From assembly GCA_947259245.1 (NCBI GenBank), contig CAMYLP010000003.1:27118-91117 (forward strand): a DNA stretch of 64,000 bases, given 5' to 3'. Position 1 is the first letter of the stretch, and every line of letters begins with the position of its first letter. The notes beneath the pieces are model-generated. The model had not been told where the DNA came from. It saw nothing but the letters and a program-made list of their open reading frames with translations, and did not search any database. A program made the translations under genes and the position numbers. Of this stretch, positions 1-64,000 are shown one piece after another. Origin of the DNA: an uncultured Patescibacteria group bacterium. GTDB lineage: Bacteria; Patescibacteriota; Minisyncoccia; Phycocordibacterales; UBA12088.

Positions 1-77
1 CGTATGCGCTCTGGGCTTGCAAGACGTATTGACACTGCGTCGAATTCATCTGCGTTTTTGAATGTTCCTACTTTCAT
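1..77 (-). CDS. rpoC: DNA-directed RNA polymerase beta' subunit, 5' end (runs off window)
   Basis: Reverse strand from ATG at 75-77 translates MKVGTFKNADEFDAVSIRLASPERIR, the conserved RpoC N-terminus; 19 nt downstream of rpoB stop. Confidence 0.8.
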   Translation of the reverse strand, partial: MKVGTFKNADEFDAVSIRLASPERI

Positions 78-96
78 GTTTGTATCGCAAAGCGCA

Positions 97-3000
97 TTAG
101 TTTGTAACGTCCGCGTCAGTCTTTTCAAGTCGCACATCAAGAGCGAGAGCACGGAGATGATGAATAAGGACGTTAAACGCGGCAGGCGTGTTCGTCTGTG
201 TTATGTGTCCATCTCGTACGATCGCGTCGAAGGCAGCTGAGCGTCCCTGAATGTCATCAGATTTGACCGTTAGCATCTCACGAAGCGTATATGCGCTTCC
301 ATAGCCCAAGAGTGCCCAGACTTCCATTTCCCCAAATCGTTGACCACCGTTCTGCGCCTTACCGCCGAGCGGCTGTTGTGTAATGAGTGAATATGGTCCT
401 ATGGAACGCATATGGATCTTGTCTTCCACCATATGATGCAGCTTCATAATATACATGTAGCCGATCGCTACCTTCTGGTCGAAGTGCTCACCGGTTCTCC
501 CATCACGAAGTGCGACTTTACCATCTTCAGGATAGCCGGCTTCGACAAGTTCACGCTTGATCTCTTCTTCCGTTGCCCCAGCAAACGGAGGCGTGATGGC
601 CTGATAGTTCAGTGTGTGAGCAGCAAGTCCGAGGTGCAGCTCCAAAATCTGTCCTAGGTTCATACGACTCGGTACGCCGAGAGGTGTCAGTATCACGTCG
701 ATTGGTGTTCCATCCTCTAGGTACGGCATGTCCTCTTCGGGAAGTATTCGGGAAATAACACCTTTGTTTCCGTGTCGTCCCGCCAACTTATCACCCACTG
801 CGACGTTTCGTACCTGTGCAACTGTCACCTGTACTTTCTTCAAAATACCTGATTCTAGATTGTCACCACTCTCTCTGGAAAACACCTTCACGCCAACGAT
901 GCGGCCCCGCTTACCTCCCTCCAAACGGAGAGACGTGTCCTTGACATCTTTGGCCTTCTCTCCAAATATCGAGCGCAGTAAACGTTCCTCGGGAGTCAGC
1001 TGACTTTCTCCCTTAGGCGTGACCTTACCGACAAGTATGTCTCCCGAGTGCACCTCAGCACCGATACGTACGACACCCTCCTCGTCCAAGTTTTTAAGCT
1101 TTGCTTCTCCAACATTTGGTATGTCGTGGGTTGTCACCTCGGATCCCAACTTCGTGTCACGTACGATACACTCGAAAACTTCCATATGTATTGAACTGAA
1201 CTTTGCATTTTTCACCAGACGCTCAGACAGTACGATGGCATCCTCGTAGTTAGCACCGCTCCACGGCATAAACGCCACAAGCACATTTTGTCCCAACGCC
1301 AACTGTCCATTTACTGTGGAACTTGTGTCCGCCAAAAGCTGACCCTTTTTTATCTTATCTCCCGCGTTGACCACGGGGCGCTGATGAAACGCAGACATGT
1401 CATTTGTTCTTGAAAAACTTATGAGTGGATACTCACGTGTCTTACCCTTGGCGTTCTTTATCACGATCTTGCTTGCATCACAGACTGTTACCGTACCCGC
1501 CTCGGCAGCTTGCACTAGCCGACCCGTGTCCTGTGCCGCTCTCGACTCAATGCCCGTGGCAACCAGCGGGACCTCAGGGACGAGGCACGGTGTTGCTTGT
1601 TTCTGCATGTTTGAACCCATGAGCGCACGGTTCGCGTCGTCGTTCTCCAAAAACGGGATCATGCTCGTGGCAATGGAAAACGGTTGTGTTGTTGCAACGT
1701 CCATGTACTCTACCTTCTCTCGCGGAACAAGTGTTGGCTCTCCACGATGCCTCACTTCTATCTGATCCTCAACAATAACACCCTTATCGTTGATCACGGT
1801 GGCTGCGTGCGCAACAAACGCTCCTTCCTCTTGAAGGGCGTTCAAATAGATAAGTTCGTCCGTAAGCTTACCTTTCACAACCTTCACGTACGGGGTCTGT
1901 ATGAAGCCAAACTTATCGATGATACTAAAGTTGGCAAGGTGAAGTATGAGACCAATATTTGGTCCTTCCGGTGTGTGTATTGGGCATACTCGCCCATAGT
2001 GACTTGGGTGCACATCACGCACTTCAAATCCTGCCCGCTCACGCGTAAGGCCCCCTGGTCCCAGTGCGGAGAGTGTTCGCAAGTGCTCAAGCTCCGTCAA
2101 CATGTTCTGTTGTTGCATGAACTGCGACAGCTGGTTTGTGGTAAAGAACTCTTTTATTGCTGCTTGTAGCGGACGTGGATTTATTATCGTAACAGGGCTT
2201 GATGTCTCCGGTTCAATAGTAGACATTCTATCCTGTATGTTTCTTTTCATACGGCTCACACCGACACGTATCTTTTGCTGCATCATCTCACCCACGAATC
2301 GTACACGTCGGAATCCAAGGTGGTCTATATCGTCGGCTACAGCCTCCGGATCATGATTTAGTTCAATAATGTGCGTGACTATGGTTACAAGGTCGTCAAG
2401 ACTGACGGTGCGTCGATTGAGCTCCGTAGGTGTCTTTGCCTTTTCAAAACGCTGGTTAAAACGGTGACGTCCTACCTCAGAAAGATCGTATCGTTCCTCG
2501 GAGAGAACCGACTCGACGAACTCACGCGCAGCATCTGTTGTTGCAATATCACCGTCTCGCATGCGACGGTACATCTCGATGATGGCGTCGTTTGTTGACT
2601 TCGCCGGGTCCTTTTCCAACGTTGTTTGTATCCACTCCTTGCCGTGGGGTACGCGCGAGAACAAGTCCAACATGTCTTTGTCGAAACGTGCACCTAGAAT
2701 ACGCAAGAATGAGGTGACGGGTATTTTTCGTTTTCTGTCGATACGGACGTAAATAGCCCCGTCAGCCTCAGATTCGATCTCAATCCACACTCCACGACCG
2801 GGTATTATTTTAGCGCCAAAGTATGTATTGCCCTTAATGATCTGGCTAGTGAAGAAGACACCAGAGCTTCGTGCCAGTTGCGGAACTACAACACGCTCAA
2901 CACCGTTGATGATGAATGTGCCGTGGTCTGTCATCATGGGGAAATCCGCCAGAAACATTTCTTGCCGGTTCTCGGTACCCAATGTCTTGTTCTTTAAGTT

Positions 3001-3279
3001 GACTATGCACTTCAGTGGGGCCTCGTATGTACGCATGTTCTGTTTCGCGTAGTACTCGTCATACTGAGGTTCACCAAGATCGTAGCTCACAAGGTGTAAG
3101 TCGAACTTTTTTTCGCCGTAGTCACGTATCGGCGAAAATTCCTTAAACACTTCACTGATTCCTTTCTCAACCAGCCACGTAAAACTGTTAAGTTGTGGCT
3201 CTACGAGGTTCGGTAGTTCAGCGTGTGCTTCACGGTATCTAGAGAATGTTTTCTGCGCGCTCTGAGACTTTGTGGACAT
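97..3279 (-). CDS. rpoB: DNA-directed RNA polymerase beta subunit (1060 aa, short form)
   Basis: 1060-aa ORF with RpoB hallmarks (GKLTPKGE.., NMQRQAVPL-like, C-terminal GEMEVWAL); directly followed by rpoC. Confidence 0.95.
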   Translation of the reverse strand: MSTKSQSAQKTFSRYREAHAELPNLVEPQLNSFTWLVEKGISEVFKEFSPIRDYGEKKFDLHLVSYDLGEPQYDEYYAKQNMRTYEAPLKCIVNLKNKTLGTENRQEMFLADFPMMTDHGTFIINGVERVVVPQLARSSGVFFTSQIIKGNTYFGAKIIPGRGVWIEIESEADGAIYVRIDRKRKIPVTSFLRILGARFDKDMLDLFSRVPHGKEWIQTTLEKDPAKSTNDAIIEMYRRMRDGDIATTDAAREFVESVLSEERYDLSEVGRHRFNQRFEKAKTPTELNRRTVSLDDLVTIVTHIIELNHDPEAVADDIDHLGFRRVRFVGEMMQQKIRVGVSRMKRNIQDRMSTIEPETSSPVTIINPRPLQAAIKEFFTTNQLSQFMQQQNMLTELEHLRTLSALGPGGLTRERAGFEVRDVHPSHYGRVCPIHTPEGPNIGLILHLANFSIIDKFGFIQTPYVKVVKGKLTDELIYLNALQEEGAFVAHAATVINDKGVIVEDQIEVRHRGEPTLVPREKVEYMDVATTQPFSIATSMIPFLENDDANRALMGSNMQKQATPCLVPEVPLVATGIESRAAQDTGRLVQAAEAGTVTVCDASKIVIKNAKGKTREYPLISFSRTNDMSAFHQRPVVNAGDKIKKGQLLADTSSTVNGQLALGQNVLVAFMPWSGANYEDAIVLSERLVKNAKFSSIHMEVFECIVRDTKLGSEVTTHDIPNVGEAKLKNLDEEGVVRIGAEVHSGDILVGKVTPKGESQLTPEERLLRSIFGEKAKDVKDTSLRLEGGKRGRIVGVKVFSRESGDNLESGILKKVQVTVAQVRNVAVGDKLAGRHGNKGVISRILPEEDMPYLEDGTPIDVILTPLGVPSRMNLGQILELHLGLAAHTLNYQAITPPFAGATEEEIKRELVEAGYPEDGKVALRDGRTGEHFDQKVAIGYMYIMKLHHMVEDKIHMRSIGPYSLITQQPLGGKAQNGGQRFGEMEVWALLGYGSAYTLREMLTVKSDDIQGRSAAFDAIVRDGHITQTNTPAAFNVLIHHLRALALDVRLEKTDADVTN

Positions 3280-3484
3280 AGCAACGGTAGTTTACTTCAC
3301 GAATAAAACCGGTCCGCACGAAATAGATTATGAAAAAATGTTCGCACACATCAAAATCCCTCAGCAGAGGGACAAAGGTAGCCGCGCTACGCTATGTGCG
3401 TTTCCGTACAGACCATTATAATGTAACGTATTTAATAGAGAGTGCGCAGCATCCGAAACTCAATCACTCAGAAACGTTAGCGGT

Positions 3485-3512
3485 AGTATAGTCAAGAATG
3501 GGTATTTGTCAA
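3485..3512 (-). promoter_or_regulatory. candidate sigma70 promoter for rpoB-rpoC (TTGACA-16-TATACT on minus strand)
   Basis: rc of tgtcaa(3507-3512) and agtata(3485-3490) with 16-nt spacer, ~200 nt upstream of rpoB start. Confidence 0.35.
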
Positions 3513-3568
3513 CCGTGGTCAAGAGGCGTTATCCACATTTTTGTAAATCTTGCTGGTGTATCGGGTTG

Positions 3569-4246
3569 TTACGTTCTTCCCTTTCGCCACTCTTCAATAT
3601 CTTTATGGTTTCCTGACAGGAGCACCTCTGGTACTTTGTAACGTTTTCCCTTCCATGTTAGCACTTCAGGCCGCGTGTACACCTCCGACGCAGCGATGCG
3701 ACGTTCCTCGATAGACTCGTCATCACCCAGGACGCCTGGCAACCTTCGTGTGATAGCGTCGAGCATGACCATGGCTGGTAATTCACCACCGGTGAGAGTA
3801 TAGGGGCCTATGGTCACAGCCTCTGCACGCAGTATCTTCTTCACGCGCGCGTCCACCCCTTCGTAGCGACCACAGATGAGGATGACGTGCTTTAGTCTCG
3901 TTGCAAGTTTTTCTGCATACACAGTATCAAACTGCTTACCACCCGGCTCAAAAAAAATGATTTTCACCTTTCGACGATTCTTCCTCCCAAGCGCTTTTGT
4001 CACCGCCTTCAACACACTCTCAGCTTCAAGGACCATGCCGGGGCCACCACCGTATGGCCGTCTGTCAACACGGGACCACTTGTCCTTGGTGAAGTCGCGT
4101 GGATTATAAAAGCTGACACGTATCGTCTTGCTCTCGATTGCACGCTTCACTATTGACTCGTTGATGTATGACTCGAACGCCTTTGGAAACAAGGTAATGA
4201 TGTGGAAATGCATAGCGGTACTATACCCCACTTCGCATAAAAACAA
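3569..4246 (-). CDS. trmD: tRNA (guanine37-N1)-methyltransferase
   Basis: MHFHIITLFP.. SPOUT/TrmD signature, size ~215 aa; likely true start at internal Met (4213). Confidence 0.85.
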   Translation of the reverse strand: MFLCEVGYSTAMHFHIITLFPKAFESYINESIVKRAIESKTIRVSFYNPRDFTKDKWSRVDRRPYGGGPGMVLEAESVLKAVTKALGRKNRRKVKIIFFEPGGKQFDTVYAEKLATRLKHVILICGRYEGVDARVKKILRAEAVTIGPYTLTGGELPAMVMLDAITRRLPGVLGDDESIEERRIAASEVYTRPEVLTWKGKRYKVPEVLLSGNHKDIEEWRKGRT

Positions 4247-4286
4247 ACACCTGCGGTCAGGTGTTTGTTTCTTATTGTGTATGTGT

Positions 4287-4685
4287 TTAGAGCTTCAGGT
4301 CTGCCATCGCCTCATCGAGACTCTTTGCCGCATCTGTTTCTGGTGCCGCATCAGCTGCTGGAGCATCATCAGCTGCAGGAGCGTCGTCGGCTGCCGCTGT
4401 TGCAGGTGCACCGCCCTCCTTGCTGCGCAGACCACCTTCTGGTTCATTGATCTTTAAGTTCACACGTGCATTGTTTTTCATCCCAACAACACGGAGAAGC
4501 GTCCGGATGGCCTTTGCGGTGTTGCCACTGCGACCAATTATTTTTCCCATGTCTTCTGCGTGGATGTCGAGTGTAAGTAGTACTCCCATCTCATCTACAG
4601 TTCGGTCCACCTTTACTGCTTCTGGGTGGTCTACCAATCCCTTTACGACAAACTCGAGGAATGCCTGATCATCTTCTTGCTGCAT
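4287..4685 (-). CDS. KH-domain RNA-binding protein (YlqC/UPF0109-like) with Ala/Asp/Pro-rich C-terminal tail
   Basis: GKIIGRSGNTAKAIRTLL KH motif; conserved position between rpsP and trmD. Confidence 0.75.
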   Translation of the reverse strand: MQQEDDQAFLEFVVKGLVDHPEAVKVDRTVDEMGVLLTLDIHAEDMGKIIGRSGNTAKAIRTLLRVVGMKNNARVNLKINEPEGGLRSKEGGAPATAAADDAPAADDAPAADAAPETDAAKSLDEAMADLKL

Positions 4686-4781
4686 AGTAGTTTTTTACTG
4701 AGTTCTTCTAAAGCTGTCTTACGACCTGATAACGTACACAATTGTACCTTGCATACATGGGAGAGCAAGTCTGAAGTGTGC

Positions 4782-5201
4782 TTACGCGGCCACTTCCTCT
4801 TTCTTCCCCTCTTCTTTCGGCTCTTCAGCCTCCTTCTCTACTACCTCTTTTTGTGCTTCTTTGTCACCTTCTTTTGATGGTTCATCGGACGCCTCTTCGG
4901 CGACTTCCTCCTCAGCTTCCTTTTGGATAGGATTCTTCTTTGGGAGGACGTTCTTCTTGTCTCCTTTGATGACCTTGTGCGTGACAAGCAGGTTGTGTAG
5001 CGTGTCACTTACCTGCGCACCGTTCGAGATCCACTTTTTCACACTTTCTTCATTCACACTGAAAGCGTCAGTGTGCGGGTTATAGTTACCGATTACCTCA
5101 AGGTAGTTGCCACTCTGTGGTCCACGCGTGTGTTCCGTAACAACAACTCGGAATTCGGCGTGATTACGGCGCCCGACACGTTGTAGTCTGATGATTAACA
5201 T
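4782..5201 (-). CDS. rpsP: 30S ribosomal protein S16 with lysine/glutamate-rich C-terminal extension
   Basis: MLIIRLQRVGRRNHAEFRVVV.. S16 N-terminus; start trimmed to ATG at 5199-5201. Confidence 0.85.
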   Translation of the reverse strand: MLIIRLQRVGRRNHAEFRVVVTEHTRGPQSGNYLEVIGNYNPHTDAFSVNEESVKKWISNGAQVSDTLHNLLVTHKVIKGDKKNVLPKKNPIQKEAEEEVAEEASDEPSKEGDKEAQKEVVEKEAEEPKEEGKKEEVAA

Positions 5202-5252
5202 AGTGGCAGATACAGTACCAGATGAAATAGGGCTGGTCAACCTATGACGTGT

Positions 5253-5963
5253 TCATGCATTCCATCCTTTGGTCTCTAGTGCACATTGTGCGGCAGACTG
5301 CTCCGCCTCCTGTTTACTTCTTCCCGCGCCCTCAGCAACAAGTTCTTCATCAAGATACGCTCCAACGACGAATCGTTTATCGTGGTCAGGTCCATCTTCT
5401 GCAATGATGGCATATCGGGGCGTGATGGAGACATGTTCCTGCGCCTCTTCTTGGAAACGACTCTTACTATCTTGCCACAAGCGTTGTCTAACAACCTCGT
5501 CGACAAGAGGAAATATGTTTACCGCTATAAAACGCTGAGCATCATCATAGCCCATTCCGAGATATATCGCACCGATAACAGCCTCGAATGTGTTTGCGAG
5601 GATGTACTGTCGAGCACGACCCGTGTCTCGAGATTCTCCTCGGCTTAAGAGCAGAAGATCGTTCATGTCAAGTTTTGACGCTGCATCACTTATTGTGTTT
5701 GTGTTTACAAGAGCTGCTCTGTAGGAAGTTAACTCACCCTCAGTGCTGTCTGGATACTTGTCGTACAGAAATCTTGTGACGGCTAATTCCAATACCGCGT
5801 CACCTAAAAACTCCAGCCGCTCGTTATGCTCGATTGGATCGCCACGATGCTCATTGACGTAACTCCTGTGTGTAAACGCTGTACGGAGTAGTGACAGGTC
5901 CATGGTCGCGACCTCAAGTTTTTGTGCAAACTGTTGTAAGTGCTTTGTGTAGTCTTCATTCAT
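5253..5963 (-). CDS. rnc: ribonuclease III
   Basis: ERLEFLGDAVLELAVT RNase III signature plus C-terminal dsRBD (KQEAEQSAAQ). Confidence 0.9.
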   Translation of the reverse strand: MNEDYTKHLQQFAQKLEVATMDLSLLRTAFTHRSYVNEHRGDPIEHNERLEFLGDAVLELAVTRFLYDKYPDSTEGELTSYRAALVNTNTISDAASKLDMNDLLLLSRGESRDTGRARQYILANTFEAVIGAIYLGMGYDDAQRFIAVNIFPLVDEVVRQRLWQDSKSRFQEEAQEHVSITPRYAIIAEDGPDHDKRFVVGAYLDEELVAEGAGRSKQEAEQSAAQCALETKGWNA

Positions 5964-6021
5964 GTTTCTTGTAGAGCGTGTTGATACACGCTCGACGCAG
6001 TGCAGTCATGAGAGCTGACTG

Positions 6022-6957
6022 CTACTTTTTTTTGGCGTCCTGTGGGTTTAACAGTATGTTAATTGCCTTGGTAATGATGGTCAGAATGTCGTGGTAGAAG
6101 TTCAGCTCAAGTATGTCGGCAAGCTTGAACCAACGAGCGTCGTCCAATCCTCCCTTTTCTTCTAACACAATATCAGCAAAAGGCGCTTCGAGAAGAAAGT
6201 ACGTGACATGTTTGCGTATCTTACCCTTCTCAGGGTTGCTAGCCACATACTCATTCTCACCAAGTTTTTCTCTGAGGTCCGCATCAAGGCCAAGTTCTTG
6301 CTTTATCTCACGTATCGTACCTTGTTCTTCGGTTTCAGCGTCTTCTATTCCACCCTTGGGCAGTGTCCAGTGACCAAAGACATCGTGTACAAGTGCTACA
6401 TATACGTCATCATCATGCCGTGCGTACACGACAGCCCCACCCTTGCGCTCGACGGGCATTTGGTCATATGGTACCAGCGGATGTTTCTTTCTTTCCTTGC
6501 GCTTGCTCGTCTCATCCTTACCTGGTTCACCAAGCTCTTTATATACGGATCCAAGTACGCCGTTGATGAATCTCCCAGAGGATTCACCCCCGAAGTTCTT
6601 ACCAAGTTCTATTGCCTCATTAATTGCCACTTTGGCAGGAACCTCACTACGATCAGCAAAAAGAAGTTCAAATAAGCCGATACGCAGTATGTTGCGATCC
6701 ACCCGTGAAATTTTATCTAGCGGCCATTCCGGAGCAGCCTTAGTTATGACCGCGTCCAGATCATTTTGCTTTTGGAGTATACCATCCAACAATGCCGTCA
6801 TAAACGGCTTATCTTGACTGTCGGGAGCAAACTCTCCAATATTTCTTTCAAGTATGTTGTTCGTGGCCGGGGTATTGTCGGAATTATCTTCGAGGTTCAT
6901 GTCCCACTCGAAGAGTGTCTGCAGTACAATAGACCGAGATAGGTGCCTGTTTGACAT
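6022..6957 (-). CDS. nusB: NusB antitermination factor fused to C-terminal NUDIX hydrolase domain
   Basis: N-terminal ~150 aa NusB-like (ISRVDRNILRIGLFELLF, AINEAIELGK); C-terminal ~155 aa with Nudix box GGIEDAETEEQGTIREIKQELGL. Confidence 0.75.
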   Translation of the reverse strand: MSNRHLSRSIVLQTLFEWDMNLEDNSDNTPATNNILERNIGEFAPDSQDKPFMTALLDGILQKQNDLDAVITKAAPEWPLDKISRVDRNILRIGLFELLFADRSEVPAKVAINEAIELGKNFGGESSGRFINGVLGSVYKELGEPGKDETSKRKERKKHPLVPYDQMPVERKGGAVVYARHDDDVYVALVHDVFGHWTLPKGGIEDAETEEQGTIREIKQELGLDADLREKLGENEYVASNPEKGKIRKHVTYFLLEAPFADIVLEEKGGLDDARWFKLADILELNFYHDILTIITKAINILLNPQDAKKK

Positions 6958-7030
6958 TGTGCTAGAAAGTGCTGGTCGAGGCGCTTCGAAGTCCCATTAG
7001 TACACACGTTCCACCGGGGCTTCAAAAAGC

Positions 7031-7285
7031 CTACTTCTTTTCTGAGGCCTTTTTCTGACTCTTTTCCGTGGCCTCCGTCTTATTCGCGGACTTTTTTGGT
7101 GTCCCGGCAGGGGTGTTTTCACCCATTGCTATGATCTGCTTTCCGCGATACATACCGGTAGCGGGGTCCATAAAATGCCTACGGCGCGAACCGCTAGGCG
7201 TTTTCACAAGACGCGGCGTACCTGCGCGATGATGCGCGCGACGGCTTGCTGTCTTGCTATGGGTTAGCTTCATCCGTACCGACAT
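7031..7285 (-). CDS. rpmF: 50S ribosomal protein L32 with Lys-rich C-terminal tail
   Basis: MSVRMKLTHSKTASRRAHHRAGTP..YRGKQII resembles L32; start trimmed to internal Met. Confidence 0.6.
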   Translation of the reverse strand: MSVRMKLTHSKTASRRAHHRAGTPRLVKTPSGSRRRHFMDPATGMYRGKQIIAMGENTPAGTPKKSANKTEATEKSQKKASEKK

Positions 7286-7375
7286 TGCAGCAACTATACC
7301 CAGAAATGGGAGAAATGCAAGCATTCTTGTCCACTTGTACAGCCTCTGCGCCCCATAAACGAGCTTGTGGGCTCG

Positions 7376-7963
7376 TTACGTACTCCTGACCGCTTTACAG
7401 TAGGTGTGGCGGTGTACGGGCGTTAATCCGTGTCTCTGTATGGCTCGACGATGTATTTCCGTACCATAACCTTTGTGGGTATGGAATTTGTATTCTGGGT
7501 ACCTCGGGTGTTGTTTTCCCATGTACCTATCGCGCGTGACCTTGGCCGCTATAGAAGCTGCACCGATGAGTGGCTCAAGTGCATCACCTCGTATGATAGT
7601 ATCTTGGCTCTTATATTTTTTGGGAGCATAGAGAGCACCATCGAGCAAAATGTGTGTTTCGTCAGGATGTAAGGCCAGCTTGCTAAGACACCGTGACAAA
7701 GCGGTGCGGATTGCCCATTGTATTCCCTTTCGGTCGATCAGTGGTGCCCCCACCATGGAAACCGTAAACCATAGATCTGTGGCCGACATAAGTGCATCAT
7801 ATAATTCTGACCTTTTGTTTTCTGTTACTGACTTGGAGTCACACATCTGCGGCAGTACGTCTGGGACATGACTGGTGTCAATACAAACAGCCCCTACAGC
7901 CACAGGACCTGCGAGAGGTCCCCGCCCAGCTTCATCTATACCCACCAGATAGCGCGCTTTCAT
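7376..7963 (-). CDS. rnhB: ribonuclease HII
   Basis: MKARYLVGIDEAGRGPLAGPVAVGAV RNase HII N-terminal signature. Confidence 0.9.
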   Translation of the reverse strand: MKARYLVGIDEAGRGPLAGPVAVGAVCIDTSHVPDVLPQMCDSKSVTENKRSELYDALMSATDLWFTVSMVGAPLIDRKGIQWAIRTALSRCLSKLALHPDETHILLDGALYAPKKYKSQDTIIRGDALEPLIGAASIAAKVTRDRYMGKQHPRYPEYKFHTHKGYGTEIHRRAIQRHGLTPVHRHTYCKAVRST

Positions 7964-7981
7964 CTACCCATTGTAACAAAA

Positions 7982-7990
7982 TGATATACT
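7982..7990 (+). promoter_or_regulatory. candidate extended -10 (TGaTATACT) 6 nt upstream of dnaE ATG; leaderless transcript possible
   Basis: TG at 7982-83, TATACT 7985-7990, ATG 7997; only 33 nt separates divergent rnhB and dnaE. Confidence 0.25.
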
Positions 7991-7996
7991 TCTCCC

Positions 7997-10900
7997 ATGT
8001 CGACATTTACGCATCTCCACACACACTCGCACTACTCCCTCTTAGGAGCAGTTCCGAAGATACCGCCGCTCGTTGCACGCGCTAAGGAGTATGGATTCAC
8101 ATCACTGGCTCTTACGGACAATGGAGCTCTGTACGGTGCAGTTGAGTTCTATAAAGCATGTCGGAAGGAAAATATTAAGCCGATCATCGGTGTCGATGCC
8201 TACCTTGCGCCGAGAAGCCGAATCGACATGGAACGAGGCATTGACGATAAGCGAACGCGTCTTGTACTACTTGCTGAGAACAACACCGGTTACGTAAACC
8301 TCATACGACTGGTCACAGCATCGTACATGGAGGGATTCTTTGACAAGCCACGCATGGATCGCGAAGTACTTGAGAAGTGGCACGAGGGCGTCATTGCGAT
8401 ACTACCGTCATTCTCGGGAGAGCATATATCCGCCCTCCGTGGATCTGACATGGCAAAAGCGGTTGCCATTGTACGTTGGTATCAGGACACCTTCGGAAAA
8501 GACAATGTGTTCCTGGAACTCTCCCATCACTCTGAGATAGAGGGTCATGAGTATCTCCAGGAACAAATACAGCAGCTGTCGAGCGAGTCAGGCTCTGAAC
8601 TTGTTGCAGCGCACAACACGTACTACTTACATCCTGAGGACAGACTTGCACGCGAAACGATGCTAAAGATCAGCACCACCGGCTCACTAGAGGGAGAGGA
8701 TTATTATGAAGATGAGGACTTGTCATTTATCACTCCTGAGACTGCTGAAAAACTCTTTGCGAATGAGCCGGAAGCGCTTCGAAACACAGCGGCACTGGCT
8801 GAACGATGCAACGTACAGATAGAATTGGGCCACTGGTACTTCCCCGACTTCAAAATAGAATCAGGCCGTACGGCCGATGAAGAACTTCAGCACCTTGCAC
8901 AACGGGGTCTTGCGTGGAGGGGTATGGCGTATGAAGGAACAGTAAAGAAACGTTTGGATTACGAGTTGGACATCATTAGGTCCAAGGGTTACGCAGGATA
9001 CTTTCTTGCAGTGGGTGATCTACTGCGGGAAGCGCGAGAGAGAGGCATTCTGACGACAATACGTGGTTCTGTTGCAGGTTCTCTTACAACATACGTACTT
9101 GGCATAACGAACGTTGACCCGTTAAAGTTGAACCTGCCGTTCGAACGTTTCTTAAATCCACATCGTCCCTCTGCGCCTGATATTGATATGGACTATGCAG
9201 ATAACAGGCGAGACGAAATGATCGAGTATGCAAAGGATAAGTATGGTCATGACAATGTTGCTCAGATCGGAACGTTTGGCACGATGATGGCACGAGCGGT
9301 GGTACGGGACGTAGCACGAGCACTTGGCTACGCGTATGGTGTGGGCGACAAGATAGCAAAAGTAATACCGTTTGGGTCGCAAGGTTTTCCAATGACCATC
9401 GACCACGCTCTTGAAAGTGAAAAAGAGTTTGCTGCCCTCTACAAGAAGGACAAGGACGTACAGCGCATCATTGACCTTGCGAAGAAGATAGAAGGATGTG
9501 CCCGGCACGTAGGCGTGCACGCGGCTGGCGTCGTAATAGCCCCAAGTCCGCTGGACAACTATGTTCCCGTACAGCCAGACCCAAAAGGTGGCGGTAAACT
9601 GATTACACAGTACGACATGCATAGCGTAGGTGAAGATGGTGTTGGACTTCTCAAATTTGACTTTCTTGGCATTAAAAACCTTTCGATACTAGCTGACGCA
9701 ATCGAGCGTGTGAAGGACCGACATGGTGTCGAGGTAGATATTGAGAACATACCACTCGATGATGCACGGACGTATGACATGCTCGCACAGGGTGAGACGG
9801 GAGGCGTATTCCAGTTGAACGGAGCTGCAATGACACGGTATTTGAAGGAGCTCAGACCAACAAGGATCGAGGACATAAACGCCATGATCGCACTCTACCG
9901 GCCGGGTCCAATGAAAAACATTCCCGAATACATTGCACGTAAACAGGGTCGAAAGCCAGTTCGCTATTTCCATCCGCGGGTCGCCAGCTTTCTCGAGCCC
10001 TCGTACGGTATTCTTGTATATCAAGATGACCTTCTCTTTACTGCGCTAGAACTCGCTGGCTACAACTGGGAAACAGTAGACAAGTTTCGTAAGGCAGTTG
10101 GAAAAAAGATTCCAGCTGAAATGGCGAAACAGCATGTTAAGTTTGTTGAAGGTTGTATGGAGCACAGTGACATGTCAAGGCGTGATGCGGAGGGTGTCTG
10201 GGAGTTGTTTGAGCCGTTTCAGGGGTACGGTTTCAACAAGGCGCATGCGGCTAGTTACGGTAAGGTCGCGTACCAAACTGCGTACATGAAGGCGAACTAT
10301 CCTGTGGAGTATATGGCCGCAATACTTACGGCTGACTCTGGCGATATCGATAAGGTAGCGGAGGCAGTTGTGGAGTGCGAGCGGATGAATATTCGGGTGC
10401 TGAAACCAGATGTCAACCAGAGTTTTGATACATTTACGTGCGTGCAAAAGGACGGGAAGGATGCTATACGATTTGGACTCAGCTCGATCAAGAACTTTGG
10501 TGAAGGTATTGCGCATACGATCATACAGGAGCGTGAACAACACGGACCGTACAACACCATCGATGACCTTCTCATGCGTATTCAAAGCAGGAACCTGAAT
10601 AAAAAATCCCTGGAGTCTCTAATCAAGTGTGGTGCATTGGATTCCTTTAAAGTAAAGCGCGGTAGGTTGCTGAAATACATTGACGAGTTGTTGGCCTTCA
10701 ACAAAGAACAGCATCAGGAAGTGGCACAGGCATCGCTCTTCACCGGCGATGTAGGGGGCAACGTTCTATCAATACCCGAAGCACCGGAAGCGTCACTTCA
10801 GGACATGCTTTCTTGGGAGAAGGAGTTGCTCGGTCTATACGTGTCCGGACATCCTCTCGATGTACACAGGGATCGCCTTGAACGCCTTGGACAAACAATA

Positions 10901-11170
10901 CGTGGAGTTAAGAGCACGCCCAGTGGTGTTGAACAAGTGGTCGCCGGCATCCTGAGTGAGGTAAAACCCTTCACTACGAAAAAGGGTGATAAAATGGCAT
11001 TTCTGAAACTCTCAGATTACGATGACACGTTGGAAGCCGTTGCGTTCCCACGAACGTACACACAGTACCGTGACTTTCTAAAGAAGGACGGATGTGTCGC
11101 GTTCAGCGGTCGTGTTTCCGAGCGCAACGGTGAAACAAATTTTGTTGTAGAGAAAGTAAGGGCGCTGTAA
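7997..11170 (+). CDS. dnaE: DNA polymerase III alpha subunit (1057 aa)
   Basis: PHP domain N-terminus (HLHTHSHYSLLGAV), polymerase core (GVHAAGVVIAP, FDFLGIKNLS), OB fold C-terminus. Confidence 0.95.
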   Translation: MSTFTHLHTHSHYSLLGAVPKIPPLVARAKEYGFTSLALTDNGALYGAVEFYKACRKENIKPIIGVDAYLAPRSRIDMERGIDDKRTRLVLLAENNTGYVNLIRLVTASYMEGFFDKPRMDREVLEKWHEGVIAILPSFSGEHISALRGSDMAKAVAIVRWYQDTFGKDNVFLELSHHSEIEGHEYLQEQIQQLSSESGSELVAAHNTYYLHPEDRLARETMLKISTTGSLEGEDYYEDEDLSFITPETAEKLFANEPEALRNTAALAERCNVQIELGHWYFPDFKIESGRTADEELQHLAQRGLAWRGMAYEGTVKKRLDYELDIIRSKGYAGYFLAVGDLLREARERGILTTIRGSVAGSLTTYVLGITNVDPLKLNLPFERFLNPHRPSAPDIDMDYADNRRDEMIEYAKDKYGHDNVAQIGTFGTMMARAVVRDVARALGYAYGVGDKIAKVIPFGSQGFPMTIDHALESEKEFAALYKKDKDVQRIIDLAKKIEGCARHVGVHAAGVVIAPSPLDNYVPVQPDPKGGGKLITQYDMHSVGEDGVGLLKFDFLGIKNLSILADAIERVKDRHGVEVDIENIPLDDARTYDMLAQGETGGVFQLNGAAMTRYLKELRPTRIEDINAMIALYRPGPMKNIPEYIARKQGRKPVRYFHPRVASFLEPSYGILVYQDDLLFTALELAGYNWETVDKFRKAVGKKIPAEMAKQHVKFVEGCMEHSDMSRRDAEGVWELFEPFQGYGFNKAHAASYGKVAYQTAYMKANYPVEYMAAILTADSGDIDKVAEAVVECERMNIRVLKPDVNQSFDTFTCVQKDGKDAIRFGLSSIKNFGEGIAHTIIQEREQHGPYNTIDDLLMRIQSRNLNKKSLESLIKCGALDSFKVKRGRLLKYIDELLAFNKEQHQEVAQASLFTGDVGGNVLSIPEAPEASLQDMLSWEKELLGLYVSGHPLDVHRDRLERLGQTIRGVKSTPSGVEQVVAGILSEVKPFTTKKGDKMAFLKLSDYDDTLEAVAFPRTYTQYRDFLKKDGCVAFSGRVSERNGETNFVVEKVRAL

Positions 11171-11178
11171 ACCAACAC

Positions 11179-11775
11179 CTACTGAACGGTGATCAGTTTC
11201 TCACCGTACCCGTACTCGGGGTACTCGAGTACAAAGCGGTAGGTTCCTGGACGCAATGAATAGTTGGACTGGAGATGTTCTATCTCGAACATGCGGGTTG
11301 CGCCGGCTGCAAGTGTGTACTGCACACGCTCATCTGTTTGGCAGCGTTGTTCATCGGCACTACTGTAAACAAGAGCACTGTCAGCCGCATAGATACGATA
11401 AATGATCTGGCACCGCCGTTTTGCCTCCATCATCATGGTCGTATTTGTCTCATTCGTTACCAAAAGCAGGAGACCTTTAATGTCCTCTGATGGAGCGTAT
11501 GTCAGGTCTGCGTACTCAATGAGCTGTGAAACTTTTACGCGCACATTGTTTCCTGATGTTTTCTTCGCCTCTTCAATGCGCTCTATTGCACCTGTTAACT
11601 CGCGAGCACGCTCAACCGCGTACTCTGGTACAATTCCGCGTTCGATCAGAAGATCCACAAAACCCGAAACAGTACTGGAAGAGTGTGTTGTGGAGGATTG
11701 AGCAGCCCATGCCACCGTACAACCCGAAACGAACACAAGCGCTCCAACAAGTAAGTATAGTTTTCTCATACTCAT
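11179..11775 (-). CDS. hypothetical lipoprotein
   Basis: Signal peptide with lipobox-like LVFVSGC; no recognisable domain. Confidence 0.5.
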   Translation of the reverse strand: MSMRKLYLLVGALVFVSGCTVAWAAQSSTTHSSSTVSGFVDLLIERGIVPEYAVERARELTGAIERIEEAKKTSGNNVRVKVSQLIEYADLTYAPSEDIKGLLLLVTNETNTTMMMEAKRRCQIIYRIYAADSALVYSSADEQRCQTDERVQYTLAAGATRMFEIEHLQSNYSLRPGTYRFVLEYPEYGYGEKLITVQ

Positions 11776-11873
11776 ATACTGTACTCTACGAGCAATTAGC
11801 ACAAGTATTGCACGATCTATGTTTATGGGTGTATAGTAGCGCGGGATGTCAACAGCTCATAAAGGAGGGGACC

Positions 11874-12263
11874 ATGCGTCTGAACTGGAGTTCACGACGA
11901 GTGCTCACAGCGTACCTAACGTTGTTTGATGTAACCATCGATCCGATGAAAGATTTCTATTCCGCGATTACTATGCTCATAGAGACGTATCCGGATGAGA
12001 AGCCGCACATCGATGTATTGCTCGAACTACTCATATGCGAAGACGAAAATTGCGAGGGGTGCATAAGTACCCGACGCAGTAGGTTACGTGAAATTACGCC
12101 GGTGCAAATGTTTTTAGCGGGTGCGTGCGAACGTCGCTACAGACATAGGGGTGGCAGCTCGGAGAAGTTGTACGTACAAGAGTGCCTAGAAAAAATTTAC
12201 CGTGTTTTCGATTCCATGGACGAGTTTGATGACACTGATCACGTGGTCTGTAATGACACCTGA
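11874..12263 (+). CDS. hypothetical small Cys-rich protein (~129 aa)
   Basis: ATG 11874 preceded by AAAGGAGGGG SD (11861-11870); CEDENCEGC cluster; upstream part of the 245-aa ORF is antisense to the lipoprotein gene and rejected. Confidence 0.45.
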   Translation: MRLNWSSRRVLTAYLTLFDVTIDPMKDFYSAITMLIETYPDEKPHIDVLLELLICEDENCEGCISTRRSRLREITPVQMFLAGACERRYRHRGGSSEKLYVQECLEKIYRVFDSMDEFDDTDHVVCNDT

Positions 12264-12272
12264 CCATGTTCC

Positions 12273-14123
12273 ATGTCTGACCGCACCTGCACGTGCGGTC
12301 AGTTTACTTTACATATGTCTAAATACGACCTACTATGTGTGTTTGTAGATACACAGCAGTACATGGAGCACGGACAGCTTGAAAAAATACGACACACACT
12401 AGCGCACCTCTTGGCTGCCGCAGTACTTGAACTCTACCCACATGCAAAGTGTGCGATCGGGCCTGCAATCGATGATGGCTTCTACTATGACTTTGACTTT
12501 TCGGGAGGGAGTAATCCGGGCGAACAGGACCTTGTACAAATTGAGCAAAAGATGCGCGAATTGCTTAAGAAGTGGGATGCCATTGTCGGTGAGAGTATTA
12601 GTAAGGAGACGGCACACGATGCGTTTAAGAATAATCCTTACAAGAATGAGCTCATAGATGACATCGTTGCACGTAATGAGGAGCTCACGCTGTACCACTC
12701 GATCGCCGGAGATAAACAAGTTTTCACAGACCTCTGCAGAGGCGGTCACTGTGAACATCCGAACAAAGATGTTGTAGCGGGTGCGTTCAAGCTTGACCGT
12801 ATTGCGGGTGCATACTGGCGTGGCAGCGAGAAAAACGAAATGTTAACTCGTATCTACGGCCTTGCATTTCCAGATAAGGAAACGTTGGATGCGTACATAC
12901 ATGCGCGAGAGGAGGCACGCAAACGGGACCACAAGAAGCTTGGACGAGAGCTTGACCTATTCTATATTGACGAGGACGTTGGAAAAGGTCTTCCTATGTG
13001 GACACCCAAGGGTACGCAAGTTAAGTTCGCTCTTGAAGAGTTCACGCGAGAGCTAGAACGGTCGTACGGGTATGAGCACGTGTGCACTCCCTACCTTGCC
13101 TCAAAGAAGCTGTACGAGATGTCAGGACACCTAGACCACTACAGCGATACAATGTATGCACCGATCGCGATGGACGATGACGTCATGTACCTGAGACCCA
13201 TGGCTTGTCCGCACCACATCAAACTCCTTCAGCGCAAACCCATCAGCTACCGCGAGCTTCCCATTCGTTACGCAGAAATTGCTGACTATAATCGGTACGA
13301 GAAATCAGGCGAGCTTATGGGTATGATACGAGTCCGGAAGTTTCAGCTTACTGATGCCCACGTCTTTGTGTCACCCGAGGGTTTGAAGGAAGAGTTCATA
13401 CACGTCTGTCAAATGATACAGGAGGGTATGAACGGACTTGGTATTAACGATATTGTTACATACCGCTTTTCCAAGCGTGATCCGCACAATACTGAAAAAT
13501 ACTATCCGGACGATGCACTCTGGACACGTGCCGAGGGTGTCATGAAGGAGGCATTGGACGAGCTTGGGCTCAGCTATGTTGAGGTAGAGGATGAGGCCGC
13601 CTTTTACGGTCCAAAGCTTGATGTACAGGCGAGGAACGTAAATGGTAAGGAGGACACGCTTTTCACTGCACAAATGGACTTTCTCTTACCAGAGAAGTTT
13701 GGTTTAGAGTACGTTGCTGAAGATGGCACGAAACAACGTCCAGTCATGATACATCGGTCTGCTATTGGTTCACTTGAACGTACGTTTGCCTTTCTCATTG
13801 AACATTATGCCGGCGCATTTCCTTTTTGGCTTGCACCTGTTCAGGTACGGGTCTTACCCGTTGGTGAGGCGCACAGTGAGTATGCAAGAGGAGTACACGA
13901 TGCGCTCCGCAAGTCGGGCATTCGTTCAGAACTTGATGAGTCCGCTGAATCACTTGGAAAGCGCATACGCTCGTGCAAAGTCGAGAAGCTGCCGTACTTC
14001 ATCGTTCTAGGCGACAAGGAGGTGGAAGCGAAGCAGGTGACCCTTGAAGGCAAGACAAAGGAGGTACATACGCTCGACTCACTTGTGTCGCTGCTAACTA
14101 TCAAAAAAAACACACGGACGTGA
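12273..14123 (+). CDS. thrS: threonyl-tRNA synthetase (TGS N1 region short/absent; N2 editing, catalytic and anticodon domains present)
   Basis: RHTLAHLLAAAV (editing HxxxH), DLCRGGHCEH, class II motifs (RDHKKLGREL, FQLTDAHVF), alternative starts at 12315/12363. Confidence 0.9.
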   Translation: MSDRTCTCGQFTLHMSKYDLLCVFVDTQQYMEHGQLEKIRHTLAHLLAAAVLELYPHAKCAIGPAIDDGFYYDFDFSGGSNPGEQDLVQIEQKMRELLKKWDAIVGESISKETAHDAFKNNPYKNELIDDIVARNEELTLYHSIAGDKQVFTDLCRGGHCEHPNKDVVAGAFKLDRIAGAYWRGSEKNEMLTRIYGLAFPDKETLDAYIHAREEARKRDHKKLGRELDLFYIDEDVGKGLPMWTPKGTQVKFALEEFTRELERSYGYEHVCTPYLASKKLYEMSGHLDHYSDTMYAPIAMDDDVMYLRPMACPHHIKLLQRKPISYRELPIRYAEIADYNRYEKSGELMGMIRVRKFQLTDAHVFVSPEGLKEEFIHVCQMIQEGMNGLGINDIVTYRFSKRDPHNTEKYYPDDALWTRAEGVMKEALDELGLSYVEVEDEAAFYGPKLDVQARNVNGKEDTLFTAQMDFLLPEKFGLEYVAEDGTKQRPVMIHRSAIGSLERTFAFLIEHYAGAFPFWLAPVQVRVLPVGEAHSEYARGVHDALRKSGIRSELDESAESLGKRIRSCKVEKLPYFIVLGDKEVEAKQVTLEGKTKEVHTLDSLVSLLTIKKNTRT

Positions 14124-14138
14124 GCCCGTGTGTTTTTC
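14103..14138. terminator. bidirectional rho-independent terminator between convergent thrS and 610-aa gene
   Basis: A8-CACACGG-acgtgagc-CCGTGTG-T5 hairpin at 14103-14137. Confidence 0.6.
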
Positions 14139-14148
14139 TGACGCGACG

Positions 14149-15981
14149 TTACTTGATACCCTGGAAAAGTTCGAATACTTTTGCGAGTGCTACTTTCGTG
14201 CCAATTCGAGCATTTGAATAGCTGTAGTCAACACATTCAACCAGAGTGCCGAGTACTTTTTCAAAGTCTGCAGCGCTCCAGGACGCGGTCAACTGTGCGA
14301 GTTGTGCATCTGGCTTGCGGTTGCCCTCAAGTCGATGCTTGTACACTTCGTCTAGGTCGCGAATAACACGGCCGATAAAATCTGCACTGTCTATTCCCTT
14401 TGTACCAAGCGTACGCAATAGTTCAAAGGCCTTTTGCTGTTGCTTTTCTACCAAGTACCCCACAAAGAGTGGTATGACTCGCATGTCATTGTCAGGTGCT
14501 GCCTCTACATTGTCAGTAACGGGTGAACCAGCATTTTGTGTTGCTTGTGCACGTTCCACGCGTTGGTGCGGTACATGTGCTCTTGGTGCTGACTGTGTCG
14601 GTACTGATCGTTGCGGCGCTGTAGCTCGAGACGTAACGGCAGGTGTTGTCGTGTCCACGGTCACATCTTGACCGCTTTGCGATGCTGAGCTCATGAGCTT
14701 TTGGCATCGTTCCTTCGACAGTAGAATCCACCCGTCTTCTCTTGGGTACATGGCTTTTGCCTGCCCGAATAGTCCATCAAGCACCTCCGTGCTGTGTTCG
14801 TTATCTTTGTTCACGAGTTCAGCTATCATACGGCCTGCTTCAGGTGACAACAGAATGTTGTCACGATGTGCGCGATCCTCGATCTGTGTGTACGAGTCAC
14901 CACCGTGCATATTGCTCATGCTAACGGGTGACGGAACAGCCGTGAGTTGGGACCGTTCGGTCGTGTGTGTATCCAAGAGTGTATGTACTGCTGCGTGCGA
15001 GTACGGACTCTTTTTTTCAGTGAGGTCGGCACGATACGTTTGAAAACGTTCAAGTGGTCGTACTACGGTTAGGGCGTATGCGATCAAGGCACTCAGTAGC
15101 AGAACTCCCATCCAGAATACAGCAGTCATTATTGGCCCTGCCTCAAAGCCAGTGTATGGTACCTGATCAAGTGTGATGAAGCTACCTGCACGTGTTACTG
15201 TGCTGTTAAGAAGAATGTTCGGCTCAGGCTCCTCCTCATCGTCGTCATTCACCACGGTACCACCACCACCATTGTCATCTTCATCGTCATCACCATTGCA
15301 GTTTATACAGCTTCCGCCACCGCCACCTCCGCCGCCACCTCCGCCGCCTGTGCTGATGGAAACTGAAGCACTACAGCTTGTGCTATCGCCATCGTCATTT
15401 GAGAATGAAGCTGTGTACGTGATATTTTCGCTTATCGTCACAATCTCACTTCCACTCGTCGCAACTGGTCCAAATCCCGGATCAAGTGTTCCAGTACTAG
15501 CATTATCACTAGACCATGTAATGGTCACCATGTCGCCACTGTTCACTGTAGATGCGCTTACGCTAATGTCACATGATAACTGGTCAACCGGTGGCTCAGT
15601 TTCCTTAGTCAATGCGACACAGACCGGCTGAACGCTGTTTGCAGAACTGAGGTCCGGGTAAGCTGCGTGATCTGCACGTACAGCATCAGCATCACTTGTA
15701 AGGACAAATGCGCTTTCAAGTGTTTCGTTGATCTGAGAAGAAACGACGTTGTCTTCAAGATCAGTTGTCGCTGCTGTGGCACCAAGCGTGGTGTCACCAG
15801 AAAGGAATGTCACGAACCAACTTTCATTTGGTTGTGAGTGGTCGACACGCGTTTCGTAGCCATCCCATGAAGCTGATTCCACAGTGTAGGTTCCAGCAGG
15901 AAGAGGTGCGCTGTACACATCACTCTGCGCATCGTCGAGAGCCCCATTGCTCATCAAGCGCTCGTGGTCACCAAAGTACAC
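14149..15981 (-). CDS. hypothetical membrane protein: ~315-aa ectodomain, poly-Gly/acidic linker, sorting-signal-like VPYTG + TM + R, ~330-aa cytoplasmic domain
   Basis: GTG start in ORF track; no own signal peptide; single TM IMTAVFWMGVLLLSALIAYALTVV; last gene of the sortase operon. Confidence 0.55.
   Translation of the reverse strand: MYFGDHERLMSNGALDDAQSDVYSAPLPAGTYTVESASWDGYETRVDHSQPNESWFVTFLSGDTTLGATAATTDLEDNVVSSQINETLESAFVLTSDADAVRADHAAYPDLSSANSVQPVCVALTKETEPPVDQLSCDISVSASTVNSGDMVTITWSSDNASTGTLDPGFGPVATSGSEIVTISENITYTASFSNDDGDSTSCSASVSISTGGGGGGGGGGGGSCINCNGDDDEDDNGGGGTVVNDDDEEEPEPNILLNSTVTRAGSFITLDQVPYTGFEAGPIMTAVFWMGVLLLSALIAYALTVVRPLERFQTYRADLTEKKSPYSHAAVHTLLDTHTTERSQLTAVPSPVSMSNMHGGDSYTQIEDRAHRDNILLSPEAGRMIAELVNKDNEHSTEVLDGLFGQAKAMYPREDGWILLSKERCQKLMSSASQSGQDVTVDTTTPAVTSRATAPQRSVPTQSAPRAHVPHQRVERAQATQNAGSPVTDNVEAAPDNDMRVIPLFVGYLVEKQQQKAFELLRTLGTKGIDSADFIGRVIRDLDEVYKHRLEGNRKPDAQLAQLTASWSAADFEKVLGTLVECVDYSYSNARIGTKVALAKVFELFQGIK
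15314..15350. repeat. GGN/GCC codon repeat encoding 12-Gly tract
   Basis: tccgccaccgccacctccgccgccacctccgccgcc on + strand (poly-Gly on minus). Confidence 0.8.
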
Positions 15982-15997
15982 GACCTCGGTGTTTGCG

Positions 15998-16657
15998 TCA
16001 GGAGTGAACGGACATACAGGACCTTCCGGTTCGGTCTGACACGCACGTACGCTCTACAGTAGTGGAACATTGCCCTCCTTTACCTGAAACACTGGAAAGC
16101 TGTTTGTTGAATTCTACTGTCTCAACATCACTCCACGATTCTTCGACTTTACCACTGGATGTACCATCACAGAAATATGCAGTGTAGTGTGATAGCGCAG
16201 GAGGACCAGCCCATGTGAAGCTTGTCTCATGTATCGATAGGTCTACAGACTCACATGTATTGGTCGGTGCTGTGGCTGGCTCTACATGTACGGCACATGA
16301 CATTGTATCGTCAGTGTAGTCAACGTGTGTGTGCGCTACGAATGTCGTCGGCTCGTGAATGACTGTTTGTACCGAACCTGTACGACCAAATACCTGTCCT
16401 TCCAGCTGTTCTATGGTGAGTGAATCAGTATCTGCTGCAGCGTTCCATGACAGAGTTACGATAGTGCCTTCTGCGGAGTATTCAGTCACCGCCTCAATAG
16501 TACATTCCCATGCCAATGCTGACTCCGTCGCAAAACGTACAGGTGCCGCCTCAAGCATGAATAGTGCCATGATGACGAATGCACTCAGCACACCGCTTTT
16601 CAATAGCGTAGTTGCATGTGATCGTGCGATTTTTGTAATATGTGTAATGGTGTTCAT
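15998..16657 (-). CDS. hypothetical secreted protein (signal peptide, Cys-containing beta-rich domain)
   Basis: N-terminal signal/TM LLKSGVLSAFVIMALFMLEAAPV; 3' end overlaps the next ORF by 59 nt in another frame. Confidence 0.5.
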   Translation of the reverse strand: MNTITHITKIARSHATTLLKSGVLSAFVIMALFMLEAAPVRFATESALAWECTIEAVTEYSAEGTIVTLSWNAAADTDSLTIEQLEGQVFGRTGSVQTVIHEPTTFVAHTHVDYTDDTMSCAVHVEPATAPTNTCESVDLSIHETSFTWAGPPALSHYTAYFCDGTSSGKVEESWSDVETVEFNKQLSSVSGKGGQCSTTVERTCVSDRTGRSCMSVHS

Positions 16658-16690
16658 ACCGTTGTATGAGTTTCTAATAAGGGCATCGTA

Positions 16691-17359
16691 CTACTGTACG
16701 TACTGCTTTTTGTCTGTTAATGATGCGGTGACTACCCACCGCTCCTGCTTGGCGCCAAACGTGTTGCACGTGGCCAAAGTCAGTGTGGGCGTATCCGCCT
16801 CGAAGTAAATAACTGCGTCATCCGCATTAGCTAGGTATACATCGCGGACTGTGTATTCATACGTGTGCGTATCAGAGTACACAGTGACAACGTCACCATC
16901 ATGCAGTTCTCCCAACTCATTGAACGCTTTGTACGCTTCATTTCGAACCACTGGCAAGTAGCTGCTATGTCCAAAAATGAGCATGTTCGCGCTCTCACCG
17001 GCTAGGCCGGAACCAGGGTACAGCACGGCTCCAGACAATAATGCGCGATCGAGCACCTCTACATCTGTGCTCGTGGGTGACAAAACTGTGGTGTCCACGT
17101 CGATGTCATCGATAACAATGCGTACAGGTGTCGTCAACTCGTACGGCACGTCTACTGCTTCCGTTGTGTTGCCAGAAGCAGGTGTTGCGTACAGTACATC
17201 TGTTGATGTGCTGGTTGACTCGTTGGTCACGGGGACTGGAACGAAATCGATAAGTATTAGCAAGAACGTAAGCACTGCAAATACACCAAACGTTTGCAGT
17301 ACGACGTGCGCACTGTTCGATAGCGTATCTCCTATGCTCCTGTTCTCCTTGTTACTCAT
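16691..17359 (-). CDS. sortase family transpeptidase
   Basis: N-terminal TM, LIFGHSS (His) and TLATCNTFG (TLxTC catalytic Cys) motifs. Confidence 0.85.
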   Translation of the reverse strand: MSNKENRSIGDTLSNSAHVVLQTFGVFAVLTFLLILIDFVPVPVTNESTSTSTDVLYATPASGNTTEAVDVPYELTTPVRIVIDDIDVDTTVLSPTSTDVEVLDRALLSGAVLYPGSGLAGESANMLIFGHSSYLPVVRNEAYKAFNELGELHDGDVVTVYSDTHTYEYTVRDVYLANADDAVIYFEADTPTLTLATCNTFGAKQERWVVTASLTDKKQYVQ

Positions 17360-17421
17360 ATGTTGTTCGTGTGCCGATGGACACACAAGAGCATATAACT
17401 AAATATATTATAGCAGCTATA

Positions 17422-18198
17422 TTATATGCTGTCAATGGTTGCTCCGCGTCCTTCTATAATGAGCGAGGCAAACGCGCGTGCAACTTGTCCGAAGGAGACA
17501 GTGTCAGTGTCGTCTTTCTCTTCATAGTGCACCGTAATAGACTTGGTAGCACAAGTAGGACTTTGTACAGTGATGTGCTGTTTACGTTGAAGTCGCACCA
17601 CCACTACACCCTCAGTTCCCTCCTCATGAATACGAATAGCTCGACGTGCTTTCTTGGCGTTACTCAGACCACTGTCGTTTCCGTGTGTCACAGCCACCGG
17701 AGCAAGACGTAGCGCATACATTGGTGCCCGAACAGCTAAACTGTTACGGTCGTACGAATTTTGTAAGTACGACGTGATGTTTGTACATACAGAACCCAAA
17801 CGTACAAGAATATTTTCGCTTACGCTATCGAGTATGACAAACATTTTCATACTTACTTCGAAAGTTCGTGTGGCTATACTATGTAGTCTCGCGACAATGC
17901 CTGAAAGCCACGTTTGAATGTCTTCGCTAGTTACTGTCGGCACCAAGTGCTTGTTAGGATGCGTGGGGAATATCCTCGCAGCCACAATGTCAGCATCATG
18001 TGTTTTGTACGTATCATGATCCAGATTCAATATTGAGTGTATCTCCGTATGTACGGGCGGTTCGTCCGCATAACATGTTGGCGATGATGCGCGCCGAACA
18101 TCCTCACTCTCAGTAAGGATATCAATAAGAAATTGTGTTTCGTCGAGACACAGCGTATGTGGCACGATCGAGTCTAGTTCTACAGTATTGTATTCCAT
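17422..18198 (-). CDS. hypothetical cytoplasmic protein (258 aa), first gene of sortase operon
   Basis: No TM or signal peptide, no recognised motif; preceded by consensus promoter. Confidence 0.45.
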   Translation of the reverse strand: MEYNTVELDSIVPHTLCLDETQFLIDILTESEDVRRASSPTCYADEPPVHTEIHSILNLDHDTYKTHDADIVAARIFPTHPNKHLVPTVTSEDIQTWLSGIVARLHSIATRTFEVSMKMFVILDSVSENILVRLGSVCTNITSYLQNSYDRNSLAVRAPMYALRLAPVAVTHGNDSGLSNAKKARRAIRIHEEGTEGVVVVRLQRKQHITVQSPTCATKSITVHYEEKDDTDTVSFGQVARAFASLIIEGRGATIDSI

Positions 18199-18220
18199 GC
18201 AACGTAATTTGTGTGTCTTT

Positions 18221-18274
18221 GTATACCAGCTTTATCTAGCTCTGTCAAGTTTTTCTATACAATAAAACTTGACA
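18221..18274. promoter_or_regulatory. divergent promoters sharing a 32-bp perfect palindrome (TGTCAAGTTTT-N10-AAAACTTGACA) whose arms carry both -35 hexamers
   Basis: Minus: TTGACA(rc 18243-48)-17-TATACA(rc 18221-26); plus: TTGACA(18269-74)-17-TATAGA(18292-97). Confidence 0.5.
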
Positions 18275-18347
18275 CTACACTAGCTATATGATATAGATAT
18301 CGCATACTCATTATTATCACAGGCATCACACGCCTGTCGGACAAAGT

Positions 18348-19418
18348 ATGAATGATAAGCAAAAAAAACGAAGTGAGAGCATAGCTGCAGGCGTCATGCG
18401 TGTTTTCGCTGTTATTGGACTTATTTCAATATTGGCACTAGCCGCGTGGATCGTTGTACAAGGTGCACGCTTCGCTCCAGAGGTTGGTGAGAAGCTGGGA
18501 GCTGCAGTTACCACAGTCACGTCTGTATTCAGCCGCACGCCAGGTGCCTCACTTACCTTCGACGTAGCACAACGCACTGTTAGTTCTGGTGACGTTGTAA
18601 CAGTCGGATACGAGTATCGTGGTGACGTCATACCATTGTCGTACGATTTTTCTTATGCGTGCGATACATCAGTCATACTCAGTATGAAGTCCGGAGACGA
18701 GTGGTCTTCCCTGCCCTGTGCTACAGGTGTTGCGGTTAGTGGGGATCAAGTACAGTTTATTCCGGTTAGCGACGACAAACGTCTTACGAGTCTGGCCATC
18801 ACGATCTCGGGTGGTGACATCACCGACACGACGATACTGACCGTAGTCAATACAAATGTTGCCAGTACCACGGAAGACGGTGACATCGTCCTGGATGAGA
18901 CCGCTCTGGATGATGCGTCTGCGCAGGACTCAGGCTCACCAGACAATGTAGACAACGATATGGTCTCGTCTGACATTGCGTCCACTGAATCTACTGCTAC
19001 CCGACAGTCGACGTACGTCGTGTCAACACCTGTGGATCGCACACCCGCAGACCTCATGGTGACAATCAAACAAACAGGAGTTCTGGTACCAGTTGCAGGT
19101 GATAACACGTTCTTCGAACTTTCACCTATACCATCTGACAGAACCGCCGCTGTCCGCTTTACGGTGACCAATGAAGGCGGTCAACACTCGGGTGCATGGG
19201 CCTTTGTTGCCAACCTGCCCGTACGTGGTGACGAGGAGTATCGGTATGTTTCTCCTGCACAGGCATCTCTCGCACCGAACATGGAGGTTGAATTTACACT
19301 GGGATTTGACGAAGTGTTAGACGCTTCGGTGGGTACGGTTCGCATCGAAATATTTCCGACAAACACAGTGGATCCGGTCGGTAATAACCTAGACATGGTC
19401 AACATCACTATTGACTAA
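18348..19418 (+). CDS. hypothetical membrane-anchored extracellular protein (356 aa)
   Basis: N-terminal TM VFAVIGLISILALAAWIVV; Thr/Ser/Asp/Val-rich beta-rich ectodomain. Confidence 0.5.
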   Translation: MNDKQKKRSESIAAGVMRVFAVIGLISILALAAWIVVQGARFAPEVGEKLGAAVTTVTSVFSRTPGASLTFDVAQRTVSSGDVVTVGYEYRGDVIPLSYDFSYACDTSVILSMKSGDEWSSLPCATGVAVSGDQVQFIPVSDDKRLTSLAITISGGDITDTTILTVVNTNVASTTEDGDIVLDETALDDASAQDSGSPDNVDNDMVSSDIASTESTATRQSTYVVSTPVDRTPADLMVTIKQTGVLVPVAGDNTFFELSPIPSDRTAAVRFTVTNEGGQHSGAWAFVANLPVRGDEEYRYVSPAQASLAPNMEVEFTLGFDEVLDASVGTVRIEIFPTNTVDPVGNNLDMVNITID

Positions 19419-19433
19419 GCAAACCACATGCAT

Positions 19434-19459
19434 AAACGCCCCTCCAAGGGGGCGTTTTG
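19434..19459. terminator. bidirectional terminator between 18348-19418 gene and gyrB
   Basis: AAACGCCCC-tccaa-GGGGGCGTTTT hairpin. Confidence 0.6.
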
Positions 19460-21550
<2,091 letters not shown>

Positions 21551-21564
21551 CTAGACGTAGCCGT

Positions 21565-21573
21565 ATTATACCA
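21565..21573 (-). promoter_or_regulatory. candidate extended -10 (TGgTATAAT) for gyrB
   Basis: rc of ccatattat region 21565-21573, ~32 nt upstream of gyrB ATG. Confidence 0.35.
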
Positions 21574-21606
21574 TATATGGACCATATATACAGGTGCTAT
21601 AAAACG

Positions 21607-21635
21607 TTGACATGCATGTCTGTATGTTGTATAAA
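21607..21635 (+). promoter_or_regulatory. candidate sigma70 promoter TTGACA-17-TATAAA for NUDIX gene
   Basis: TTGACA 21607-12, TATAAA 21630-35; AGGAG SD 9 nt before ATG 21665. Confidence 0.4.
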
Positions 21636-21664
21636 CAGTATAGTTAGTACACAGGAGCAACGGT

Positions 21665-22132
21665 ATGAACGAGAACGGTCTCGTGTTGTGCATTACTCTT
21701 ATTGGTGACATCAATAAACCAGATCAATGTCACGTGGTATTTGTACGTGACCATGGAAAACAAGATCCTATATGGTATAAGTTTCCGGGAGGGCAGACAG
21801 AGGGTTTGTCGAAAGAGTACGCTGTGCGCCATGAGCTAGCAGACGAAACTGGCCTGCAGTACGACTGTGGCTCGTTCCGACATGGCATTATCGGTGAAAC
21901 AGTTGCAGATGATGGGTACGTGGTTACTTTTTACGCCGTAGTGTTCACAAATGAATACGCCCACCACAATCTTGAAGCATGGGGCGACGAGCCGGAGCTT
22001 CAAGTGATTAGGGTTCCCCTCAGTCAGTTGAAGGAGGTGGGTGCGATGTTACTTCCACAGCATAAAAAATGGCTTGGGCAGGCAAATCGGGCCTGGCTTG
22101 GAAAAATACTGCAGTGGTACAACAACAACTAA
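21665..22132 (+). CDS. NUDIX-family hydrolase (degenerate Nudix box)
   Basis: PGGQTEGLSKEYAVRHELADETGL Nudix-like box; 155 aa. Confidence 0.6.
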   Translation: MNENGLVLCITLIGDINKPDQCHVVFVRDHGKQDPIWYKFPGGQTEGLSKEYAVRHELADETGLQYDCGSFRHGIIGETVADDGYVVTFYAVVFTNEYAHHNLEAWGDEPELQVIRVPLSQLKEVGAMLLPQHKKWLGQANRAWLGKILQWYNNN

Positions 22133-22156
22133 CGGCGCCTAAGGGCGCCGTTTTTC
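22132..22156. terminator. bidirectional terminator (ACGGCGCC-taa-GGGCGCCGT + T5)
   Basis: Perfect 9-bp stem between convergent NUDIX and pheT. Confidence 0.6.
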
Positions 22157-24123
22157 TATCGTACCTCCCATTCTTTTTTTGTATTGAGCGTCGATGTAAG
22201 TTTTTCCATGACTACGTTTACTTCTTCATCGGTAAGTGTGTGGTCCATCGACTGAAACACCAGATGCCATGCGTAGCTTGTGCGTTTATCATTTTGGAAT
22301 GTGTCAAAGAGTTTGTGTTGTACCAACAAACCATCACCCTGTTCGAGTACAATCTTCAGCACCTCCTCCAATGGAACATTGTCCGGCACCCATACGGCGA
22401 TGTCACGGAGAACATAAGGGTACGCGGACCAGGAACGAAAACGTGTTTTTGTGTTCCACGGTAACGCATCTCGATATGCTTTTGGTCGTGCTACTGTCGC
22501 GAGTGCTGTGTCGAGGGCAGTTTCTGCTATTCCGTCGACGACGTTGAGGTTCAGTTTCACTCCCAGTTCTGCTTCGATTACCGCGATGTCCTTCTGGAGT
22601 GCTGCGAGCAGTTTCGACACCTTTGTGTTCACTGACTGCACGCCTATCGCAAATGCGAGTTCTTCTCCCTCACGTGTAAAGCGCGTACCGATCTCAAACA
22701 CCTTGATGTCGTCAAGACCGAGTAGGGGTGCGTGTGGCACGTTGTCGATGAGCGCTTTCGCCACACCATCGCGCAGGTTCATGCGAAGGAATGCCTTGTC
22801 GCTCGCGAGCGGATTGGCAAGCTCCACCTCACCGCGTTCGTGCAACGTATACGTGAGTACCTCAGTGTACCCGAGGGATGTACAAACCGCGCGTAGAAGA
22901 TCGGTATAGTATTGGGACTTCGTTACTGTTGGTGGTGATGATGGTACGTTGGGAAGTGTTGCCCGCAGCTCGCGTAATCCGTACACGCGACCAATCTCTT
23001 CAATAATGTCTTCGCGAATGGCAAGATCGCTCCGCTCCCATGGCGGTGTTATGGCAAACTCCTCTCTATCTCGAGAGAACTCCCACTCGAACCGTACGAG
23101 AATTCGCTCGACCTCGTCTATTGTTAACGAAGTTCCTAGAAGGCGGTTTATGTCATGTAGTGTCACGTCCACGGGCGTTCGTTCACCCTTGGGACTATAC
23201 GCATCATACACTTCAATGGGAGTACCTCCGGCAACTTCGGTAATGAGGTTGAGTACATCCCGCATAGCGAACGCGGGCAGCTCCGGTGCAGGATCGTTCT
23301 GAAAGCGTAGCGATGCATCCGTAGCAAGCTTCAACCGCCGTGAGGATGTTCGCACCTGTGCAAAGTTAAAGTGTGCTGCCTCCAAAACGATGTCAACAGT
23401 GTCAGCGGAGATCTCAGCTCTTGAACCACCTTTGATTCCGGCGATAGCAAGTGGTTTGTTAGCGACGGCGTCTGTTATCAGCAGGTCGTCCTCGGTGACT
23501 TCGTACGTCTCGCCCGTGAGTACCGTAATCTCCTCACCCTTCCGGGCGCTGCGTACGCCGATGGTCATCGTACCGTCGTTGTCCTGGTGTAGCTTAGCTC
23601 GATCAAATACGTGTAGGGGTTGGCCAATATCAAACATGACGTAGTTGGTCGCATCTACAATGTTATTTATAGGGCGCTGTCCTATCCGTTCCAGAGCATC
23701 TTTGAGCCACGTAGGTGAGTCCTGTACTGTGACGCCGCGTACCAATGCTCCCATATAGCGTCTGCACTGCCTATGATCATCTATGACTACCTTGAGGTGC
23801 TTTGCTTCTGGGAAATTTGGTACGCTGTCTCGCAGTGGCTCACGCTTCATGGGATGCTGGAGCAAGGTCGCCAGCTCTCGTGCCACACCGCGGTGTGACA
23901 GGCAGTCGCTGGACCTGTTTGGAAGAATATCGAGGTCGATGACCCAGTCGTCACCAACCCGTTCAACTCCTTCAACCTCAAAACTGTGAAAGGTGAACAC
24001 ATCCGACAATTGCTCTGCGTCAGGCAGTTCGTCGTCAAAGTATGTTTGTAGCCACGCACGTGAGACTTTCATATCAAAATTGGTGTATAAAACGAAGATC
24101 GCCTGTGTGGAAATGTCGGACAT
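22156..24123 (-). CDS. pheT: phenylalanyl-tRNA synthetase beta subunit (655 aa, short form)
   Basis: B3/B4 and B5 domains, C-terminal FDTFQNDKRTSYAWHLVFQS anticodon-binding end; overlaps pheS by 50 nt. Confidence 0.9.
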   Translation of the reverse strand: MSDISTQAIFVLYTNFDMKVSRAWLQTYFDDELPDAEQLSDVFTFHSFEVEGVERVGDDWVIDLDILPNRSSDCLSHRGVARELATLLQHPMKREPLRDSVPNFPEAKHLKVVIDDHRQCRRYMGALVRGVTVQDSPTWLKDALERIGQRPINNIVDATNYVMFDIGQPLHVFDRAKLHQDNDGTMTIGVRSARKGEEITVLTGETYEVTEDDLLITDAVANKPLAIAGIKGGSRAEISADTVDIVLEAAHFNFAQVRTSSRRLKLATDASLRFQNDPAPELPAFAMRDVLNLITEVAGGTPIEVYDAYSPKGERTPVDVTLHDINRLLGTSLTIDEVERILVRFEWEFSRDREEFAITPPWERSDLAIREDIIEEIGRVYGLRELRATLPNVPSSPPTVTKSQYYTDLLRAVCTSLGYTEVLTYTLHERGEVELANPLASDKAFLRMNLRDGVAKALIDNVPHAPLLGLDDIKVFEIGTRFTREGEELAFAIGVQSVNTKVSKLLAALQKDIAVIEAELGVKLNLNVVDGIAETALDTALATVARPKAYRDALPWNTKTRFRSWSAYPYVLRDIAVWVPDNVPLEEVLKIVLEQGDGLLVQHKLFDTFQNDKRTSYAWHLVFQSMDHTLTDEEVNVVMEKLTSTLNTKKEWEVR

Positions 24124-24808
24124 CGGGTACCTCGGCTGCGATCATTACAAGTCTTTCGAGACCGACGCCGAACGCAAATCCTGAGTATTCATCTGGATCA
24201 ATACCCCCAGCCTTGAGTACATTAGGGTGCACCATACCTGCCCCCATGATTTCCACCCATGTTTCGGTGCCATCACGTCGCTTGAACAACATGTCTACCT
24301 CAACACCTGGCTCAACAAAGGGAAAGTACCCCGGACGAAAACGTACGGTAATATCTTTTTCATAGAACTCCGTAAACAGGTATTCGAGAGTACCTTTTAA
24401 GTCTGCAAGTGATATCTGTTTGTCGATATGTAAACCTTCAAACTGAAAGAACTGAGCCTCATGCGTTGCATCAGTGGCCTCGTTGCGAAATACTCTTCCC
24501 GGAACGATGATGCGTATCGGAGGCGCGTGCTTTTCCATGTATCTAACCTGAACAGGGCTAGTGTGCGTTCGAAGGACTGCCTCACGTATCCCCTTGACCC
24601 AAAACGTGTCCTGCATGTCACGTGCAGGATGGTTGCGAGGCACATTAAGTGCATCAAAATTATAATACTCGCTCTCAATCAGCGGTCCTTCGGCAAACTC
24701 GTATCCAAGTTTCGTAAATATGGCATTTACGCGTGATATTGCTGAAGAAAGTGGGTGTACGTGACCATCCATATTTGGCAAGTATACGACACATACGCTG
24801 TTGTTCAA
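24074..24808 (-). CDS. pheS: phenylalanyl-tRNA synthetase alpha subunit, minimal 244 aa (no N-terminal coiled-coil arm)
   Basis: Class II motifs (FRNEATDATHEAQFFQFEG, GAGMVHPNVL, FAFGVGLERL); in-frame stop bounds N-terminus. Confidence 0.9.
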   Translation of the reverse strand: MNNSVCVVYLPNMDGHVHPLSSAISRVNAIFTKLGYEFAEGPLIESEYYNFDALNVPRNHPARDMQDTFWVKGIREAVLRTHTSPVQVRYMEKHAPPIRIIVPGRVFRNEATDATHEAQFFQFEGLHIDKQISLADLKGTLEYLFTEFYEKDITVRFRPGYFPFVEPGVEVDMLFKRRDGTETWVEIMGAGMVHPNVLKAGGIDPDEYSGFAFGVGLERLVMIAAEVPDVRHFHTGDLRFIHQF

Positions 24809-24834
24809 AGAACAGTATACGTACTCCGAGAATG

Positions 24835-25827
24835 TTACCAGGTGGTTCTCTCAAACATGTCCTCCCTCAAGGTTACGAGGGTGTCATCACCAAGGATGCG
24901 GAAGTCGACAACCGGATAGTTTGTAATGGGCTGAATGTTACGTTGACTTCTATCATCGAGTTCAACTGCAAACACGCCTCGAGAAGTCTGAATGATGACG
25001 ATATCACTACGTGCGGGATAAAATTCATACCGTTCTATTGGTTCCTCCCAGTCAATGACGAACTGTCTTGTACAGGTGGCCGAACAAAAATAGTATGGCA
25101 ACGGATCGTCTGCTCGCGCCCACAATGCATGTACATTACCGTCCTCATTCCATGCTACTACGCCGTCGCGCTCGCGTACCATGTCCTTGTCCTGAAGTTG
25201 TGATGAACTAGCAACATCCTGTAACCATTCAGGGAAAACAATGAGCGTAACGGTTGTTGATGTCGCAGTACGAACGCCGCGTACATATTCGTACGTCGTT
25301 GTTGCCGTCTCTATCGCAAACTGCTCCTTGTCTGCAGAAAAGTACTCGTCCATGAGTGCATACTCCGGGTTCGCAACCATTGTACTCGTGCTTGTGGTAG
25401 CTGAGGATGTTGCCATATCTCCGACGAGTAACGTCGTACTTGCGGTTATTTGCTCCCATGCAAAGGTGGCTGGCAACATTAGTATGCGCGCTTCAGTCAC
25501 GAGGTTCGGTCGCACGTATAGTGTTTTAATCCAACTCTGATACCCGTCTTTCTCGACCCACACTTCGTAGTTCCTGTTTGGTTTAAGGTCTTGTATGAGG
25601 GTATTTCTCAGAATAGCGCCGTTCTCCTCCACAAACACTCCGTCGAGGAACACTGACGTGTTGCTCATGTCAGAATGTACGAAAATACCACCGGTCTGCA
25701 CGAGCGACAAGGCATCATCGAGTCTATATCCAACGCTGTACCCGATAAGAACAGGTGCGCTGAGAACAAACAGCGCGAAAAGCATCCAGAATACCGTGCG
25801 TCTGAAGTTGCGCGAAAGCGGTCTCAT
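24835..25827 (-). CDS. hypothetical N-terminally anchored membrane protein with PEGA-like extracytoplasmic domain, co-translated with GT2
   Basis: TM FWMLFALFVLSAPVLIGY; start ATG overlaps GT2 stop (25824-25827). Confidence 0.5.
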   Translation of the reverse strand: MRPLSRNFRRTVFWMLFALFVLSAPVLIGYSVGYRLDDALSLVQTGGIFVHSDMSNTSVFLDGVFVEENGAILRNTLIQDLKPNRNYEVWVEKDGYQSWIKTLYVRPNLVTEARILMLPATFAWEQITASTTLLVGDMATSSATTSTSTMVANPEYALMDEYFSADKEQFAIETATTTYEYVRGVRTATSTTVTLIVFPEWLQDVASSSQLQDKDMVRERDGVVAWNEDGNVHALWARADDPLPYYFCSATCTRQFVIDWEEPIERYEFYPARSDIVIIQTSRGVFAVELDDRSQRNIQPITNYPVVDFRILGDDTLVTLREDMFERTTW

Positions 25828-27407
25828 ACGGCGTGCGCATCAGCTGCCCGATGCTTTGGTGTGACCCAGAACTCACCCATGTACCAACCAAAAAGTGAGC
25901 GGGTTTGCGCATGTAGTCCCGGCAGCGCGCCAAAGACCACAATTGTGAATGGTACAAGGAGCCACTGCAGCACTGCCCCAACATATCGTTTCTTTTTGTG
26001 TCGTACCTGTTCAGGCAGTCTTGGCATCAGCGAGAACGCGATGTACGCACTGAGAATCAAACCCAACATTGCCACAATCATCAAATTGCGTGTAACGTAT
26101 GGCAGATTGTAAGAAAGTACTGTATCTCTGAACGCATCACCACCAAGTAGTAGTGGTAGCCAGCCGAGAAGCAGTATGATGAGCGGTGCTGTGGCGAGCG
26201 ACCAGAAACCTTCTATCTGTACGAAAGTATGAAATATCTTTTGTTTGAGCGGAATATACTTGTTCTTGATGAATCCAAACATCATGTACGGTATATTCTC
26301 CTGACCCCACATCCAGCGTAAGTGCTGACGATAGATGTTCTTCATGGTACCAAAGAAACTGGTGGACAAATTCGCGTCCATGGACACCGGGTAACTTATC
26401 GGAACCACGCGGTAGTCTCCGTCATGCGCGAAATACAGATTCCAAAAGATGCGTGAGTCGTCGCTGATCATATTCTTTTGCCAGAAACCCACATCGTCAA
26501 GTGCTTTAAATGAGATTGCGTGACTGGAAAACGTCGTCAATTTCTCAGCGCGCTCTTGCTGTATCATTTGCCAAAATGTAGAACTAAATGCTGCCACCCT
26601 CGAGATAGCCGGTGCATCCCAGATGTTGTTATTGTACAGTGGAACCGGCTGAAATGAGGCTTTGTGCGGTTCCTCAGTAGTAAGAAAATGCCATGTGAGA
26701 CATGAAAAATATTGCGGTTCAACTACTGTATCAATGTCAAAGGCAGATACGATGATGTCTTCATACGGAATCGCCTCAACGTCGACAATTCTGCGTTTGG
26801 CCTCCTCTGCCGCATAGGTAATATTTGGACCCTTCCCCCGTATCTCGCCTGGCTGTCCTTCAGGGTGCACCGTGAGTATGATGTGCTCAACACTGTGTTT
26901 GTAGCGCTGTACCATCTTTTCGCCAATATCTAGCGCTTCCTGCCCCGCCCTTTCCTCTGCTGCAAGGACGACAATAACTCGTTGCATGTCGTACTGCGAT
27001 CCAACTACTGACTCTATCGCCTGCTTCACAATGGCCTCACTCTCCTGGTAGTAGGGCAAAATGACCATGTGCCTCAGGTTTTCAAACTTAAGCTGTTGCA
27101 ACATTTCAGCCCAATCGAGCTGCATGTTATGACGCAGACGGCGAAAGTTGTGACGCTGGTGCATGCTGAAGTAAATGGTCTTTAAGAGCCAGTAGAGATC
27201 GAATGCTATGATGAAGTACGCTGCTACGACCGGCTTGTATATCGAAAGAACCACAACGGTGACAATCGTGCCCCACGACACAAGGCCGGGCACCATTTCA
27301 AGCAAACGATACAGTACCCTGTCGCGCCCTGTAAGATCGCGTGCATTTGCAACATGAAAGTATGGTGATTGCGCGTAGGTAGCTGCTGCTGCGTTTGTGG
27401 TGGCCAT
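25824..27407 (-). CDS. family-2 glycosyltransferase, processive-type (DxD, QxxRW-like QHLRW), N- and C-terminal TM bundles
   Basis: VLAAEERAGQE.., FDIDTV, RQHLRWMWG; 527 aa with >=6 TM. Confidence 0.75.
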   Translation of the reverse strand: MATTNAAAATYAQSPYFHVANARDLTGRDRVLYRLLEMVPGLVSWGTIVTVVVLSIYKPVVAAYFIIAFDLYWLLKTIYFSMHQRHNFRRLRHNMQLDWAEMLQQLKFENLRHMVILPYYQESEAIVKQAIESVVGSQYDMQRVIVVLAAEERAGQEALDIGEKMVQRYKHSVEHIILTVHPEGQPGEIRGKGPNITYAAEEAKRRIVDVEAIPYEDIIVSAFDIDTVVEPQYFSCLTWHFLTTEEPHKASFQPVPLYNNNIWDAPAISRVAAFSSTFWQMIQQERAEKLTTFSSHAISFKALDDVGFWQKNMISDDSRIFWNLYFAHDGDYRVVPISYPVSMDANLSTSFFGTMKNIYRQHLRWMWGQENIPYMMFGFIKNKYIPLKQKIFHTFVQIEGFWSLATAPLIILLLGWLPLLLGGDAFRDTVLSYNLPYVTRNLMIVAMLGLILSAYIAFSLMPRLPEQVRHKKKRYVGAVLQWLLVPFTIVVFGALPGLHAQTRSLFGWYMGEFWVTPKHRAADAHAV

Positions 27408-27423
27408 AAATGATACTGTAGTG

Positions 27424-27496
27424 AGCCGAAGGGGAGATTCGAACTCCCGACCTACCGCTTACAAGGCGGTTGCTCTACCAACTGAGCTACTTCGGC
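27424..27496 (-). tRNA. tRNA-Thr (anticodon UGU)
   Basis: rc gives GCCGAAG-TA-GCTC..GAGC-A-ACCGC-CTTGTAA-GCGGT-AGGTC-GGGAG-TTCGAAT-CTCCC-CTTCGGC-T cloverleaf; CCA not encoded. Confidence 0.85.
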
Positions 27497-27509
27497 AACT
27501 ATAACGTGC

Positions 27510-27893
27510 TTATGCAGTATCCACGGCAGAAACACGTTCTTGCCGCCCCGAACCGCGGACGGCTGCAAGTTTGTGCGATGGCTCTTTGACCTCCTGCGCT
27601 CGTCTGAAGCGACGTAATACATAGACAAGCTGCAACAACCGTCGTTCAATCCAGCGGATGCTGATCAACGTCCCATATGATACCACGCCCAGTATCCTTA
27701 CCAAGACACCACCGTGTGCTGCCCGATATAGCTTGCGCATGGCGTATTGAGCTATCCCCAGTACATACCCAGCATATCGATCTAACGTTGCGCGCACCCT
27801 ACGAGCGTAACGTTGGTTTGTGTGGGTTTCGTATGTACGCAACAGGAACAACCCTACTAGAACAGAAAGCGAAGTGAGAAAAAGCGGCAGCAT
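27510..27893 (-). CDS. hypothetical small membrane protein (127 aa, Arg-rich)
   Basis: N-terminal TM LFLTSLSVLVGLFLL; no known domain. Confidence 0.35.
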   Translation of the reverse strand: MLPLFLTSLSVLVGLFLLRTYETHTNQRYARRVRATLDRYAGYVLGIAQYAMRKLYRAAHGGVLVRILGVVSYGTLISIRWIERRLLQLVYVLRRFRRAQEVKEPSHKLAAVRGSGRQERVSAVDTA

Positions 27894-27897
27894 ACGT

Positions 27898-28485
27898 CTA
27901 GTCGCGGACAGAAACGCGTGTGCACTCTGACACTTCTATGCGCTCCCCGAACTTTTGGACGGCCTGTTCTACAAGATCTTGTATTGTGAGTTCCGGATTC
28001 CGTACGAATGGTTGTTCGAGTAAGACGCGTTCCTTTACGTAGCTGTTTAGCTTACCCTCAACAATGGCGTCGCGTTTGTCTGCCGGCTTATCTTTGGACT
28101 CTTCTTCAAACAGTTGTTTTGCTTTCGAAACATCTTCATCCTTCACCTCATCACGTGAAATGAAGTCCGGGTTCGTTGCCGTCGCATGCATGGCAATATC
28201 ATGTGCCAGTGTCTTAAATTCTTCGTTGCGTGCAACAAAGTCGGTCTCGCACGAAAGTAAAATGATCGTACCGACATCTTCAGAAGCGTGTATGTATGAC
28301 TGTACGATACCGGCACCTAGTGTGCGGTCTGATTTCTTTGCTGCTGCTGCACTCGACTTCTTTCTGAGTGCTATCAGGGCCTTGTCCATGTCGCCATCTG
28401 TGGATTCGAGTGCGTTTTTGCAATCCATGACTGAAAGACCGGTGCGCTCACGCAGAGCTTTTACATCATCTGTGGTTACGGGCAT
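27898..28485 (-). CDS. tsf: elongation factor Ts
   Basis: MPVTTDDVKALRERTGLSVMDCKNAL UBA-like N-terminus; downstream of rpsB. Confidence 0.9.
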   Translation of the reverse strand: MPVTTDDVKALRERTGLSVMDCKNALESTDGDMDKALIALRKKSSAAAAKKSDRTLGAGIVQSYIHASEDVGTIILLSCETDFVARNEEFKTLAHDIAMHATATNPDFISRDEVKDEDVSKAKQLFEEESKDKPADKRDAIVEGKLNSYVKERVLLEQPFVRNPELTIQDLVEQAVQKFGERIEVSECTRVSVRD

Positions 28486-28556
28486 GGTGTGTGTTTCACT
28501 TAAAATAATAGAGCACAGAACATACTACCATAGCATGGTGCAAGAAGGGTAATGCT

Positions 28557-29294
28557 CTATGTGCGTGGAGGCGTTTCCGTCTTCTGGCTCTTTGCTTCCG
28601 CCAATCCCTCTTCGTATGCAGCGGCGATCTCCTCGACGAAGAATGCTATGGATTTTGCAGCGGCGTCATTTGCAGGAATTGCATACTGTATTTTTGTGAG
28701 GTCGCAATCTGTGCTCGCAAGAGCGACCACTGGTATGTTTTTTGTCCTCGCCTCCTCGACGGCAATCGCTTCATGACGCGGGTCTATTACGAACAGCGCA
28801 TGTGGCAATTTTTCCTGTAACGGTAAGAGACCTGCGTACATGCCGTGTAACTTTTCAATCTCACGATCGATCTGCAGGCGTTCGAACTTTGTATACTTTG
28901 AGAGAGCGCCTGATTCTTTGTCCGACATAAGCTTTTGGAGCCGAGCGACTCTCTTTTTAATTTCGTCAAAGTTGGTGACTGTACCACCTATCCATCTGCC
29001 AACACAGTATGGTGCTTCAAGATTTGTGGCAGTCGTCTCAATTATTCTATGACTTTCTGGCTTGCCACCAACAAACATCAGTACTTTACGCTCACGTCCA
29101 AGATCACGCACATACTGTTTTGCACGTTCCAGAAGCTGTTCGGTTTGCTCAAGGTCTATAATGTCGTTCTTGTGTTTCGTCCCAAATATGTGCTTCTGCG
29201 TACTAGGATGACGCCGTGCTTTAGGGAGTCCGTAGTGCGCGCCAGCATCGAACATGCCATCAATTTTCTTTTTCTCTGTTGCGGTTGCGGTCAT
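28557..29294 (-). CDS. rpsB: 30S ribosomal protein S2
   Basis: AGAHYGLPKARRHPSTQKHIFGTKH.., FVGGKPESHRII; rpsB-tsf arrangement. Confidence 0.9.
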   Translation of the reverse strand: MTATATEKKKIDGMFDAGAHYGLPKARRHPSTQKHIFGTKHKNDIIDLEQTEQLLERAKQYVRDLGRERKVLMFVGGKPESHRIIETTATNLEAPYCVGRWIGGTVTNFDEIKKRVARLQKLMSDKESGALSKYTKFERLQIDREIEKLHGMYAGLLPLQEKLPHALFVIDPRHEAIAVEEARTKNIPVVALASTDCDLTKIQYAIPANDAAAKSIAFFVEEIAAAYEEGLAEAKSQKTETPPRT

Positions 29295-29343
29295 AAGTAA
29301 TAGTTCAAGAGTGTACCAGATATTTATGACATGTCAAAATAGT

Positions 29344-30306
29344 TTACCTGCTGCCTTCCTCAGATGCTGCGTCAGTGACCGCCGTTAACATCGGCTCAAT
29401 GTTGCCGGAAAATATGCTTTCAATGTTGTGCCAGTTTTGTTTTATACGGTGGTCCGTGACGCGATCTTGTGGGATATTGTACGTGCGTATTTTTTCACTT
29501 CTATCACCTGTTCCTATCTGATCTCTCCGTTCAGTAGCGTACTTTTTCGACTCCTCCTCCTCTTTTAACTCAAGTAGTTTCGCCTTGAGCATTTGCATCG
29601 CCTTCTCACGATTACTCTCTTGCCGACGTTCGCTCGTACAACGTACATCTATGCCTGTTGGCTTGTGTATCAACCGAACAGCCGTTTCTACCTTGTTTAC
29701 GTTCTGGCCTCCCGCGCCGCCTGAACGAGAAAACTCCATCTCTATGTCAGCGGGGTTGATGTCAAACTGCACCTGTTTCCGTATTGGCAGAATCGCAACA
29801 GATGCGGTAGACGTATGAATTCTTCCCTGCTTTTCGGTTTCCGGTATACGCTGCACACGATGTACTCCGGTCTCAAATCGTAGTGCCCTATAGACGTCCT
29901 TTCCACGTATCTCAAATGATGCTTCTTTATATCCCCCAAGTGCGCTCACTGACTCCGATAGTGCACGCACACTCCACCCCTGACGCTCTGCATACGCACT
30001 GTACATATGTGCAAGATCAGCTGCGAATAGTGCTGCCTCGTCACCTCCCGCTCCTGCTCTCACTTCGAGTATTATCTCATTGGGGAAGCGTTCGGCTTCC
30101 TTCTGCTCTGCAAACACAGCATCCATTTGCTCGCGTACCCGCTGTTGCTGCTCCTGTAGTGTGGCAAGATCAGACTCGCCCAGCTTGCGCATCTCCTCGT
30201 CCGTTGCCATCAGTTCCTCCACTTCATCCCGTTGCGCCTGAAGTCGCTCGTACTCTGCTGCGAGGTACGCTGTTTTTTGATTGTCCTTGTAGGGAGTCAG
30301 ATCCAT
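29344..30306 (-). CDS. prfA: peptide chain release factor 1 (short N-terminal domain; PET in place of canonical PAT/PVT tripeptide)
   Basis: GGQ motif [35 protein letters not shown]; start trimmed to MDLTPYK to avoid overlap with rpmE. Confidence 0.85.
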
Positions 30307-30358
30307 GATATATGCATAAGACCGCCCACTACGGACGGTCAGAAGATAGTGGTTGGAG

Positions 30359-30616
30359 TTAACCCTTTTTTGCAGCAGCAGCTCGCCGCTTGAATTTTTC
30401 GACACGCCCTGCGGTGTCAACAACTGTCTCCTTACCCGTATAGAAGGGGTGTGACGCACTTGATATCTCAACCTTTACCATGGGGTACTCCTTCTTGTCT
30501 GCCCACACAGCAACCTCGTCCGACTGTATAGTAGAACCTATAAGAAAGCGCTCACCACTGGTTGCGTCCTCAAAAATGACCTTTCGGTAGTTGTCCGGAT
30601 GTATGTCTGACTTCAT
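30359..30616 (-). CDS. rpmE: 50S ribosomal protein L31
   Basis: [24 protein letters not shown].. L31 signature; ORF trimmed to internal Met. Confidence 0.85.
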
Positions 30617-30669
30617 ATGTTGCATGAGAATAACAGAGAGTTTGCCTTTGCGCAAGGGTACGTGCACTG

Positions 30670-32112
30670 CTACTGACTGAGTTCTTTCAACGTATCGATT
30701 TGTTGTTGGTAGTATGCTGCATGCTCCATAACGCCGTCTCCATAGAAAGCGTAGGCGGGATTCGAGGCGTTGACCCATCCCGCGAAATACCTCAGCGCTG
30801 CCAATCGCTCTGCGTACAGCGTACCTCCATCGGCACCATTATCCTTCATCAGTGTCGCGGCCCCGATGAAAGCATCTTGATTGTCCCACGGGTTGCTCGG
30901 GCTTTGCTTTCCACGTACGATACGTAACCTGTCCTTATCAGCCCGATATTCCCACGGCCCCGCCCAATATGTGTCCCAATCATAGGTACGCGCTGCGTTA
31001 TTGCAGTCATTTGTCCGTGTGTTTATGTACCCTCCGTAACATGCCCACGTGGAAGGTATGAACTGTGCTGGTCCCATTGCACCACCCCACCCGTACCCCG
31101 GTTTTGCTGACACCGGCATGCTGGCCGGGTCAAGCCCCAACGTGTCTGTGATCACCTTATATAGTGGGCGATCGCGTGTCGGATGCATATCTTGTGTCCA
31201 AACGCCATTTCCTAGGAACTCACCAAGTCTTGTCTCCTGCTTCAGCACTCCCAATATCAGAGCTGGACGCACACCGGTCTTACTGCTTGCAAAGTTGGCA
31301 AACTCGATAGCATCGCCTAGATTAATTGCTGCTGAGCCCTGAAGTTCGAACAACTCTGAACGTATTTGTGCTGCACTGCGCTCGTTTGCAGCTATCATTT
31401 GTTGGTATCTGGCTTCCTCCCCCTTCGTGACGGTGAGAATTCGAACCTTTTGATCTTCTTGTTGTTCCAGTTTGTCCTGCTGGAGCTCCTGCAGTAGTTT
31501 CAACTCTTCTTCTTCAGCCTGCCGTTCTTCAAGTACGTTCTTTGCATCGGCATTCAGTCTTCGAAGCTGCTCTAACTCTTGAAAACTTGTATTTAAAGCT
31601 ATCTTTATCACCCTAAAATCATCGTACTCGGCAAACACTTCAGCAAGACTCTGTTCAGAAAAAAGTATTTCGACAAGCGACGTTTCGTCTAACTCGGCTG
31701 TTCTTTGGATGAGGCTCGCCAGTGATTCACGTTCCCTGTCAATTTTATCCGTAAGCTCCAGTATATTCACCTCCTTTTCCCAGATGTCGTTCTCCAGATC
31801 CACAATTGCAATCTCTTGAGCCCGGATGGCAATGCGCGCCTTTTCTATTTCCGCATCAAGTATGGCGACGTCCCGCTCGAGGGTAACCCGTTCGCCACGC
31901 TTGCTGTCCAGCAAAACCTGCTGCTGTTTGATTAGCTGCTCTAGATTTGCAAGATCCTTCTCTAGCTGTGCTCTTCGTTGCGCAATTGCCTCTTCCGTGG
32001 CTGATTGCTCCGCACCTTCAACTGTGTGTATGTATGACAAGAGCGGTACCATGACGAGCACGGATATGACTACAACAAGTACCTGAACTGCGACCATGCG
32101 TGTCGTTACCAT
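30670..32112 (-). CDS. membrane-anchored coiled-coil protein with C-terminal MltB/Slt35-like lytic murein transglycosylase domain
   Basis: N-terminal TM, ~250-aa coiled coil, then [20 protein letters not shown] (MltB-type catalytic Glu motif). Confidence 0.6.
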
Positions 32113-32154
32113 ACACGACAGTATACCGTGAATGCTTAGATGTTGTCATTGACT

Positions 32155-32176
32155 AAAAAACCGCCCGAAGGCGGCG
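32155..32176 (-). terminator. rho-independent terminator downstream of rplY
   Basis: rc: GCCGCC-ttcg-GGCGG + T6. Confidence 0.55.
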
Positions 32177-32200
32177 TCCAGTCCAACGTACGATCGTAAC

Positions 32201-32845
32201 CTACTCCGTGTCCTGCTCCTCTTCCTTTCCCTTTTTCTCCACTTCAATATCTGCCACATCTTGTTCCTCGACGACCGGTTCTTCCTCTTCCTCTTTCGCC
32301 GGTTGTACGAGCGCCACGACATCTTCATCAGGGATTCGGGATGTCACTCCTTTTGGAATCGAAAGGTCAGACACGTGGATGATGTCATCAAATGTCGCAA
32401 GCGATGATATGTCGACAGTAATGCTACCGGGCAAATTTTGCGGCAACGCCTCTATCTCCAGTTCATGCATTACCTTGAGCAGGGTGCCTCCTAGTTCTTT
32501 CTCTGCGGGTGCCACACCTTCAAATGTAAGTGGCACAGCAACCTCAACGCTCTCATCCGCCTTAACTGCATAAAGATCAACGTGCATCGGAGTACCGTAC
32601 AGTGGATCAACCGATACTTCTTGCACAAGCACTGATTTGTCCTTTCCAGCTCCGGTAAGTGTAATGACCGTATTTTCGCCAGCCTGTTTCCAGATCTTGT
32701 CAAATTCTTTCGTGGAGAGCACTATGTGTGTGGTGTTCTCACCACCACCGTAGACAATAGCAGGTATGCTGCCCTGAGAACGTGTGCGCTTAGATTCCTT
32801 ACTGCCGGTCGTAGTGCGTAGTTCGGCTTGTAGCTTCATTTCCAT
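32201..32845 (-). CDS. rplY: 50S ribosomal protein L25 / general stress protein Ctc form with acidic C-terminal tail
   Basis: SIPAIVYGGGENTTHI..HVDLYAV L25/Ctc core; Glu-rich tail. Confidence 0.8.
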   Translation of the reverse strand: MEMKLQAELRTTTGSKESKRTRSQGSIPAIVYGGGENTTHIVLSTKEFDKIWKQAGENTVITLTGAGKDKSVLVQEVSVDPLYGTPMHVDLYAVKADESVEVAVPLTFEGVAPAEKELGGTLLKVMHELEIEALPQNLPGSITVDISSLATFDDIIHVSDLSIPKGVTSRIPDEDVVALVQPAKEEEEEPVVEEQDVADIEVEKKGKEEEQDTE

Positions 32846-32928
32846 ATGTGCATGCGAGTATACCTGATTTTCTGTCACAGGCAATACTTGTTACAATACT
32901 CGTACTTGCAAGCATAATACATGACCCC

Positions 32929-33924
32929 ATGAGCGAACTAGATTTTGTATCCATAGGTGACATTACAACAGATGAATTTATTCAGTTGCGTGAGGATCGT
33001 GCCGTAGTGAATCGGGCACTGTCTGGACGCGATGTCCTCTCCATGTACTTTGGCGATAAGCTGGAGTACGACAACGCAATCAATGTGCCTGCGGTAGGCA
33101 ATAGCCCAAATGCTGCAGTGTCTGCGAAGCGCCTTGGTTTGAACACTGCCCTTGTGACGGACATCGGTAATGATGAAGGTGGCGAGGAGATTCGTGTATG
33201 GCTTGAGAATGAGGGCATCGATACCCGTTTTGTTGACGTACATGAGGGTAAGGAGACAAATCATCACTACGTACTACGGTACGGTCCAGAGCGCACCATT
33301 CTCATTAAACATGAGACGTACGACTACGTTGTGCCTGATATGGGTTCTCCCAAGTGGGTCTACTTCAGTAGCGTTGGTGAACACGGCATTGAGTACCATC
33401 ACCAGATAGCGGCATACGTGAGGGAACATGAAGGCACGAAGCTGTCATTTCAGCCCGGCTCGTTCCAGATCCAGCTTGGTCATGATGCTCTCAAGGACGT
33501 GTATGCAGCAAGTGAGTTATTCTTCTGTAACAAAGAGGAAGCGCAGCAGATAGTAGAAAGTCAGGAAGAGGATATTAGTAAGCTGCTTGAAATGTTGAAG
33601 GCGCTTGGACCAACGATACCGGTCATCACAGATGGACCATCTGGTGCTTTTGCGCTTGCTGAAGATGGTGTTTGGCACATGCCAATGTATCCGGACCCAG
33701 CACCACCCGTTGATCGTACCGGAGCAGGTGACGCGTTCAGCTCAACCTTCACGGCTGCGCTCGCCCTTGGAAACGATGTACCAACAGCACTTCGCTGGGG
33801 TCCCATAAACTCCATGTCTGTCGTTCAGCATGTTGGTGCACAGAAGGGACTTCTCTCACGCTCTCAGCTTGAGGAGCATTTGGCGAGTGCTCCGGAAGAT
33901 TACGTCGCCACCAAACTGTCATAA
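32929..33924 (+). CDS. PfkB-family carbohydrate kinase (ribokinase-like)
   Basis: N-terminal GDxxxD-like FVSIGDITTD and C-terminal TGAGDAFSSTF PfkB signature. Confidence 0.8.
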   Translation: MSELDFVSIGDITTDEFIQLREDRAVVNRALSGRDVLSMYFGDKLEYDNAINVPAVGNSPNAAVSAKRLGLNTALVTDIGNDEGGEEIRVWLENEGIDTRFVDVHEGKETNHHYVLRYGPERTILIKHETYDYVVPDMGSPKWVYFSSVGEHGIEYHHQIAAYVREHEGTKLSFQPGSFQIQLGHDALKDVYAASELFFCNKEEAQQIVESQEEDISKLLEMLKALGPTIPVITDGPSGAFALAEDGVWHMPMYPDPAPPVDRTGAGDAFSSTFTAALALGNDVPTALRWGPINSMSVVQHVGAQKGLLSRSQLEEHLASAPEDYVATKLS

Positions 33925-33970
33925 AAGGGACAAACCTGTGCAAATTCAGAATATCCTTGTCGTACTTGGG

Positions 33971-34044
33971 TGCACCCTGCAGGATTCGAACCTGCGACCT
34001 CACCGATGTGAACGGTGCGCTCTAACCGACTGAGCTAAGGGTGC
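33971..34044 (-). tRNA. tRNA-Val (anticodon CAC)
   Basis: rc: GCACCCT-TA-GCTC-AGTCGGTTA-GAGC-G-CACCG-TTCACAT-CGGTG-AGGTC-GCAGG-TTCGAAT-CCTGC-AGGGTGC-A. Confidence 0.85.
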
Positions 34045-34063
34045 AATTACACGTGCTACTCAG

Positions 34064-34438
34064 CTACGCAAGTAGAGATTTTATCTTTTCTGTAAGTTTA
34101 TCCAGAGTCCAGTCTGTCTTGAGCAGACACTCCGTGTGGGCGCTACTTTCGACGATTTCGTTCTCAAGCTCAGGTTGCGTCATGTTTGTCAAAAGAATAA
34201 TGGGGACAGTGGCACCCCATGAGTCGGCACGAAGTTTCTGTACTAACTGGACACCCGTCATTCCAGGCATCATCACATCACACATAACAAGGTCTGGCTG
34301 TAAGGTTATGGCCGTCTGGAGTCCTTGGACGCCATCATGCGTCACGGTGACCTCGAACTCTTCATCCCGCAGTATTTCAGACAACATCTCAGAGAACGCT
34401 AAATCGTCGTCGATTATAAGTATTTTTTTTGCTTCCAT
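34064..34438 (-). CDS. single-domain response regulator (CheY-like receiver)
   Basis: ILIIDDD.., D at LVMCDVMMPGMTG, conserved T/K positions; 124 aa, no output domain. Confidence 0.85.
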   Translation of the reverse strand: MEAKKILIIDDDLAFSEMLSEILRDEEFEVTVTHDGVQGLQTAITLQPDLVMCDVMMPGMTGVQLVQKLRADSWGATVPIILLTNMTQPELENEIVESSAHTECLLKTDWTLDKLTEKIKSLLA

Positions 34439-34477
34439 AATGATGTAATGAATATCAATGATTATTGACCAAATGAC

Positions 34478-35776
34478 CTACGCGGGCAAGTCGACGGTAA
34501 ATGTCGTCCCTTCACCCAGTTGACTGCTAAACGTAATACCGCCCCCCATGGCTTCCGCGAGGGCTTTACACATGTAGAGCCCGATTCCGTTGCCATTCAC
34601 CTCCATACCCTTGGCGTTTGATGCTCGATACAATTTTTGGAATATGCGACCCTGCTCCTCCGGCGGGATTCCTACGCCGTTGTCCTGTACCTCAAGCACA
34701 ATGCCGTGTGACGTTTGCTGAGACCGTAAGAGCACGGTACCGCCGTTCTCAGTATAACGTAGAGCGTTGGACAGTAGGTTTTGCAGTATGATGCGCACCA
34801 GTCGTCCATCCGTATTAAAGTGAAACCCTTCGTTAACCTCCGTACGCAATGTAATGTCCTTATCATGTGCATTTGGCTCCAGCTCCTCTACCACACTAAA
34901 CGTAAGGTTCGTGATATCTGTGTCTTCCTTCTGCACCTGGACACGTCCCATCTCTATCCGGGACAGGTTAAGCAGTGTATTGACAAGATCTATCATGTCT
35001 TCATTTCTGTGGTACATCTTCAGTAAATAGCCCTGCACTTCCTCGGTCAACTGATTTACACGACGTGTCAGTAGAAAGTCTATGTACCACTTCAGATTTG
35101 CTAGCGGGGCCCGTAGCTGATGGCTCGCCAGTGAAAGAAACTCGGTCTTGATACGCTCCAGTTCTTTTTGCTCATGTATGTCGACGAGTGTGACAAGCCC
35201 CTGTCGCCCTTTGTCCTTCTCAAGTAGATTTTCTATGGAGAGCAGCGCCCATCGTAGTGTGCCATTATTTTGTATGATCTGGACTTCCTGTTGCTCAAGC
35301 GCCACCCCACGTGCGACTCGTTCTCTAAACAGCATGAGCTTGTTTTCCTCTTCTGTATTTGTAAAGAGGTCAAAGATATTTTTTTGCATGAGTTCTTCAC
35401 CCGTTAGTCCAAACATTCGAACCGACGCCTTATTAGGTCTGGTGATGCGACCCTGCGGCGTGATCAACAGGTATGGTACCGGCGATAGTTCATAAAACCT
35501 TCTAAATTGGTCCTTTGTAAACGACAGGTCCTTCGTAATCGTGTATGCCATGCGTCTAGCGAGCGAACGTGTGCTCAATGATACAAAGATAACTACTGTC
35601 AGAAGAAATGCTGCTACCGTCGCAACTATGAGAACATAGCGCAGTAGTTCAAGTGCTATGGGAAGTGCTTGTTCAGGTGATTGAAGTACTGCAAGCTGCG
35701 TCGTGTAGTACGTGTATACAAAAAACAGACCGCCGGCGAAAATAACTACGCTCACTATACTTACAATGTACTTCAT
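34478..35776 (-). CDS. sensor histidine kinase (2 TM, PAS, HisKA, HATPase_c)
   Basis: H-box LSLASHQLRAPL, N/G boxes (NGNGIGLYMCKALAEAMGG); start trimmed to MKYIVSIV ATG 35776. Confidence 0.85.
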   Translation of the reverse strand: MKYIVSIVSVVIFAGGLFFVYTYYTTQLAVLQSPEQALPIALELLRYVLIVATVAAFLLTVVIFVSLSTRSLARRMAYTITKDLSFTKDQFRRFYELSPVPYLLITPQGRITRPNKASVRMFGLTGEELMQKNIFDLFTNTEEENKLMLFRERVARGVALEQQEVQIIQNNGTLRWALLSIENLLEKDKGRQGLVTLVDIHEQKELERIKTEFLSLASHQLRAPLANLKWYIDFLLTRRVNQLTEEVQGYLLKMYHRNEDMIDLVNTLLNLSRIEMGRVQVQKEDTDITNLTFSVVEELEPNAHDKDITLRTEVNEGFHFNTDGRLVRIILQNLLSNALRYTENGGTVLLRSQQTSHGIVLEVQDNGVGIPPEEQGRIFQKLYRASNAKGMEVNGNGIGLYMCKALAEAMGGGITFSSQLGEGTTFTVDLPA

Positions 35777-35925
35777 AAACGGGCACGTCTCGTACGTTGT
35801 ATTAGTATACCACCCGAAAGATGTATAGATTATCAGTTGTATACACATCTATCGTACGTGCTGCCCCCTTGCGCTCTGCGCACGGGATAGTGTAGTATTC
35901 GTACTCACGGATAACGACTGCAGAC

Positions 35926-35999
35926 GGGCCCGTAGCTCAGTTGGCTAGAGCGCCTCATTTGCACTGAGGAGGTCGGGGGTTCGATTCCTCTCGGGTCCA
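35926..35999 (+). tRNA. tRNA-Ala (anticodon UGC)
   Basis: GGGCCCG-TA-GCTC-AGTTGGCTA-GAGC-G-CCTCA-TTTGCAC-TGAGG-AGGTC-GGGGG-TTCGATT-CCTCT-CGGGTCC-A; G3:U70 Ala identity pair present. Confidence 0.85.
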
Positions 36000-36312
36000 C
36001 AAAGCGACAAGCCTAAAGCGACAGCTTTGGGCTTGTTGCGTACTTGTGGTCACAGGAAGTCGCTACCCTACTATTGCCGAAGCGCACTTAGTATTTAAGG
36101 AGCTTGCGACGCAAATGCTTAGTGATGCATCGTCGATTCCCCGCACAACGCGCAGTTCGGCTTAGTGACGCGTGACAACAAGCACCGCCGTATATGGTTT
36201 TGCGTTTGTAGAACCGAAGCGAGGTGTCTGTGTATAGTCCACGCGGACCCTGTACAACTACCCTCTTTTGTTCTACTGTGCTGCTAGATTCATTAAATGC
36301 GGAGGGAACGTG

Positions 36313-36591
36313 ATGGACAAGCATTCTGTACCCCGAATCGCATTCGAGTACCTTTTGGTACTACTCACAGGATTTAAGGAGTGGGTGGCAGCTTTTGTAC
36401 TCATTGTGATCGTTCTGTGCGTGTATGCTTTCGAGAGTGGCAAGTGGCTCTATGTTGTAGGCGTAATGGCCGGCGTAGCTGTTCTGGTGATTCTCTATGC
36501 CTTAGTTGTCGTATACGCAAACAAGTACACCACTTCCAGTGGTTGCAAGGGCCACCCTATTGAAGGTAAACCCCCAAAGGACAATGAGTGA
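36313..36591 (+). CDS. hypothetical small 2-TM membrane protein
   Basis: GGAGGGA SD 6 nt upstream of ATG 36313; two hydrophobic helices. Confidence 0.4.
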   Translation: MDKHSVPRIAFEYLLVLLTGFKEWVAAFVLIVIVLCVYAFESGKWLYVVGVMAGVAVLVILYALVVVYANKYTTSSGCKGHPIEGKPPKDNE

Positions 36592-36620
36592 AAAAAGTCG
36601 CCAGCACTACTGGCGACTTT

Positions 36621-37742
36621 CTACGACTGGACGAAAGGTGTGGTACCTGCCATGTCATGCTCATACCAACCGCTTGAAATGTAGGTGTTTGTAGCATCAG
36701 CCAGTGCACTTACATCTGTAAATCTACCGTCAACACTTGAACCGAGAACCACGACGACTATTGGATGATCCATGCCTGCATCGTATATGATCGCCAAATT
36801 GCCACCAGCTTCGTCAGTGTAGCCGGTTTTGCTTCCAAGCATCCCGGGGCGATCAAGTACGTATTCGTTTGTGTTGACTGCTTCATGGATAAATCCTGTC
36901 GTCGACTCGAACGACCTACTGTAGTAGGCGGTGTCGCGGAAGACTTCAGGCTGTTCGTTCCATACATGGGCAACGAGTCGAGCTACGTCCTCGGCAGTAC
37001 CCGTACCTCCGTACCCGTACTGCTCCGAATCAAGTCCGGACGGGTTTCGATATGTGGTGTTCATGAGTCCAAGCGTCGATGCGCGTCTGTTCATACGCTC
37101 CACAAACTTGTCAACATGGGCATATTCTGCTGACGTGTTAGCTGTCGTGCCGTCTACCGAGCCGACTGCCATCGCTACCGCGTTAGCACCATCATTACTG
37201 CTCGTCATCATCAAAAACGACACAAGGTCACTCAGTCGCCATGTTTCCTGTGCTAGCAGGCCTGAATCACCCTCGGCCTGTATGGCTGAGGGGCTTATCG
37301 TTACATCAGCATCAGGATTGCCCTCCTCGTACGCCAAAAGACCGGTCATCATTTTTGTCAACGATGCGAGCGGGCGAACCTCCGCTTCGTTTCGGGCGTA
37401 CAGCACTTTGCCGGTACGCACATCGTAGACAACCGCGGCACGGGCCTCAATATCGACAGATAAGAGAGGGTTCTCTGTGTTGGGCGTAACGACCGTGCGT
37501 AGATCTGTGACGGGTCCTGCGAGGGGCAGATGTTCAGCACTGAACCACGAGACGGTCGACGCCACCAGCACTGCACCGGTGATAATGACAGCCGCTGCAA
37601 ATGCACGCGTCTGTTCTTGCGTAGAATCGAGTACCGAGTCTACCATGACCTCGCCGCTACGCGACTGCAGCACAAGTGTGTGGTCCTCAAGTACTGTCTC
37701 GCGTGGCATAGTTTCGTGTTGTGTGTTCTCTGCATCTGACAT
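36621..37742 (-). CDS. D-alanyl-D-alanine carboxypeptidase (S11, low-MW PBP)
   Basis: SxxK (ASLTKMMT), SxN (SSND), KTG (SKTGYT) motifs; N-terminal TM. Confidence 0.85.
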   Translation of the reverse strand: MSDAENTQHETMPRETVLEDHTLVLQSRSGEVMVDSVLDSTQEQTRAFAAAVIITGAVLVASTVSWFSAEHLPLAGPVTDLRTVVTPNTENPLLSVDIEARAAVVYDVRTGKVLYARNEAEVRPLASLTKMMTGLLAYEEGNPDADVTISPSAIQAEGDSGLLAQETWRLSDLVSFLMMTSSNDGANAVAMAVGSVDGTTANTSAEYAHVDKFVERMNRRASTLGLMNTTYRNPSGLDSEQYGYGGTGTAEDVARLVAHVWNEQPEVFRDTAYYSRSFESTTGFIHEAVNTNEYVLDRPGMLGSKTGYTDEAGGNLAIIYDAGMDHPIVVVVLGSSVDGRFTDVSALADATNTYISSGWYEHDMAGTTPFVQS

Positions 37743-37743
37743 A

Positions 37744-38340
37744 CTATATTTGCTTCACTGATGAGACACCATGTTCCGTCGTCTCAGGTGAGGTCGTCTC
37801 ACTTTCCCCGCGGGCTTCCTCCTCAAAACTACGTAGTTTTTGCCTCGTTTCCTCGTATGCCGGTAACTCCTTCACGTTCATCACACCCAAGTGCTTTAGC
37901 AGCTCAACCGTGGGCTGATATACATAGGAGCGAGCGTTCTTTGGATTTCGCACTCGTTCTATCAGACCGCGAATTAATAGGTTGCGCACGACGAACGAAC
38001 TGTTAACGCCTCGCACGAAATCAATTTCAGCACGCGTGGCCGGTCCACGATACAGTACGATCGAGAGTGTTTCTGATCCAGCTTTTCCAAGGTCCCGCAC
38101 TATTTCAGCTTTTCTCATCGCTGTCACTACATCACTCGCTTCAGGGGCTGTGACAAGCTCAAGTTTATCTTCCAATATCAGAAGGCGTATTCCTCGATGA
38201 GCCAACGAGGCAGATAGGTGCTGGGCAGCTCCTTCAAGCTCCTCTGGTGACACATTCAGTATCTTGCATAGGTGCTTTTTACTCTCTGGTTCTCCTTTGA
38301 AGAATAGTACGGCTTCTAGTTTGTTCTCAATACCTGTCAT
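37744..38340 (-). CDS. scpB: segregation and condensation protein B
   Basis: KLEAVLFFKGEP.., tandem winged helix; immediately after scpA. Confidence 0.85.
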   Translation of the reverse strand: MTGIENKLEAVLFFKGEPESKKHLCKILNVSPEELEGAAQHLSASLAHRGIRLLILEDKLELVTAPEASDVVTAMRKAEIVRDLGKAGSETLSIVLYRGPATRAEIDFVRGVNSSFVVRNLLIRGLIERVRNPKNARSYVYQPTVELLKHLGVMNVKELPAYEETRQKLRSFEEEARGESETTSPETTEHGVSSVKQI

Positions 38341-38360
38341 GTTACCTCTACGAAATATGA

Positions 38361-39095
38361 TTATGAACTATAGTGCGGAACACCCACTGTATCACAGTGC
38401 ATATGTATATCACCACACCTACTTTCCTGCTCGACGCGTATGATACCTTGATGCACAAGCTCAAGCATGGCAAGAAATGACACTATCATATTTACCTTAC
38501 CCTCTGGAGCGTTGGTTGCAAATTGGCGGAATGATATGCGCATACCCTCATTTACGCGCCGGGTTAGCCGGTCAATCATTTCTTCCAATGAAACAACCCT
38601 TTGCACTGTCTGCTCGGTAAGTGCTTGCTTTTGCTCTGGCAAATTGTTCAAGACACTTTCAATAGAACGTAGCATGTTGTCTTGTGTTGTATCCTTGAGT
38701 GGAGAGAATACGTTTAGGGTTCGGTGTACACGTCTCCCACTGAAGAGCGGCGTGTGTCCAAAGCTGTTCGCAATGTCGCGGCCCCGTGTCTTGAACACAT
38801 CCAGTGCCTTAAGCCGCATTTCTAGGTCTGCGATAGAATCCTGCTCGTCAGTGGTGAGTGAAAGTACCGGCAGCAACGATTTTGACTTTATCAGTAAGAG
38901 TGTTGACCCTGTGAGAATAAACTGTGCTGTCTCCGCCATTGGGAATTCAGGGTGCTGTTCAATGTACTTCAAGTAATCCTCGCTGACCGTGGCGAGTGAT
39001 ATATCATTTATCAGGAGTTTTCGCTTCTCAATGAGAGAAAGGAGCAACTCCAGGGGGCCTTCGAAGACCTCGGTACTTATTTTGTACGAGTCCAC
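38361..39095 (-). CDS. scpA: segregation and condensation protein A (kleisin)
   Basis: FEGPLELLLSLIEKRKLLINDISLATV ScpA N-terminus. Confidence 0.85.
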   Translation of the reverse strand: MDSYKISTEVFEGPLELLLSLIEKRKLLINDISLATVSEDYLKYIEQHPEFPMAETAQFILTGSTLLLIKSKSLLPVLSLTTDEQDSIADLEMRLKALDVFKTRGRDIANSFGHTPLFSGRRVHRTLNVFSPLKDTTQDNMLRSIESVLNNLPEQKQALTEQTVQRVVSLEEMIDRLTRRVNEGMRISFRQFATNAPEGKVNMIVSFLAMLELVHQGIIRVEQESRCGDIHMHCDTVGVPHYSS

Positions 39096-39132
39096 ACCGA
39101 TATTGTACCACCAATACTGTTATCCCTGCAGA

Positions 39133-40470
39133 CTAGTTGTTCAGTTTCGTGTCGATACGGTTTATCTCGCGCGGGAAGAGTGTTGCCTCCTTGACGTTGT
39201 CAAGGTCAAGCATCTTTTCGGTAAGACGTTCAAGTCCCATACCCCATCCACCGTGGGGCGGCATGCCGTACTTGAAGGCCATTAGGTAAAAGGTAAAGTT
39301 GTCCGGATCCAATCCCCGCTCCTCCAGTCGCTTCAGAAGCATATCGTGATCGTGGATACGTTGACCTCCTGTGGTTATTTCAACACCTCGAAACAACAGA
39401 TCGTAACTCTTTGTGTACCCTTTATCACCTTCGTCCTCGTACGTGTAGAACGGACGTTTCGCCACGGGATAGTGCGTGATGAAGATAAAATCTGACGCGT
39501 ACTTTTTGTTCGCGTATTCACATAGCCAGCGCTCGTGTTCCGGGGCGAGGTCCGGTTCGTTGACACAGTCTTCTCCGGTTTCGTCCGCGATGAGCTGTAG
39601 TGCCTCACGTAACTTCATGTGTGGGAATTCATCAACTGGCACCAATGGTAGTGACGCATTGAGCGTTGCAAACTCAGTACTACATGTTTCTTTGAGATGC
39701 GACACCATATTCCGCATAAGCTCCACCTGGACTTCCATGACATCCGTATGGTCTTCAATGAATCCGAACTCAGCATCGAGACTTGTGTACTCATTTAAGT
39801 GTCTGCTCGTGCTGTGCAACTCAGCACGGAACACATTACCGATACTGAACACACGTTCGTAGACACCCACCATGATCTGCTTGTAGAGCTGCGGGCTCGT
39901 CGCGAGGTATGCCCACTTGTCCTTCAAGTATTCAAGACGGAATATGTTGCCACCGCCTTCAGCGTCGCCACCCACGATCTTGGGCGCCTCAAACTCAACA
40001 AATCCATTGGAGATAAGGAATGTCCGGTATGCCTGCAGTATCTCATGTTGCACTTTAAAAATGGCACGCATGCGTTCGCTGCGCAGTGTGAAGGGCCGGT
40101 TGTCGAGAAGTGTATCGAGGTTTACTTCGGCATCCTTCTCAAAGGGCAGTTCTTCTGCCCTTGCCAGTACCTGTAGCTCGAGCAGTTCGAGCTCTATATC
40201 GCCATTGGGTTGGTCTTTGTTTACCATTTTCTCCGGTCGTACGTTCACCTTCGCCTTTGCCCGTATGGCAAACTCTGAACGTACCTCACCGGCGATAGCC
40301 ACCGCCTCTTCATGGTTCGGAAGTGCAACACCCTGCACAATACCGGTGCGATCACGGATATCTAGGAAAATGAGTTTACCGTGATCACGACGCACGTCTA
40401 CGTACCCTGCAACAGTGACCTCAGTGTCTATATGGTCGTGTAGATCTCCAATGTTTGTTCTGTCTTGCAT
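39133..40470 (-). CDS. aspS: aspartyl-tRNA synthetase, short archaeal/type-2-like (possibly non-discriminating; AsnRS not excluded)
   Basis: OB anticodon-binding N-terminus, class II motifs FRAEL, GGQRIH, GMGLERL; 445 aa. Confidence 0.8.
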   Translation of the reverse strand: MQDRTNIGDLHDHIDTEVTVAGYVDVRRDHGKLIFLDIRDRTGIVQGVALPNHEEAVAIAGEVRSEFAIRAKAKVNVRPEKMVNKDQPNGDIELELLELQVLARAEELPFEKDAEVNLDTLLDNRPFTLRSERMRAIFKVQHEILQAYRTFLISNGFVEFEAPKIVGGDAEGGGNIFRLEYLKDKWAYLATSPQLYKQIMVGVYERVFSIGNVFRAELHSTSRHLNEYTSLDAEFGFIEDHTDVMEVQVELMRNMVSHLKETCSTEFATLNASLPLVPVDEFPHMKLREALQLIADETGEDCVNEPDLAPEHERWLCEYANKKYASDFIFITHYPVAKRPFYTYEDEGDKGYTKSYDLLFRGVEITTGGQRIHDHDMLLKRLEERGLDPDNFTFYLMAFKYGMPPHGGWGMGLERLTEKMLDLDNVKEATLFPREINRIDTKLNN

Positions 40471-40485
40471 GGTTCTTTCCCAATG

Positions 40486-41457
40486 TTAAATAGTTACACC
40501 CACTACACGCCGCACCTCTTCCATCTTCTTTAGTGCGACCATGCGCGCTTTCTCCGCGCCCTCAGCAAGTACTTCCTCCACTAATCCTTGCTTCCCCTGC
40601 AGCTCTGTGCGTTTTTCTCGAAGCGGGGTTACCAACGCTATGAGACGTTCCGCAAGTACCTCCTTACTTTCTTTGTACCCTATACCTCCTTCACGGTATC
40701 GCTTCTCTATATCATCCAGCGCCTCTGTTCCAACAAGCTTGTGTAGGGCAAACACATTACAGGTTTCGGGATCCTTTGGCTCGTCTACGCCCTTGCTGTC
40801 GGTAACTACACTCATCGCAGACTTACGAAGCTCGTCATTTGAAGCAAAGAGTGGGATGGTGTTGTTGTAGCTCTTGCTCATCTTCTGTCCGTCCACACCA
40901 GGCACGACGGCAACATTCTTTGGTGTGTAGGTATTTGGCAGTTTGAAGGTATCTCCGTACATCCGGTTAAATTTTTCAGCTGTGTCGCGAGCGTATTCTA
41001 CATGCTGCTTCTGGTCAGCGCCTACCGGCACGACATCCGGCTCATAGAGTAGTATGTCTGCAGCCATAAGCATGGGGTAGTCAAAGGTGCCTACATTTAT
41101 TTCCTTACCCCTAGCTACTGCATCCTTGTATGCGTGAGCGCGTTGCAGATACGGCATTGTAGTGATGGTATTGAAAATCCAACAGAGCTCTGTATGTTCC
41201 GGAAGATCCGACTGCTTAAACAGTACGACAGACTTTGGATCAAGACCGACTGCAAGATAGTCGAGTACTACATCAATGATGTTCTGGCGAAGTTTTTCAG
41301 CATCGTGAACAGTGTTCATGGCGTGATAGTCTGCAACAAACACGAACGCGTCATGCGTCTCCGCGAGCGCGACGAACTGACGCATGGCACCAAAGTAGTT
41401 GCCGATATGCGATCGTCCTGACGGCTTTACTCCTGACAGTAGGCGTTTTTTCGACAT
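40486..41457 (-). CDS. trpS: tryptophanyl-tRNA synthetase
   Basis: LSGVKPSGRSHIGNYFGA (HIGH-like), KMSKSYNN. Confidence 0.9.
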   Translation of the reverse strand: MSKKRLLSGVKPSGRSHIGNYFGAMRQFVALAETHDAFVFVADYHAMNTVHDAEKLRQNIIDVVLDYLAVGLDPKSVVLFKQSDLPEHTELCWIFNTITTMPYLQRAHAYKDAVARGKEINVGTFDYPMLMAADILLYEPDVVPVGADQKQHVEYARDTAEKFNRMYGDTFKLPNTYTPKNVAVVPGVDGQKMSKSYNNTIPLFASNDELRKSAMSVVTDSKGVDEPKDPETCNVFALHKLVGTEALDDIEKRYREGGIGYKESKEVLAERLIALVTPLREKRTELQGKQGLVEEVLAEGAEKARMVALKKMEEVRRVVGVTI

Positions 41458-41490
41458 GTAGGTGAATATAGCAGATACCGCCGTATCGTG

Positions 41491-43158
41491 CTACTTTTCC
41501 AACTTCGTATTATCCTCATCATACAGCGGCAACTCGACCGTAAACGTCGTTCCCTGACCCACACCTGGGCTGGTAATGTGTATCCAACCATCGTGTGCCT
41601 TTACTATTTCACGAGCAATGTAGAGACCGAGACCTGCGCCGTACACGGACACCGTATTTGCGTTCGACGCGCGGTTAAATTTCTGGAACAGATTTTGGAG
41701 CTCATCTGCGGCGATGCCGATACCGGTATCAGACACCGTTATCAAGACTCTGTTACTTGCCATGGAAAGTTTGAGATGCACCTTGATGGAACCCTCAATA
41801 GTGTACTTGATAGCGTTGTCGATGAGGTTTTGAAATACCTGACTGAGCTTGCTTTCGTCCGCAGCAACATACACCGGCTCGTCGACATCTGAAGTGAGAG
41901 CGATTTCAAGCCCCTTTTGTTCGCCAATAACGGAGAGCTCTTCCACCTCTTTGCGAACCATGTCCTGAATATCACTCTTGCGTAGGTTGTAGCTCATGCG
42001 ACCCTGCTCGATACGCGTCACATTCAGGAAGTCGTCCACCATAATACTGATGCGCTTGCCTGACTCAAAGATGCGCGAGAGTGGCTCTGAGAGGCCCTTG
42101 GGTACCTTTCCGTAGCTCCCATCACGTGTAAGTGATGCGTAACCCACGATGGCGGCTATGGGCCCGCGTAGCTGATGGCTAGCAATGGAGACGAACTCGG
42201 TTTTCTGTTTGTCGAGCGTGCGTAAGCGAGCATTCGCGTTCGCGAGATAGCGCGCGAGACGTTCTCCTTTTTCACGGTACTCTATCTCTTGCGATATTTG
42301 GTGCAGTAACAACGAACTTAGGATCGTTAATACGACGAGCACGATCAACATGAACATGAGCTCGAAGATAGATCGCACGAAGAACAATGCCAGGAGTGCA
42401 ATGATGGGTATCAGGTACGCGTATGCCTGTGCAACGGTCGAGCGAAAATCAAGAATGTCATACTTAAACATTCCGTATACAATGACGAATACCATTAAAA
42501 GCGAGATGGTGGGACCGATCCAAAAAAATTGAAATATGTTGAACTGAGGTAAAACAAGGTTTGTGAGTACACCAATAGGACCGGCTGAAGCTGTACCTGC
42601 CAGTACATACTTTGACTGCATACGTTTCACGCTTGAAGTATGCACGTGGTGCAAGACCATGTGATAAAAGGCTACAGCGAATAGTCCAAATATGTAGAAG
42701 ATATAAACGTTGTGCCATGGGCCAAAGCGCACCTTACGTAAGCCATCGTCAATATATGACTCGCCCACAAGCAACGTTGAAAATAGCAAGAGAGCACTAA
42801 TGACAATAAATGAGATAATGTATGGCGCGTTTCGTGTCACTATTGTCAGATACGACACGTCATTGCTTACCCGCTGAGATACTGCAAACAGCACAAAACT
42901 GAGTGGAATAGAAGCTGCGGTTACGTACAACATTTTTGTAACGAAGTCCAGGTACACATTGCCAAGCGGAAGAATGTCAAAAAACGAGTGGGCAATAGCC
43001 CAAGACGCAACACCAATTGTGAGGAGAAAGAATGAGAAACCAGTCTTTTTATTCCGTAACGTCCCAAGCAGGTACGAAAGACCAAGAAGCAAGGTCAGTA
43101 CCGATGCTATTATGAGCAGCCCCGACCGTACGGTGATTATTGAATGTACTGCGTCCAT
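41491..43158 (-). CDS. sensor histidine kinase with N-terminal ~7-TM sensing domain
   Basis: Multi-TM N-terminus, H-box FVSIASHQLRGPIAAI, HATPase N/G boxes; no cognate regulator adjacent. Confidence 0.85.
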   Translation of the reverse strand: MDAVHSIITVRSGLLIIASVLTLLLGLSYLLGTLRNKKTGFSFFLLTIGVASWAIAHSFFDILPLGNVYLDFVTKMLYVTAASIPLSFVLFAVSQRVSNDVSYLTIVTRNAPYIISFIVISALLLFSTLLVGESYIDDGLRKVRFGPWHNVYIFYIFGLFAVAFYHMVLHHVHTSSVKRMQSKYVLAGTASAGPIGVLTNLVLPQFNIFQFFWIGPTISLLMVFVIVYGMFKYDILDFRSTVAQAYAYLIPIIALLALFFVRSIFELMFMLIVLVVLTILSSLLLHQISQEIEYREKGERLARYLANANARLRTLDKQKTEFVSIASHQLRGPIAAIVGYASLTRDGSYGKVPKGLSEPLSRIFESGKRISIMVDDFLNVTRIEQGRMSYNLRKSDIQDMVRKEVEELSVIGEQKGLEIALTSDVDEPVYVAADESKLSQVFQNLIDNAIKYTIEGSIKVHLKLSMASNRVLITVSDTGIGIAADELQNLFQKFNRASNANTVSVYGAGLGLYIAREIVKAHDGWIHITSPGVGQGTTFTVELPLYDEDNTKLEK

Positions 43159-43160
43159 GT

Positions 43161-44354
43161 TTACTCAAACCTCATTTCAATAACTTTTGCTGTTTTAGAT
43201 AACTCATTCTTTTGTTGTTCAAAACTTCTGATGTATGCCTCTTTATCTATGTAGTTATAAAAAATGTTTTGATCGAACTCATATGTTGTTGTCATGTAAA
43301 ACCCGTAGTAATGTAATTTTTTTGAAACATCGCGAAGGGAGGGGACAATGTAGCTAAGCAGGAAAATGATCTTGTATAAGAACGTCACAACGCTACGTGG
43401 CATAGTAACAACGTGCATCCGTAGACCTATCTCCTTTAAAGTTACCTTTGAAATTTGATGCATGGTAAGTGGAGTGGGATTCACAAGGTGCAATATTGTG
43501 CCGTTTGGTAACTTCTCACGTAGGGACACTAACCGTGCAACATTCTCACATACTATTGACAGTGGAATCAGATTCATTGTAGTGGGTGTAACCATGAACG
43601 GGAGATAGTTTAAACAAACATCTTTGTCTTTCATATGTATACCAACAGACGCTGAAATGTAGGGATGGTCAATGCAAAATTTTACAAGGAGCTGTTTCAA
43701 CCCTAGCATAGCACGCACCAGTGCATAGTAGCCAAACAAAGTTGTAGGTTCGCCCTTACTATCCATCGTACCAAACACTACACTTGGTCTGATTACGACG
43801 TATTTTAATCCCATTTCCTTCAGCGCAAGTAATGCAAGTTCTGCCTCATACTTACTTTGCTCATATGAGTTATTAAATTTCTCCTGGTTAGGAGTTTGCT
43901 CGTAATGCACGCCCTGAGATTTTCCATGAACGTAGGCAGTGCTAATGAAATAGAGAGTAGTATTCAACTCCTTCGCAAGGCCTGCAATGTTACGTGTTCC
44001 ATTAACATTTGTCTTAATAACCTCGCTGCCATCTTTGCTCCTGAAGCTCAAGTTTGCTGCTAGGTGCACTATTGCATCTACACGACCTACACCACCTAAA
44101 ATTGTTTCAATCTGTTCGCTTATCGAATCATGTACCAAATCACATATGTTCGCCTGTATCACATGTACCCGTTTCCAAGCCTCCGGTGTGAAATCATACT
44201 CGGATTGTACCCTTTCTTTTACATCTTCATTCTGTGTTGGACGAACGATCAGAATTACCGTGTCACCGCGTTGCACAAAAAGTTTGGTCAGTTCGTGTCC
44301 AATGTATCCTGTCGCACCTGTTATGACGTACACCTGTGAGGAAGTATTGCCCAT
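43161..44354 (-). CDS. NAD(P)-binding extended SDR, thioester/fatty-acyl reductase-like (NAD_binding_4-like)
   Basis: ITGATGYIGHEL Rossmann motif, YEQSK catalytic YxxxK; 397 aa. Confidence 0.65.
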   Translation of the reverse strand: MGNTSSQVYVITGATGYIGHELTKLFVQRGDTVILIVRPTQNEDVKERVQSEYDFTPEAWKRVHVIQANICDLVHDSISEQIETILGGVGRVDAIVHLAANLSFRSKDGSEVIKTNVNGTRNIAGLAKELNTTLYFISTAYVHGKSQGVHYEQTPNQEKFNNSYEQSKYEAELALLALKEMGLKYVVIRPSVVFGTMDSKGEPTTLFGYYALVRAMLGLKQLLVKFCIDHPYISASVGIHMKDKDVCLNYLPFMVTPTTMNLIPLSIVCENVARLVSLREKLPNGTILHLVNPTPLTMHQISKVTLKEIGLRMHVVTMPRSVVTFLYKIIFLLSYIVPSLRDVSKKLHYYGFYMTTTYEFDQNIFYNYIDKEAYIRSFEQQKNELSKTAKVIEMRFE

Positions 44355-44451
44355 TGTGACATTATACGAGGCGATGCACTTACAACAAAACCACCCACAA
44401 GCATTGTTGCTGGCATTTCATGCGCTATGCATTGTTTTTTGAAAAGAGTGT

Positions 44452-45177
44452 TTATTGTAGTCGCCCAATGTTTTCCATTACTGACTGTGCTTTCTGGCGA
44501 TATTGTGGGGTGCCAGGTTGTTCTGTACCATCGAAAATATCCTCCGGATAAATGGGTTTGCCAATCACGATTTTAATATGATGTTGTCGCGCAATAAATT
44601 TTTTGAGTGTAATATTGAACGTCCCCTGCATGTTTATAGGAATAATGGGTGACTTGGTACGTTCAGAAAGATAGATAAAGCCTGGTTTTGCATTACCGAC
44701 ATCGCCCGTTTGTGTCTTTTTCCCTTCTGGAAAAATACAAACAGATCGTCCCATATTCAATATTCTAATATGGTGCCCTAGCGCAAGCTCATAGTTACGT
44801 ATCCCTCTGTATACTGGATAAGCACCCATAAGTCTAAAGAGGATGCCACCATAACAAAGTGAACGTACGCCGTACTTTTTAAATGGGTAGTCCTTTTTCG
44901 TGAGTGAAACAAAGTACAGGGGTACCTGTTTACACAACAGTGGTAGTGCATATTGTACCATTACAGGATCCACCTCGCTCGAATGATTTACCGCCAAAAT
45001 CGTACCTTTACCATGTACGAGACGAAGGTTCTCTGTCCCAGTAACCGTGAACTTTGCGAATGTCAAAAGTAAGATACGTGCGAACGGCCACAACAAAATA
45101 TGGAACAGTGTTGTCGGCAACCAAAATATATGAGCGTCACTCTTTAGAGCTTCACTTCTTGGATCAGGGGTGTTCAT
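44452..45177 (-). CDS. 1-acyl-sn-glycerol-3-phosphate acyltransferase family (PlsC-like)
   Basis: HxxxxD (NHSSEVD) and FPEGKKT acyltransferase motifs; N-terminal TM. Confidence 0.75.
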   Translation of the reverse strand: MNTPDPRSEALKSDAHIFWLPTTLFHILLWPFARILLLTFAKFTVTGTENLRLVHGKGTILAVNHSSEVDPVMVQYALPLLCKQVPLYFVSLTKKDYPFKKYGVRSLCYGGILFRLMGAYPVYRGIRNYELALGHHIRILNMGRSVCIFPEGKKTQTGDVGNAKPGFIYLSERTKSPIIPINMQGTFNITLKKFIARQHHIKIVIGKPIYPEDIFDGTEQPGTPQYRQKAQSVMENIGRLQ

Positions 45178-45317
45178 GGCTGTCTCTCAGTATCATTCGT
45201 GCTGCACGTACTATCTCGTACACTTTATGTGCTGCAAGTCTCCAATTTACTTTTGCTAATACACGTTACAGAGGTATTGTAGCATCTTTACAAGTAGATG
45301 TAAAGTGTGTCATAATA

Positions 45318-45833
45318 TCAAGGACGCACAAAAAGTGGGATACTCACAATAGGCACAAGGAGCCAGCCGAACAAGGCAACCGGTGTCGCAAAAAGAGCGT
45401 AAAAGACGACGCTGAAGCTATAAAGTGTCGCGATGTTGACCACGTTGAACAGAACAGCCAAAAAGAGTCCTGTTATTGAGACAGCGAGCACAAGCGCCTC
45501 AACGAAGCGCCATACCACTCGGAGTTGAAAAGTGCTCTTTAGGTACTTGCGCATGACCGTAAAGATGATGATGCTTGATATGAGAAGGACGATGAGCCTT
45601 TCGTAGGTGTCTGAGTTTGCAAGTTCTAGCGACACCCTGCCGTAGTAAGGAAACGTCTGCGTGATGAGCGCCGCTGGATAGAGCGCAACCAGGATAGTGA
45701 GAAGTACATCCTTTCCGCGTGTAAGCGCTGCTGCTGTAGCTAGTGCGAGAAGACTGAGTACGCCAAAAATATCCACGCCAACACTCGTGAGTGATGTACG
45801 GATTGAACTCTCGAACTCTGTTGGATCGAACAT
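45318..45833 (-). CDS. hypothetical polytopic membrane protein (171 aa)
   Basis: 5-6 hydrophobic helices, no known motif. Confidence 0.4.
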   Translation of the reverse strand: MFDPTEFESSIRTSLTSVGVDIFGVLSLLALATAAALTRGKDVLLTILVALYPAALITQTFPYYGRVSLELANSDTYERLIVLLISSIIIFTVMRKYLKSTFQLRVVWRFVEALVLAVSITGLFLAVLFNVVNIATLYSFSVVFYALFATPVALFGWLLVPIVSIPLFVRP

Positions 45834-45837
45834 GCGC

Positions 45838-46908
45838 TTACACGCCCTCGTCTCGTAGTGCTTCCGCAGCCTTCTTTGCCTTTCGCGAAAGCTTCCCGGG
45901 GACCTGTATGTCTATTGTAATATAAAGATCGCCTCGTGTACCATAGCGCTGTGGAACACCTTTCCCCTTCACTCGCAAACGTTCACCGTGGGTGACACCT
46001 TGAGGAATCTTCACGTTGATTTCACCGTCGAGCGTCTCCACCTTATATGAGCTTCCAAGGAGTGCGTCTGTCACCTTAACTGACAGTGGCATAACAATAT
46101 TGTTACCCTCCTTCCTGAAACGCTGGTCTGATTTGACGTGTACCTTCACGTACAGGTCTCCGGCCGCACCGCCCGGCACTGCCTCACCGTGACCTTGCAT
46201 GCGTATCATTTCACCATTCTCGATGCCAGCCGGCACCGCTATAGCTACCTCTTCCTCCTGACGTGCGACACCATGTCCGTGACATGTTGTGCACTTCTCC
46301 TTAGGGACCTTGCCAGTGCCATTGCACTCACTACACGCGCGGGTTGTTGCAAATGTGCCGAGCACTGTCTGTCGCGATTCGTGCACTTTTCCTGCACCAT
46401 TGCATGTCGAACAGGTGGTAAGCTCGGTACCACGCTTGGCACCAGAGCCATCGCAGCTCTCACAAGAACTTGTTTTTGTCAGGAGTACCTTTCGCTTAAC
46501 CCCAAAAATAGACTCTTTAAAAGTAAGTTCGATGTCTATCGAGATATCACGACCACGTCGCATGCGTTGACCTCCGCCAAAGAAATCTGAAAAGATGTCA
46601 CCAAGGTCGAACTCTACACCACCATGAGTCCCGCCGAAGCCCTGAGCGAAGTTCGAAAAGTCAAAACCACCTGCAGGACCGCCCGCACCACCACCTTGGA
46701 ACGTGCGGCCGTATGTATCGTACTCAGCTCTCCGCTTTTCATCTGAGAGTACGGCGTACGCCTCACCGATCTCTTTGAACCGCTGCTCGTCACCTCCCTG
46801 CTTGTCAGGATGGTATCTATGGGCCAGCTTTCGAAAGGCCTTCTTTATTTCGTCCTTGGAGGCACCTTTTTCGACACCAAGGACGGTGTAGTAGTCTTTA
46901 TTGCTCAT
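45838..46908 (-). CDS. dnaJ: chaperone DnaJ
   Basis: J domain with HPD (AHRYHPDKQ), G/F region, four CxxCxGxG zinc repeats. Confidence 0.95.
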
Positions 46909-46952
46909 AACGCGTGTTGTGCGTCTTACCAGTAACGGTACGTTTCAGAAGA

Positions 46953-48851
46953 CTAGCTTGTCTCAGCATCACGTACCTTTGGTTCGTCGTCGTCGTTTTT
47001 CTCGTCTTTCTTGTTGTCCTTCTTTTCATCATCTGACGAGGCTGTTTCGTCTTGCTTGCTCATCGCCTCACCTATCTTGCTCATTGCTTTGCTGAGTGCT
47101 TCGGTGGCGCCCTTTATGGCTGATGTGTCTGAACCATCCTTTACCTTTTTGAGTGCGTCAATGTTCTCCTGCACCTCCTTTTTTACCTCGTCACTCACCT
47201 TGTCACCGTAGTCTGACAGTGACTTTTCAGCCGTATAGACTATCTGCTCGGCAACATTCCTCACCTCTACTGTTTCGCGCTTTTCTGCGTCCTCTTTCTC
47301 GTGGTCCTTTGCCTCATTTTGCATTTTCTCGATCTCGCTTTCCGAAAGACCTGAGCTTGCTTCGATACGAATGCTCTGCTCCTTTCCCGTAGCTTTGTCC
47401 TTAGCAGTAACGTTCAAAATGCCGTTTGCATCCACGTCAAAGATCACCTCAACTTGTGGCATGCCGCGTGGGGCTGGAGGAATGCCGTCAAGTATGAAGC
47501 GTCCGAGAGACTTGTTGTCACCGGCCATGGCACGCTCACCTTGCGTGATATGGATCTCTACCTGCGTTTGGTTGTCTGCTGCGGTCGAAAACGTCTGGCT
47601 GCGCTGTGTAGGGATGGTAGTGTTCTTCTCGATGAGCTTCGTCGCTACGCCGCCCATGGTCTCGATACCGAGAGAGAGCGGAATGACATCGAGCAAGAGA
47701 ACGTCTTTCACGTCGCCCTGCAAAATACCGGCTTGGATTGCGGCGCCGAGAGCCACAACCTCGTCCGGGTTGATGGTCTTATTGGGTTCCCTGTTGAAGA
47801 GTGTCTTTACTGCGTCCACGATTGCCGGCATACGCGTCTGTCCTCCCACAAGTATCACCTCGTCGATGTCCTCTATTTTGAACGGGGAGGCCTCCACTGC
47901 ACGCTTCACGATCTCCATGGAGCGGTCCACGTACTCTGAGGCAAGCTCCTCGAGCTTTGCGCGTGAGAGGTGGAGCAAGAGGTGCTTCGGACCTGACTCG
48001 TCGGACGTGACAAATGGTATGTTTATCTCTGCCTCAGGTACGGTCGAAAGCTCGATCTTTGCCTTTTCCGCTGCTTCATCCAGACGTTGAAGTGCGAGGG
48101 GGTCTTTCGTAATGTCGATACCTGCATCCTTCTTAAACTCGTCGGCTATCCATCGCACGATCTTTTGGTCAATGTCCCGTCCTCCCATGTGGCTGTCGCC
48201 ATCGGTACTCTTCACCTCTATCACATCGTCACCCACTTCCAACACAGATATATCAAAGGTACCACCACCGAAGTCATAGACGACTATCTGTTCATCCTTC
48301 TTTTTGTTGAAACCATATGCAAGCGCCGCAGCAGTAGGCTCATTGATGATACGTTTTACATCGAGTCCTGCTATTTTACCCGCGTCCTTTGTTGCCTTCC
48401 GCTGAGCATCGTTGAAATATGCGGGCACCGTAATCACAGCTTCTGTGATCTTCTCGCCAAGTTTGCGCTCCGCATCATTCTTCAGCTTTTGAATGATCAT
48501 GGCGCTTATCTCCTCAGGTCGCTGGTCTTTTCCTCCAAGAGATATGAGCACGCCGCCATCGTTTCCCTTTTTGACCTCGTAAGGCACAATTTTCTTGTCC
48601 TTCTGCACGGCGTCATCCGTGTAGCTATGGCCAATGAACCGCTTAATACCGTATATAGTATTCTCCGGGTTTGTAACGGCCTGACGCTTTGCAATCACAC
48701 CAACAGCCCGTTCCTTGTTCCTTGCGATGGCAACAACGGAAGGGGTCGTACGATTGCCCTCTTCATTTTCCACTATCTGCGGCTCACCTGCTTCTATGAC
48801 AGCCATTGCTGAGTTGGTGGTACCGAGATCTATTCCGAGTATTTTAGACAT
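46953..48851 (-). CDS. dnaK: chaperone DnaK (Hsp70)
   Basis: [19 protein letters not shown]-terminal Asp/Lys-rich tail. Confidence 0.95.
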
Positions 48852-48880
48852 GTTTCGTGTTGCTTATGCTAGTAATGAGA

Positions 48881-49474
48881 CTATTCATCATCCTTTTTAG
48901 CTACTACCACTTTCGCTGGACGTACGACTTCACCATCTATCCGATATCCTCGTAGGAGTACCGTAGCGACAGAGTGGTCCTTCGATTCATCGCTGGCATG
49001 TACAATGCTCATGCATTCGTGAACTTTCGGGTCAAAGGCATCTCCAACCTCGCCAAAAGACGTGAGTCCTGCTGTAGCAAGACCTTGTACGAGCTGGTCA
49101 TGAATTTTCTCGACACCGTTACGCCACTCTTTGTCGACAGCCCCCCACGTTTCAGTGGAGCGCGCTTGGTCAAAGCTGTCCAGGGCCGGTATTATTCCGC
49201 GAGCTAACCGCCCTTGTGCACGTGCGTCATCCCGCGCCCGATCATTGTCCACAGTGCGCCTAAAGTTTACGAGGTCGGCCTTGCTGCGCTGCCATCCTGC
49301 CAAGTTCTCATCGCGTTCCTTTTGCACCTCTCTGAGTTCACGGCGTAGTGTCTTCAGTTTCTGTTTGAGAGCTGATGCCGCGAGTTCTGTCTCCTCTGCA
49401 ACAACCTCATCTCCGGAGTCGGCGTCAATGACGATGTCGTTTGCATCGTTCTTTTTTTGGGGGCGCTTTGACAT
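48881..49474 (-). CDS. grpE: nucleotide exchange factor GrpE
   Basis: Coiled-coil N-terminus plus GrpE C-terminal beta domain; grpE-dnaK-dnaJ order. Confidence 0.85.
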   Translation of the reverse strand: MSKRPQKKNDANDIVIDADSGDEVVAEETELAASALKQKLKTLRRELREVQKERDENLAGWQRSKADLVNFRRTVDNDRARDDARAQGRLARGIIPALDSFDQARSTETWGAVDKEWRNGVEKIHDQLVQGLATAGLTSFGEVGDAFDPKVHECMSIVHASDESKDHSVATVLLRGYRIDGEVVRPAKVVVAKKDDE

Positions 49475-49480
49475 GGCAAT

Positions 49481-49508
49481 ATTATAGAGAGGAACACAAG
49501 GGTGTCAA
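49481..49508 (-). promoter_or_regulatory. perfect-consensus sigma70 promoter TTGACA-16-TATAAT ending 6 nt before grpE ATG (leaderless transcript predicted); no CIRCE
   Basis: rc of tgtcaa 49503-08 and attata 49481-86; ATG at 49472-74. Confidence 0.5.
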
Positions 49509-49540
49509 ATTTTAATGCTTACAATGACTTATCCTATAAT

Positions 49541-49575
49541 CAAAAAAGACCCACGCCGTAGCGTGGGAGTTTATC
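49541..49575 (-). terminator. rho-independent terminator after S1 protease gene
   Basis: rc: CCCACGC-tacg-GCGTGGG + TCTTTTTTG. Confidence 0.6.
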
Positions 49576-49578
49576 GTT

Positions 49579-50388
49579 CTACTTCCTGCTCGTAAGTGTG
49601 TTACGCAGAAATGCATGTACATGGATGTTATCAATTATGTAGCTGTTGTGAGGCACACTAGCCATGTGTGATTCAACAAAGCCGTATACTTCGTAACGAT
49701 CATGGGAGGTATTGTAACGAAACACCGGACCACCACTCATACCCTTATCGATGGTCTGATTGACACTGAAGTACAAAGTGTCATTCATCACGACCATATT
49801 TGTAACGGTGGCTGGATACAATCCCAATGAGTGCCATCGTCCACCAGGGGCTGCGGCAATAATGACGTCGTCCATGATATGTAAGCGGTCAGACGATGTG
49901 CTGACCGGCGCAACGGGTATATCATCGCAGCTATCGCTGACAATCTGTACCAGTGCAAGATCCGTAGCGGTTGACGTTGCGACCACGTGTCCCAACCCGC
50001 TAATTTGCAGGTCGACCACCTGACGCTCGTCGCGTTTGTACCAGATCGCCTCAACAACATCTCTCGACGCAATCGTGTCATCAATGGTAGCGCTACTCGA
50101 TGAAGCTGTTGACGTTGTCTCCGTAGCGTTCTCATCATCGTGTGTGACAACGTGAGCTACGGTAAGCACATCAAGAAAGCATGTACTGCCAAGCTGTTGA
50201 CTTGCAATGATGACGCCACACCCCGTCTTTCTCGTTTGCTGACCGTCTTGTACGTACGTGTATACTATCGTAACAGTGGGATCTAGCAGCTCCCGCACGA
50301 GGGCGTCGCTTTCACGCTTCCCATCATGAGCTACGCTTGTCCATGTGGACGAGTATAGCAAGAGGACAAGCAGTGCACGAAACTTCAT
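49579..50388 (-). CDS. secreted trypsin-like (S1) serine protease
   Basis: Signal peptide; His (TVAHVV), Asp (DLALV), Ser (GMSGGPV) catalytic-triad contexts. Confidence 0.7.
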   Translation of the reverse strand: MKFRALLVLLLYSSTWTSVAHDGKRESDALVRELLDPTVTIVYTYVQDGQQTRKTGCGVIIASQQLGSTCFLDVLTVAHVVTHDDENATETTSTASSSSATIDDTIASRDVVEAIWYKRDERQVVDLQISGLGHVVATSTATDLALVQIVSDSCDDIPVAPVSTSSDRLHIMDDVIIAAAPGGRWHSLGLYPATVTNMVVMNDTLYFSVNQTIDKGMSGGPVFRYNTSHDRYEVYGFVESHMASVPHNSYIIDNIHVHAFLRNTLTSRK

Positions 50389-50456
50389 ATCGCACCTCCA
50401 TATATGTGGGTCTTACTCTAACGTGTCGTAAATGACTAACCATGTCAAGTTGTATC

Positions 50457-51125
50457 CTACCAGGTTACAGGATCTATACCGTTCTGTTTCATGTACTCAT
50501 TCGCCTTGCTGAAATGTCTGCAGCCAAAGAAGCCAGCCCTTGCGCTGTACGGCGAAGGGTGTGCTGCCTCCAACACGAGGTGTTTTCTACGGTCAATGTG
50601 TTCGCCCTTTGCCTTAGCGTAGTTCCCCCAGAGCATGAAAACGAGGTGCTCTCGCTCATGGTTAAGCAGCCGCACAACAGCGTCAGTAAAGGTCTCCCAG
50701 CCCTTACCCTGATGACTTCCGGGCTGGCCCGCGCGCACCGTAAGTGTGGCATTGAGGAGCAAAACGCCCTCATGTGCCCAGTGATCGAGATTGCCGCTCT
50801 GCGGCTGTTCTATACCAAGGTCGTCGTGAAGCTCCTTGTAAATGTTTTGAAGAGAAGGCGGTATGGAGACGCCCTCAGGTACGGAGAAACACAGGCCATG
50901 TGCTTGTCCTCTCCCATGGTATGGGTCTTGTCCGAGTATCACCACCTTTACCTTGTCGAAAGGACATGCGTCAAATGCGTGAAACACATCCTTCGGTGCA
51001 GGATATATCGGTCCTGTCGTGTACTCTTCCCGAACAAACGTGGTGAGGTCACGCCAGTACTCCTTTTCAAACTCGTCTGCAAGTGCGGCTTTCCACGCTG
51101 GTGCCATGCGTACGTCAGTTGCCAT
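50457..51125 (-). CDS. ung: uracil-DNA glycosylase (family 1)
   Basis: GQDPYHGRGQAHGLCFSV motif; start trimmed to MATDV. Confidence 0.9.
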   Translation of the reverse strand: MATDVRMAPAWKAALADEFEKEYWRDLTTFVREEYTTGPIYPAPKDVFHAFDACPFDKVKVVILGQDPYHGRGQAHGLCFSVPEGVSIPPSLQNIYKELHDDLGIEQPQSGNLDHWAHEGVLLLNATLTVRAGQPGSHQGKGWETFTDAVVRLLNHEREHLVFMLWGNYAKAKGEHIDRRKHLVLEAAHPSPYSARAGFFGCRHFSKANEYMKQNGIDPVTW

Positions 51126-51146
51126 ATCAACGTATCGTACCATACA

Positions 51147-51177
51147 CAAAAACCACCAATGGGTGGTTTTTATTTTT
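51147..51177. terminator. bidirectional terminator (AAAAACCACC-aatg-GGTGGTTTTT)
   Basis: 10-bp stem flanked by A/T runs, after HhH gene. Confidence 0.55.
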
Positions 51178-51190
51178 TATGAAGCCCTCC

Positions 51191-51598
51191 TTAGTGTGAC
51201 ACTGCGGGCTTCAGAGTCTTTGCCTCCTTGACCCACTTTTCAACCACGGCTGCACTCGGAGTACGGTCAACGAGCTTTCGTGCTGCATTCTTCTCCTCCA
51301 TCGCTGCTGCAAGGTTTTCTGCATTGCGCGTAGCGAGTTCCTTCACTGTGTCAACTCCGGCCTGCTCGAGAAGGTCAGCGTACTCTTCACCAACACCATT
51401 TATACGCATAAGATCTGCGCGGTTCACCCACTCAAGGAGTCGCTTCTCGGATACTCCCGCTTCAGTGGCAACCCCTTCACGTCCTTTTTTGTCACCACAG
51501 CGACGAAGCAAGTCCTCGGTTGTCTGGATATCCGCGCTACGCAGCTTATCTGCGTACTCTTTACCAATACCCTCTATCTCTTCAATTTTGTACGACAT
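51191..51598 (-). CDS. hypothetical tandem helix-hairpin-helix protein (DUF4332-like)
   Basis: Two IEGIGKEYADKL / INGVGEEYADLL HhH repeats. Confidence 0.5.
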   Translation of the reverse strand: MSYKIEEIEGIGKEYADKLRSADIQTTEDLLRRCGDKKGREGVATEAGVSEKRLLEWVNRADLMRINGVGEEYADLLEQAGVDTVKELATRNAENLAAAMEEKNAARKLVDRTPSAAVVEKWVKEAKTLKPAVSH

Positions 51599-51642
51599 AG
51601 TTGTTGTTGTTTATGTACTAATAGTTAAGAAATAAGTATGGT

Positions 51643-52065
51643 CTACTGTACTGTTTTTGGCAGACCTTCACAAGCCACACCGTCCTTGTCCCGGTCGAGC
51701 CCGTGTACGTCGTTCTCTTCGAAGCCGCAAGTCTCGAAGGTTTTCTGCGCCTCCTCCTGCGTTGCGAAGTCGTCACAATTGTAGCTTGCCCTGTCACACA
51801 TAGCGCCAATAATGAGGTTACCCTCCTCGGTGCGTTCGATTTTGCTTTCCTCTAGCGAGCCGGTTTCAATGACCTTGCCGAGGTCATAGTCCGTATTAGC
51901 CATCTCAAGGCCAAGTGCCGCGAGCAAAACAACAGCTATGCCGATCATCCAGAGTCGTGTCTTCTCAAAGAAGAACGCAATGACAGCCACAACAATAAGG
52001 AGAATGATAATGATAGTGAGGCGACTTTTTTTGCTGCGCCGCCACTTCGCTATTTCTTTTTCCAT
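51643..52065 (-). CDS. membrane-anchored Excalibur (extracellular Ca-binding) domain protein
   Basis: N-terminal TM; C-terminal [13 protein letters not shown] Excalibur motif. Confidence 0.65.
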
Positions 52066-52110
52066 AGGATTTTAGTATACAGACACTGTACCAACTTGGC
52101 GAGTCGCATT

Positions 52111-53394
52111 TCACGCAACATGTGGTGATACTGTTGGGATATCAGCCCAACTACTAGTGTAGCGAGGCGAAAGTGTATTGCTTTTTGGATGCCAGCTTTT
52201 CTCTGTAGTACATCGCAACTCCTCGGCACCAAGCTGTACGGCCCGGTCACCAAAGCGATGTCGTAATGCGTCAAGCGCATGCATAAGTGGCTTCCTCGCC
52301 CCACTCTCCTCGCCAAAGATCGTCCGCGGCATGACGCTCTCCTCTGGAACAATATCCTTCACCATCACACCGGCTTTAGCGTACGGAAAACCTTTTCTAT
52401 ACATGCGCTCGAGTACGCTGAGTGCCGTCTGCACGATGGTGATCGTGTCGTTCGTGTGATGAGTGAGCGTGTCACCATCGTAGGCACTGTAGCGATGTGT
52501 GGTGTGACGAGAGGTACGAATCGTCACATACACCTCGCGTGCCGCGGCACCCTCAACGCGGAGCACCTCCGCCGCCTTGCGCGCGTGGTGTGCTATCGCC
52601 TGCTTGAGACCTGACAGATCGTAAACGGGTCTTCCGAAGGACTGTGAATGAAGGAGTGACTTTCTAAGTGTCGTATCCTCTCCAACAGTAAAACAAGGCG
52701 TACCTCGGAGCTCATAGACGGTGCGCAAACCCCGTACGCTCAGTCGCTTGCGTAGCCACGTATCATCCATGCGGATAAGCTTTCCGGCCGTTGTAACACC
52801 AAGGTCCTTCAACACGGGTCCCAGACGAAATCCAATACCCCACACCTCATCGACCGGGAGCTCCTCAAGTGCAACATTGCGCACGTAGGGCTCAAGAAGA
52901 AGGTTGACCCCACGCCCGCCGTACTTTGGCTTGGCGAAGTGCGTCGCTACTTTTGCAAGGGTCTTTGTATGTGCTACACCCACTGAGACCGGTATGCCGG
53001 TCTCACGTATGACGGCCGTGTGCAGCGCGTGCGCTTGTTGTGCAATATCTCCATCGCGTCCGTCGAGAGCCACAAACGCCTCATCAACCGAGTATGCTTC
53101 TACCGTATCTGCATACCGGCGAAGTACCGACATGATGCGGCGGGACATGTCCCGGTACAGCGCAAAATTGCTAGAGAAAATACTCACGCCGTGCTGATCG
53201 CAACGCTCACGTACTTTAAAGTATGGTTCACCCATAGTGAGTCCAAGTGCCTTCGCCTCTTCAGAACGTGAAATAACACACCCGTCATTGCTCGAAAGCA
53301 CAATGACCGGTTTGTTTCTGAGCTCAGGGCGAAATAACCGCTCGCACGAGACAAAAAAATTATTTGCATCTATCAACACCGTGTATATTGACAT
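52111..53394 (-). CDS. Y-family translesion DNA polymerase (UmuC/DinB-like)
   Basis: IDANNFFVSCERL (Y-family DxD-equivalent start), SRSEEAKALG, little-finger region; 427 aa. Confidence 0.85.
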   Translation of the reverse strand: MSIYTVLIDANNFFVSCERLFRPELRNKPVIVLSSNDGCVISRSEEAKALGLTMGEPYFKVRERCDQHGVSIFSSNFALYRDMSRRIMSVLRRYADTVEAYSVDEAFVALDGRDGDIAQQAHALHTAVIRETGIPVSVGVAHTKTLAKVATHFAKPKYGGRGVNLLLEPYVRNVALEELPVDEVWGIGFRLGPVLKDLGVTTAGKLIRMDDTWLRKRLSVRGLRTVYELRGTPCFTVGEDTTLRKSLLHSQSFGRPVYDLSGLKQAIAHHARKAAEVLRVEGAAAREVYVTIRTSRHTTHRYSAYDGDTLTHHTNDTITIVQTALSVLERMYRKGFPYAKAGVMVKDIVPEESVMPRTIFGEESGARKPLMHALDALRHRFGDRAVQLGAEELRCTTEKSWHPKSNTLSPRYTSSWADIPTVSPHVA

Positions 53395-53440
53395 ATAAGT
53401 ATTAAATGGTATCGTTAAGATCGGAATAAGGAGGTGCGCT

Positions 53441-53626
53441 ATGAGTATTGCAGACTTATTACACCGGAAAGACAGTCAGCATGAAGCCGAGGAAGACATG
53501 CTCGGCGTCGAAGCAAGCGTGGAGATTAAAAACCTGCCGCAAGAGGAGCACCATACCAACGACAGCGACAGTGCGGGGCTGGACGTAGTCGAACATTACA
53601 GGACGGCAGTACAGCCGATCGAATAA
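53441..53626 (+). CDS. hypothetical small acidic protein (61 aa) with perfect Shine-Dalgarno
   Basis: TAAGGAGGT at 53427-53435, 5-nt spacer to ATG; lies between umuD'-like and polY genes on the opposite strand. Confidence 0.4.
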   Translation: MSIADLLHRKDSQHEAEEDMLGVEASVEIKNLPQEEHHTNDSDSAGLDVVEHYRTAVQPIE

Positions 53627-53680
53627 AAAGAACATTATGAGAAGAGAGACCCCAAGCACGCTACTTGGGGTCTTTTGTAC

Positions 53681-54010
53681 TTACATCCTCCGTGCAAGTG
53701 CAATGACCGAACCCCAGTACTCTGCGGCCTCCCCGTCTACCAAGCGTGCCACTACTAACTCCCCTTCCTGCACGAACACCGAAAGCGTGCCCGTGCAAGG
53801 AGGAACAGCCCTGTCCACCACCAAAACATCATCCCTTCGTATGTCGAGCTTGCCACAGACGTGGAGGTCTCCACCCACGCGTACGAAGAAAGTTGAGGTC
53901 GGATGCGCCACAAAGTGCGCGTCAAGTGAGAGAGGGTTCTTGTACTCGTGTTCGTCACCCTCCTCTCCGAGTTCACGTGGTGATGTTCGTATAAAGGAAA
54001 CTGGCTTCAT
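53681..54010 (-). CDS. UmuD'-like S24-fold protein lacking the catalytic Ser/Lys dyad and the N-terminal cleavage arm
   Basis: Aligns to LexA C-domain in same window: VKGESM -> VGGDLH (Ser->Leu), TVKYL -> VVARL (Lys->Ala); 9 nt after preceding gene. Confidence 0.6.
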   Translation of the reverse strand: MKPVSFIRTSPRELGEEGDEHEYKNPLSLDAHFVAHPTSTFFVRVGGDLHVCGKLDIRRDDVLVVDRAVPPCTGTLSVFVQEGELVVARLVDGEAAEYWGSVIALARRM

Positions 54011-54019
54011 AACACAAGC

Positions 54020-55480
54020 TTACTGAGGCATTGAAATGTGAGCGCTCTGCAGAAGTGCCTCGTCTCTGCTGGTCAGTTCGCGTACCGTTACCTTTGGACG
54101 GCGTTTGCCCAGCTCTCGCGTAAGTATCTTGTATGCGTCGTAATCAAAACGAAACTGTGCCGGAATGAATTCCTCCCACTCGGTACCATTGAAATGAAGT
54201 GCGGCGAGCAGTCGCCACTGGTCGACAATGAAGAGCTCTCCCGTACCATCCACACGCCGCTCGTCGATACCCACAGGCCCTGTGTATGGCCACACGTGCA
54301 TACGGTGCGCCTCGAACGCCTCGCGAAAACGTCTGTTGTAATGGCGGTGCTTCTCCTTTCCTATGCACGCACCCCGACACTGCTCTAATTGTTGTGCAAA
54401 ACACGGCGCCTTTGGAGATGATGCTTTTTCTATACCAAGGAGCTGTGGGCAAAGCTCGTACTCCTTTGCAAGCTGACCGAGTACATCACGTGCCTGCTTT
54501 TTTGTTTTGAAGATGGCAGCAATGTTCTTTTCCTCCCCCAACTCTATGGTATCCGCGTGTGAGAGCTCCGTTACATGATACCCTGCGTCGTTTATATCTT
54601 CGCGTACCAGACAGAGTGCGTGCCGCTCACGCGCCCGTACGTTGTAGACAGGCCCTCGGTCCTTGATCAGGTGCGACTCGAGGAGAAGTGCGCCGACCTC
54701 ACCTGCTGTCTCCCTATACTCAATACGCCGTATCTCGGAGAGCATGTCTTTTCCGCGTCCCGAGAGCCCGTCTTTTGCAAAATGTGAGCGGACCCTCGTG
54801 CGTATTTTGCGACTCTTTCCAATATAAAGAAGTTCGTCATCCTTGCCGTGGAAAAAGTAGACACCTGCACCTTCCGGTAGACTCTGCACCATCTCCTCTT
54901 TTACATGCATCGGTAGCCGTCGCACACGTACCTGTTCCTGCATGACCTCGTGCACATGCTCTATACTTAGTTCTTTGTAGGCAACTTGTAAGAACTGCCA
55001 AAGCACCTTTGCGTCATCAAGTGCTCGGTGCCGGTCACCGGGATCGAGGTCATACCGTTTGATGATGCTGTCGAGATTGTGCCGACGCAACTTCGGGTAG
55101 AGCGCCCTAGAGAGTTTTGCGGTGCAGAGGTACGGGTATGAAAAGGTGATGCCAAGGCGTCGGAACTCCTCAGAGAGGAAGCCGTAGTCAAAAGGAGCAT
55201 TGTGTGCAACGAAGAGCGCTCCCTCAAGAAACTCTGCAACCTCAAGCGCCACCTCGTCGAAGGTGGGCGCGCGTACAAGCATCGAGCTGGCAATACCCGT
55301 AAGTGATGTAATAAATGCCGGTACCGGCATGCCGGGGTCAACGAACGTACGGTACTCCCGTACGATCTCACCCCGCTCCACACGCACAAGACCTACTTCC
55401 ATCACCCGATGATGTCGGGGGCTCGTACCCGTCGTCTCAAGGTCTATAAACACCAGTGGTGTTTTATCGTCTACTTGCAT
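54020..55480 (-). CDS. DnaQ-type 3'-5' exonuclease fused to GIY-YIG / UvrC N-terminal-like (Cho-like) nuclease
   Basis: Exo I FIDLETTG, Exo II FVAHNAPFDYGFL, Exo III HRALDDAKV; GVYFFHG..LLYIGKS GIY-YIG; UvrC-like CFAQQLEQCRGAC. Confidence 0.8.
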   Translation of the reverse strand: MQVDDKTPLVFIDLETTGTSPRHHRVMEVGLVRVERGEIVREYRTFVDPGMPVPAFITSLTGIASSMLVRAPTFDEVALEVAEFLEGALFVAHNAPFDYGFLSEEFRRLGITFSYPYLCTAKLSRALYPKLRRHNLDSIIKRYDLDPGDRHRALDDAKVLWQFLQVAYKELSIEHVHEVMQEQVRVRRLPMHVKEEMVQSLPEGAGVYFFHGKDDELLYIGKSRKIRTRVRSHFAKDGLSGRGKDMLSEIRRIEYRETAGEVGALLLESHLIKDRGPVYNVRARERHALCLVREDINDAGYHVTELSHADTIELGEEKNIAAIFKTKKQARDVLGQLAKEYELCPQLLGIEKASSPKAPCFAQQLEQCRGACIGKEKHRHYNRRFREAFEAHRMHVWPYTGPVGIDERRVDGTGELFIVDQWRLLAALHFNGTEWEEFIPAQFRFDYDAYKILTRELGKRRPKVTVRELTSRDEALLQSAHISMPQ

Positions 55481-55495
55481 ACAGGCTCAAAGACA

Positions 55496-55580
55496 TAAAA
55501 ACACACGTGTCTGTGTGAGAGACTAAGACTTGGGCAAACGCCCCGGAGTGGTCTCTCATGCAGACATGTGTGTTTTTGAA
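55496..55580. repeat. 17-bp inverted repeat (AAAAACACACGTGTCTG / CAGACATGTGTGTTTTT) with nested GAGAGAC/GTCTCTC repeat; terminator/attenuator-like, between lexA and exonuclease gene
   Basis: On the minus-strand RNA forms a long stem followed by U5 only ~17 nt before the exonuclease ATG. Confidence 0.6.
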
Positions 55581-55588
55581 ATCTACAT

Positions 55589-56155
55589 TTATGCATATGT
55601 TCTGATAACGCTCCGCACAACACCGCCAACCTCAAGTGACTGCTCGGGATGTAGGTCCGGGTACTCTTCGTTTGCCGCTTCAAGGTACTTACGCCCGCGT
55701 TTCTCACGCAGGTACTTAACCGTCCATTCACCATCAATGCTTGCAACCACGATGTCATTCAATCGTGCGGTCTCTGTGCGCTCTACCAAAAGAAGATCCC
55801 CCTCATAAATACCCGCGTCTATCATAGACTCTCCCTTCACGCGCAATAAATAGAGTTTATCCCGACTCCCTAAGAGGAGCTCGTCCATGGTGACGTGGTC
55901 AAGAGCTATTTCCTCTGCGGGTGTTGGGAACCCCGCTTCGATGTAACCCACCAGTGGCACCTCGTCGCCTAGAGCAAGCGGCACAAGCTTGCCGCGTCCA
56001 TCCTTACGGACAACGCCTGCGTCTATCAGTTTTTCAACCACCTTTGCAACGGCGTTCTTTGAGGCAAAGCCGAAAAGAGCACACATCTCGCTGTAGCCCG
56101 GCATTCGTTTGTGCTTTCGATAAAAAGTCTGCAGCTGTTTCTTATACTGTTCCAT
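55589..56155 (-). CDS. lexA: LexA repressor
   Basis: N-terminal wHTH; VKGESM catalytic Ser and TVKYL Lys; AG cleavage-site context. Confidence 0.9.
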   Translation of the reverse strand: MEQYKKQLQTFYRKHKRMPGYSEMCALFGFASKNAVAKVVEKLIDAGVVRKDGRGKLVPLALGDEVPLVGYIEAGFPTPAEEIALDHVTMDELLLGSRDKLYLLRVKGESMIDAGIYEGDLLLVERTETARLNDIVVASIDGEWTVKYLREKRGRKYLEAANEEYPDLHPEQSLEVGGVVRSVIRTYA

Positions 56156-56181
56156 ATATCTACTATACCGAGGTTGCTGTG

Positions 56182-56448
56182 CTACGCCACACCAAAGCCG
56201 AGTACACGGCTCATCACGCCGCGACTGAGACTGCGGTGCACGGGACTCTTCACGCGCCGCAGGGTCTTGGCGCGCTTAGGGACCAGTATTGTATCTTCCT
56301 CGTTCATACTTCGGAGTGTCGCGAGAAGCTCTTTATGGTGGCGAGCTTCCTTCTGGAAGGACTGTCCCCTGATGATCTTGCGGTCAATGCGGTCGTTTAT
56401 CTTTTCGAGTTCCTTGTGGATCTCTTTAGAAAGTGTGCTTTTGCTCAT
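56182..56448 (-). CDS. hypothetical basic 88-aa protein, first gene of the LexA-box-controlled transcript
   Basis: ATG 38 nt downstream of LexA box/promoter; no TM; helical, K/R-rich. Confidence 0.45.
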   Translation of the reverse strand: MSKSTLSKEIHKELEKINDRIDRKIIRGQSFQKEARHHKELLATLRSMNEEDTILVPKRAKTLRRVKSPVHRSLSRGVMSRVLGFGVA

Positions 56449-56477
56449 ATGCCTGTGCGTTACCCTTGTATGCTTTC

Positions 56478-56506
56478 ATTGTAGGTGAACGTTCGTTCAC
56501 CGTCAA
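56478..56506 (-). promoter_or_regulatory. LexA-repressed promoter: TTGACG-17-TACAAT with Cheo-type LexA box GTGAAC-gaac-GTTCAC filling the spacer
   Basis: rc of cgtcaa 56501-06 (-35), attgta 56478-83 (-10); GAAC-N4-GTTC palindrome 56485-56500. Confidence 0.6.
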
Positions 56507-56607
56507 GCACAGGTGTCTGTATATGATGTTTATACGTACGTTACTGTAATTCTGTCAAACTTCCCGCCCCGGGTTCGTTCGCTCGATACATCATCGTTTG
56601 TGTTACT

Positions 56608-57195
56608 ATGTGTGACATGAAAAAGTCAACGCTGACAACGGCACTTATCCTATCACTGACGCTCAACGTGCTGTTGTATCATCAGCTTTCACAGAAGGAC
56701 TCGCCTATCAACGACCCCGGCTCGAATGCACCGACGAAGGTAATAACGGAGGTAGAACCACCTACCCTTCCACGGTCAGGAAGCTATCCTTTCATTCGGG
56801 TAGTAGACGGGGATACCATAACTGTTGGTATCGAAGGTCGCACGGAGTTTGTTCGTCTTATCGGCATCGACTCTCCCGAGCCGAATGACCCGGGTGGTGC
56901 CGAATGTTATGCGAATGAGGCAACGAACCACATGCGCGAGCTTACCCGTACCGGCACTGTTGCACTCTACTTCGATGAATCACAAGGTACCCGTGATACA
57001 TATGGACGACTGCTCGCGTACGTTGAACTGCCTGATGGTACTGATATTGGCGCGGCAATGGTGCGGGATGGATATGCACGAGAGTACACGTACGATGAGC
57101 GATACGAGCGCGCAAACGTCTACCGTGCTGCAGAGTTGGAAGCGATCGAGGCAGAACGTGGACTGTGGGCGCCATCTGCGTGCAACACAAACTAG
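56608..57195 (+). CDS. membrane-anchored staphylococcal-nuclease-like (thermonuclease) protein
   Basis: N-terminal TM; VVDGDTITV..RLIGIDSPE..YGRLLAYV SNase motifs. Confidence 0.8.
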   Translation: MCDMKKSTLTTALILSLTLNVLLYHQLSQKDSPINDPGSNAPTKVITEVEPPTLPRSGSYPFIRVVDGDTITVGIEGRTEFVRLIGIDSPEPNDPGGAECYANEATNHMRELTRTGTVALYFDESQGTRDTYGRLLAYVELPDGTDIGAAMVRDGYAREYTYDERYERANVYRAAELEAIEAERGLWAPSACNTN

Positions 57196-57244
57196 ACATT
57201 AATAAAACCGACCCAGTATAAACTGGGCCGGGTTGTTGGATTGC

Positions 57245-57478
57245 TTAGCTGCCTGCGTGGCACCGCTCTTCGAGAGCGGGGAGTGTCGTCAGCAGTGCGA
57301 ATCCTACCAAAGCACTGAGACCGATGTGAACACCCCACTTTGCAGTGCTTAGCAAGCCGGGGTTTGCAGTTGCAGCGAGCGTTACCGCAAGTGCGACAAG
57401 CATCGCGACAACTACGACAGCAATGACCATCCTGTACACGCAACATGCACGTACCGGACACTTTGCTGGACTAGCCAT
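57245..57478 (-). CDS. hypothetical small membrane protein (77 aa)
   Basis: Two hydrophobic helices, Cys-rich N-terminus; low information. Confidence 0.3.
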   Translation of the reverse strand: MASPAKCPVRACCVYRMVIAVVVVAMLVALAVTLAATANPGLLSTAKWGVHIGLSALVGFALLTTLPALEERCHAGS

Positions 57479-57731
57479 GATACACCTCCGATTAAAAATG
57501 AAAGAAAAGGTCAGAAACTGACCTCATACTATCGCAGATGCGCAAAGGGTCAATACATTCAACCTGCACAACATGCTACCCCCTCTCCTCGATATGTGAC
57601 GATGTGGCGGCAATTATGCCGCTCAGTAACTGCCAATATCATACCACTTATAAACTATATGTCAAGCTTATCCGGTACAGCGCAAGAGACATCGTTCGAC
57701 ATTTTCATCCCTGAGTGAAACCGGTCGAATC

Positions 57732-58262
57732 TTACGCATGCTTCCTGAGTGCAGCAACCATGCTTTCGACATAGTGTATCGTTTTCTCTTCCAAGAAGTT
57801 GCCCTGCTCTGTGACCGCCTCTGCTGCATGTGATATATGAACCGCGTCACGTATGGGTACCATCTTCAGTTCAATGAGCACCGGCTTGATGTGGTCGACA
57901 ACTCGTGCACCTCCAAGGCTGCCGGACGACACACCAACAAGACCAACAGGCTTGTTGGTGTAGTCATCCCACAGCGAATCAAGTAGGAGCTTCAGCTCCC
58001 CCGGGTAACCGTGATTGTACTCGGGCACAACTAACATGAAGGCATGAGCTTTCTCTGCAATTGCTTTCCAAGCGGTCGGCGTTGTGTCAGCGCCGCCATC
58101 ACCCCACGGCGGTATGGTTGCCGCTTGGTGTACGTGGTCTCGTACATCAACCAGCTCTGTGGTCACATCTCTTTGCTGTGAGACAACATCATGCACTGCA
58201 CGAGCTATCATCTCTGATGAGCGATTGATGCGAGCGGTGCCGAGTACTACTGGTATGTGCAT
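57732..58262 (-). CDS. NADPH-dependent FMN reductase family flavoprotein
   Basis: MHIPVVLGTARINRSS.., PEYNHGYPGELK motif. Confidence 0.75.
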   Translation of the reverse strand: MHIPVVLGTARINRSSEMIARAVHDVVSQQRDVTTELVDVRDHVHQAATIPPWGDGGADTTPTAWKAIAEKAHAFMLVVPEYNHGYPGELKLLLDSLWDDYTNKPVGLVGVSSGSLGGARVVDHIKPVLIELKMVPIRDAVHISHAAEAVTEQGNFLEEKTIHYVESMVAALRKHA

Positions 58263-58277
58263 ATAAGAATATGTGTG

Positions 58278-58751
58278 CTATGTACCTTGTAGCTCATCTA
58301 TTGCTTTCAGCACTTCCTCTGCGTGCCCCACGGGCTTCACTTTCTCCCATACGTGCACAATAGTTCCCTTCGGGTCAAGGAGAAAGGTTGAGCGCGAAGT
58401 GCCCATGTACTCACGTCCCATGAACTTCTTTTCTCCCCACGTACCAAACGCCTCCATCAGCGCATGTGTTTCGTCCGACACAAGGGTGAAGTTGAGCTCC
58501 TTCTTCTCAACGAACTTCTGGTGCGATGCGCACGTGTCTTTACTGACACCAAGTATCACCGCGCCTTTCTTCTTGAATACGTCCTGCTTGTCACGAAATC
58601 CCTCAGCTTCCACCGTGCAACCGGGGGTATTATCGCGTGGGTAAAAGTAAACTACCACCCATGAGCCTGCGTGGTCTTGTAGCGTAAATGTCTCACCCTG
58701 TTCGTCCGTTAGCAGTAGCGAAAGCGGTGCTTTGTCTCCTTTGTGTAACAT
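58278..58751 (-). CDS. bcp: thiol peroxidase Bcp (peroxiredoxin, AhpC/TSA family)
   Basis: PRDNTPGCTVEAEGF (PxxxTxxC peroxidatic Cys); start trimmed to MLHKGDKAP. Confidence 0.8.
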   Translation of the reverse strand: MLHKGDKAPLSLLLTDEQGETFTLQDHAGSWVVVYFYPRDNTPGCTVEAEGFRDKQDVFKKKGAVILGVSKDTCASHQKFVEKKELNFTLVSDETHALMEAFGTWGEKKFMGREYMGTSRSTFLLDPKGTIVHVWEKVKPVGHAEEVLKAIDELQGT

Positions 58752-58776
58752 ATGTATATCTCTTGTGAACTGATAA

Positions 58777-59619
58777 TTACTGTTCACCGTGTATGACACC
58801 GAGTCGATCATCTTCTATCTCTATGTACCCCGCCGCGCTGCTCTCAACACACAAGCGCACCAAGTATTGTGTGTTTGAGAGTGCATCCGTCGTTAGTCGG
58901 TAATACTCACGTGGAAGTCGGGCAATAGCCAGCGCAACCGTCTCTGTCTCATATCGGGTCGTCGGCAGCTCAGGAAGTTGTTCGACGGGATTTGTGGTGA
59001 ACGTTGTGCTCTCCAGACTGTACGCAACACCGTACTCGGTCTGCACTCCGTACGATACCACGAGACCTGTTTCCACATCTATCACTGCATGGTCCTGACA
59101 GCCGGTACCGCACTCCCACTCTGCTACGGCAAACTTCCCCGCGAACGTCGGGCCAGCGCGGAGCGCATTACGTAATACTGAGTGCTGCGTGGCTGCTTCC
59201 GGAAAAATTGAAAAGTCGGGCTCTGCTGCCGGCCCACCCTCATAGTACACAAGCTCTGCATCTGTTGATGTTGCGCGTCGACTTTCTTGCCTCTCGAGCA
59301 CCTCATTACAGGTAAGTGGTCGACCCTGCACAGCTCGTATCTCCTCCGCTCGTTTATACACACCACCCACTTCACGCACGGCACCCCACATCCAGACCAC
59401 ATAGTCGCCGGCACAGGTATGCACAAGGCGTCCCATCGGATACCAACGCACAGAGAGCCCCTCTTGCAGAAGTTCATCGTCACTGTCATAGCAAGCACTC
59501 GGAAATGGACCGAATGCCTCAAAGACGGATGCAGCGAGTGCTCCCGATCCGTCGTTGTCCATCCATGGCGCCCAAACAAGAACTGACAGCAGGATTACTA
59601 GTATCAGGGTGCGTATCAT
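58777..59619 (-). CDS. hypothetical secreted protein (280 aa, Cys-containing)
   Basis: Signal peptide MIRTLILVILLSVLVWAPW; no known motif. Confidence 0.45.
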   Translation of the reverse strand: MIRTLILVILLSVLVWAPWMDNDGSGALAASVFEAFGPFPSACYDSDDELLQEGLSVRWYPMGRLVHTCAGDYVVWMWGAVREVGGVYKRAEEIRAVQGRPLTCNEVLERQESRRATSTDAELVYYEGGPAAEPDFSIFPEAATQHSVLRNALRAGPTFAGKFAVAEWECGTGCQDHAVIDVETGLVVSYGVQTEYGVAYSLESTTFTTNPVEQLPELPTTRYETETVALAIARLPREYYRLTTDALSNTQYLVRLCVESSAAGYIEIEDDRLGVIHGEQ

Positions 59620-59668
59620 ATCGACAGTATATCAAAGACAAGTGTCGTGGGGTTTAGACACCTCCGTG

Positions 59669-60574
59669 CTATTCAAAAAGTGCCTCGATGCCGCTTGATG
59701 GAACATCACACAGCACGACCTCATTAATCGGCATGTTGAGCTGCTCTGCCAAGTAGGTTCGTACTTCGAGTTCACCTCCAACCGTATCAACGAGTCCGAT
59801 TTCGCTACCCTGCTCGCCAAGAAACATGCGGCCGTCCGAGATGTCCGCATGCTCCTCAACAGACAGGAGCGGACGCATGTTTGTGATGCGCTTCAGCATG
59901 TAGTCATGGACTGCGTCGACCTGTACCTGTAGGTACTCATGTTCATCTTCGGCGAGCGTGCGGTCGGGGTTACCCGCATCTTTGAACGACCCGCTTGAGA
60001 GGTCGATCCACCGGGAACCCTCTTCCTCATTCGCACCCGCAAGCTCTACATAACTCATGGTGACACCAATGGAACCGACCGCACTTATGGGACTTGCGAC
60101 TATGTGGTCCGTTCCTGCCGCCACCCAGTATGCTGCACTAGCGCCAAGGTCTCGTATCAACGCAACTGTCGGCTTGCTTGTATTTTGCAGTGCACGCGCC
60201 ACGTCATCGGCAGCCACAGGCGTTCCTCCCGGTGAGTCGATGTCGATGACCATCGCGTGCACGGTACTATTCTGCTCTGCGGTTTCTATGGACTTTATGA
60301 GAGAACGCGCTCCGGTCAGCGCTCCGAAGCCAAGTAGTTGTGCAAAACCGTCATCGTTGCTGGTGATGACGCCGTATACCGGAATTGTGGCGATGTTGCA
60401 TGACCTATCTCCCTCACCGTCGAGCATGCTCAGTATGCTCAATAGGACAACGACAAACACCAACCAAAATACTGCTGCGGGGAGCCCTACAAATAGAGCA
60501 AAGACCGCAGTCCCCTTGCGCGACCAAATGCCAGGTTCCATGTGCTGTGTGTGAGATTCTGGTGCAGCTTCCAT
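59669..60574 (-). CDS. sppA: signal peptide peptidase SppA (S49, 36K type)
   Basis: N-terminal TM; ClpP/crotonase-like DSPGGT catalytic Ser context; catalytic Lys region present. Confidence 0.8.
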   Translation of the reverse strand: MEAAPESHTQHMEPGIWSRKGTAVFALFVGLPAAVFWLVFVVVLLSILSMLDGEGDRSCNIATIPVYGVITSNDDGFAQLLGFGALTGARSLIKSIETAEQNSTVHAMVIDIDSPGGTPVAADDVARALQNTSKPTVALIRDLGASAAYWVAAGTDHIVASPISAVGSIGVTMSYVELAGANEEEGSRWIDLSSGSFKDAGNPDRTLAEDEHEYLQVQVDAVHDYMLKRITNMRPLLSVEEHADISDGRMFLGEQGSEIGLVDTVGGELEVRTYLAEQLNMPINEVVLCDVPSSGIEALFE

Positions 60575-60656
60575 GTCATGCTACTATACCATCTATCCGC
60601 TGTTATACAGCGCTCGCGCTCTGACAGTACCATAAGAACCTAACAACACCGTCATC

Positions 60657-62108
60657 ATGCCCACATCATCAAAGAAGAAGCGACTGTTCAGTTGTGTATC
60701 TAAGACCAAGGTCGTTGCAACACTGGGTCCGAGCAGTAACAGCGAAGCGACAATTGAAAAAATGCTACGGGCCGGCATGACCGTCGCCCGCTTCAATATG
60801 AGCCACGGTGATCACGCTACGCACGCTCGAACGATCAGGGCAGCACGTGCGGCATCAAAGCGCGCGGGTATTCCACTCGCTATATTGCAGGACCTTGCGG
60901 GACCAAAAATACGTATCGGTGACCTGTACAAGGAGGAGATCATTCTACGTGATGGAACACGATTTACGTTGACCACAAAGAGGTGCATAGGGACTGAAAC
61001 ACGTGTGCATGTGAGTTATAAGAGGTTACCGAATGAGGTTCGACGTGGAACGTATATATTCGTAAACGACGGTAAGATACAATTGCGCGTGGTCAGAACA
61101 AGTGAGACCGAGGTACATACCGTGGTCGTCAACGGCGGAAGCATACGCGGTAGACGCGGTGTCAACGTTCCTAACTCACACCTATCGGTCCCCGCTCTTA
61201 CCTCGAAAGACAAAAAGGACGTTTTGTTTGGCATAGAACAGGGTGTGGATATTGTCACTCTTTCGTTCGTGCGAACAGCTAGAGATGTCGCACGATTGCG
61301 AGCGATGCTCAAGGACTACCCACACGTAATGGTGGCTGCAAAGATAGAAACGAAGGCCGCGGTTGACAACATAGACGACATAATCGACGCAGCGGACGCG
61401 GTCATGGTGGCACGTGGCGACCTTGCCATAGAGGTTCCCCCAGAGAAGGTACCACTAGTGCAAAAGAGTATAATACGGGCGGCAAACCGAGCGGGTAAAC
61501 CAGTAATAACAGCGACGCAGATGTTGGATAGTATGCGGGTTTCGACTGTACCGACACGGGCGGAGGTAAATGATATCGCAAATGCAATACTTGACGGTAC
61601 AGACGCTGTCATGCTTTCGGATGAGACAGCGGTGGGAGCTCACCCGGCACGGGCAGTCTCTGTTATGGCGCGAGTAGCGCAGGAGATGGAGTCGAGTGAG
61701 CACTTCCGTGAGTTACAGCCGCTGTGGGACTTTAAACCACGCACGCGTTGCGACGCAGTCAGCAGGAGTATCTCGAAAACAGCGTTGGCGTCCGGTGCGC
61801 GAGCAATCGTCGCGTTTTCTGAAAGCGGATATACAGGACGTATGGTCGCGCGGTATAGGCCGCTCGTTCCAATTCTAGTGCTCACGCCGAATAGAGAAAC
61901 CTTCAACAAAAGTCTCCTCACCTATGGGTGTATACCTGTGCTCGTGCGTAGAGTGAAACACCTCACCGACGCACGAAAATGCGCGCATGCGGTGCTGCAC
62001 GACCTCAAGTTGTGTAAAGCGGACGATATCTTTGTCCTTGGTGCCGGCATTCCGTTCGGAGAGCCGGGCAGTACAAACATGATGCTGGTGGAACGACAGA
62101 GGCATTAA
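60657..62108 (+). CDS. pyk: pyruvate kinase
   Basis: KTKVVATLGPSS.., FNMSHGDH, MVARGDLAIE signatures; 483 aa. Confidence 0.95.
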   Translation: MPTSSKKKRLFSCVSKTKVVATLGPSSNSEATIEKMLRAGMTVARFNMSHGDHATHARTIRAARAASKRAGIPLAILQDLAGPKIRIGDLYKEEIILRDGTRFTLTTKRCIGTETRVHVSYKRLPNEVRRGTYIFVNDGKIQLRVVRTSETEVHTVVVNGGSIRGRRGVNVPNSHLSVPALTSKDKKDVLFGIEQGVDIVTLSFVRTARDVARLRAMLKDYPHVMVAAKIETKAAVDNIDDIIDAADAVMVARGDLAIEVPPEKVPLVQKSIIRAANRAGKPVITATQMLDSMRVSTVPTRAEVNDIANAILDGTDAVMLSDETAVGAHPARAVSVMARVAQEMESSEHFRELQPLWDFKPRTRCDAVSRSISKTALASGARAIVAFSESGYTGRMVARYRPLVPILVLTPNRETFNKSLLTYGCIPVLVRRVKHLTDARKCAHAVLHDLKLCKADDIFVLGAGIPFGEPGSTNMMLVERQRH

Positions 62109-62198
62109 TATTACACGACAAATCCTGCGGTGCGTACACCGAACGTGCGCAGTATACTTTTAACAGACGATACTGTCTGAAACAAGTGAGGTGTCATC

Positions 62199-62570
62199 AT
62201 GTACAGCAAGATTCTTGATACACTTTTTCCGTACGGCGCTCCGAGTTTCATCGACGAAACAGATTGGAACATCATGCACACCACCGCAGACCTTATGGGT
62301 GGTAGTCTGAGATTGACAGGCGAATCTCGCAAGATAATCTTGAGTACGTTCGATGTATCTTCCGACCGTGCTTGGTACTGTGAGCAAACTGTGCGTCTCT
62401 TCTTTTCGCTGCTGCAGGAACGTGAACGAGCGTGTCGACAGGTAGAGCAGTTCAAGGATGAGGAAGGTAGCCCCGCACGGACGGCACATACCCTCTTTTG
62501 TTTGACCAGGTCTCAGACCACAGGAGTTCCACCATCATGGCATACGGTGACAATAGGCATATATCACTGA
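62199..62570 (+). CDS. hypothetical protein (123 aa)
   Basis: GAGGTG SD-like 7 nt upstream; no motif recognised. Confidence 0.35.
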   Translation: MYSKILDTLFPYGAPSFIDETDWNIMHTTADLMGGSLRLTGESRKIILSTFDVSSDRAWYCEQTVRLFFSLLQERERACRQVEQFKDEEGSPARTAHTLFCLTRSQTTGVPPSWHTVTIGIYH

Positions 62571-62615
62571 TAGTACCCGCACCACTCCAATAAGACGGCG
62601 CCCACTCGGCGCCGT

Positions 62616-63647
62616 CTATTCTATATACCCACCCGATGTATGCTCCTCTGCGTACAACAACCTCATACGCTCCCAATATTCGGGATGACCATGTACCACC
62701 TTCAACCAGTACCACCATTCTGCACCCCACAGGTATTGAGTCGGTAAGCGCGTCTCTCGTGCGTAGGTAAGAATCTCGTCAACTTGTTCGATACTCATGC
62801 GTGCTAGCTGAAGCTCTATCGGTGCGTCAGTTATTGACGTACTCATCCAGGGCTCAAGCGAGAGCTCGATGAGAAGTGCCTCCTTCTCGCTGAACAAGAG
62901 CTCCATGGCCTTTCGTTTGGCAACGTATACGTCAGGAGGTAGTACAGTTTTAAACGGTCCCGTCTGTTCATTGTAGAGGTAAACATACACGCTCGTGCCA
63001 AAGAGATCCCCACGACGGTATGCGCCGATCCACGTTCCCAGGTTTCCACTATCTGTCACGAGCACCTGACGTGCTGGGTCAAGTTCTTGCACGAGCGCTA
63101 TTTCCTCATCTAAAAACTTCTTGTCAAGATTTCCACAGTGCTCGTATGCAAAAACCGTTAGGAAGGGTTCATTCTCGACCTGCCAGTACACAAGCGTCTC
63201 GTGTTCCCTGTAACGTTCAACTACAACTTGTATGTACGTACGTACGTGTTCCTGCTGTTCCTCCAGGGGTAGGTTGCGCGCCCACTCGGGTACATGGCAT
63301 TCAGGCCATCGCGGTAGCCGCTTCCCAACCGCAAGAATGACATCAACGTCGTTTTCTTCAGCTAATTGCATCTGTCTATCAAGCTCTTCGAAGTTCCAGT
63401 CATTGTCATTCGGTTCCACCATAGGCCAGTGCGCTGCCAGTCGTATGCGCTGGACACCAAGGTCATCTATTATCGCCGTATATACTTCCTCCCAATCGAG
63501 TCCCAACTCCTCGGTATAGAGGGTGTTGAACGATACACCATACTCATAGTGATCAGGATACGGTGTCTGTTTCGCAAAGTACCACAGTATGCCCGCAACT
63601 ATGCAGAGACCAATCAGGATACGAAACACGATGCCAACTAGTTTCAT
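62616..63647 (-). CDS. membrane-anchored glycoside hydrolase, clan GH-A (GH5-like)
   Basis: N-terminal TM; WQVENEP (NEP acid/base motif), TIM-barrel-like length. Confidence 0.6.
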   Translation of the reverse strand: MKLVGIVFRILIGLCIVAGILWYFAKQTPYPDHYEYGVSFNTLYTEELGLDWEEVYTAIIDDLGVQRIRLAAHWPMVEPNDNDWNFEELDRQMQLAEENDVDVILAVGKRLPRWPECHVPEWARNLPLEEQQEHVRTYIQVVVERYREHETLVYWQVENEPFLTVFAYEHCGNLDKKFLDEEIALVQELDPARQVLVTDSGNLGTWIGAYRRGDLFGTSVYVYLYNEQTGPFKTVLPPDVYVAKRKAMELLFSEKEALLIELSLEPWMSTSITDAPIELQLARMSIEQVDEILTYARETRLPTQYLWGAEWWYWLKVVHGHPEYWERMRLLYAEEHTSGGYIE

Positions 63648-63970
63648 ACATCAATGAAGAGGAAGAAGAAGCCGAGGACGATGAGGGGTATCGCAATTCC
63701 TTTTTGCACAATGTCTCGGTACGACACGTTCTCACCCCAATCTTTTGCGATGTACCTGCCACAACATGCACTGAAACCGAGAAGAATCAGGTACTGCAAT
63801 CCACCAAGCGCATTTACCAATGAGACATCACCAAACTCTATCGCCTTCAACAGAAGGATGCTTGCCAACCCCCCGAGAAACTTGTTGCCGAGCAGGAACG
63901 CACCGTCACGTTTTTTAGCAGCGCGGGTGCGAACCATGACCTTTTCATAGTAGTACGGTATGAGCAGCAT
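63644..63970 (-). CDS. hypothetical membrane protein, 5' end may extend beyond the window
   Basis: Three hydrophobic helices; frame is open up to 64000 so the N-terminus may extend beyond the window. Confidence 0.35.
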   Translation of the reverse strand: MLLIPYYYEKVMVRTRAAKKRDGAFLLGNKFLGGLASILLLKAIEFGDVSLVNALGGLQYLILLGFSACCGRYIAKDWGENVSYRDIVQKGIAIPLIVLGFFFLFIDV

Positions 63971-64000
63971 CGAGAGTGCTATCGCGACAATGGCCGCGCG

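Follow-up and report, generated by a model that had tools for sequence, protein, structure and literature searches.

We identified, in the 64,000-nucleotide stretch of uncultured Patescibacteria DNA analysed here (hereafter the window), a 311-residue protein that joins a NusB domain to a Nudix-fold domain in one reading frame. The fusion is real and old. In many lineages its Nudix domain has lost catalytic residues and is still strongly conserved, which suggests that the main job of this module is probably binding rather than cutting. Our leading interpretation, held tentatively, is that the protein is a housekeeping NusB carrying a tethered Nudix module that recognises a nucleoside 5'-polyphosphate, with hydrolysis optional and the 5' end of nascent RNA as the likely ligand.

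The fusion gene and its parts are laid out as follows:

6022..6957, minus strand: nusB::nudix, complete open reading frame encoding 311 residues, with its stop codon at 6022-6024 and its true start, an ATG, at 6955-6957
6529..6957, minus strand: NusB domain, residues 1-143, all-helical (Pfam, TIGR01951, Foldseek)
6454..6528, minus strand: flexible charged linker GEPGKDETSKRKERKKHPLVPYDQMP, residues 144-168 (~25 residues), low pLDDT
6046..6453, minus strand: Nudix-fold domain of Ap4A/ApnA-hydrolase type, residues 169-304 (Pfam, PDB sequence and profile searches, Foldseek)

An earlier note on this DNA had described a full NusB fold (N-terminal ~150 residues) fused in one open reading frame to a Nudix domain, and our analysis bears this out. 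Reading the frame and its translation, we found no internal stop or frameshift within 6022-6957 that would divide it into two genes. A Pfam search matched both domains well above their cut-offs: PF01029 (NusB) over residues 7-140 with 124.3 bits (cut-off 23.1), and PF00293 (NUDIX) over residues 177-287 with 54.9 bits (cut-off 21.1). In a survey of domain architecture, both Pfam domains were present in one protein in 120 of the 120 homologues listed. The public annotation of the protein (P0001, 292 residues) places the start at M20 and thereby clips NRHLSRSIVLQTLFEWD, an N-terminal motif that is invariant in the fusion family. Public sources name the fusion simply “NusB”, and our searches of a PMC/bioRxiv collection found no paper describing a NusB-Nudix fusion, in line with the earlier note, whose author was aware of no characterised example.

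AlphaFold2 modelled both domains confidently, with mean pLDDT values of 82 and 91.6, and assigned a pLDDT below 50 to residues 145-158 and 149-156 of the linker in two models, respectively. Family members have between 12 and 46 residues (median 26) aligned with positions 141-172, a span that includes the linker; ~21% of these residues are K/R and ~25% D/E. These models portray the NusB and Nudix domains as independently folding units joined by a disordered linker. The pTM of the full fusion rose from 0.49 to 0.65 when the alignment was deeper, a rise that may be compatible with a fixed packing of the two domains, and hence with an allosteric rather than a “fishing-line” arrangement.

The NusB half has the hallmarks of a genuine bacterial NusB (E. 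coli, T. maritima, Aquifex) in its fold and core-domain length. It scores 121.2 bits against the NCBIfam equivalog model TIGR01951 (nusB; cut-off 88.35) and can be aligned along its full length with residues 6-129 of E. coli NusB. The predicted structure has seven helices over residues 3-142, mostly with pLDDT above 90, and Foldseek superposes it on T. maritima NusB (1tzv; TM 0.86, rmsd 1.9) and on Aquifex NusB in 3r2d (TM 0.86). The C-terminal half of the domain retains the conserved pattern VPxKVAINEAIELxKxFGG..S..F(I/V)NGVL, and F16, D81 and D87 are conservative counterparts of E. coli NusB Y18, E75 and E81, which we take to be NusE-contact residues. A standalone 150-residue NusB in one relative occupies the same L32-nusB-rnc slot, and the 64-kb window contains no second NusB or Nudix open reading frame. 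Taken together, these four lines (equivalog score, whole-domain alignment, shared slot and lack of a second NusB frame in the window) make the best reading that the fusion is the orthologous housekeeping nusB of a Kaiserbacteria-like member of the Parcubacteria/Paceibacteria (CPR). It departs from other bacterial NusB proteins by a C-terminal extension of ~170 residues comprising linker and Nudix domain, and we know of no characterised NusB with an accessory domain. The RsmB/Sun 16S rRNA m5C967 methyltransferase likewise fuses a NusB-like N-terminal domain to an rRNA-acting enzyme, but its partner is a SAM methyltransferase rather than Nudix. RsmB models match our protein through the NusB domain only (63.7 bits against a cut-off of 319); the N-domain of RsmB is paralogous to NusB, but the fusion passes the NusB equivalog model itself.

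The fusion belongs to a co-directional cluster, rnhB-rpmF-nusB::nudix-rnc-rpsP-khpA-trmD, within which we detected no terminator-like site on the minus strand between 7963 and 3569. The nearest genes are:

7376..7963, minus strand: rnhB (RNase HII; Pfam), first gene of the co-directional cluster
7031..7324, minus strand: rpmF (ribosomal protein L32; Pfam), conserved upstream neighbour
5253..5963, minus strand: rnc (RNase III; Pfam Ribonuclease_3 and dsrm), conserved downstream neighbour

For context analysis we kept 80 loci, all in Parcubacteria-type MAGs. The order rpmF-nusB::nudix-rnc is nearly constant across fusion loci, even at 35% identity, and differs from the ribH-nusB context of the E. 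coli gene. We found rnhB in 72 of the 80 loci and rnc downstream of the fusion in all 78 informative ones, directly adjacent (gap ≤157 nt) in 61. The earlier note had read the coupling of the two domains next to rnc as pointing to co-transcriptional RNA 5'-end processing or decapping. The proximity itself is confirmed, with rnc 58 nt downstream, but its weight as evidence on the Nudix part is reduced: since a standalone nusB fills the same L32-nusB-rnc slot in a relative, the adjacency belongs to nusB itself. The 64-kb window contains three tRNAs and no rRNA operon, rRNA leader or boxA.

Sequence, profile and fold searches agree in placing the Nudix module with the Ap4A/ApnA hydrolases. Searching the PDB with the single sequence returned C. 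trachomatis CT771 (4e-8), T. thermophilus Ndx1 (2e-7; 1vc8) and Aquifex aq_158 (6e-7). Searching with the family profile returned aq_158 as the best match (9.6e-20 over positions 3-135), then CT771, Ndx1, human NUDT2 (7e-12) and the C. elegans Ap4A hydrolase (5e-11), with Dcp2 as the next family after the Ap4A/Ap6A hydrolases. The top Foldseek match is likewise the Aquifex Ap4A hydrolase (3i7u; TM 0.92, rmsd 1.9), and the NrtR Nudix domain with bound ADP-ribose appears at ranks 6-7. The fusion also shares with these enzymes the W-T/V-x-P-K-G motif ahead of the box, and its Y237, kept in 123 of 133 family members including those with a dead box, aligns with the Tyr of the Ndx1 TRYV motif. Nudix Ap4A hydrolases are described as sharing a base-stacking Tyr or Phe, usually 17 residues past the Nudix box (PMC2425470); in both Ndx1 and the fusion this distance is 13 residues. 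On the agreement of these searches and the conserved Y237, the module is of the Ap4A/ApnA-hydrolase type (aq_158, Ndx1, NUDT2). The characterised hydrolases are free-standing, single-domain proteins with complete Nudix boxes, whereas the fusion's domain is tethered to NusB, has Gln in place of one box Glu in the genome studied here and, in about half of the fusion family, has no catalytic Glu.

The earlier note's assignment of the domain to the RppH type did not survive these comparisons. RppH (E. coli NudH, Bdellovibrio BdRppH) has a Nudix fold in common with the module and perhaps also an activity on polyphosphorylated RNA 5' ends; Np4N caps are a further substrate of E. coli RppH (PMC9283932). 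Membership in the RppH family is nevertheless rejected, as the module fails every NCBIfam RppH model (PRK00714 series), the best at 28.2 bits against a cut-off of 118 and the others at 18-22 bits against 116-259, with alignments covering the Nudix box only. In the fold search BdRppH ranks 42nd (TM 0.67), its profile match is partial, spanning 36 residues at 4.7e-5, and the 60 family-profile matches listed do not include E. coli RppH.

The Nudix box itself, and its single unusual codon, are located as follows:

6286..6354, minus strand: Nudix box GGIEDAETEEQGTIREIKQELGL, residues 202-224, with G202, E208, R216, E217, Q220, E221 and G223
6298..6300, minus strand: codon CAA for Q220, the sole departure from the Nudix-box consensus in this genome

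Compared with GX5EX7REUXEEXGU, all positions match except the first Glu of the EE pair, which is Gln (RE..QE). A Nudix box is thus present, as the earlier note had stated, though with Q220 in place of the consensus Glu its description as canonical was slightly overstated. Position 220 is Q in 72, E in 25 and D in 15 of 121 close relatives, while G202, E208, R216, E217 and E221 are near-invariant in this genome and its close relatives. Farther afield the picture changes at E217, the catalytic Glu of the RE pair: it is replaced by V, K, A, G or N in 25 of 78 species-level genomes, and among divergent cluster representatives it is kept in just 12 of 54 and lost in 42. On a neighbour-joining tree there are at least 19 changes of state.

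Purifying selection on the dead-box domains is strong: their dN/dS was 0.031 and 0.007 in two unsaturated pairs, values not above those of the NusB part. In these members D192, F194, W197, T198, K201, Y237, K249, Y253, W276, Y288 and D290 are conserved at 84% or more, and the acidic residues E208, E236, E266 and D272 are relaxed. In the intact-box group the whole acidic site, accessory residues included, is co-conserved, which suggests a real enzyme in that group. The loss of E217 in about half of the sampled family, combined with continued purifying selection on dead-box domains, argues that hydrolysis cannot be the conserved purpose of the fusion. This signature of a non-catalytic Nudix domain (loss of a box Glu, with fold and pocket kept under selection) marks about half of the family; the window protein itself has only the one Glu-to-Gln change, and probably retains hydrolysis.

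In the reading we tentatively favour, the NusB domain (residues 1-143) would, by homology, pair with S10 (NusE) within the rRNA antitermination complex and bind boxA RNA there, and the tether would let the Nudix module catch the 5' end of the transcript beside RNA polymerase. What the family conserves would be the ability of the Nudix pocket to recognise, rather than hydrolyse, a nucleoside 5'-polyphosphate. The most likely ligand would be the 5' end, triphosphorylated or NpnN-capped, of the very transcript that NusB/S10 holds as it emerges. Lineages with a full acidic active site, this genome included (RE..QE, one conservative change), would probably cleave the ligand too, perhaps slowly, leaving a monophosphate or diphosphate end for later processing, and those with V, K, I or A at the catalytic Glu would bind alone. 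The data show the layout of the fusion, the descent of each domain, how old and conserved the fusion is, the recurrent loss of catalytic residues and the purifying selection on dead-box domains, whereas the ligand and any coupling of the module to antitermination or rRNA processing are inferred. A role at RNA 5' ends is possible for a module of this type: NUDT2 dephosphorylates PPP-RNA (PMC8616924), and NpnN caps are removed by Nudix enzymes and ApaH (PMC9283932). Only the homology of pocket residues points to a particular ligand, with an RNA 5' end the probable candidate and a free nucleotide of ApnA type a possible one.

For the dead-box members, the closest functional analogy is CFIm25 (NUDT21), which in mammals forms the 25-kDa subunit of cleavage factor Im. 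It brings an Ap4A-hydrolase-like Nudix fold into a transcription-coupled RNA-processing factor, has lost two box glutamates, and binds Ap4A, with low-micromolar affinity, and ATP but hydrolyses neither (PMC2425470). The likeness is one of function. CFIm25 is eukaryotic, is not fused to NusB, belongs to another Pfam family (NUDIX_4) and uses residues outside the box region. A more specific form of our reading, which we regard as possible but doubtful, is that the rRNA antitermination complex of Parcubacteria has acquired a built-in reader of nucleoside polyphosphates or RNA 5' ends, which in some lineages is also an eraser. NusB-S10 would sit on boxA, with the Nudix module catching the 5'-ppp or Np4N-capped end of the same nascent transcript and, by lineage, protecting or converting it; or else Ap4A-type alarmone sensing would gate antitermination.

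The earlier note had instead proposed co-transcriptional 5'-end processing or decapping. In its full form this would make the protein an active RppH-like RNA pyrophosphohydrolase or decapping enzyme, converting 5'-ppp or capped ends of nascent rRNA and mRNA catalytically and together with RNase III. In favour of such an enzyme are the near-invariant R216, E217, E221, G202 and E208 of this genome and its close relatives and the co-conserved accessory acidic residues of the intact-box group, as are the action of NUDT2-type Nudix proteins on PPP-RNA, the rank of Dcp2 directly behind the Ap4A hydrolases and the conserved presence of rnc. Against these stand the wide failure of the RppH equivalog models and the low rank of RppH structures, the loss of the catalytic Glu in about half of a family whose Nudix domain remains under strong purifying selection, and the presence of the rnc linkage where the Nudix domain is lacking. 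In addition, we take Q220 to be equivalent to MutT E56Q, a change that lowers kcat ~25-fold. We consider this reading unlikely as a whole; of the earlier proposal, the possible role at RNA 5' ends stands, and catalysis as the conserved purpose does not.

The pocket might alternatively bind a free small molecule, namely Ap4A/ApnA, (p)ppGpp or an NTP, and so tune the assembly of NusB-S10-boxA, making rRNA antitermination responsive to stress or energy status. A small-molecule ligand of this kind is equally consistent with the known activity of the nearest characterised relatives, aq_158, Ndx1 and CT771, which hydrolyse free dinucleoside polyphosphates, and pocket residues are kept where catalysis is lost. 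NrtR, a top fold match, offers a precedent: it is a transcription factor that senses ADP-ribose through a non-catalytic Nudix domain, although it is fused to a winged-helix DNA-binding domain, controls NAD genes and has a different ligand chemistry. The binding of Ap4A by CFIm25 without hydrolysis is a further parallel (PMC2425470), and with the deeper alignment the pTM of 0.65 may hint at a defined contact between the domains. Since the linker is disordered in the models, with no sign of an allosteric contact, we judge such a sensor rather unlikely.

Could the Nudix fold act as a docking module, a structural subunit of the antitermination complex whose conserved aromatic and basic residues form an interface with RNA polymerase, S10, NusA/G or RNase III? 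The inositol-monophosphatase fold of SuhB plays a structural part of this kind in the E. coli antitermination complex, and in our family the catalytic residues are dispensable while non-catalytic ones are strongly conserved. Non-enzymatic Nudix domains that mediate protein interactions are also a recognised class (PMC5389931). The conserved residues, however, coincide with base- and phosphate-binding positions of Ap4A hydrolases (the K of PKG and the Y of EYV; PMC2425470), and the intact-box group keeps a complete active site, so we regard a docking role as improbable.

It is also conceivable that the halves are functionally uncoupled, an adjacent housekeeping ApnA/NTP pyrophosphatase having joined nusB through loss of a stop codon, with the Nudix half decaying in some lineages. 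The flexible linker and independent domains agree with this, as does the relative with a standalone NusB in the same context, in which the Nudix domain is absent. Genome-reduced CPR bacteria, moreover, tend to accumulate fusions. The dead-box domains, however, are not decaying (dN/dS 0.007-0.03, with pocket residues at least 84% conserved), and the fusion has been retained over a wide range: it is encoded in at least 171 species-level Parcubacteria/Paceibacteria genomes and forms ~54 full-length clusters at 50% identity, reaching down to 33% identity. In a search for an ancestral state of separate nusB and nudix genes, the only apparent split examined (locus L081) consists of one in-frame TAA in place of the Tyr codon of GVLGxVYKE, after which the frame continues, and is best read as a nonsense mutation or sequencing error rather than a two-gene ancestor. 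Identities between standalone and fused NusB relatives are similar both ways, at ~50-60%, and fit either order of gain and loss. We therefore hold uncoupled halves to be very improbable; if they were uncoupled, the finding would shrink to an annotation note, with the genes renamed “NusB/Nudix fusion” instead of “NusB”. An artefactual origin, in which an overlooked frameshift or an error of sequencing or assembly merged two genes, can be dismissed almost entirely, because the same continuous frame recurs in hundreds of independent assemblies (NCBI, JGI, ENA, Logan). A 142-residue “standalone Nudix” protein (P0218) sits on a contig of 695 bp and is uninformative about a split state.

NusB belongs to the universal core machinery of rRNA transcription in bacteria. 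When an entire clade conserves a fusion of this kind, the fusion can be read as a “Rosetta stone”, predicting that the antitermination complex is functionally linked to nucleoside-polyphosphate or RNA 5'-end chemistry. In model bacteria the same link, without any fusion, might have gone unnoticed between NusB and RppH, ApaH or Ap4A. A natural experiment is also available within the family: catalytically intact and dead versions are both under strong selection, which allows binding and hydrolysis functions to be separated. If either the reader/eraser or the alarmone-sensor reading were true, it would reveal a previously unknown layer of control over ribosome synthesis and a bacterial counterpart of the eukaryotic Nudix modules in co-transcriptional RNA processing (CFIm25, Dcp2). 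The rRNA biology of CPR/Patescibacteria is unusual and almost unstudied, and a soluble protein of 311 residues offers a well-defined, inexpensive target for which suitable assays are obvious.

Between the fusion and rnc lies a structured spacer:

5964..6021, minus strand: spacer of 58 nt between the fusion and rnc, with two stable hairpins, not conserved in relatives

We considered these hairpins as a conserved RNase III autoregulatory site and rejected this, as neither length nor structure is conserved across 78 relatives, whose spacers range from an overlap to 1.4 kb and are structured only sometimes. In the window, the spacer folds with an MFE of -32 kcal/mol (z = -4.8). Upstream of the fusion, comparison with the L32 protein of L081 indicates that the real start of rpmF is probably an internal ATG near 7285.

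The gene at 6022-6957 (minus strand) is a single open reading frame of 311 codons that runs from an ATG at 6957 to a stop codon at 6022-6024 with no internal stops. Its product matches the Pfam families NusB (PF01029; residues 7-140, 124.3 bits) and NUDIX (PF00293; residues 177-287, 54.9 bits), each far over the gathering score, and passes the NCBIfam NusB equivalog model TIGR01951 (121.2 bits versus a cut-off of 88.35), bearing out the NusB-Nudix fusion proposed in an earlier note. The public annotation of this protein, P0001 (292 aa, 100% identical), begins at Met20, so that at window 6898-6957 (minus strand) it loses the NusB N-terminus NRHLSRSIVLQTLFEWD, which is invariant in the family; the correct start is the ATG at 6957. 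AlphaFold2 confidently predicts a helical domain (residues 3-142) and a beta-grasp/alpha Nudix fold (residues 169-304), separated by a disordered segment whose pLDDT falls under 50 (residues 145-158 or 149-156, depending on the model). Mean pLDDT and pTM were 82 and 0.49 with a shallow alignment and 91.6 and 0.65 with a deeper one, and the models allow a possible preferred mutual orientation of the two domains. The linker lies within the stretch that aligns to residues 141-172, and by the length of that stretch it spans 12-46 residues across the family; it is rich in K/R and D/E.

Every one of the 120 matches listed in a search of 5.8 billion proteins, at 69-100% identity, combines the two Pfam domains in a single protein; the assemblies of origin are from NCBI, JGI, ENA and Logan, and where the proteins are named they are called just "NusB". 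With one genome scanned per species, the fusion gene turned up in 171 genomes; 80 of these loci were kept for analysis, in MAGs whose labels read Kaiser-, Zambryski-, Lloyd-, Nomura-, Wolfe- or Adlerbacteria, or Paceibacterota/Parcubacteria. When 1.84 billion cluster representatives were searched exhaustively with HMMER, 161 clusters matched at E <1e-30; about 54 of them are full-length two-domain proteins, down to 33% identity. Nearest to the window organism is a Kaiserbacteria MAG, with 84% identity and an identical gene order over 13 kb. The fusion is real, and the chance that two genes were falsely joined is practically nil given its presence in one protein across all four assembly sources. 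Of the seemingly split nusB/nudix pairs, only that at a relative's locus L081 could be assessed. There a single in-frame TAA (L081 941-943) takes the place of a conserved Tyr codon where the NusB domain ends, so that gene callers report separate "NusB" and "NUDIX" genes; it reflects a nonsense mutation or an error in sequencing and no genuine split. Overall, the fusion is a clade-wide, uncharacterised architecture, with no description found in the literature searched. Many matches bear the label "uncultured Candidatus Saccharibacteria", apparently a generic one, and one contig in a "Nitrospira sp." MAG (L054, JBEBJM010000013.1), with a Parcubacteria-type fusion and synteny, is probably mis-binned; we take such odd labels as binning or labelling noise.

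The fusion gene lies within a cluster in which we found no minus-strand terminator-like site:

7376-7963, minus strand: rnhB
7031-7324, minus strand: rpmF (ribosomal protein L32), between rnhB and the fusion
6022-6957, minus strand: NusB-Nudix fusion
5253-5963, minus strand: rnc, after the fusion
after rnc, minus strand, in order: rpsP (ribosomal protein S16), a KhpA-type KH protein gene, trmD, then rpoB

Downstream of the fusion, rnc is present in 78 of 80 loci (the remaining two contigs end directly past the gene) and is directly adjacent in 61 (gap of at most 157 nt); upstream, rnhB is found in 72 of the 80 and L32 is detectable in 48. The L32-fusion-rnc triad is the same in two members of only about 35% identity. 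Relatives L084-L086 encode a genuine standalone NusB of 150 aa (P0205) that shares 55% identity with the fusion's NusB half and ends in a short K-rich tail; the gene order is L32-nusB-rnc, with only 20 nt ahead of rnc. The adjacency to rnc pointed out earlier is therefore conserved, but as a property of nusB in this lineage it says nothing specific to the Nudix domain. About 30 further clusters are putative standalone NusB proteins (roughly 50-60% identical), and the standalone lineages represent either Nudix loss or the ancestral state. Two stable hairpins (MFE -32 kcal/mol, z = -4.8) form in the 58-nt spacer between fusion and rnc (5964-6021, minus strand). They hinted at a possible RNase III target; spacers in 78 relatives range from an overlap to 1.4 kb and are structured in some only, and the hairpins are thus not a conserved element.

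The window protein belongs to the NusB family. Its NusB half aligns over its whole length with residues 6-129 of E. coli NusB (E = 1e-15) and with T. maritima NusB (E = 9e-19), and the model superposes in Foldseek at a TM of 0.86 on 1tzv and on the Aquifex NusB of the NusB-NusE-RNA complex. E. coli NusB residues Y18, E75 and E81, which make the key NusE contacts, align with F16, D81 and D87. An N-terminal NRHLSRS...LQTLFEWD motif and a VPxKVAINEAIEL...NGVLG block are family-invariant. The 64-kb window contains no second NusB ORF and no rRNA leader. Because of these alignments, the fold, the shared genomic slot and the lack of another NusB ORF in the window, we read this half as an orthologous, working NusB that would bind S10 and boxA.

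The other half belongs to the Nudix superfamily, but the suggested RppH type did not hold. NCBIfam RppH models aligned over the Nudix box only, at 18-28 bits versus cut-offs of 116-259. Single-sequence matches were to CT771, Ndx1 (an Ap6A hydrolase), the Aquifex Ap4A hydrolase, MutT1/Rv2985, and the C. elegans and human Ap4A hydrolases. A profile built from 36 family Nudix domains ranked aq_158 first (9.6e-20, full length), followed by CT771 (1.6e-14), Ndx1 (7e-14), NUDT2 (7e-12), the C. elegans enzyme (5e-11) and then Dcp2 (1.8e-10); BdRppH gave a 36-residue match only (4.7e-5), and E. coli RppH was absent among the 60 matches listed. Foldseek likewise placed 3i7u (TM 0.92, rmsd 1.9) and Ndx1 (0.86) well ahead of BdRppH (rank 42, TM 0.67). 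The agreement of sequence, profile and predicted fold identifies the module as an Ap4A/ApnA-hydrolase-type Nudix domain. The clade does have links to RNA: NUDT2 converts PPP-RNA to P-RNA (PMC8616924), and NpnN and other non-canonical caps are removed by Nudix enzymes and ApaH (PMC9283932).

The Nudix domain had been called canonical, and its box (residues 202-224) does keep every specified residue of GX5EX7REUXEEXGU but one, the first Glu of the EE pair being Q220 (codon CAA at 6298-6300). Among 121 close relatives (at least 69% identity), G202, R216 and E221 are universal and E217 is kept in 118; position 220 varies (72 Q, 25 E, 15 D). E217, the Glu of "RE", aligns with Ndx1 E46, and E221 with Ndx1 E50, the site of the inactivating change in structure 1vc9 (E50Q). 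E217 is replaced by V, K, A, G or N in 25 of 78 species-level loci; only 12 of 54 divergent representatives retain it, and only 9 have RE..EE. On a neighbour-joining tree, the box changed state at least 19 times.

Non-catalytic positions persist in the 73 sequences with degenerate boxes: D192 (67), F194 (66), W197 (69), T198 (66), K201 (70), Y237 (66), K249 (61), Y253 (65), W276 (69), Y288 (70) and D290 (65). The accessory acidic residues E208, E236, E266 and D272 are relaxed in this set and kept in the 60 intact-box sequences. For two dead-box pairs with unsaturated dS, Nudix-part dN/dS was 0.031 (V217; dS 0.20) and 0.007 (K217; dS 0.43), no higher than in the NusB part. The Nudix half therefore occurs in two states: a probably active enzyme, the group into which the window protein falls with its one conservative change, and an inactive but strongly selected domain. 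K201 is the Lys of a W-x-x-P-K-G motif common to Ndx1, CT771 and NUDT2; in Ap4A hydrolases this Lys makes contact with phosphate. The counterpart of Y237 in Ndx1 is the Tyr of "TRYV", and Y237 corresponds to the Tyr/Phe that stacks on the base and that Nudix Ap4A hydrolases have in common beyond the box, on its downstream side (PMC2425470). Since these and other non-catalytic residues survive in degenerate boxes, what the family keeps throughout looks like a nucleotide-polyphosphate pocket, not chemistry.

We favour, tentatively and at a little under even confidence, a model in which NusB performs its usual role and the Nudix module, on its tether, serves to recognise a nucleoside 5'-polyphosphate group. 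As its ligand we prefer the 5' end, ppp or NpnN-capped, of the growing RNA bound to NusB/S10, because the module is tied to an RNA-bound factor at the polymerase and because its clade has RNA 5'-end enzymes, with Dcp2 the next-nearest family. Intact-box lineages, including the one the window comes from, would hydrolyse the captured 5' end as well, perhaps more slowly because of Q220; MutT E56Q reportedly lowers kcat about 25-fold. A precedent is CFIm25, an Ap4A-hydrolase-like Nudix protein in a co-transcriptional RNA-processing factor; having lost two glutamates, CFIm25 binds without hydrolysis (PMC2425470). The fusion is perhaps like NUDT2, Dcp2 and CFIm25 in attaching a Nudix module to RNA-processing machinery; it resembles RsmB in joining a NusB-type domain to a second module. 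Obligatory RppH-like catalysis, the earlier note's route to co-transcriptional 5'-end processing or decapping, is unlikely: the window protein is in the probably active state, but the dead-box majority weakens the model. Less probable again is a module that, like NrtR, senses a free nucleotide (ApnA, ppGpp or NTP) and adjusts antitermination accordingly, and a protein-docking module analogous to SuhB seems improbable. An uncoupled housekeeping enzyme is very improbable, being contradicted by dN/dS in the dead-box pairs.

The L32 ORF as listed (7031-7324, minus strand) has a hydrophobic 13-residue N-terminal extension (MLAFLPFLGIVAA) and a long K-rich C-terminal tail; comparison with the L081 L32 suggests that its true start is an internal Met near 7285. 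Ribosomal protein S16 (4782-5240, minus strand) has a long Glu/Lys-rich tail of about 60 residues, and the KhpA-type KH protein (4287-4685, minus strand) ends in an Ala/Asp/Pro-rich repeat (AADDAPAADDAPAADAAPETDAA). Elsewhere in the window, a sortase gene (16691-17386) is flanked by four ORFs of 207-610 aa without a Pfam match (11179-11802, 14149-15981, 15998-16657 and 17422-18198, all minus strand), which are possibly lineage-specific sortase substrates or surface proteins.

Follow-up and report, generated by a model that had tools for sequence, protein, structure and literature searches.

A sortase gene beside a candidate surface-protein gene with a putative internal sorting signal and a conserved cytoplasmic tail in Patescibacteria

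The window analyzed here, a stretch of 64,000 nucleotides from an uncultured Patescibacteria group bacterium, carries a sortase gene followed on the same strand, after a gap of 33 nt, by a long gene for a candidate sortase substrate (Table 1). The original prediction had described a four-gene operon; two of the four proved to be pieces of one gene split by a single frameshift, leaving three genes. The 33-nt gap counts for one transcription unit, and no terminator-like site was predicted between the sortase and substrate genes. The only 12/12 promoter consensus in a scan of positions 13900-18500 lies directly 5' of the sortase, 21 nt upstream of its start and within the 3'-terminal part of the 258-aa ORF. 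A consensus promoter had been proposed to drive the whole operon; a site does exist ahead of the 258-aa ORF, with its TTGACA at 18248-18243, but it is imperfect and was missing from the promoter-scan list because its -10 hexamer, TATACA, is without the final T. Nor did a single promoter for all genes hold up, as the conserved unit consists of sortase and substrate, with the 258-aa ORF faintly conserved and missing from distant loci. The product of this ORF, first described as a cytoplasmic protein of unknown function, has no membrane helix and no match in Pfam or NCBIfam. It shows weak similarity only to genes at the same position in loci L001 and L002 (E 2e-4 and 1e-3), had no tblastn match at 1e-3 in 124 loci and is absent at the distant loci L004 and L005; it is probably a fast-evolving, accessory gene of the window's subfamily only. 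The divergent 356-aa protein likewise gave no match in Pfam or NCBIfam, and is a conserved neighbour of the pair, with tblastn matches in 34 loci and its position kept in L001, L002 and L005.

Table 1. Features of the sortase locus, with positions counted from the first nucleotide of the window
Feature	Position	Strand	Basis or remark
Surface-protein gene, ~835 aa repaired, frameshift inside, sortase substrate candidate	14149-16657	minus	homologues are a single ORF
610-aa ORF (downstream piece of surface-protein gene)	14149-15981	minus	ORF listing
Cytoplasmic domain B, all-helical, resembles clamp-loader collar domain III	14152-14478	minus	
Cytoplasmic domain A, AAA+-lid-like, helix-strand-helix twice: IEDRAH..ILLSPEA...YPREDGWILLSKER	14695-14883	minus	pLDDT above 90
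24-residue membrane helix IMTAVFWMGVLLLSALIAYALTVV, then RPLER (stop-transfer, positive inside)	15046-15132	minus	
Sorting-signal motif LDQ-VPYTG-FEAGP	15133-15171	minus	putative scissile bond T/G; conserved columns
Disordered stalk: 12 Gly, C-I-N-C, acidic linker	15220-15348	minus	pLDDT below 50
Ig-like beta-sandwich, final folded ectodomain	15355-15576	minus	model secondary structure, pLDDT above 90
Beta-jelly-roll ectodomain, resembles carbohydrate-binding modules CBM36, CBM6, CBM35	15601-16002	minus	
219-aa ORF (upstream piece of surface-protein gene)	15998-16657	minus	ORF listing
Frameshift site	16039-16042	minus	between Cys codon 16045-16043 and CAG 16038-16036
Sec-type signal peptide or N-terminal anchor	16508-16657	minus	basic n-region, hydrophobic SGVLSAFVIMALFMLEAAP, ALA/WE; read from translation
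Sortase, 231 aa, N-terminal membrane anchor	16691-17386	minus	PF04203 and catalytic residues
Perfect sigma-70 consensus promoter	17407-17435	minus	TTGACA-17-TG-TATAAT, 12/12
258-aa ORF	17422-18198	minus	ORF listing; no membrane helix, no family match
Promoter-like site upstream of 258-aa ORF	18220-18248	minus	TTGACA, 17-nt spacer, TGn-TATACA; read from sequence
356-aa protein, N-terminal anchor, divergent from cassette	18348-19418	plus	tblastn, neighbour position

The 231-aa protein is a sortase by its match to PF04203 (E 4e-22), at 78.7 bits where the cut-off is 26.6, and the TLxTC motif pointed out earlier is present as TLATC. Its catalytic residues are the His of GHSSYLP, the Cys of TLATC and the Arg of QERWVV, each at least 90% conserved in 53 sortases adjoining PYTG genes. 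Compared with NCBIfam sortase classes A-F and GN, it scored below every class-specific cut-off: class D came closest, with 45 bits where 165 are needed, the scores for E, C, F and GN likewise stayed far below their thresholds, and the GN model TIGR03784 gave a weak 22 bits against 158 (E 8.5e-5). Because no class cut-off was reached, the sortase is, as judged by these profiles, unclassified. Among solved structures, B. anthracis SrtD (2LN7) is the closest (E 1e-8).

The surface protein had been read as two products, a 219-aa secreted protein and a 610-aa membrane protein whose ectodomain lacked its own signal peptide. Three-frame translation against homologues placed the point where the reading frames rejoin between ...VERTC and QTEPEGPVCPF..., with one base too many or two lost at ~16039-16042. 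In homologues of 748-990 aa both pieces fall within one ORF (P0001-P0063), and the gene is uninterrupted in L001, L002, L004 and L005. Judged from these translations, the two ORFs are one gene split by a frameshift, with a product of ~835 aa once repaired; the separate secreted protein is thus an artefact, since both pieces are joined in all homologues, and so is the GTG 'start' at 15981, which arose from ORF listing. The signal peptide seemed to be missing because the frameshift detaches the N-terminal piece that encodes it. Either the assembly is wrong at this point or the gene was recently inactivated. Were the frameshift real, the substrate gene would be a pseudogene in this genome and the cassette inactive or decaying, which we consider unlikely, if still a serious possibility. 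The frameshift falls outside any homopolymer and leaves the downstream piece without a signal peptide, as a pseudogene would suggest, but both pieces are otherwise intact across 2.5 kb with all invariant family positions kept, the downstream piece reaches 40-47% identity with its nearest homologues, the sortase and perfect promoter are intact, and a single-base error in metagenome assembly accounts for the frameshift equally well.

Once repaired, the protein opens with the signal peptide MNTITHITKIARSHATTLLKSGVLSAFVIMALFMLEAAP...ALA/WE, now joined to the sorting signal, and a signal peptide was found in all full-length homologues inspected. The ectodomain of ~450 aa looks adhesin- or lectin-like, as is usual for sortase substrates, and homologues carry a repeated CxxSxSP...TLxW...TTYTGTF unit in the region of the Ig-like domain. 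The stalk comprises, in the numbering of the 610-aa ORF, the 12-Gly run (aa 212-223), C-I-N-C (aa 225-228) and the acidic linker (aa 231-254); its GGGG-x-C-x-N-C pattern is nearly invariant, in the window's subfamily only.

The stalk leads to LDQVPYTGFEAGP at aa 271-283, followed by 24 uncharged residues that form the hydrophobic helix (aa 284-307; residues 18-41 of the structural model) and then by RPLERFQTYR, with RPLER at aa 308-312. The hallmarks recognized in the original prediction, LDQ-VPYTG-FEAG, a 24-residue helix and RPLER, are therefore all present in mid-protein. VPYTG, which would sit at the outer face of the membrane, is a hydrophobic-P-x-T-G pentapeptide, and the repaired protein has a signal peptide and a single helix with an acidic outer and a basic inner flank. 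Taken together, the motif, the helix and the basic stretch have the look of a true sortase sorting signal, but one placed inside the protein. This signal does not lie at the extreme C-terminus; the long cytoplasmic tail described earlier is present, at 303 aa after the helix (to aa 610) instead of about 330. A relaxed scan (Px[TSA][GASN] and then 18 uncharged residues, six frames of the 64-kb window) returned the VPYTG site only, and no other LPXTG-type substrate was found in the window.

A profile search with the tail yielded 722 clusters at 50% identity, and those seen were all from Patescibacteria. All full-length members among the 150 best hits carry the motif, in the form [VIL]P[YHF]TG, and the membrane helix directly before the tail. 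In the 181 motif-bearing proteins read, P, T and G never vary, position 1 being V, I, L or T in the family (VPYTGF 144, IPYTGF 24, LPYTGF 5, TPYTGF 3), and the five proteins with LPYTG (e.g., P0001-P0003) have the canonical LPXTG. Across 77 tails the motif keeps L, P, Y, T, G, F, E, A and G without exception; F24 of the membrane segment is also invariant, with W or Y as its neighbour. The invariant FEAGP after the presumed cut and the F-W/Y in the helix are atypical of classical signals and count against a sorting-signal reading; they could point to a segment that functions uncut. In 93 of 112 loci the tail is read in frame, so the long tail is the rule and misassembly is not the cause. No truly classical short-tailed member occurred among these 112 loci, nor was a stop found after the membrane helix in homologues, eight frameshifted loci with the tail in another frame excepted. 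On both counts, the search of the window for another LPXTG-type substrate and the search of homologues for such a stop, the original prediction was not overturned.

Linkage to the sortase is conserved. In 57 of 64 testable loci, a sortase with intact catalytic residues is encoded upstream in the same orientation within the 8-kb tile, and in 50 of the 64 a sortase with conserved His, Cys and Arg lies at most 1.5 kb away. Remote homologues (26-30% coverage of the 610-aa query, ~31% identity) also have a linked sortase, and each genome appeared once among at least 119 scan hits, two complete chromosomes included. The adjacency could come partly from strong regional synteny (pheT-gyrB-...-thrS-dnaE).

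Confident models of the tail show, in order, a disordered linker, the AAA+-lid-like domain A, another linker and the helical, collar-like domain B, and two independent structure searches supported the fold. Domain A was located by tblastn in 100 of 124 loci and has invariant E, L, S, G and W residues. In the models, the tail appears to combine the folds of the lid (domain II) and the collar (domain III) of clamp-loader subunits, and is closest to DnaX (tau/gamma), HolA (delta), HolB (delta'), RFC and the MgsA/RarA C-terminal region. Unlike these proteins, it is membrane anchored, its two domains are parted by a disordered linker of ~65 aa, and it is without the AAA+ ATPase domain I, the residues from the helix to domain A being disordered (pLDDT below 50). 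No AAA family or any other match was found for the tail in Pfam or NCBIfam, and a 77-tail profile against PDB sequences reached only E 0.8-0.9, to E. coli delta. The likeness to clamp loaders, as predicted by the models, is structural only, with significant sequence similarity absent.

The dnaX tau and gamma isoforms arise by frameshifting or transcriptional slippage on an A-run. Six homologous loci resemble dnaX in carrying an A9 run beyond which the tail is in the +2 frame, so that one more A would restore the long form; in three of them the run lies just after the helix and the short product would be a classical sorting-signal protein, and in the other three the short product would retain ~70 tail residues. 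Slippage at these homologues is putative, and the window gene, unlike dnaX, has no such run.

On balance, and with modest confidence, we favor the view that the locus is a dedicated cassette of the Paceibacteria (Parcubacteria, CPR), in which a sortase is paired with its single cognate surface protein immediately downstream and cleavage would leave a membrane-anchored cytoplasmic module. Counted for the cassette were the intact catalytic triad, the 33-nt gap, the perfect promoter, the linkage, the motif, the topology and the occurrence of one per genome, together with the co-occurrence of tail and motif, the tail fold, the cell wall and the adhesin-like ectodomain; against it count the sub-cut-off sortase score, a signal that lies away from the extreme C-terminus, the position that defines sorting signals, the regional synteny as a partial source of the adjacency, and the purely structural nature of the clamp-loader likeness. 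Peptidoglycan is taken to be made because a D-Ala-D-Ala carboxypeptidase gene lies in the window (36621-37742). The exported precursor would be held in the membrane by its helix, and the sortase may then cut between T and G of VPYTG and pass the ectodomain to the cell wall, so that a G-FEAGP-helix-tail fragment would remain in the membrane. The tail probably oligomerizes or tethers the precursor to a partner in the cytoplasm; this would control the site or timing of surface-protein installation or report that processing is done.

The original prediction left a choice between cleavage and a non-cleaved mimic, and the sequence analysis is compatible with either. The invariance past the would-be cut and inside the helix would also fit an uncleaved type I membrane protein, in which PYTGFEAGP and the helix form a structural or interaction module and the link between surface and cytoplasm works intact; in one variant the segment docks, for example, to the membrane anchor of the sortase or to another partner. 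Cytoplasmic domains conserved as much as the motif, and the want of a classical short tail in all 112 loci, favor such a protein, which we nevertheless regard as rather improbable: the His, Cys and Arg kept in 53 neighboring sortases suggest an active enzyme, the motif positions that never change are P, T and G, the sortase determinants, and the window offers this sortase no other candidate substrate. Much less probable is sortase-driven polymerization or protein-protein ligation into a pilus- or S-layer-like structure, in which a Lys or an N-terminal Gly from a further copy, and not a cell-wall precursor, would resolve the acyl-enzyme. The retained fragment would indeed gain an N-terminal Gly, the ectodomain has Ig-like repeats, and the sortase is closer to classes C, D and E than to the housekeeping class A; but the substrate matched neither the pilin motif (YPKN Lys) nor the E-box, its ~450-aa ectodomain contains only 4 Lys, and there is a single substrate gene and no pilin gene cluster. 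A chance LPXTG resemblance in an ordinary membrane protein, which the shortness of the motif might invite, has a negligible probability and is ruled out by motif conservation across hundreds of clusters, with P, T and G kept in 181 proteins, a sortase upstream in 57 of 64 loci and no second site of this kind in the six reading frames of the 64-kb window.

The dedicated cassette that we favor shares several features with known systems. In classical SrtA-type systems, a Gram-positive cysteine transpeptidase acts on an LPXTG cell-wall sorting signal; the enzyme type and its His/Cys/Arg triad are alike here, as are the signal peptide, the hydrophobic-P-x-T-G motif, the hydrophobic segment and the basic residues of the substrate. 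In contrast to the classical case, the signal is not C-terminal but precedes a folded and conserved cytoplasmic part of ~300 residues, positions past the G and inside the helix do not vary, and the sortase falls under every curated class cut-off. Dedicated pairs of one sortase with one target include the proteobacterial 'marine' class GN sortase (TIGR03784), whose only target is encoded next to it. Both systems place sortase and lone substrate side by side, at about one pair per genome, with a motif more constrained than plain LPXTG, whereas GN targets end in a classical tripartite signal and the window sortase, from another phylum and clade, is not a GN member. In Streptococcus gordonii, C-pep, the remnant that sortase A cleavage leaves in the membrane, is sensed by an intramembrane histidine kinase (PMC11326707), which offers a precedent for a post-cleavage membrane fragment carrying information. 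As described there, that remnant is a short sorting peptide sensed by a separate kinase (PMC11326707), whereas the remnant proposed here would itself bear two folded cytoplasmic domains. No description of an internal sorting signal combined with a long tail was found in the paper library searched.

In this tiny-genome CPR bacterium, a surface-protein sorting signal thus lies in mid-protein with ~300 conserved cytoplasmic residues after it, an arrangement present in hundreds of related genomes. A more speculative reading, which we think quite unlikely, is that sortase cleavage acts as a regulated switch in a transmembrane device present across the lineage. Before cleavage, the protein would couple an adhesin or lectin at the surface to a clamp-loader-like oligomerization module in the cytoplasm, which may touch replication or chromosome machinery whose genes lie around it (dnaE, gyrB); afterwards, the ectodomain would be attached to the wall and the module, released but still anchored in the membrane, would change state. 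In some lineages, A9 slippage would set the ratio of tail-less (or nearly tail-less) to tailed forms. If true, this would amount to a novel, sortase-based form of outside-in coupling.

Sortase substrates are defined by a signal at the C terminus, which is discarded after cleavage; the PYTG cassette described here departs from this classical arrangement in its position. In the 610-aa ORF, a run of 12 Gly (aa 212-223), C-I-N-C and an acidic linker lead into LDQVPYTGFEAGP (aa 271-283), a 24-residue uncharged helix (aa 284-307) and RPLER. The Gly run, acidic linker, motif, helix, RPLER and onward extension named in the original prediction could all be found, and the cytoplasmic continuation is real, although it amounts to 303 residues and not ~330.

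Homologues of the 610-aa ORF, which come from Paceibacteria/Parcubacteria metagenome-assembled genomes, are 700-1050 aa long. Their N-terminal part corresponds to the 219-aa ORF, with its signal peptide, Ig-like domain and 'FTWAGPP...FCDG' domain, and passes directly into 610-aa-type sequence. In the window the two frames join between ...GKGGQCSTTVERTC and QTEPEGPVCPFTPDANTEVVYF..., placing a frameshift at ~16039-16042, where the local sequence contains no homopolymer, and the apparent GTG start at 15981 falls within VVYFGD. The repaired substrate has ~835 aa, and its closest full-coverage homologues have 748-879 aa. Since both halves are otherwise intact and keep all invariant family positions, the frameshift arose either through an assembly error or through a very recent mutation. 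This single event accounts for three earlier readings that did not hold: the count of four genes, the separate secreted 219-aa protein, which in homologues is part of the same polypeptide, and the supposed lack of a signal peptide, which is encoded in the 219-aa piece and cut off by the frameshift.

L-x-Q-[VILT]-PYTGF followed by a hydrophobic helix was present in 91 of 91 homologues from our first search, in most of them 270-400 residues from the C terminus. We then scanned species-representative genomes for DNA encoding PYTGFEAG, which returned at least 119 stretches. Including five loci fetched earlier, the motif is followed by the helix in at least 112 loci, nearly all labeled Patescibacteria, Paceibacteria, Kaiserbacteria or Nomurabacteria, with a few other bin labels, and the remaining matches among those listed are chance occurrences without a helix. 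Two contigs duplicating loci fetched previously aside, no two of the listed matches share an assembly, and two complete chromosomes are among them, consistent with one PYTG gene per genome. When a tail-only profile was run on 1.84 billion representatives, it retrieved 722 clusters at E <=1e-3 and 656 at E <=1e-10. In all of the best 150 of the 722 the match lies at the protein C terminus, and every full-length protein among these 150 carries [VIL]P[YHF]TG and a helix immediately before the tail; apart from P0099, a long homologous protein missed by the pattern (its motif is VPYTGI), the ~20 matches lacking the motif in this set come from short gene calls whose start lies in the helix or beyond it. 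Among the motif-bearing proteins read, VPYTGF occurs 144 times, IPYTGF 24, LPYTGF 5 and TPYTGF 3 times, and P, T and G never vary. Given this invariance, and given that a loose pattern, Px[TSA][GASN] followed by a hydrophobic stretch, matched no second site in the six frames of the 64-kb window, a chance motif was rejected. The comparison across related genomes suggested in the original prediction thus strengthens it beyond what was known at the time: the architecture is conserved lineage-wide.

A 48-column profile of motif and helix, run against a 5.8-billion-protein database, gave 581 word candidates and none at E <=0.01, the module probably being too short and hydrophobic for HMMER scoring; the DNA-pattern scan and the tail profile were used in its place. 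Literature searches for PYTG, for sortase in Parcubacteria/CPR and for internal LPXTG, of incomplete coverage, retrieved no published account of the family, which is absence of evidence only.

Several homologous loci have short tails. L062, L081, L110, L119 and L049 were considered as relatives with a classical C-terminal signal and rejected, because the first folded tail domain (domain A) continues in another frame past the stop; the second (domain B) does likewise in L062, L081 and L049. In a subgroup of six loci (L016, L045, L090, L095, L097 and L100) the tail in frame 0 ends 71-74 aa beyond the motif and lacks domain A. In the four of these loci whose +2 frame was read, that frame encodes, just past the stop, the conserved YYHDDTPPNLPIGEKPDYL followed by a stop codon; the peptide contains the P-x-N-L-P-x-G linker motif of the family. 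An A9 run lies ~95 nt after the motif in L062, L110 and L119 and ~290 nt after it in L080, L103 and L115. In all six, the only loci where A9 separates helix and domain A, the frame is lost after the run, and insertion of one A would bring back the long form. Among ~110 loci there is no in-frame A10, whereas A7/A8 runs elsewhere are almost all in frame; the A7 locus of L081 is frameshifted. The zero-frame product of L062, L110 and L119 is a classical sorting signal, ending ...VIKKKVS before the stop. Judged from these runs, the A9 loci may reflect programmed slippage yielding two isoforms, or else a systematic assembly error.

Features of the window and of the tail model (tail positions are residues of the model)
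Feature	Position	Strand	Basis or remark
NusB-NUDIX hydrolase domain fusion, single 311-aa ORF	6022-6957	-	
thrS	12273-14123	+	flanks the four minus-strand ORFs on one side
610-aa ORF	14149-15981	-	ORF listing
219-aa ORF	15998-16657	-	ORF listing
231-aa ORF, sortase	16691-17386	-	ORF listing; PF04203
12/12 sigma-70 consensus TTGACA-17-TG-TATAAT, extended -10	17407-17435	-	21 nt 5' of sortase start
258-aa ORF	17422-18198	-	ORF listing
Promoter of the original prediction: TTGACA, 17-nt spacer, TGnTATACA	TTGACA at 18248-18243	-	
356-aa protein, N-terminal anchor, no family match	18348-19418	+	transcribed divergently from operon
Two sensor histidine kinases	34478-35848 and 41491-43158	-	one with PAS domains, one with N-terminal 7TM region
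Low-GC stretch	42001-46000		GC 0.44-0.45
Y-family polymerase (IMS/UmuC-like) and S24 (LexA/UmuD-like) peptidase	52111-53394 and 55589-56155	-	near each other
Tail model: membrane helix	residues 18-41		followed by disordered linker
Tail model: domain A	residues 96-170		helix-strand-helix twice
Tail model: disordered linker	residues 171-236		
Tail model: domain B	residues 237-343		all-helical

The 231-aa protein matches PF04203 (E 4e-22) and contains GHSSYLP, TLATC and QERWVV, in agreement with the earlier call of a sortase with a TLxTC motif. It reaches the cut-off of no curated sortase class; class D comes nearest, and among solved structures B. anthracis SrtD (2LN7) is the closest relative. 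In the 64 loci that extend 1 kb or more 5' of the substrate gene, a same-strand sortase lies 5' of the substrate within 1.5 kb in 50 and anywhere in the 8-kb stretch taken per locus in 57. Across 53 linked sortases, each catalytic column (His, Cys and Arg) shows conservation of 90% or more, and by this measure the enzyme looks active. The whole neighborhood (pheT, gyrB, ..., thrS, dnaE) is syntenic within the group, so adjacency alone counts for less here than if gene order were shuffled. A D-Ala-D-Ala carboxypeptidase gene in the same window represents peptidoglycan metabolism.

The promoter originally proposed to drive the operon does exist as a site, but the only perfect consensus within 13900-18500 is the one directly before the sortase, overlapping the 258-aa ORF at its 3' end. 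The sortase and substrate genes are separated by 33 nt, with no terminator-like site predicted between them. The 258-aa ORF resembles the same-position genes of two related genomes only faintly (E 2e-4 and 1e-3) and is missing from more distant loci, where the sortase is the first gene; the conserved unit is thus sortase plus substrate. On the other flank stand the divergent 356-aa gene and then gyrB; the 356-aa gene is kept at the same position, with tblastn matches in 34 loci, and its product might be part of the sortase-substrate system. Pfam and NCBIfam searches with the 258-, 219-, 610- and 356-aa proteins gave only noise (FANCAA, YoaH) well below cut-off, and neither half of the substrate matched. 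Neither dnaX, holA, a second sortase nor a further substrate was found among the 45 window ORFs scanned, which cover the first 58.8 kb apart from some short ORFs. Elsewhere in the window, the Y-family polymerase and S24 peptidase form an SOS-type pair in a small genome, and the low-GC stretch, set in surroundings of ~0.49-0.52, spans NAD-dependent epimerase/dehydratase and acyltransferase genes (envelope or sugar modification).

We modeled the ectodomain (15187-16038) with 45 homologues, obtaining a mean pLDDT of 88 and an Ig-like sandwich with a disordered Gly/acidic stalk. Ectodomain architecture varies across the family, with scattered Ig-like, DUF11-type, DUF7507 and filamin-type matches in some homologues, whereas motif, helix and tail are constant. 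GGGG-x-C-[LI]-N-C, an extracellular CxxC (15298-15348), is nearly invariant in the window's subfamily, ~45 residues before the motif. It occurs in only 14 of 117 loci, which constitute this subfamily; other subfamilies show either variants of the form C-x-(2-4)-C-GGG or an Ig domain with RDQQPLVAGISL at its end.

The tail model has a mean pLDDT of 78 overall and above 90 in its folded parts. The top 34 Foldseek matches are all clamp-loader chains (33 E. coli gamma/tau and one B. subtilis delta; best E 5e-4, probability 1.0), whereas a sequence profile of 77 tails matched the E. coli delta domain III region (residues 211-282) only marginally (E 0.8-0.9). The modeled tail therefore resembles clamp-loader domains II and III without domain I, a structural resemblance for which homology is not established: part of the fold is shared, but the ATPase domain and convincing sequence similarity are absent. 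Domain A is present in 100 of 124 loci by tblastn; the window's domain B has direct matches in 18 loci and proved general once queries from other subfamilies were used; ~14 loci end after domain A, and 6 carry a tail of just 73 aa. Short conserved linear motifs stand out in the otherwise disordered cytoplasmic linkers, both in the stretch between the tail domains (14479-14694) and in family alignments A1, A3 and A5. They include [ED][RK]P-x-R-V-E in the linker joining domains A and B of the window's subfamily (VPHQRVERAQ in the window) and P-x-N-L-P-x-G after the helix in the larger 'FY' subfamily, and may be partner-binding sites.

In the repaired substrate the topology is marked by a signal peptide and a single helix flanked by acidic residues outside and basic residues inside, and the invariant motif positions are sortase determinants. 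By these sequence features the cassette works like a dedicated sortase-substrate pair with putative cleavage. The sortase would cut between T and G and attach the ectodomain to the wall, leaving G-FEAGP-helix-tail in the membrane. The tail might then oligomerize or dock to a partner, controlling where or when the surface protein is installed, or report its processing. The principal alternative, a protein that always stays uncleaved, would fit the unusual invariance of FEAGP and of helix residues but is hard to reconcile with a sortase that has a conserved catalytic triad and no other visible client. Pilus-like polymerization is unlikely, with no pilin motif and only 4 Lys in the ectodomain. 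For an informative remnant of cleavage there is a precedent in S. gordonii, where, as summarized in PMC11326707, a sortase remnant C-peptide is sensed by a histidine kinase. By analogy, the two histidine kinases of the window could be relevant if the membrane remnant is sensed in the same way.

The PYTG family is well defined and suited to a curated model, and substrate predictors that require a C-terminal motif will miss it entirely. Throughout a lineage of ultra-small bacteria, what is apparently the sole client of a dedicated sortase retains ~300 cytoplasmic residues, conserved and folded, beyond its sorting signal. If cleavage does occur, the remnant would be a membrane-tethered cytoplasmic module and not a throw-away peptide, which would extend the uses of sortases to signaling, positioning or quality control and provide a handle on the little-explored envelope biology of Paceibacteria.

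Follow-up and report, generated by a model that had tools for sequence, protein, structure and literature searches.

At positions 18243-18274 of the window, by which we mean the whole 64,000-nucleotide stretch of DNA analysed here, lies a 32-bp perfect palindrome, TGTCAAGTTTT-tctatacaat-AAAACTTGACA. We conclude that this palindrome is probably the core of a conserved pair of sigma-70-type promoters arranged back to back and firing in opposite directions, that its symmetry is mostly a by-product of that arrangement, and that it probably does not serve as an operator. As judged from alignment of orthologous loci, the promoter pair is conserved, while the 11-bp palindrome is not conserved and is lineage-specific.

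The two 11-bp arms are 100% complementary and flank a 10-bp centre. The initial annotation had described an 11-bp perfect inverted repeat with a 10-bp spacer, and a repeat finder returned identical arms and an identical spacer. The palindrome is housed in the 149-bp gap between a minus-strand gene for a 258-aa protein and a plus-strand gene for a 356-aa protein. The features of the region are as follows.

16691-17386, minus strand: sortase gene (PF04203, E = 4e-22).
17407-17435, minus strand: predicted sortase promoter, TTGACA-N14-TGc-TATAAT, a perfect consensus directly upstream of the sortase gene.
17422-18198, minus strand: hypothetical gene (258 aa), first of the minus-strand unit; no known domain.
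18220-18228, minus strand: extended -10 of the predicted minus promoter, TGgTATACA, 17 bp from its -35.
18243-18248, minus strand: -35 of the predicted minus promoter, TTGACA, directed towards the 258-aa gene; TTGAC invariant, final A in 13 of 16 loci.
18243-18274, no strand: palindrome, 11-bp arms and 10-bp centre, between the two predicted start sites.
18249-18268, no strand: 20-bp spacer between the hexamers, made up of the extensions GTTTT and AAAAC and the 10-bp centre; 20% G+C.
18269-18274, plus strand: -35 of the predicted plus promoter, TTGACA, directed towards the 356-aa gene; TTGAC invariant, 2 bits per position.
18289-18297, plus strand: extended -10 of the predicted plus promoter, TGaTATAGA, 17 bp from its -35.
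18348-19418, plus strand: 356-aa gene, a single-gene unit ending at a terminator-like hairpin.
19439-19452, plus strand: terminator-like hairpin with a trailing T-run, downstream of the 356-aa gene (terminator scan).

On the plus strand, TTGACA (18269-18274) is followed after 17 nt by TATAGA (18292-18297), and on the minus strand TTGACA (18248-18243) is followed, again after 17 nt, by TATACA (18225-18220). These hexamers and spacings had been read correctly in the initial annotation (TTGACA-17-TATACA on the minus strand and TTGACA-17-TATAGA on the plus strand); what it had overlooked is a TGn motif ahead of each -10, which gives both promoters the form TTGACA-N14-TGn-TATAnA, that is, a consensus -35 combined with an extended -10. 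Both -10 hexamers have the A at -11, and at -7 they carry A, the canonical T being absent. A simple promoter scan listed neither promoter because it demands T at position 6 of the -10, and these two end in A. The core elements of the pair do not overlap, the hexamers stand 20 bp apart, and the genes begin at 18198 (minus strand) and 18348 (plus strand). Transcription would start near 18213 on the minus strand, with a leader of approximately 15 nt, and near 18304 on the plus strand, with a leader of approximately 44 nt; the predicted start sites are approximately 91 bp apart. The same design of TTGACA, TGn and -10 occurs at four other sites in the window (17435, 29337, 53388, and 57665), and the architecture is clearly in use by the organism. 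A literature search for promoter mapping in Patescibacteria found nothing relevant.

The window contains two further arrangements of promoter-like elements. At 21560-21640 there is a second back-to-back pair, in which the two -35 positions are just 13 bp apart: the apparent promoter of gyrB (minus strand) has an extended -10, TGgTATAAT, at approximately 21565-21573 and a poor -35, and the divergent gene encoding a 155-aa protein is preceded by TTGACA-17-TATAAA at 21607. At 49468-49513 the hexamers are found in convergent orientation (TTGACA-N29-TGTCAA). The minus-strand copy there forms a good promoter, AAAAT-TTGACA-N16-TATAAT, and the plus-strand TTGACA lies within the start of a 197-aa ORF that this minus-strand promoter would transcribe.

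Further evidence for the promoter pair comes from relatives. Homologs of the 356-aa protein led us to 15 further distinct orthologous loci, all from uncultured Patescibacteria, in which these homologs share 35-50% protein identity with the protein of the window. The resulting set of 16 loci represents approximately 11 independent lineages; three members, L001, L002, and L010, are 74-83% identical to one another. Scans with an alignment of the protein family gave only six loci from genomes and two from metagenomes, and no relative above 50% protein identity was found in the homolog, genome and metagenome searches. Gene order is conserved, with a large protein, the sortase, and a gene of approximately 260 aa on one side and a gene of approximately 350 aa on the other. 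In most loci the latter is followed by a convergent gyrB.

The arrangement TGTCAA ... TTGACA is present in every one of the 16 loci, with N14-TGn-TATnnn as the general pattern downstream of each hexamer. Once the sequences were anchored on the hexamers, TTGAC reached 2 bits of information in both promoters. In the plus promoter the TG and the opening two bases of the -10 do so as well; in the minus promoter the TG and the TAT of the -10 score lower, at 1.0-1.5 bits, but still stand out clearly. The plus-side TG is found in 16/16 loci. On the minus side, 13 of the 16 loci have TG at the 17-bp spacing and 2 more have it at a 16-bp spacing, and TGnTAT..T is kept at the 17-bp spacing in most orthologs. 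The plus-side -10 reads TATACA in 9/16 loci and TATAGA in the window, so that A at -7 is conserved alongside a perfect -35 and the TG. The two divergent promoters proposed in the initial annotation are thus borne out by comparison, their -35 boxes, 17-bp spacing, TG, and -10 being kept across 16 loci in which the flanking sequence is scrambled. The palindrome as such fared differently. Its promoter part is conserved in the relatives and its supposed operator part, the extension of each arm beyond the hexamer, is not: the extensions fall within the 12 nt that precede each -35, and no position there exceeds 0.5 bit, apart from -36 of the minus promoter with 0.9 bit.

The distance between the two hexamers also varies. 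Eight loci have 20 bp, two have 19 bp, three have 21 bp, and the last three have wider gaps of 31, 52, and 231 bp, respectively. Since both promoters are intact at the three wide gaps, they would be autonomous units and not halves of one site. The gap is never shorter than 19 bp and is most often 20 bp, with leader lengths varying from 16 to 110 nt, and this lower bound would fit two polymerases packed as closely as possible. The expanded gaps of 31 and 52 bp are approximately one and three helical turns longer than 20 bp. The gap lengths could reflect a conserved helical phasing, or could be due to chance (roughly p = 0.08).

The sequence of the palindrome was then set against what two divergent promoters impose by themselves. 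Two consensus -35 boxes standing divergently force 6 of the 11 arm positions to be complementary, and the inverted repeat exceeds this promoter-imposed symmetry by five complementary bases per arm. The probability that these remaining positions are complementary at 5/5 by chance is approximately 0.001 per promoter pair for uniform composition and 0.004 for the local composition of 80% A+T. A search of the window for perfect inverted repeats (arms of 11 bp or more, loops of 20 bp or less) gave 5, against an average of 0.58 and never more than 3 in 40 dinucleotide-preserving shuffles. The remaining perfect repeats, at 4241-4270, 14106-14137, 36594-36620, and 57931-57961, have arms of 11-13 bp and resemble terminators. 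Three of them (4241, 14106, and 36594) consist of a G+C core with an A-run on one side and a T-run on the other, much like bidirectional intrinsic terminators; the repeat at 57931 has neither run.

A terminator was also considered for the palindrome and rejected, given its A/T-rich stem, the lack of a T-tail, and its position between divergent gene starts. An RNA element was rejected as well, as no Rfam family matched and the palindrome is outside the predicted transcripts. Lying upstream of both predicted start sites, it would be in DNA that neither promoter transcribes, and so could not function as a hairpin in RNA. A predicted hairpin, ACAGGC-N7-GCCTGT (plus strand, 18320-18338), with no Rfam match, is present in the leader of the 356-aa gene, and most orthologous leaders also form one, in many cases built around a CACGTG- or CACACG-like motif.

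The extensions themselves differ among lineages. In the window, all five bases just inside each hexamer pair with their counterparts (5/5). The score is 4/5 in L001, L002, and L010 alike and in one further locus (L016), and it falls to 0-3/5 in the remaining lineages, approximately eight in number. Both extensions of the L001/L002/L010 clade apparently go back to TATAA, and in each member the symmetry is broken by a different single substitution. The extensions of this clade are kept better than its central 10 bp. Among the eight loci with 20-bp spacing, arm pairing beats all but 21 of 500 shuffles, a result that related sequences can give. Given this weak excess and the near-symmetric extensions of the L001 clade and of L016, some symmetry-favouring force may be at work. 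The sortase promoter of the L001 clade, which is not palindromic, bears a similar TAGA-type flank, and this hints at a preference of promoters for such flanks rather than at an operator.

The composition of the extensions raises the possibility of an UP element, an A/T-rich site for the C-terminal domain of the alpha subunit upstream of the -35, whose proximal subsite has the consensus AAAAAARNR. As in UP elements, both promoters of the window have an A4 tract at -40 to -37, and the spacer between the hexamers is 80% A+T, compared with 50% for the window; the spacers of most relatives have 43-63% G+C. On the other hand, the tract is not conserved in most relatives, and both promoters would have to share one 20-bp segment. 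Nor is the tract significantly associated with promoters: an A-tract is found upstream of TTGACA in 4/11 promoter-like sites and in 5/35 others (p = 0.19), and without the two arms of the palindrome p becomes 0.62. A-tracts also precede TTGACA at 21607 and 49508 in the window. With this non-significant enrichment we rejected the idea that promoters of this genome generally carry an A-tract upstream of the -35, and AAAAC can be read as an UP element only tentatively. The 20-bp spacer may nevertheless act as a shared, UP-like A/T-rich element.

The transcription units on the two sides required some correction. According to the initial annotation, the minus promoter drives the sortase operon. The first gene that it would transcribe is the one for the 258-aa hypothetical protein, and the sortase gene has a conserved promoter of its own, an equivalent of which is present in 10/10 relatives checked; this own promoter corrects the operon picture. 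The sortase promoter overlaps the 3' end of the 258-aa ORF. The part of the earlier claim that stands is that transcription from the palindrome promoter may continue into the sortase gene, as the terminator scan reported nothing terminator-like on the minus strand. Farther along the minus strand, a 610-aa ORF (14149-15981) has a segment resembling a sorting signal at residues 274-315, with VPYTG, a hydrophobic helix, and RPLER; the segment is in the middle of the ORF, approximately 300 more residues follow, and the ORF also contains a run of 12 glycines. The relatives have a protein of 845-1011 aa at the position where the window has ORFs of 219 and 610 aa.

The 258-aa protein has no Pfam match and no membrane segment. 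Profile searches of solved structures and of Pfam gave nothing credible and no DNA-binding domain. Apart from the protein itself, homolog searches recovered a single ortholog. The 258-aa protein evolves fast: orthologs at the same genomic position beside the sortase gene are 15-24% identical to it. Its AlphaFold model, built from an alignment of two sequences, is unusable (pLDDT 32.6). The 356-aa protein likewise has no Pfam match. It belongs to a family of 337-408 aa from uncultured Patescibacteria, labelled by depositors as Pacebacteria, Paceibacterota, Kaiserbacteria, and Saccharibacteria. An N-terminal membrane helix is followed in the model (pLDDT 72) by two beta-sandwich domains with a disordered linker between them, and the structural neighbours of this model, at low TM, include RbmA, FnBPA, and SdrD. 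The earlier description of a surface protein is consistent with these features, and on the basis of the model a membrane-anchored surface protein is plausible.

It had been proposed that a dimeric regulator binds the 11-bp arms and controls both units. A lineage-specific operator of this kind, at which a dimeric or tetrameric protein recognises the arms and represses both units by covering the -35 boxes, would exist here and separately, with different arm sequences, in the L001/L002/L010 clade; we consider it unlikely. In its favour is the perfection of the 11-bp arms, with the low chance expectation of their 5/5 extensions (p of approximately 0.001-0.004), together with the second clade, in which a different extension is symmetric at 4/5 and outlasts the central 10 bp, and the weak excess of arm pairing over shuffles (21/500). 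The centres of the arms are also 21 bp apart, or two helical turns, which would put both arms on one face of the helix; half-sites at this distance are unusual for a simple helix-turn-helix dimer. A protein reading both arms is difficult to reconcile, however, with extensions that reach at most 0.9 bit and are unconserved in approximately eight other lineages (0-3/5), or with a spacing that ranges from 19 to 231 bp, moving by 1 bp in either direction and widening to 31, 52, and 231 bp while both promoters stay intact; a fixed half-site spacing is not what the orthologs have. The members of the L001 clade have each lost symmetry by a different substitution, which argues against strong selection, and a similar flank of the TAGA type accompanies the clade's sortase promoter, where there is no palindrome. 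We also searched for further sites. No second palindrome or paired half-site was found within the 64 kb, nor any other TGTCAA-N-TTGACA double promoter. The only other exact copy of AAAACTTGACA, at 5666-5676, has no partner arm and is inside an RNase III-like ORF; unpaired and in a coding location, it was judged to be due to chance. Finally, no DNA-binding domain was detected in the product of the adjacent 258-aa gene, for which no usable structure model was obtained. Of the features that define an operator, a fixed spacing is absent, neither further copies in the 64 kb nor a regulator nearby were found, and conservation of the arms gives a mixed picture; for this reason the operator is rated low. 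Unlikely, too, is a reading in which the arms are a rapidly co-evolving operator for a putative regulator that would switch the sortase-associated cluster and the membrane-anchored beta-sandwich protein together, or in which the gap of 19-21 bp is obligatory for the pairing or helical phasing of polymerases.

The extensions might instead have a purely mutational origin. Template-switch correction of quasi-palindromes is an established mutational mechanism, and here the 6-bp repeat of the -35 boxes would have seeded an intrastrand template switch by which one A/T-rich flank was copied onto the other, with no selective value. Such an event is compatible with the promoter pair and would change only the account of where the extension came from. 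The concerted difference between AAAAC in the window and TATAA in the L001 clade is what a single copying event would give, and the palindrome folded as single-stranded DNA (-8.5 kcal/mol, z = -6) would be stable enough to form a transient hairpin. Against this, a 10-nt loop with an A/T-rich stem is not the most favourable substrate, and sequence alone cannot tell copying from selection for symmetry; we regard this origin as quite unlikely. It is highly improbable that the palindrome is a non-functional product of chance and the hexamers are no promoters at all. Such a reading could appeal to the simple consensus scan, which called neither promoter owing to the final A of the -10s, but it runs counter to the 16 loci, where all elements of both promoters are conserved amid scrambled sequence, and to the conserved position between divergent genes.

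The back-to-back promoter pair remains the explanation that we prefer. Each promoter would combine TTGACA as a consensus -35 with an extended -10, TGnTATAnA, across a 17-bp spacer. The minus promoter would start transcription near 18213 into the 258-aa gene, probably reading on into the sortase cluster, and the plus promoter would start near 18304 into the single gene for the membrane-anchored beta-sandwich protein. Two consensus -35 boxes facing apart automatically create a 6-bp inverted repeat, which an A4C tract upstream of each -35 lengthens to 11 bp in this lineage. The extension would most likely originate from similar A/T-rich, UP-like flanks, or from chance or symmetrisation by template switching. 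If the two units are coupled at all, the coupling would run through RNA polymerase itself, by sharing upstream DNA for the alpha C-terminal domains, and by a second route, the negative supercoiling left behind each polymerase; no bound dimeric regulator would be needed. The sequence elements, their conservation, and the lack of conservation of the extensions are observed; the start sites, promoter activity, UP-like function, and supercoiling coupling are inferred.

Palindromic operators that overlap divergent promoters are known, for example, from tetR/tetA and from CIRCE, the 9-N9-9 element bound by HrcA. The palindrome of the window shares with them a perfect inverted repeat, a spacer of approximately 10 bp, and the overlap with promoter elements of divergent genes. 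It differs in that no regulator gene is recognisable, the arms are conserved no further than the -35 boxes, the spacing varies among orthologs, no added copies occur in the 64 kb, and the arm sequence is unrelated. Extended -10 promoters (TGnTATAAT) are another known kind, with a TG at -15/-14 that is present in both promoters of the window, conserved, and recurrent elsewhere in it; the window pair adds a perfect -35 and deviates in the -10 at -7 (A for T).

Divergent promoters placed back to back can be coupled by transcription-driven negative supercoiling without a shared protein site (PMC5175336, PMC4469952). Escherichia coli ilvY/ilvC and Pseudomonas dmpR Pr/Po resemble the pair described here in having promoters on opposite strands, non-overlapping cores, and a short shared intergenic region. 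In the window, by contrast with these pairs, both promoters are near-consensus and of the sigma-70 type, approximately 20 bp separate the -35 boxes, and there is no known activator or regulator site. Coupling is documented for such pairs and only inferred for the pair in the window.

The arrangement is a known one and the biology is ordinary; no new regulatory mechanism is revealed. The regulator hypothesis would matter only if the lineage-specific extension of the arms binds a protein. What the comparison does provide is a clean promoter footprint for uncultured Patescibacteria, consisting of a consensus -35, a 17-bp spacer, a TG, and a -10 that often ends in A, which is useful for annotating transcription units in genomes that lack transcript data.

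What the first reader, a model, noticed from the sequence alone, without database searches (positions are those of the whole stretch)
52111..56510. Complete LexA-controlled SOS/mutagenesis cassette in a reduced genome
Six co-directional minus-strand elements form a compact damage-response module. They are a LexA-box promoter, an 88-aa basic ORF, lexA, a DnaQ-exonuclease/GIY-YIG (Cho-like) fusion, a catalytically dead UmuD'-like protein and a Y-family polymerase. The architecture departs from classic umuDC, imuA-imuB-dnaE2 and B. subtilis yolD-uvrX cassettes. It pairs a proofreading/incision nuclease with a pre-activated UmuD' mimic and a translesion polymerase, all next to the repressor. In an organism that has shed the N-termini of many core proteins, retaining this inducible mutagenesis module is notable. 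I know of no description of this exact combination.
Basis: partly seen in the sequence, partly recalled or inferred. Interest (0 to 1): 0.75.

Follow-up and report, generated by a model that had tools for sequence, protein, structure and literature searches.

The report
SOS repair operon with uncleavable UmuD
A small-genome (Patescibacteria) bacterium keeps a DNA-damage-inducible gene cluster whose parts are all of known kinds, but the helper protein of its error-prone polymerase has lost the self-cutting switch that normally restrains mutagenesis.

Summary
On the minus strand of 52111-56510 lie a strong promoter with an exact TGAAC-N4-GTTCA palindrome in its spacer and five ORFs:
- an 88-aa basic ORF
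- a LexA with an intact Ala-Gly site and Ser/Lys dyad
- a DnaQ-type exonuclease fused to a Cho-like GIY-YIG nuclease
- a 109-aa UmuD-fold protein lacking the cleavage site, Ser and Lys
- a UmuC-like polymerase

The same gene order recurs in five other distinct loci from relatives, and the operator is conserved in all of them.

The cluster is modular. The widespread core is small ORF plus lexA, found at over 120 metagenome loci. The nuclease fusion and the umuD-like/umuC pair are each present or absent independently.

In this genome the cluster is not one tight operon. A 27-bp-arm hairpin follows lexA. A hairpin and an opposite-strand 61-aa ORF separate the umuD-like gene from umuC. No second operator exists, so LexA control of umuC is inferred, not shown.

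Every component has precedents: the Cho-exonuclease fusion, SOS control of it, P1 HumD, YolD, and a 2017 Patescibacteria SOS study. I rate it a new variant of a known kind, of moderate interest.

The parts
56478..56506 (-). Sigma-70-type promoter: -35 TTGACG, 17-nt spacer, -10 TACAAT
   Evidence: Best promoter-like site in 51500-57000 (10 of 12). The block TTGAC(G/A)GTGAAC-N4-GTTCAC(C/T)TA is conserved in nine loci while the flanks diverge.
56486..56499 (.). LexA operator, TGAACGTTCGTTCA on the + strand (TGAAC-N4-GTTCA palindrome) inside the promoter spacer
   Evidence: Exact match (0.10 expected per window). The arms are conserved and the N4 varies in L001, L003, L085-L089, L091 and L093. The promoter-plus-operator pattern is found at 120 or more metagenome loci.
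56182..56448 (-). 88-aa basic protein of unknown function: helical hairpin plus disordered basic tail. Conserved first gene of the lexA operon.
   Evidence: pI 11.0. 51-67% identical in L001, L003, L085, L086, L088 and L089. About 60 full-length and many shorter homologues; those with source names are all Patescibacteria; no Pfam family. Model shows helices 3-27 and 32-54 with pLDDT above 90 and no PDB match. In L131 it has its own operator, 2.7 kb from lexA.
55589..56155 (-). LexA repressor, 188 aa: N-terminal wHTH, Ala74-Gly75 cleavage site, Ser110, Lys147
   Evidence: Peptidase_S24 91 bits; TIGR00498 108.8 bits against a cut-off of 110.95. Aligns with T. maritima LexA 3k2z over residues 8-169. 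Motif positions.
55497..55577 (.). Inverted repeat with 27-nt arms (89% complementary, 27-nt loop), flanked by A5 and T5, between lexA and the nuclease gene. Possible attenuator, bidirectional terminator, RNA processing site or small inserted element.
   Evidence: RNA fold -43.7 kcal/mol, z = -6.2. Single copy in the window. Absent from relatives, whose lexA-nuclease gaps are 3-48 nt. Only a sub-threshold miRNA match in Rfam.
54020..55480 (-). 486-aa fusion of a DnaQ/DEDDh 3'-5' exonuclease (D13, E15, D98, H151, D156) with a Cho/UvrC-N-like GIY-YIG endonuclease (G206-V-Y, Y219-I-G, E268, N280) and a four-Cys motif (C344, C360, C368, C372)
   Evidence: RNase_T 127 bits, GIY-YIG 33 bits, NF007833 Cho 199 bits, NF005906 278 bits. 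PDB matches to the PolC exonuclease and the UvrC GIY-YIG domain. Invariant residues. Homologues carry UvrC_M and Cho_C.
53681..54010 (-). 109-aa UmuD-fold pseudo-peptidase: no Ala/Cys-Gly site, Leu49 in place of Ser60, Ala88 in place of Lys97, about 20 residues deleted before the last strand, conserved N-terminal arm MKPVSFIRTSP
   Evidence: Pfam S24 24.7 bits; NF007621 43.7 bits. Alignments. Model pLDDT 78.7; best PDB matches are UmuD/UmuD' (8gmt, 1ay9, 1umu; TM 0.57-0.63). dN 0.39-0.46 with dS saturated.
53648..53672 (.). Hairpin (9-bp GC-rich stem, 7-nt loop). On the + strand it is followed by TTTTG and so fits a terminator for the 61-aa ORF. On the - strand it is followed by TCTCTTCTC.
   Evidence: Read directly from the sequence. 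It did not reach the threshold of the terminator scan.
53441..53626 (+). Opposite-strand 61-aa acidic ORF with SD AAGGAGGTG and a TTGACA-16-TATCGT promoter-like site. It interrupts the umuD-like/umuC junction. Whether it is a real gene is uncertain.
   Evidence: pI 4.5. No Pfam hit. Opposite-strand ORFs of 55-67 aa sit at the same place in L085, L086 and L088, with only a weak shared C-terminal motif R(S/T)A.DP.
52111..53394 (-). 427-aa UmuC-like Y-family polymerase with intact catalytic D9, D104, E105 and a UmuC-type C-terminus (LSPRYT)
   Evidence: IMS 138 bits, IMS_C 72 bits, DUF4113 59 bits. Best NCBIfam match is UmuC, 335.5 bits against a cut-off of 431. Motifs.

Best explanation
This is the LexA-autoregulated SOS locus of a Patescibacteria (CPR, Parcubacteria-like) chromosome. 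It is built from three modules.

1. Core module: a strong promoter whose spacer is the LexA operator TGAAC-N4-GTTCA, driving an 88-aa basic protein of unknown function and lexA. This core is widespread in the group.
2. Nuclease module: a DnaQ-exonuclease/Cho fusion.
3. Polymerase module: a UmuD-like/UmuC pair.

Proposed working, all inferred:
- LexA sits between the -35 and -10 hexamers and shuts the promoter.
- DNA damage produces RecA filaments, LexA cuts itself at Ala74-Gly75 using Ser110 and Lys147, and transcription rises.
- The nuclease fusion would nick 3' of a lesion with its GIY-YIG domain and resect with its 3'-5' exonuclease.
- The UmuC-like polymerase, with the UmuD-fold partner, would copy across lesions.
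- The partner has lost its cleavage site and both catalytic residues, so the RecA-triggered proteolytic checkpoint of E. coli Pol V cannot operate. Control would rest on transcription, and possibly on RecA binding. Its invariant, disordered N-terminal arm would be the polymerase-contacting element.

In this genome a strong hairpin after lexA and a convergent small ORF before umuC probably lower or uncouple expression of the distal genes.

Shown here: the domains, the residues, the conserved operator, the conserved synteny and the modularity. Inferred: induction, co-transcription beyond lexA, all enzyme activities, and the role of the 88-aa protein.
For: - Domains and residues.
- Operator: an exact palindrome inside the best promoter. 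Its arms are conserved while N4 and the flanks vary in nine loci. The same promoter-operator block occurs at 120 or more metagenome loci, nearly always just upstream of the small ORF and/or lexA.
- Operon nature in relatives: the gaps in L001 are 3, 37, 1 and 16 nt.
- Conserved order: L001/2, L003/4, L085, L086, L087.
- Modularity: no umuD/umuC in L088 and L089; no nuclease fusion in L091/92; core only in L093. None of about 26 metagenome loci with at least 3 kb downstream carries the fusion.
- Link between this LexA type and the fusion across phyla: divergent pairs with GAAC-N4-GTTC boxes in proteobacterial loci L042, L045, L067 and L074, and nuclease-lexA-umuD-umuC in L012.
- UmuD fold of the 109-aa protein.
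- Purifying selection on the 109-aa protein: open frame and invariant residues; dN 0.39-0.46 where dS is saturated.
- Chromosomal setting among rpoB, dnaE, gyrB, dnaK and aminoacyl-tRNA synthetase genes. No close relatives on viral contigs.
Against: - There is only one operator. No GAAC-N4-GTTC with one mismatch or fewer lies in the lexA-nuclease or umuD-like/umuC gaps here or in relatives.
- The hairpin after lexA (-43.7 kcal/mol, with A5 and T5 flanks) could terminate transcription.
- A hairpin and an opposite-strand ORF separate the umuD-like gene from umuC. umuC has no recognisable Shine-Dalgarno sequence, and no predicted promoter of its own.
- recA and uvrAB are not in the window, so the inducer and the partners of the Cho domain are unverified.
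- In E. coli (established knowledge) non-cleavable UmuD does not support mutagenesis, so the dead partner might be inhibitory rather than activating.
- Curated NCBIfam cut-offs are missed for LexA (narrowly), UmuC, UmuD and Cho.
Confidence: 0.7

Rival explanations
1. Only the small ORF and lexA (and perhaps the nuclease and umuD-like genes, by read-through) are SOS-controlled in this genome. umuC is an independent, LexA-free transcription unit that merely lies nearby.
For: - A 286-nt gap with a terminator-like hairpin and a convergent ORF that has a strong SD and a promoter-like site.
- No operator near umuC.
- This junction is variable in relatives, with inserted genes in L003, L085, L086 and L087.
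Against: - In L001 the five genes are separated by 1-37 nt.
- No promoter-like site for umuC was found on the minus strand.
- umuD-like followed by umuC, in that order and orientation, is kept in every locus that has both.
Confidence: 0.3
2. The 109-aa protein is a decaying remnant of umuD with no function, and the polymerase works alone like DinB.
For: - It is the fastest-evolving gene of the five (dN 0.39-0.46).
- It has lost the catalytic dyad, the cleavage site and about 20 residues.
- Its Pfam score is barely above threshold.
Against: - The frame is open and the length conserved across relatives only 50-56% identical.
- 24 columns are invariant, including M1, K2, V4, F6, R8, T9 and P11 of the arm.
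- dS is saturated while dN stays below 0.5.
- The core is confidently modelled and UmuD-like.
- The polymerase keeps the DUF4113/LSPRYT C-terminus typical of UmuC, the region reported to bind UmuD' (PMC12926913).
Confidence: 0.1
3. The uncleavable UmuD-like protein locks the polymerase in the non-mutagenic 'uncleaved UmuD' state, acting as a checkpoint or brake rather than as an activated UmuD'.
For: - The N-terminal arm is kept, not removed.
- In E. coli (established knowledge) uncleavable UmuD is non-mutable and full-length UmuD has checkpoint-like roles.
Against: - The arm (26 residues before the LSLD motif) is shorter than that of UmuD (37) and unrelated in sequence.
- Uncleaved partners such as YolD/YqjX are proposed to be functional subunits, using an N-terminal arm that contacts the polymerase (PMC6511836 and PMC12926913).
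Confidence: 0.2
4. The cluster is a recently acquired mobile island, from a phage or an integrative element, rather than a chromosomal SOS locus.
For: - umuDC homologues are common on mobile elements (56 phage records with UmuD' homologues).
- The umuD-like/umuC and nuclease modules are present or absent between relatives.
Against: - G+C is 0.52-0.53 against 0.48-0.53 in most of the window.
- The flanks (SNase upstream; UDG, grpE, dnaK, dnaJ downstream) are conserved in all relatives.
- No integrase or flanking repeats were seen in the ORF list or the called genes of the loci; repeats were searched formally only in 55470-55600.
- No close homologue on viral contigs or in phage records.
Confidence: 0.05

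Closest known systems
E. coli umuDC operon (Pol V, UmuD'2C-RecA)
   Same: - LexA-repressed.
- An S24-fold accessory gene directly upstream of a UmuC-type Y-family polymerase.
- The polymerase has DUF4113 and an LSPRYT C-terminus and is 38% identical to E. coli UmuC.
   Different: - The accessory protein has no Cys/Ala-Gly site and no Ser60/Lys97, so RecA-mediated self-cleavage is impossible.
- About 20 residues of the fold are deleted.
- The pair sits downstream of lexA and a nuclease gene, and in this genome is split by an opposite-strand ORF.
Bacteriophage P1 HumD (naturally shortened, already activated UmuD')
   Same: An accessory subunit that needs no proteolytic activation (PMC7092418).
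   Different: - HumD starts at about the UmuD' N-terminus, whereas this protein keeps about 13 extra, highly conserved residues.
- The NCBIfam HumD model scores 32 bits against a cut-off of 120.
- Whether HumD keeps the Ser/Lys dyad was not checked here.
B. subtilis YolD-UvrX and YqjX-YqjW
   Same: A small accessory protein that is not cleaved, encoded next to a Y-family polymerase, SOS-regulated, and proposed to contact the polymerase through an unstructured N-terminal arm (PMC6511836 and PMC12926913).
   Different: No match to the Pfam YolD family. The fold and sequence here are UmuD/S24-like.
Cho-Pol III epsilon ('exonuclease-Cho') fusion proteins of beta-proteobacteria, actinobacteria and Bacteroidetes
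   Same: - Same two-domain architecture.
- More than 1,800 homologues and 528 or more genome loci.
- The fusion was tabulated, and sequential incision and resection proposed (PMC1839093).
- A GIY-YIG exonuclease was predicted to be SOS-regulated in Bacteroidetes (PMC8565304).
   Different: Here it lies inside the lexA operon, between lexA and the umuD-like gene. In the 80 genome loci fetched (mostly Proteobacteria) it usually stands alone, sometimes divergent from a lexA-like gene.
Patescibacteria LexA regulon (Sanchez-Osuna, Barbe and Erill 2017, Environ Microbiol 19:3465)
   Same: The same superphylum and the same regulator. GW2011_GWA2_43_11, a public groundwater genome (GCA_000998805.1), carries small ORF-lexA-umuD-like-umuC (L091).
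   Different: The paper could not be read here, so I cannot say whether it describes the small ORF, the dead UmuD or the nuclease fusion in the operon. My recollection that it reports a GAAC-N4-GTTC-type motif and a small regulon centred on translesion synthesis comes from memory only.
[quoted passage not shown]
   Same: The window's LexA has a UmuD-type cleavage region (EAG|FPTPAEE). Its C-terminal domain scores as well against UmuD models as against LexA.
   Different: The N-terminal domain aligns with the canonical LexA wHTH, and the gene is autoregulated through a Gram-positive-type palindrome. UmuDAb is described in PMC8565304.

Membership tests
LexA repressor | S24 C-terminal domain with an Ala-Gly cleavage site and a Ser-Lys dyad | tested here: met
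   Ala74-Gly75, Ser110 (GESM) and Lys147 (TVKYL). Peptidase_S24 91 bits.
LexA repressor | N-terminal LexA-type winged helix-turn-helix | tested here: inconclusive
   No Pfam LexA_DNA_bind hit at E < 0.1. However, residues 8-60 align with the N-domain of T. maritima and E. coli LexA, and TIGR00498 aligns residues 13-187.
LexA repressor | Curated equivalog score (TIGR00498, cut-off 110.95) | tested here: not met
   108.8 bits, 2 bits short.
LexA repressor | Palindromic operator in its own promoter (autoregulation) | tested here: met
   TGAAC-N4-GTTCA lies between -35 and -10 and is conserved in nine loci and at 120 or more metagenome loci. Binding itself was not tested.
LexA repressor | RecA-filament-stimulated self-cleavage | not testable with these tools
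   Biochemical. recA is not in the window.
UmuD (Pol V autoproteolytic subunit) | S24/UmuD' fold | tested here: met
   The four best PDB matches are UmuD/UmuD' chains, TM 0.57-0.63. Pfam S24 24.7 bits against a cut-off of 23.3.
UmuD (Pol V autoproteolytic subunit) | Cys/Ala-Gly cleavage site | tested here: not met
   The aligned position reads E-L-G-E-E, and the whole clade has A-L-G-E or similar.
UmuD (Pol V autoproteolytic subunit) | Catalytic Ser60 and Lys97 | tested here: not met
   Leu49 and Ala88 here. Every cassette-linked homologue lacks both.
UmuD (Pol V autoproteolytic subunit) | Encoded directly upstream of umuC | tested here: met
   The order umuD-like then umuC holds in the window, L001, L003, L085, L086, L087 and L091, although often with inserted genes between them.
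UmuD (Pol V autoproteolytic subunit) | Curated NCBIfam score (NF007621, cut-off 110) | tested here: not met
   43.7 bits.
HumD / pre-truncated UmuD' | N-terminus at the position of UmuD Gly25; curated score (NF051876, cut-off 120) | tested here: not met
   About 13 residues precede the Gly25-equivalent position. 32.2 bits.
YolD-like accessory proteins | Match to the Pfam YolD family | tested here: not met
   No hit at E < 0.1.
UmuC (Pol V catalytic subunit) | Y-family palm, fingers and little finger with catalytic Asp/Asp/Glu | tested here: met
   IMS 138 bits and IMS_C 72 bits. D9, D104 and E105 present.
UmuC (Pol V catalytic subunit) | UmuC-type C-terminal region (DUF4113) | tested here: met
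   DUF4113 58.9 bits.
UmuC (Pol V catalytic subunit) | Curated NCBIfam score (NF002955, cut-off 431) | tested here: not met
   335.5 bits. It is the best-scoring family by far, with DinB models at 175 bits or less.
Cho / exonuclease-Cho fusion | DEDDh exonuclease motifs | tested here: met
   D13, E15, D98, H151 and D156 are invariant in 31 homologues. RNase_T 127 bits.
Cho / exonuclease-Cho fusion | GIY-YIG catalytic motif and a Cho-like C-terminal region | tested here: met
   GIY-YIG 33 bits. The Cho model aligns residues 182-464 at 199 bits, below its equivalog cut-off of 367. UvrC_M and Cho_C are recorded for close homologues.
Cho / exonuclease-Cho fusion | UvrAB-dependent 3' incision | not testable with these tools
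   Biochemical. uvrA and uvrB are not in the window.
imuA-imuB-dnaE2 mutagenesis cassette | Presence of ImuA (RecA-like), an inactive Y-family ImuB and DnaE2 | tested here: not met
   None of the five ORFs matches. The Y-family protein is catalytically intact. The dnaE at 7997-11170 is 41 kb away.

The most novel reading that the evidence does not exclude
In this Parcubacteria-like clade, Pol V-type mutagenesis has dispensed with the proteolytic checkpoint. A UmuD-fold pseudo-peptidase with a new, invariant N-terminal arm would serve as a constitutively competent accessory subunit. It would work downstream of the co-expressed exonuclease-Cho nuclease in a coupled incise-resect-fill pathway. 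The conserved 88-aa helical-hairpin protein would be a previously unrecognised Patescibacteria-specific SOS effector, for example a division or replication inhibitor.

A more speculative extension: the UmuD-like C-terminal fragment released when this type of LexA is cleaved (it starts GFPTPAEE) could itself serve as a UmuD' in the many loci where lexA is followed directly by a Y-family polymerase with no umuD.
Probability: 0.2. Interest if true: 0.65.

Novelty: new variant of a known kind. Interest (0 to 1): 0.4.

Why it matters
- It shows that an ultra-small-genome bacterium keeps an inducible translesion and repair locus, and that the second safety catch on Pol V (UmuD self-cleavage) can be lost while the partner protein stays under selection. 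That bears on how mutagenesis is restrained outside model organisms.
- It points to a conserved small protein, under the same operator as lexA at well over a hundred loci, whose function is unknown.
- It shows a recurrent link, across phyla, between one LexA type, the GAAC-N4-GTTC operator and the exonuclease-Cho fusion nuclease.
- None of this overturns current understanding. Each piece has a precedent.

Tried and rejected
- Exact-sequence look-ups of the window's nuclease fusion and of P0121 gave no contig. Cluster look-ups gave no names, so the source organism is not identified beyond 'NCBI contig of 101,537 bp'.
It was useful for showing breadth but not for synteny in the clade.
- The profile for the 88-aa family was contaminated by an unrelated MazG-like ORF from L087. 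Hits of 100 aa with no identity value must be ignored.
- dN/dS could not be computed because dS is saturated in nearly all comparisons.
- The fold search of the 88-aa model found only generic helical hairpins. The afdb50 library was unavailable.
- The alignment of the umuD-like/umuC gap with L085 showed no conserved block.
- Rfam gave only a sub-threshold miRNA-family match to the hairpin.
- The 2017 Patescibacteria SOS paper and the 1999 HumD paper are not held.
- Phage and viral-contig searches found no close relative of the dead UmuD.
- The idea that the proteobacterial lexA-like/nuclease pairs belong to imuA-imuB-dnaE2 cassettes was checked in L045 and not supported.

Full report
**1. What is there**

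The minus strand of 52111-56510 carries five ORFs of 88, 188, 486, 109 and 427 aa.

- The 188-aa protein has Peptidase_S24 at 91 bits and the LexA equivalog TIGR00498 at 108.8 bits (cut-off 110.95).
- The 486-aa protein has RNase_T at 127 bits, GIY-YIG at 33 bits and the Cho model at 199 bits over residues 182-464.
- The 109-aa protein has Peptidase_S24 at 24.7 bits (cut-off 23.3) and the UmuD model at 43.7 bits.
- The 427-aa protein has IMS, IMS_C and DUF4113, with UmuC as by far the best NCBIfam model (335.5 bits; DinB models 175 or less).

Upstream of the 88-aa ORF lies the best sigma-70-like site of the region, TTGACG-17-TACAAT. Its spacer contains an exact GAACGAACGTTC. The longer palindrome TGAAC-N4-GTTCA occurs twice in the window against 0.10 expected.

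**2. Residues**

- LexA keeps Ala74-Gly75, Ser110 and Lys147. It aligns with T. maritima LexA from residue 8 to 169, including the DNA-binding domain.
- The nuclease fusion keeps the DEDDh residues, the GIY-YIG motif and four invariant cysteines spaced C-x15-C-x7-C-x3-C. From memory, this spacing resembles the Fe-S-binding cysteines reported for UvrC.
- The polymerase keeps D9, D104 and E105 and a UmuC-type C-terminus.
- The 109-aa protein aligns with UmuD, but Ser60 is Leu49, Lys97 is Ala88, and the Cys-Gly site reads Leu-Gly-Glu. About 20 residues before the last strand are missing.
- Its AlphaFold model (pLDDT 78.7, core above 85, N-terminal 28 residues disordered) finds UmuD/UmuD' as the best solved structures.
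- 'Catalytically dead UmuD-like protein' is therefore correct.

**3. Is the arrangement conserved?**

Yes. The closest homologues of the fusion protein (60-77% identical) come from metagenomes and MAGs. More distant homologues (about 41-44% identical) carry source names of Parcubacteria, Adlerbacteria or the Patescibacteria group.

Five other distinct loci have the same order:
- L001 and L002
- L003 and L004 (GCA_964531785.1)
- L085
- L086
- L087 (GCA_041908795.1)

In L001 the gaps are 3, 37, 1 and 16 nt, so it is a plain five-gene operon. The flanks are also conserved: a secreted SNase upstream on the other strand, and UDG, grpE, dnaK and dnaJ downstream.

The operator with its -35 and -10 hexamers is a clear phylogenetic footprint. 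The arms are invariant while N4 and the surrounding sequence vary across nine loci.

**4. The cassette is modular**

- L088 and L089 have small ORF-lexA-nuclease, then UDG, with no umuD or umuC.
- L091/L092 (Parcubacteria GW2011_GWA2_43_11) have small ORF-lexA-umuD-like-umuC with no nuclease fusion.
- L093 has only a short form of the small ORF plus lexA.
- L090 has a canonical 256-aa LexA divergent from the nuclease gene.

A metagenome scan with the promoter-operator pattern hit its limit at 120 loci. Of the 80 read:
- most show operator, then a short homologue of the small ORF, then lexA, and nothing else;
- about a dozen show operator, then lexA, then a Y-family polymerase;
- none of about 26 with at least 3 kb downstream carries the fusion gene.

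L131 has two operators. One precedes the small ORF alone. The other, 2.7 kb away, precedes lexA and a polymerase. The small ORF is therefore an SOS gene in its own right.

Its family has about 60 full-length members plus many shorter ones. Those that carry a source name are all Patescibacteria. It has no Pfam family. The model is a confident helical hairpin followed by a disordered basic tail, with no structural match. Its function is unknown. A division or replication inhibitor, or a modulator of RecA or LexA, are only guesses by analogy with other SOS regulons.

**5. This genome is less compact than its relatives**

- Between lexA and the nuclease gene there is an inverted repeat with 27-nt arms, flanked by A5 and T5. 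It folds at -43.7 kcal/mol, z = -6.2.
- It is unique in the window and absent from relatives.
- Between the umuD-like gene and umuC there are 286 nt. They hold a GC-rich hairpin (53648-53672) and a plus-strand 61-aa acidic ORF with SD AAGGAGGTG and a promoter-like site.
- Opposite-strand ORFs of 55-67 aa sit at the same junction in L085, L086 and L088, but are barely similar.
- No second operator and no minus-strand promoter-like site were found for the nuclease gene or umuC.
- LexA control is therefore well supported for the small ORF and lexA, likely by read-through for the nuclease and umuD-like genes, and uncertain for umuC.

**6. The dead UmuD-like family**

- All cassette-linked homologues lack the dyad and the cleavage site. 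Their nearest active relatives keep AAGFPAP, GDSM and VVKRL.
- The N-terminal arm MKPVSFIRTSP is nearly invariant. It is modelled as disordered.
- UmuD' and YolD/YqjX are proposed to insert an unstructured N-terminal arm into the polymerase (PMC12926913). I therefore infer that this arm is the functional contact.
- dS is saturated for nearly all comparisons, while dN is 0.39-0.46 for this gene. That is the highest of the five but far from neutral.
- A profile search of 1.84 billion cluster representatives found nine proteins at E < 1e-30.
- Among the best 150 representatives, 61 single-domain proteins lack Ser/Lys, and 18 are tandem proteins with a dead first copy and an active second copy.
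- Loss of catalysis in UmuD-like proteins is therefore not unique to this clade, although the profile favours such sequences and no genomic context is available for them.

**7. The nuclease fusion elsewhere**

- The fusion is widespread: more than 1,800 homologues and 528 or more genome loci, among them Burkholderiales, Marinobacter, Chitinophagales and Syntrophorhabdales.
- It was already tabulated as a 'Cho-polIII fusion', with a proposed sequential incision-resection role (PMC1839093).
- A GIY-YIG exonuclease was predicted to be SOS-regulated in Bacteroidetes (PMC8565304).
- In 80 genome loci, mostly proteobacterial, it usually stands alone.
- In L042, L045, L067 and L074 it is divergent from a lexA-like gene, with GAACGATCGTTC or GAACGAACGTTC palindromes between them.
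- L012 has nuclease-lexA-like-umuD(active)-umuC.
- The pairing of this LexA type, this operator and this nuclease is thus recurrent across phyla.

**8. Setting**

- The window is chromosomal. It contains rpoB, dnaE, gyrB, pheT, dnaK and aminoacyl-tRNA synthetase genes.
- G+C of the cluster is like its surroundings.
- Nothing similar is found on viral contigs or in phage records.

**9. Verdict**

- It is best described as a lineage-specific, modular variant of a LexA-autoregulated umuDC-type SOS locus.
- The points of real interest are the uncleavable UmuD-fold partner with a new conserved arm, and the conserved small SOS protein of unknown function.
- 'Pre-activated UmuD' mimic' is a hypothesis with a known precedent, P1 HumD (PMC7092418), not something the sequence shows.
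- A paper on the Patescibacteria SOS network exists (cited) but could not be read. Part of this may therefore already be described.

Noticed in passing
window 11881-11894 (ORF 11874-12263, + strand): A second exact TGAAC-N4-GTTCA (TGAACTGGAGTTCA) lies in codons 3-7 of a 129-aa ORF. The ORF has a strong SD (AAGGAGG) and a TTGCAC-18-TATAGT promoter-like site upstream, and no Pfam match. It could be a further LexA target or a chance match (0.10 expected per window).
   Followed up: partly
window 55497-55577: An inverted repeat with 27-nt arms, flanked by A5 and T5, lies between lexA and the nuclease gene (-43.7 kcal/mol, z -6.2). It is single-copy in the window and absent from relatives. It could be a terminator or attenuator, a processing site, or a small inserted element.
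   Followed up: partly
window 53441-53626 (+); L085 7845-8042 (-); L086 8157-8360 (-); L088 7493-7660 (-): Small acidic ORFs of 55-67 aa on the opposite strand sit at the same junction downstream of the nuclease or umuD-like genes in four genomes. They share only a weak C-terminal R(S/T)A.DP motif. It is unclear whether they encode a real protein.
   Followed up: partly
L042, L045, L067, L074 (about 6900-7000 or 4020-4140); L012 6995-10789: In proteobacterial MAGs a short lexA-like gene is divergent from the exonuclease-Cho gene, with one or two GAAC-N4-GTTC palindromes between them. This is the same motif as in Patescibacteria and differs from the CTGT-N8-ACAG box that I recall for E. coli-type LexA in this group. 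L012 has nuclease-lexA-like-umuD(active)-umuC. This suggests a cassette-specific second LexA.
   Followed up: partly
proteins P0273, P0274, P0276, P0279, P0281, P0283-P0285 and others: Proteins of about 250 aa carry two tandem S24 domains. The first copy has lost Ser/Lys and the second keeps them (18 of the best 150 representatives). There are also 61 single-domain dead S24/UmuD-like proteins. No genomic context is available for them.
   Followed up: no
window 55589-56155; L101 about 4620-6633 and about 11 similar metagenome loci: This LexA type has a UmuD-like cleavage region (EAG|FPTPAEE or EAG|FPSPAEE) and a C-terminal domain that scores as UmuD. In about a dozen loci the same operator precedes lexA followed directly by a Y-family polymerase with no umuD. 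This raises the untested idea that the cleaved LexA C-terminal fragment could act like UmuD'.
   Followed up: partly
L086 7470-7940; L091 7332-7802: The longer dead UmuD-like proteins carry an insertion with C-x2-C-G in the arm region. It could be a zinc-binding or vestigial cleavage-site motif.
   Followed up: no
window 50457-52065 (-); L001 9066-9773: Co-directional genes follow directly downstream of umuC: an Excalibur-domain membrane protein, a DUF4332/HhH protein and a UDG-superfamily glycosylase. In L001 the UDG gene starts 9 nt after umuC, so the repair operon may extend beyond the reported coordinates.
   Followed up: partly
window 56507-56560 (upstream of the -35): Two further blocks are conserved among relatives upstream of the lexA promoter: GAC(G/A)GAATTAC(A/T)GTA and TAT(C/A)CACAG. 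They may be the divergent SNase promoter or another binding site.
   Followed up: no
L003 5539-5910 and 8031-8498; L087 7953-9018: The lexA/nuclease and umuD-like/umuC junctions are hot spots for inserted genes in relatives (23S_rRNA_IVP, UCP014422, DUF4395 and a 163-aa ORF).
   Followed up: no
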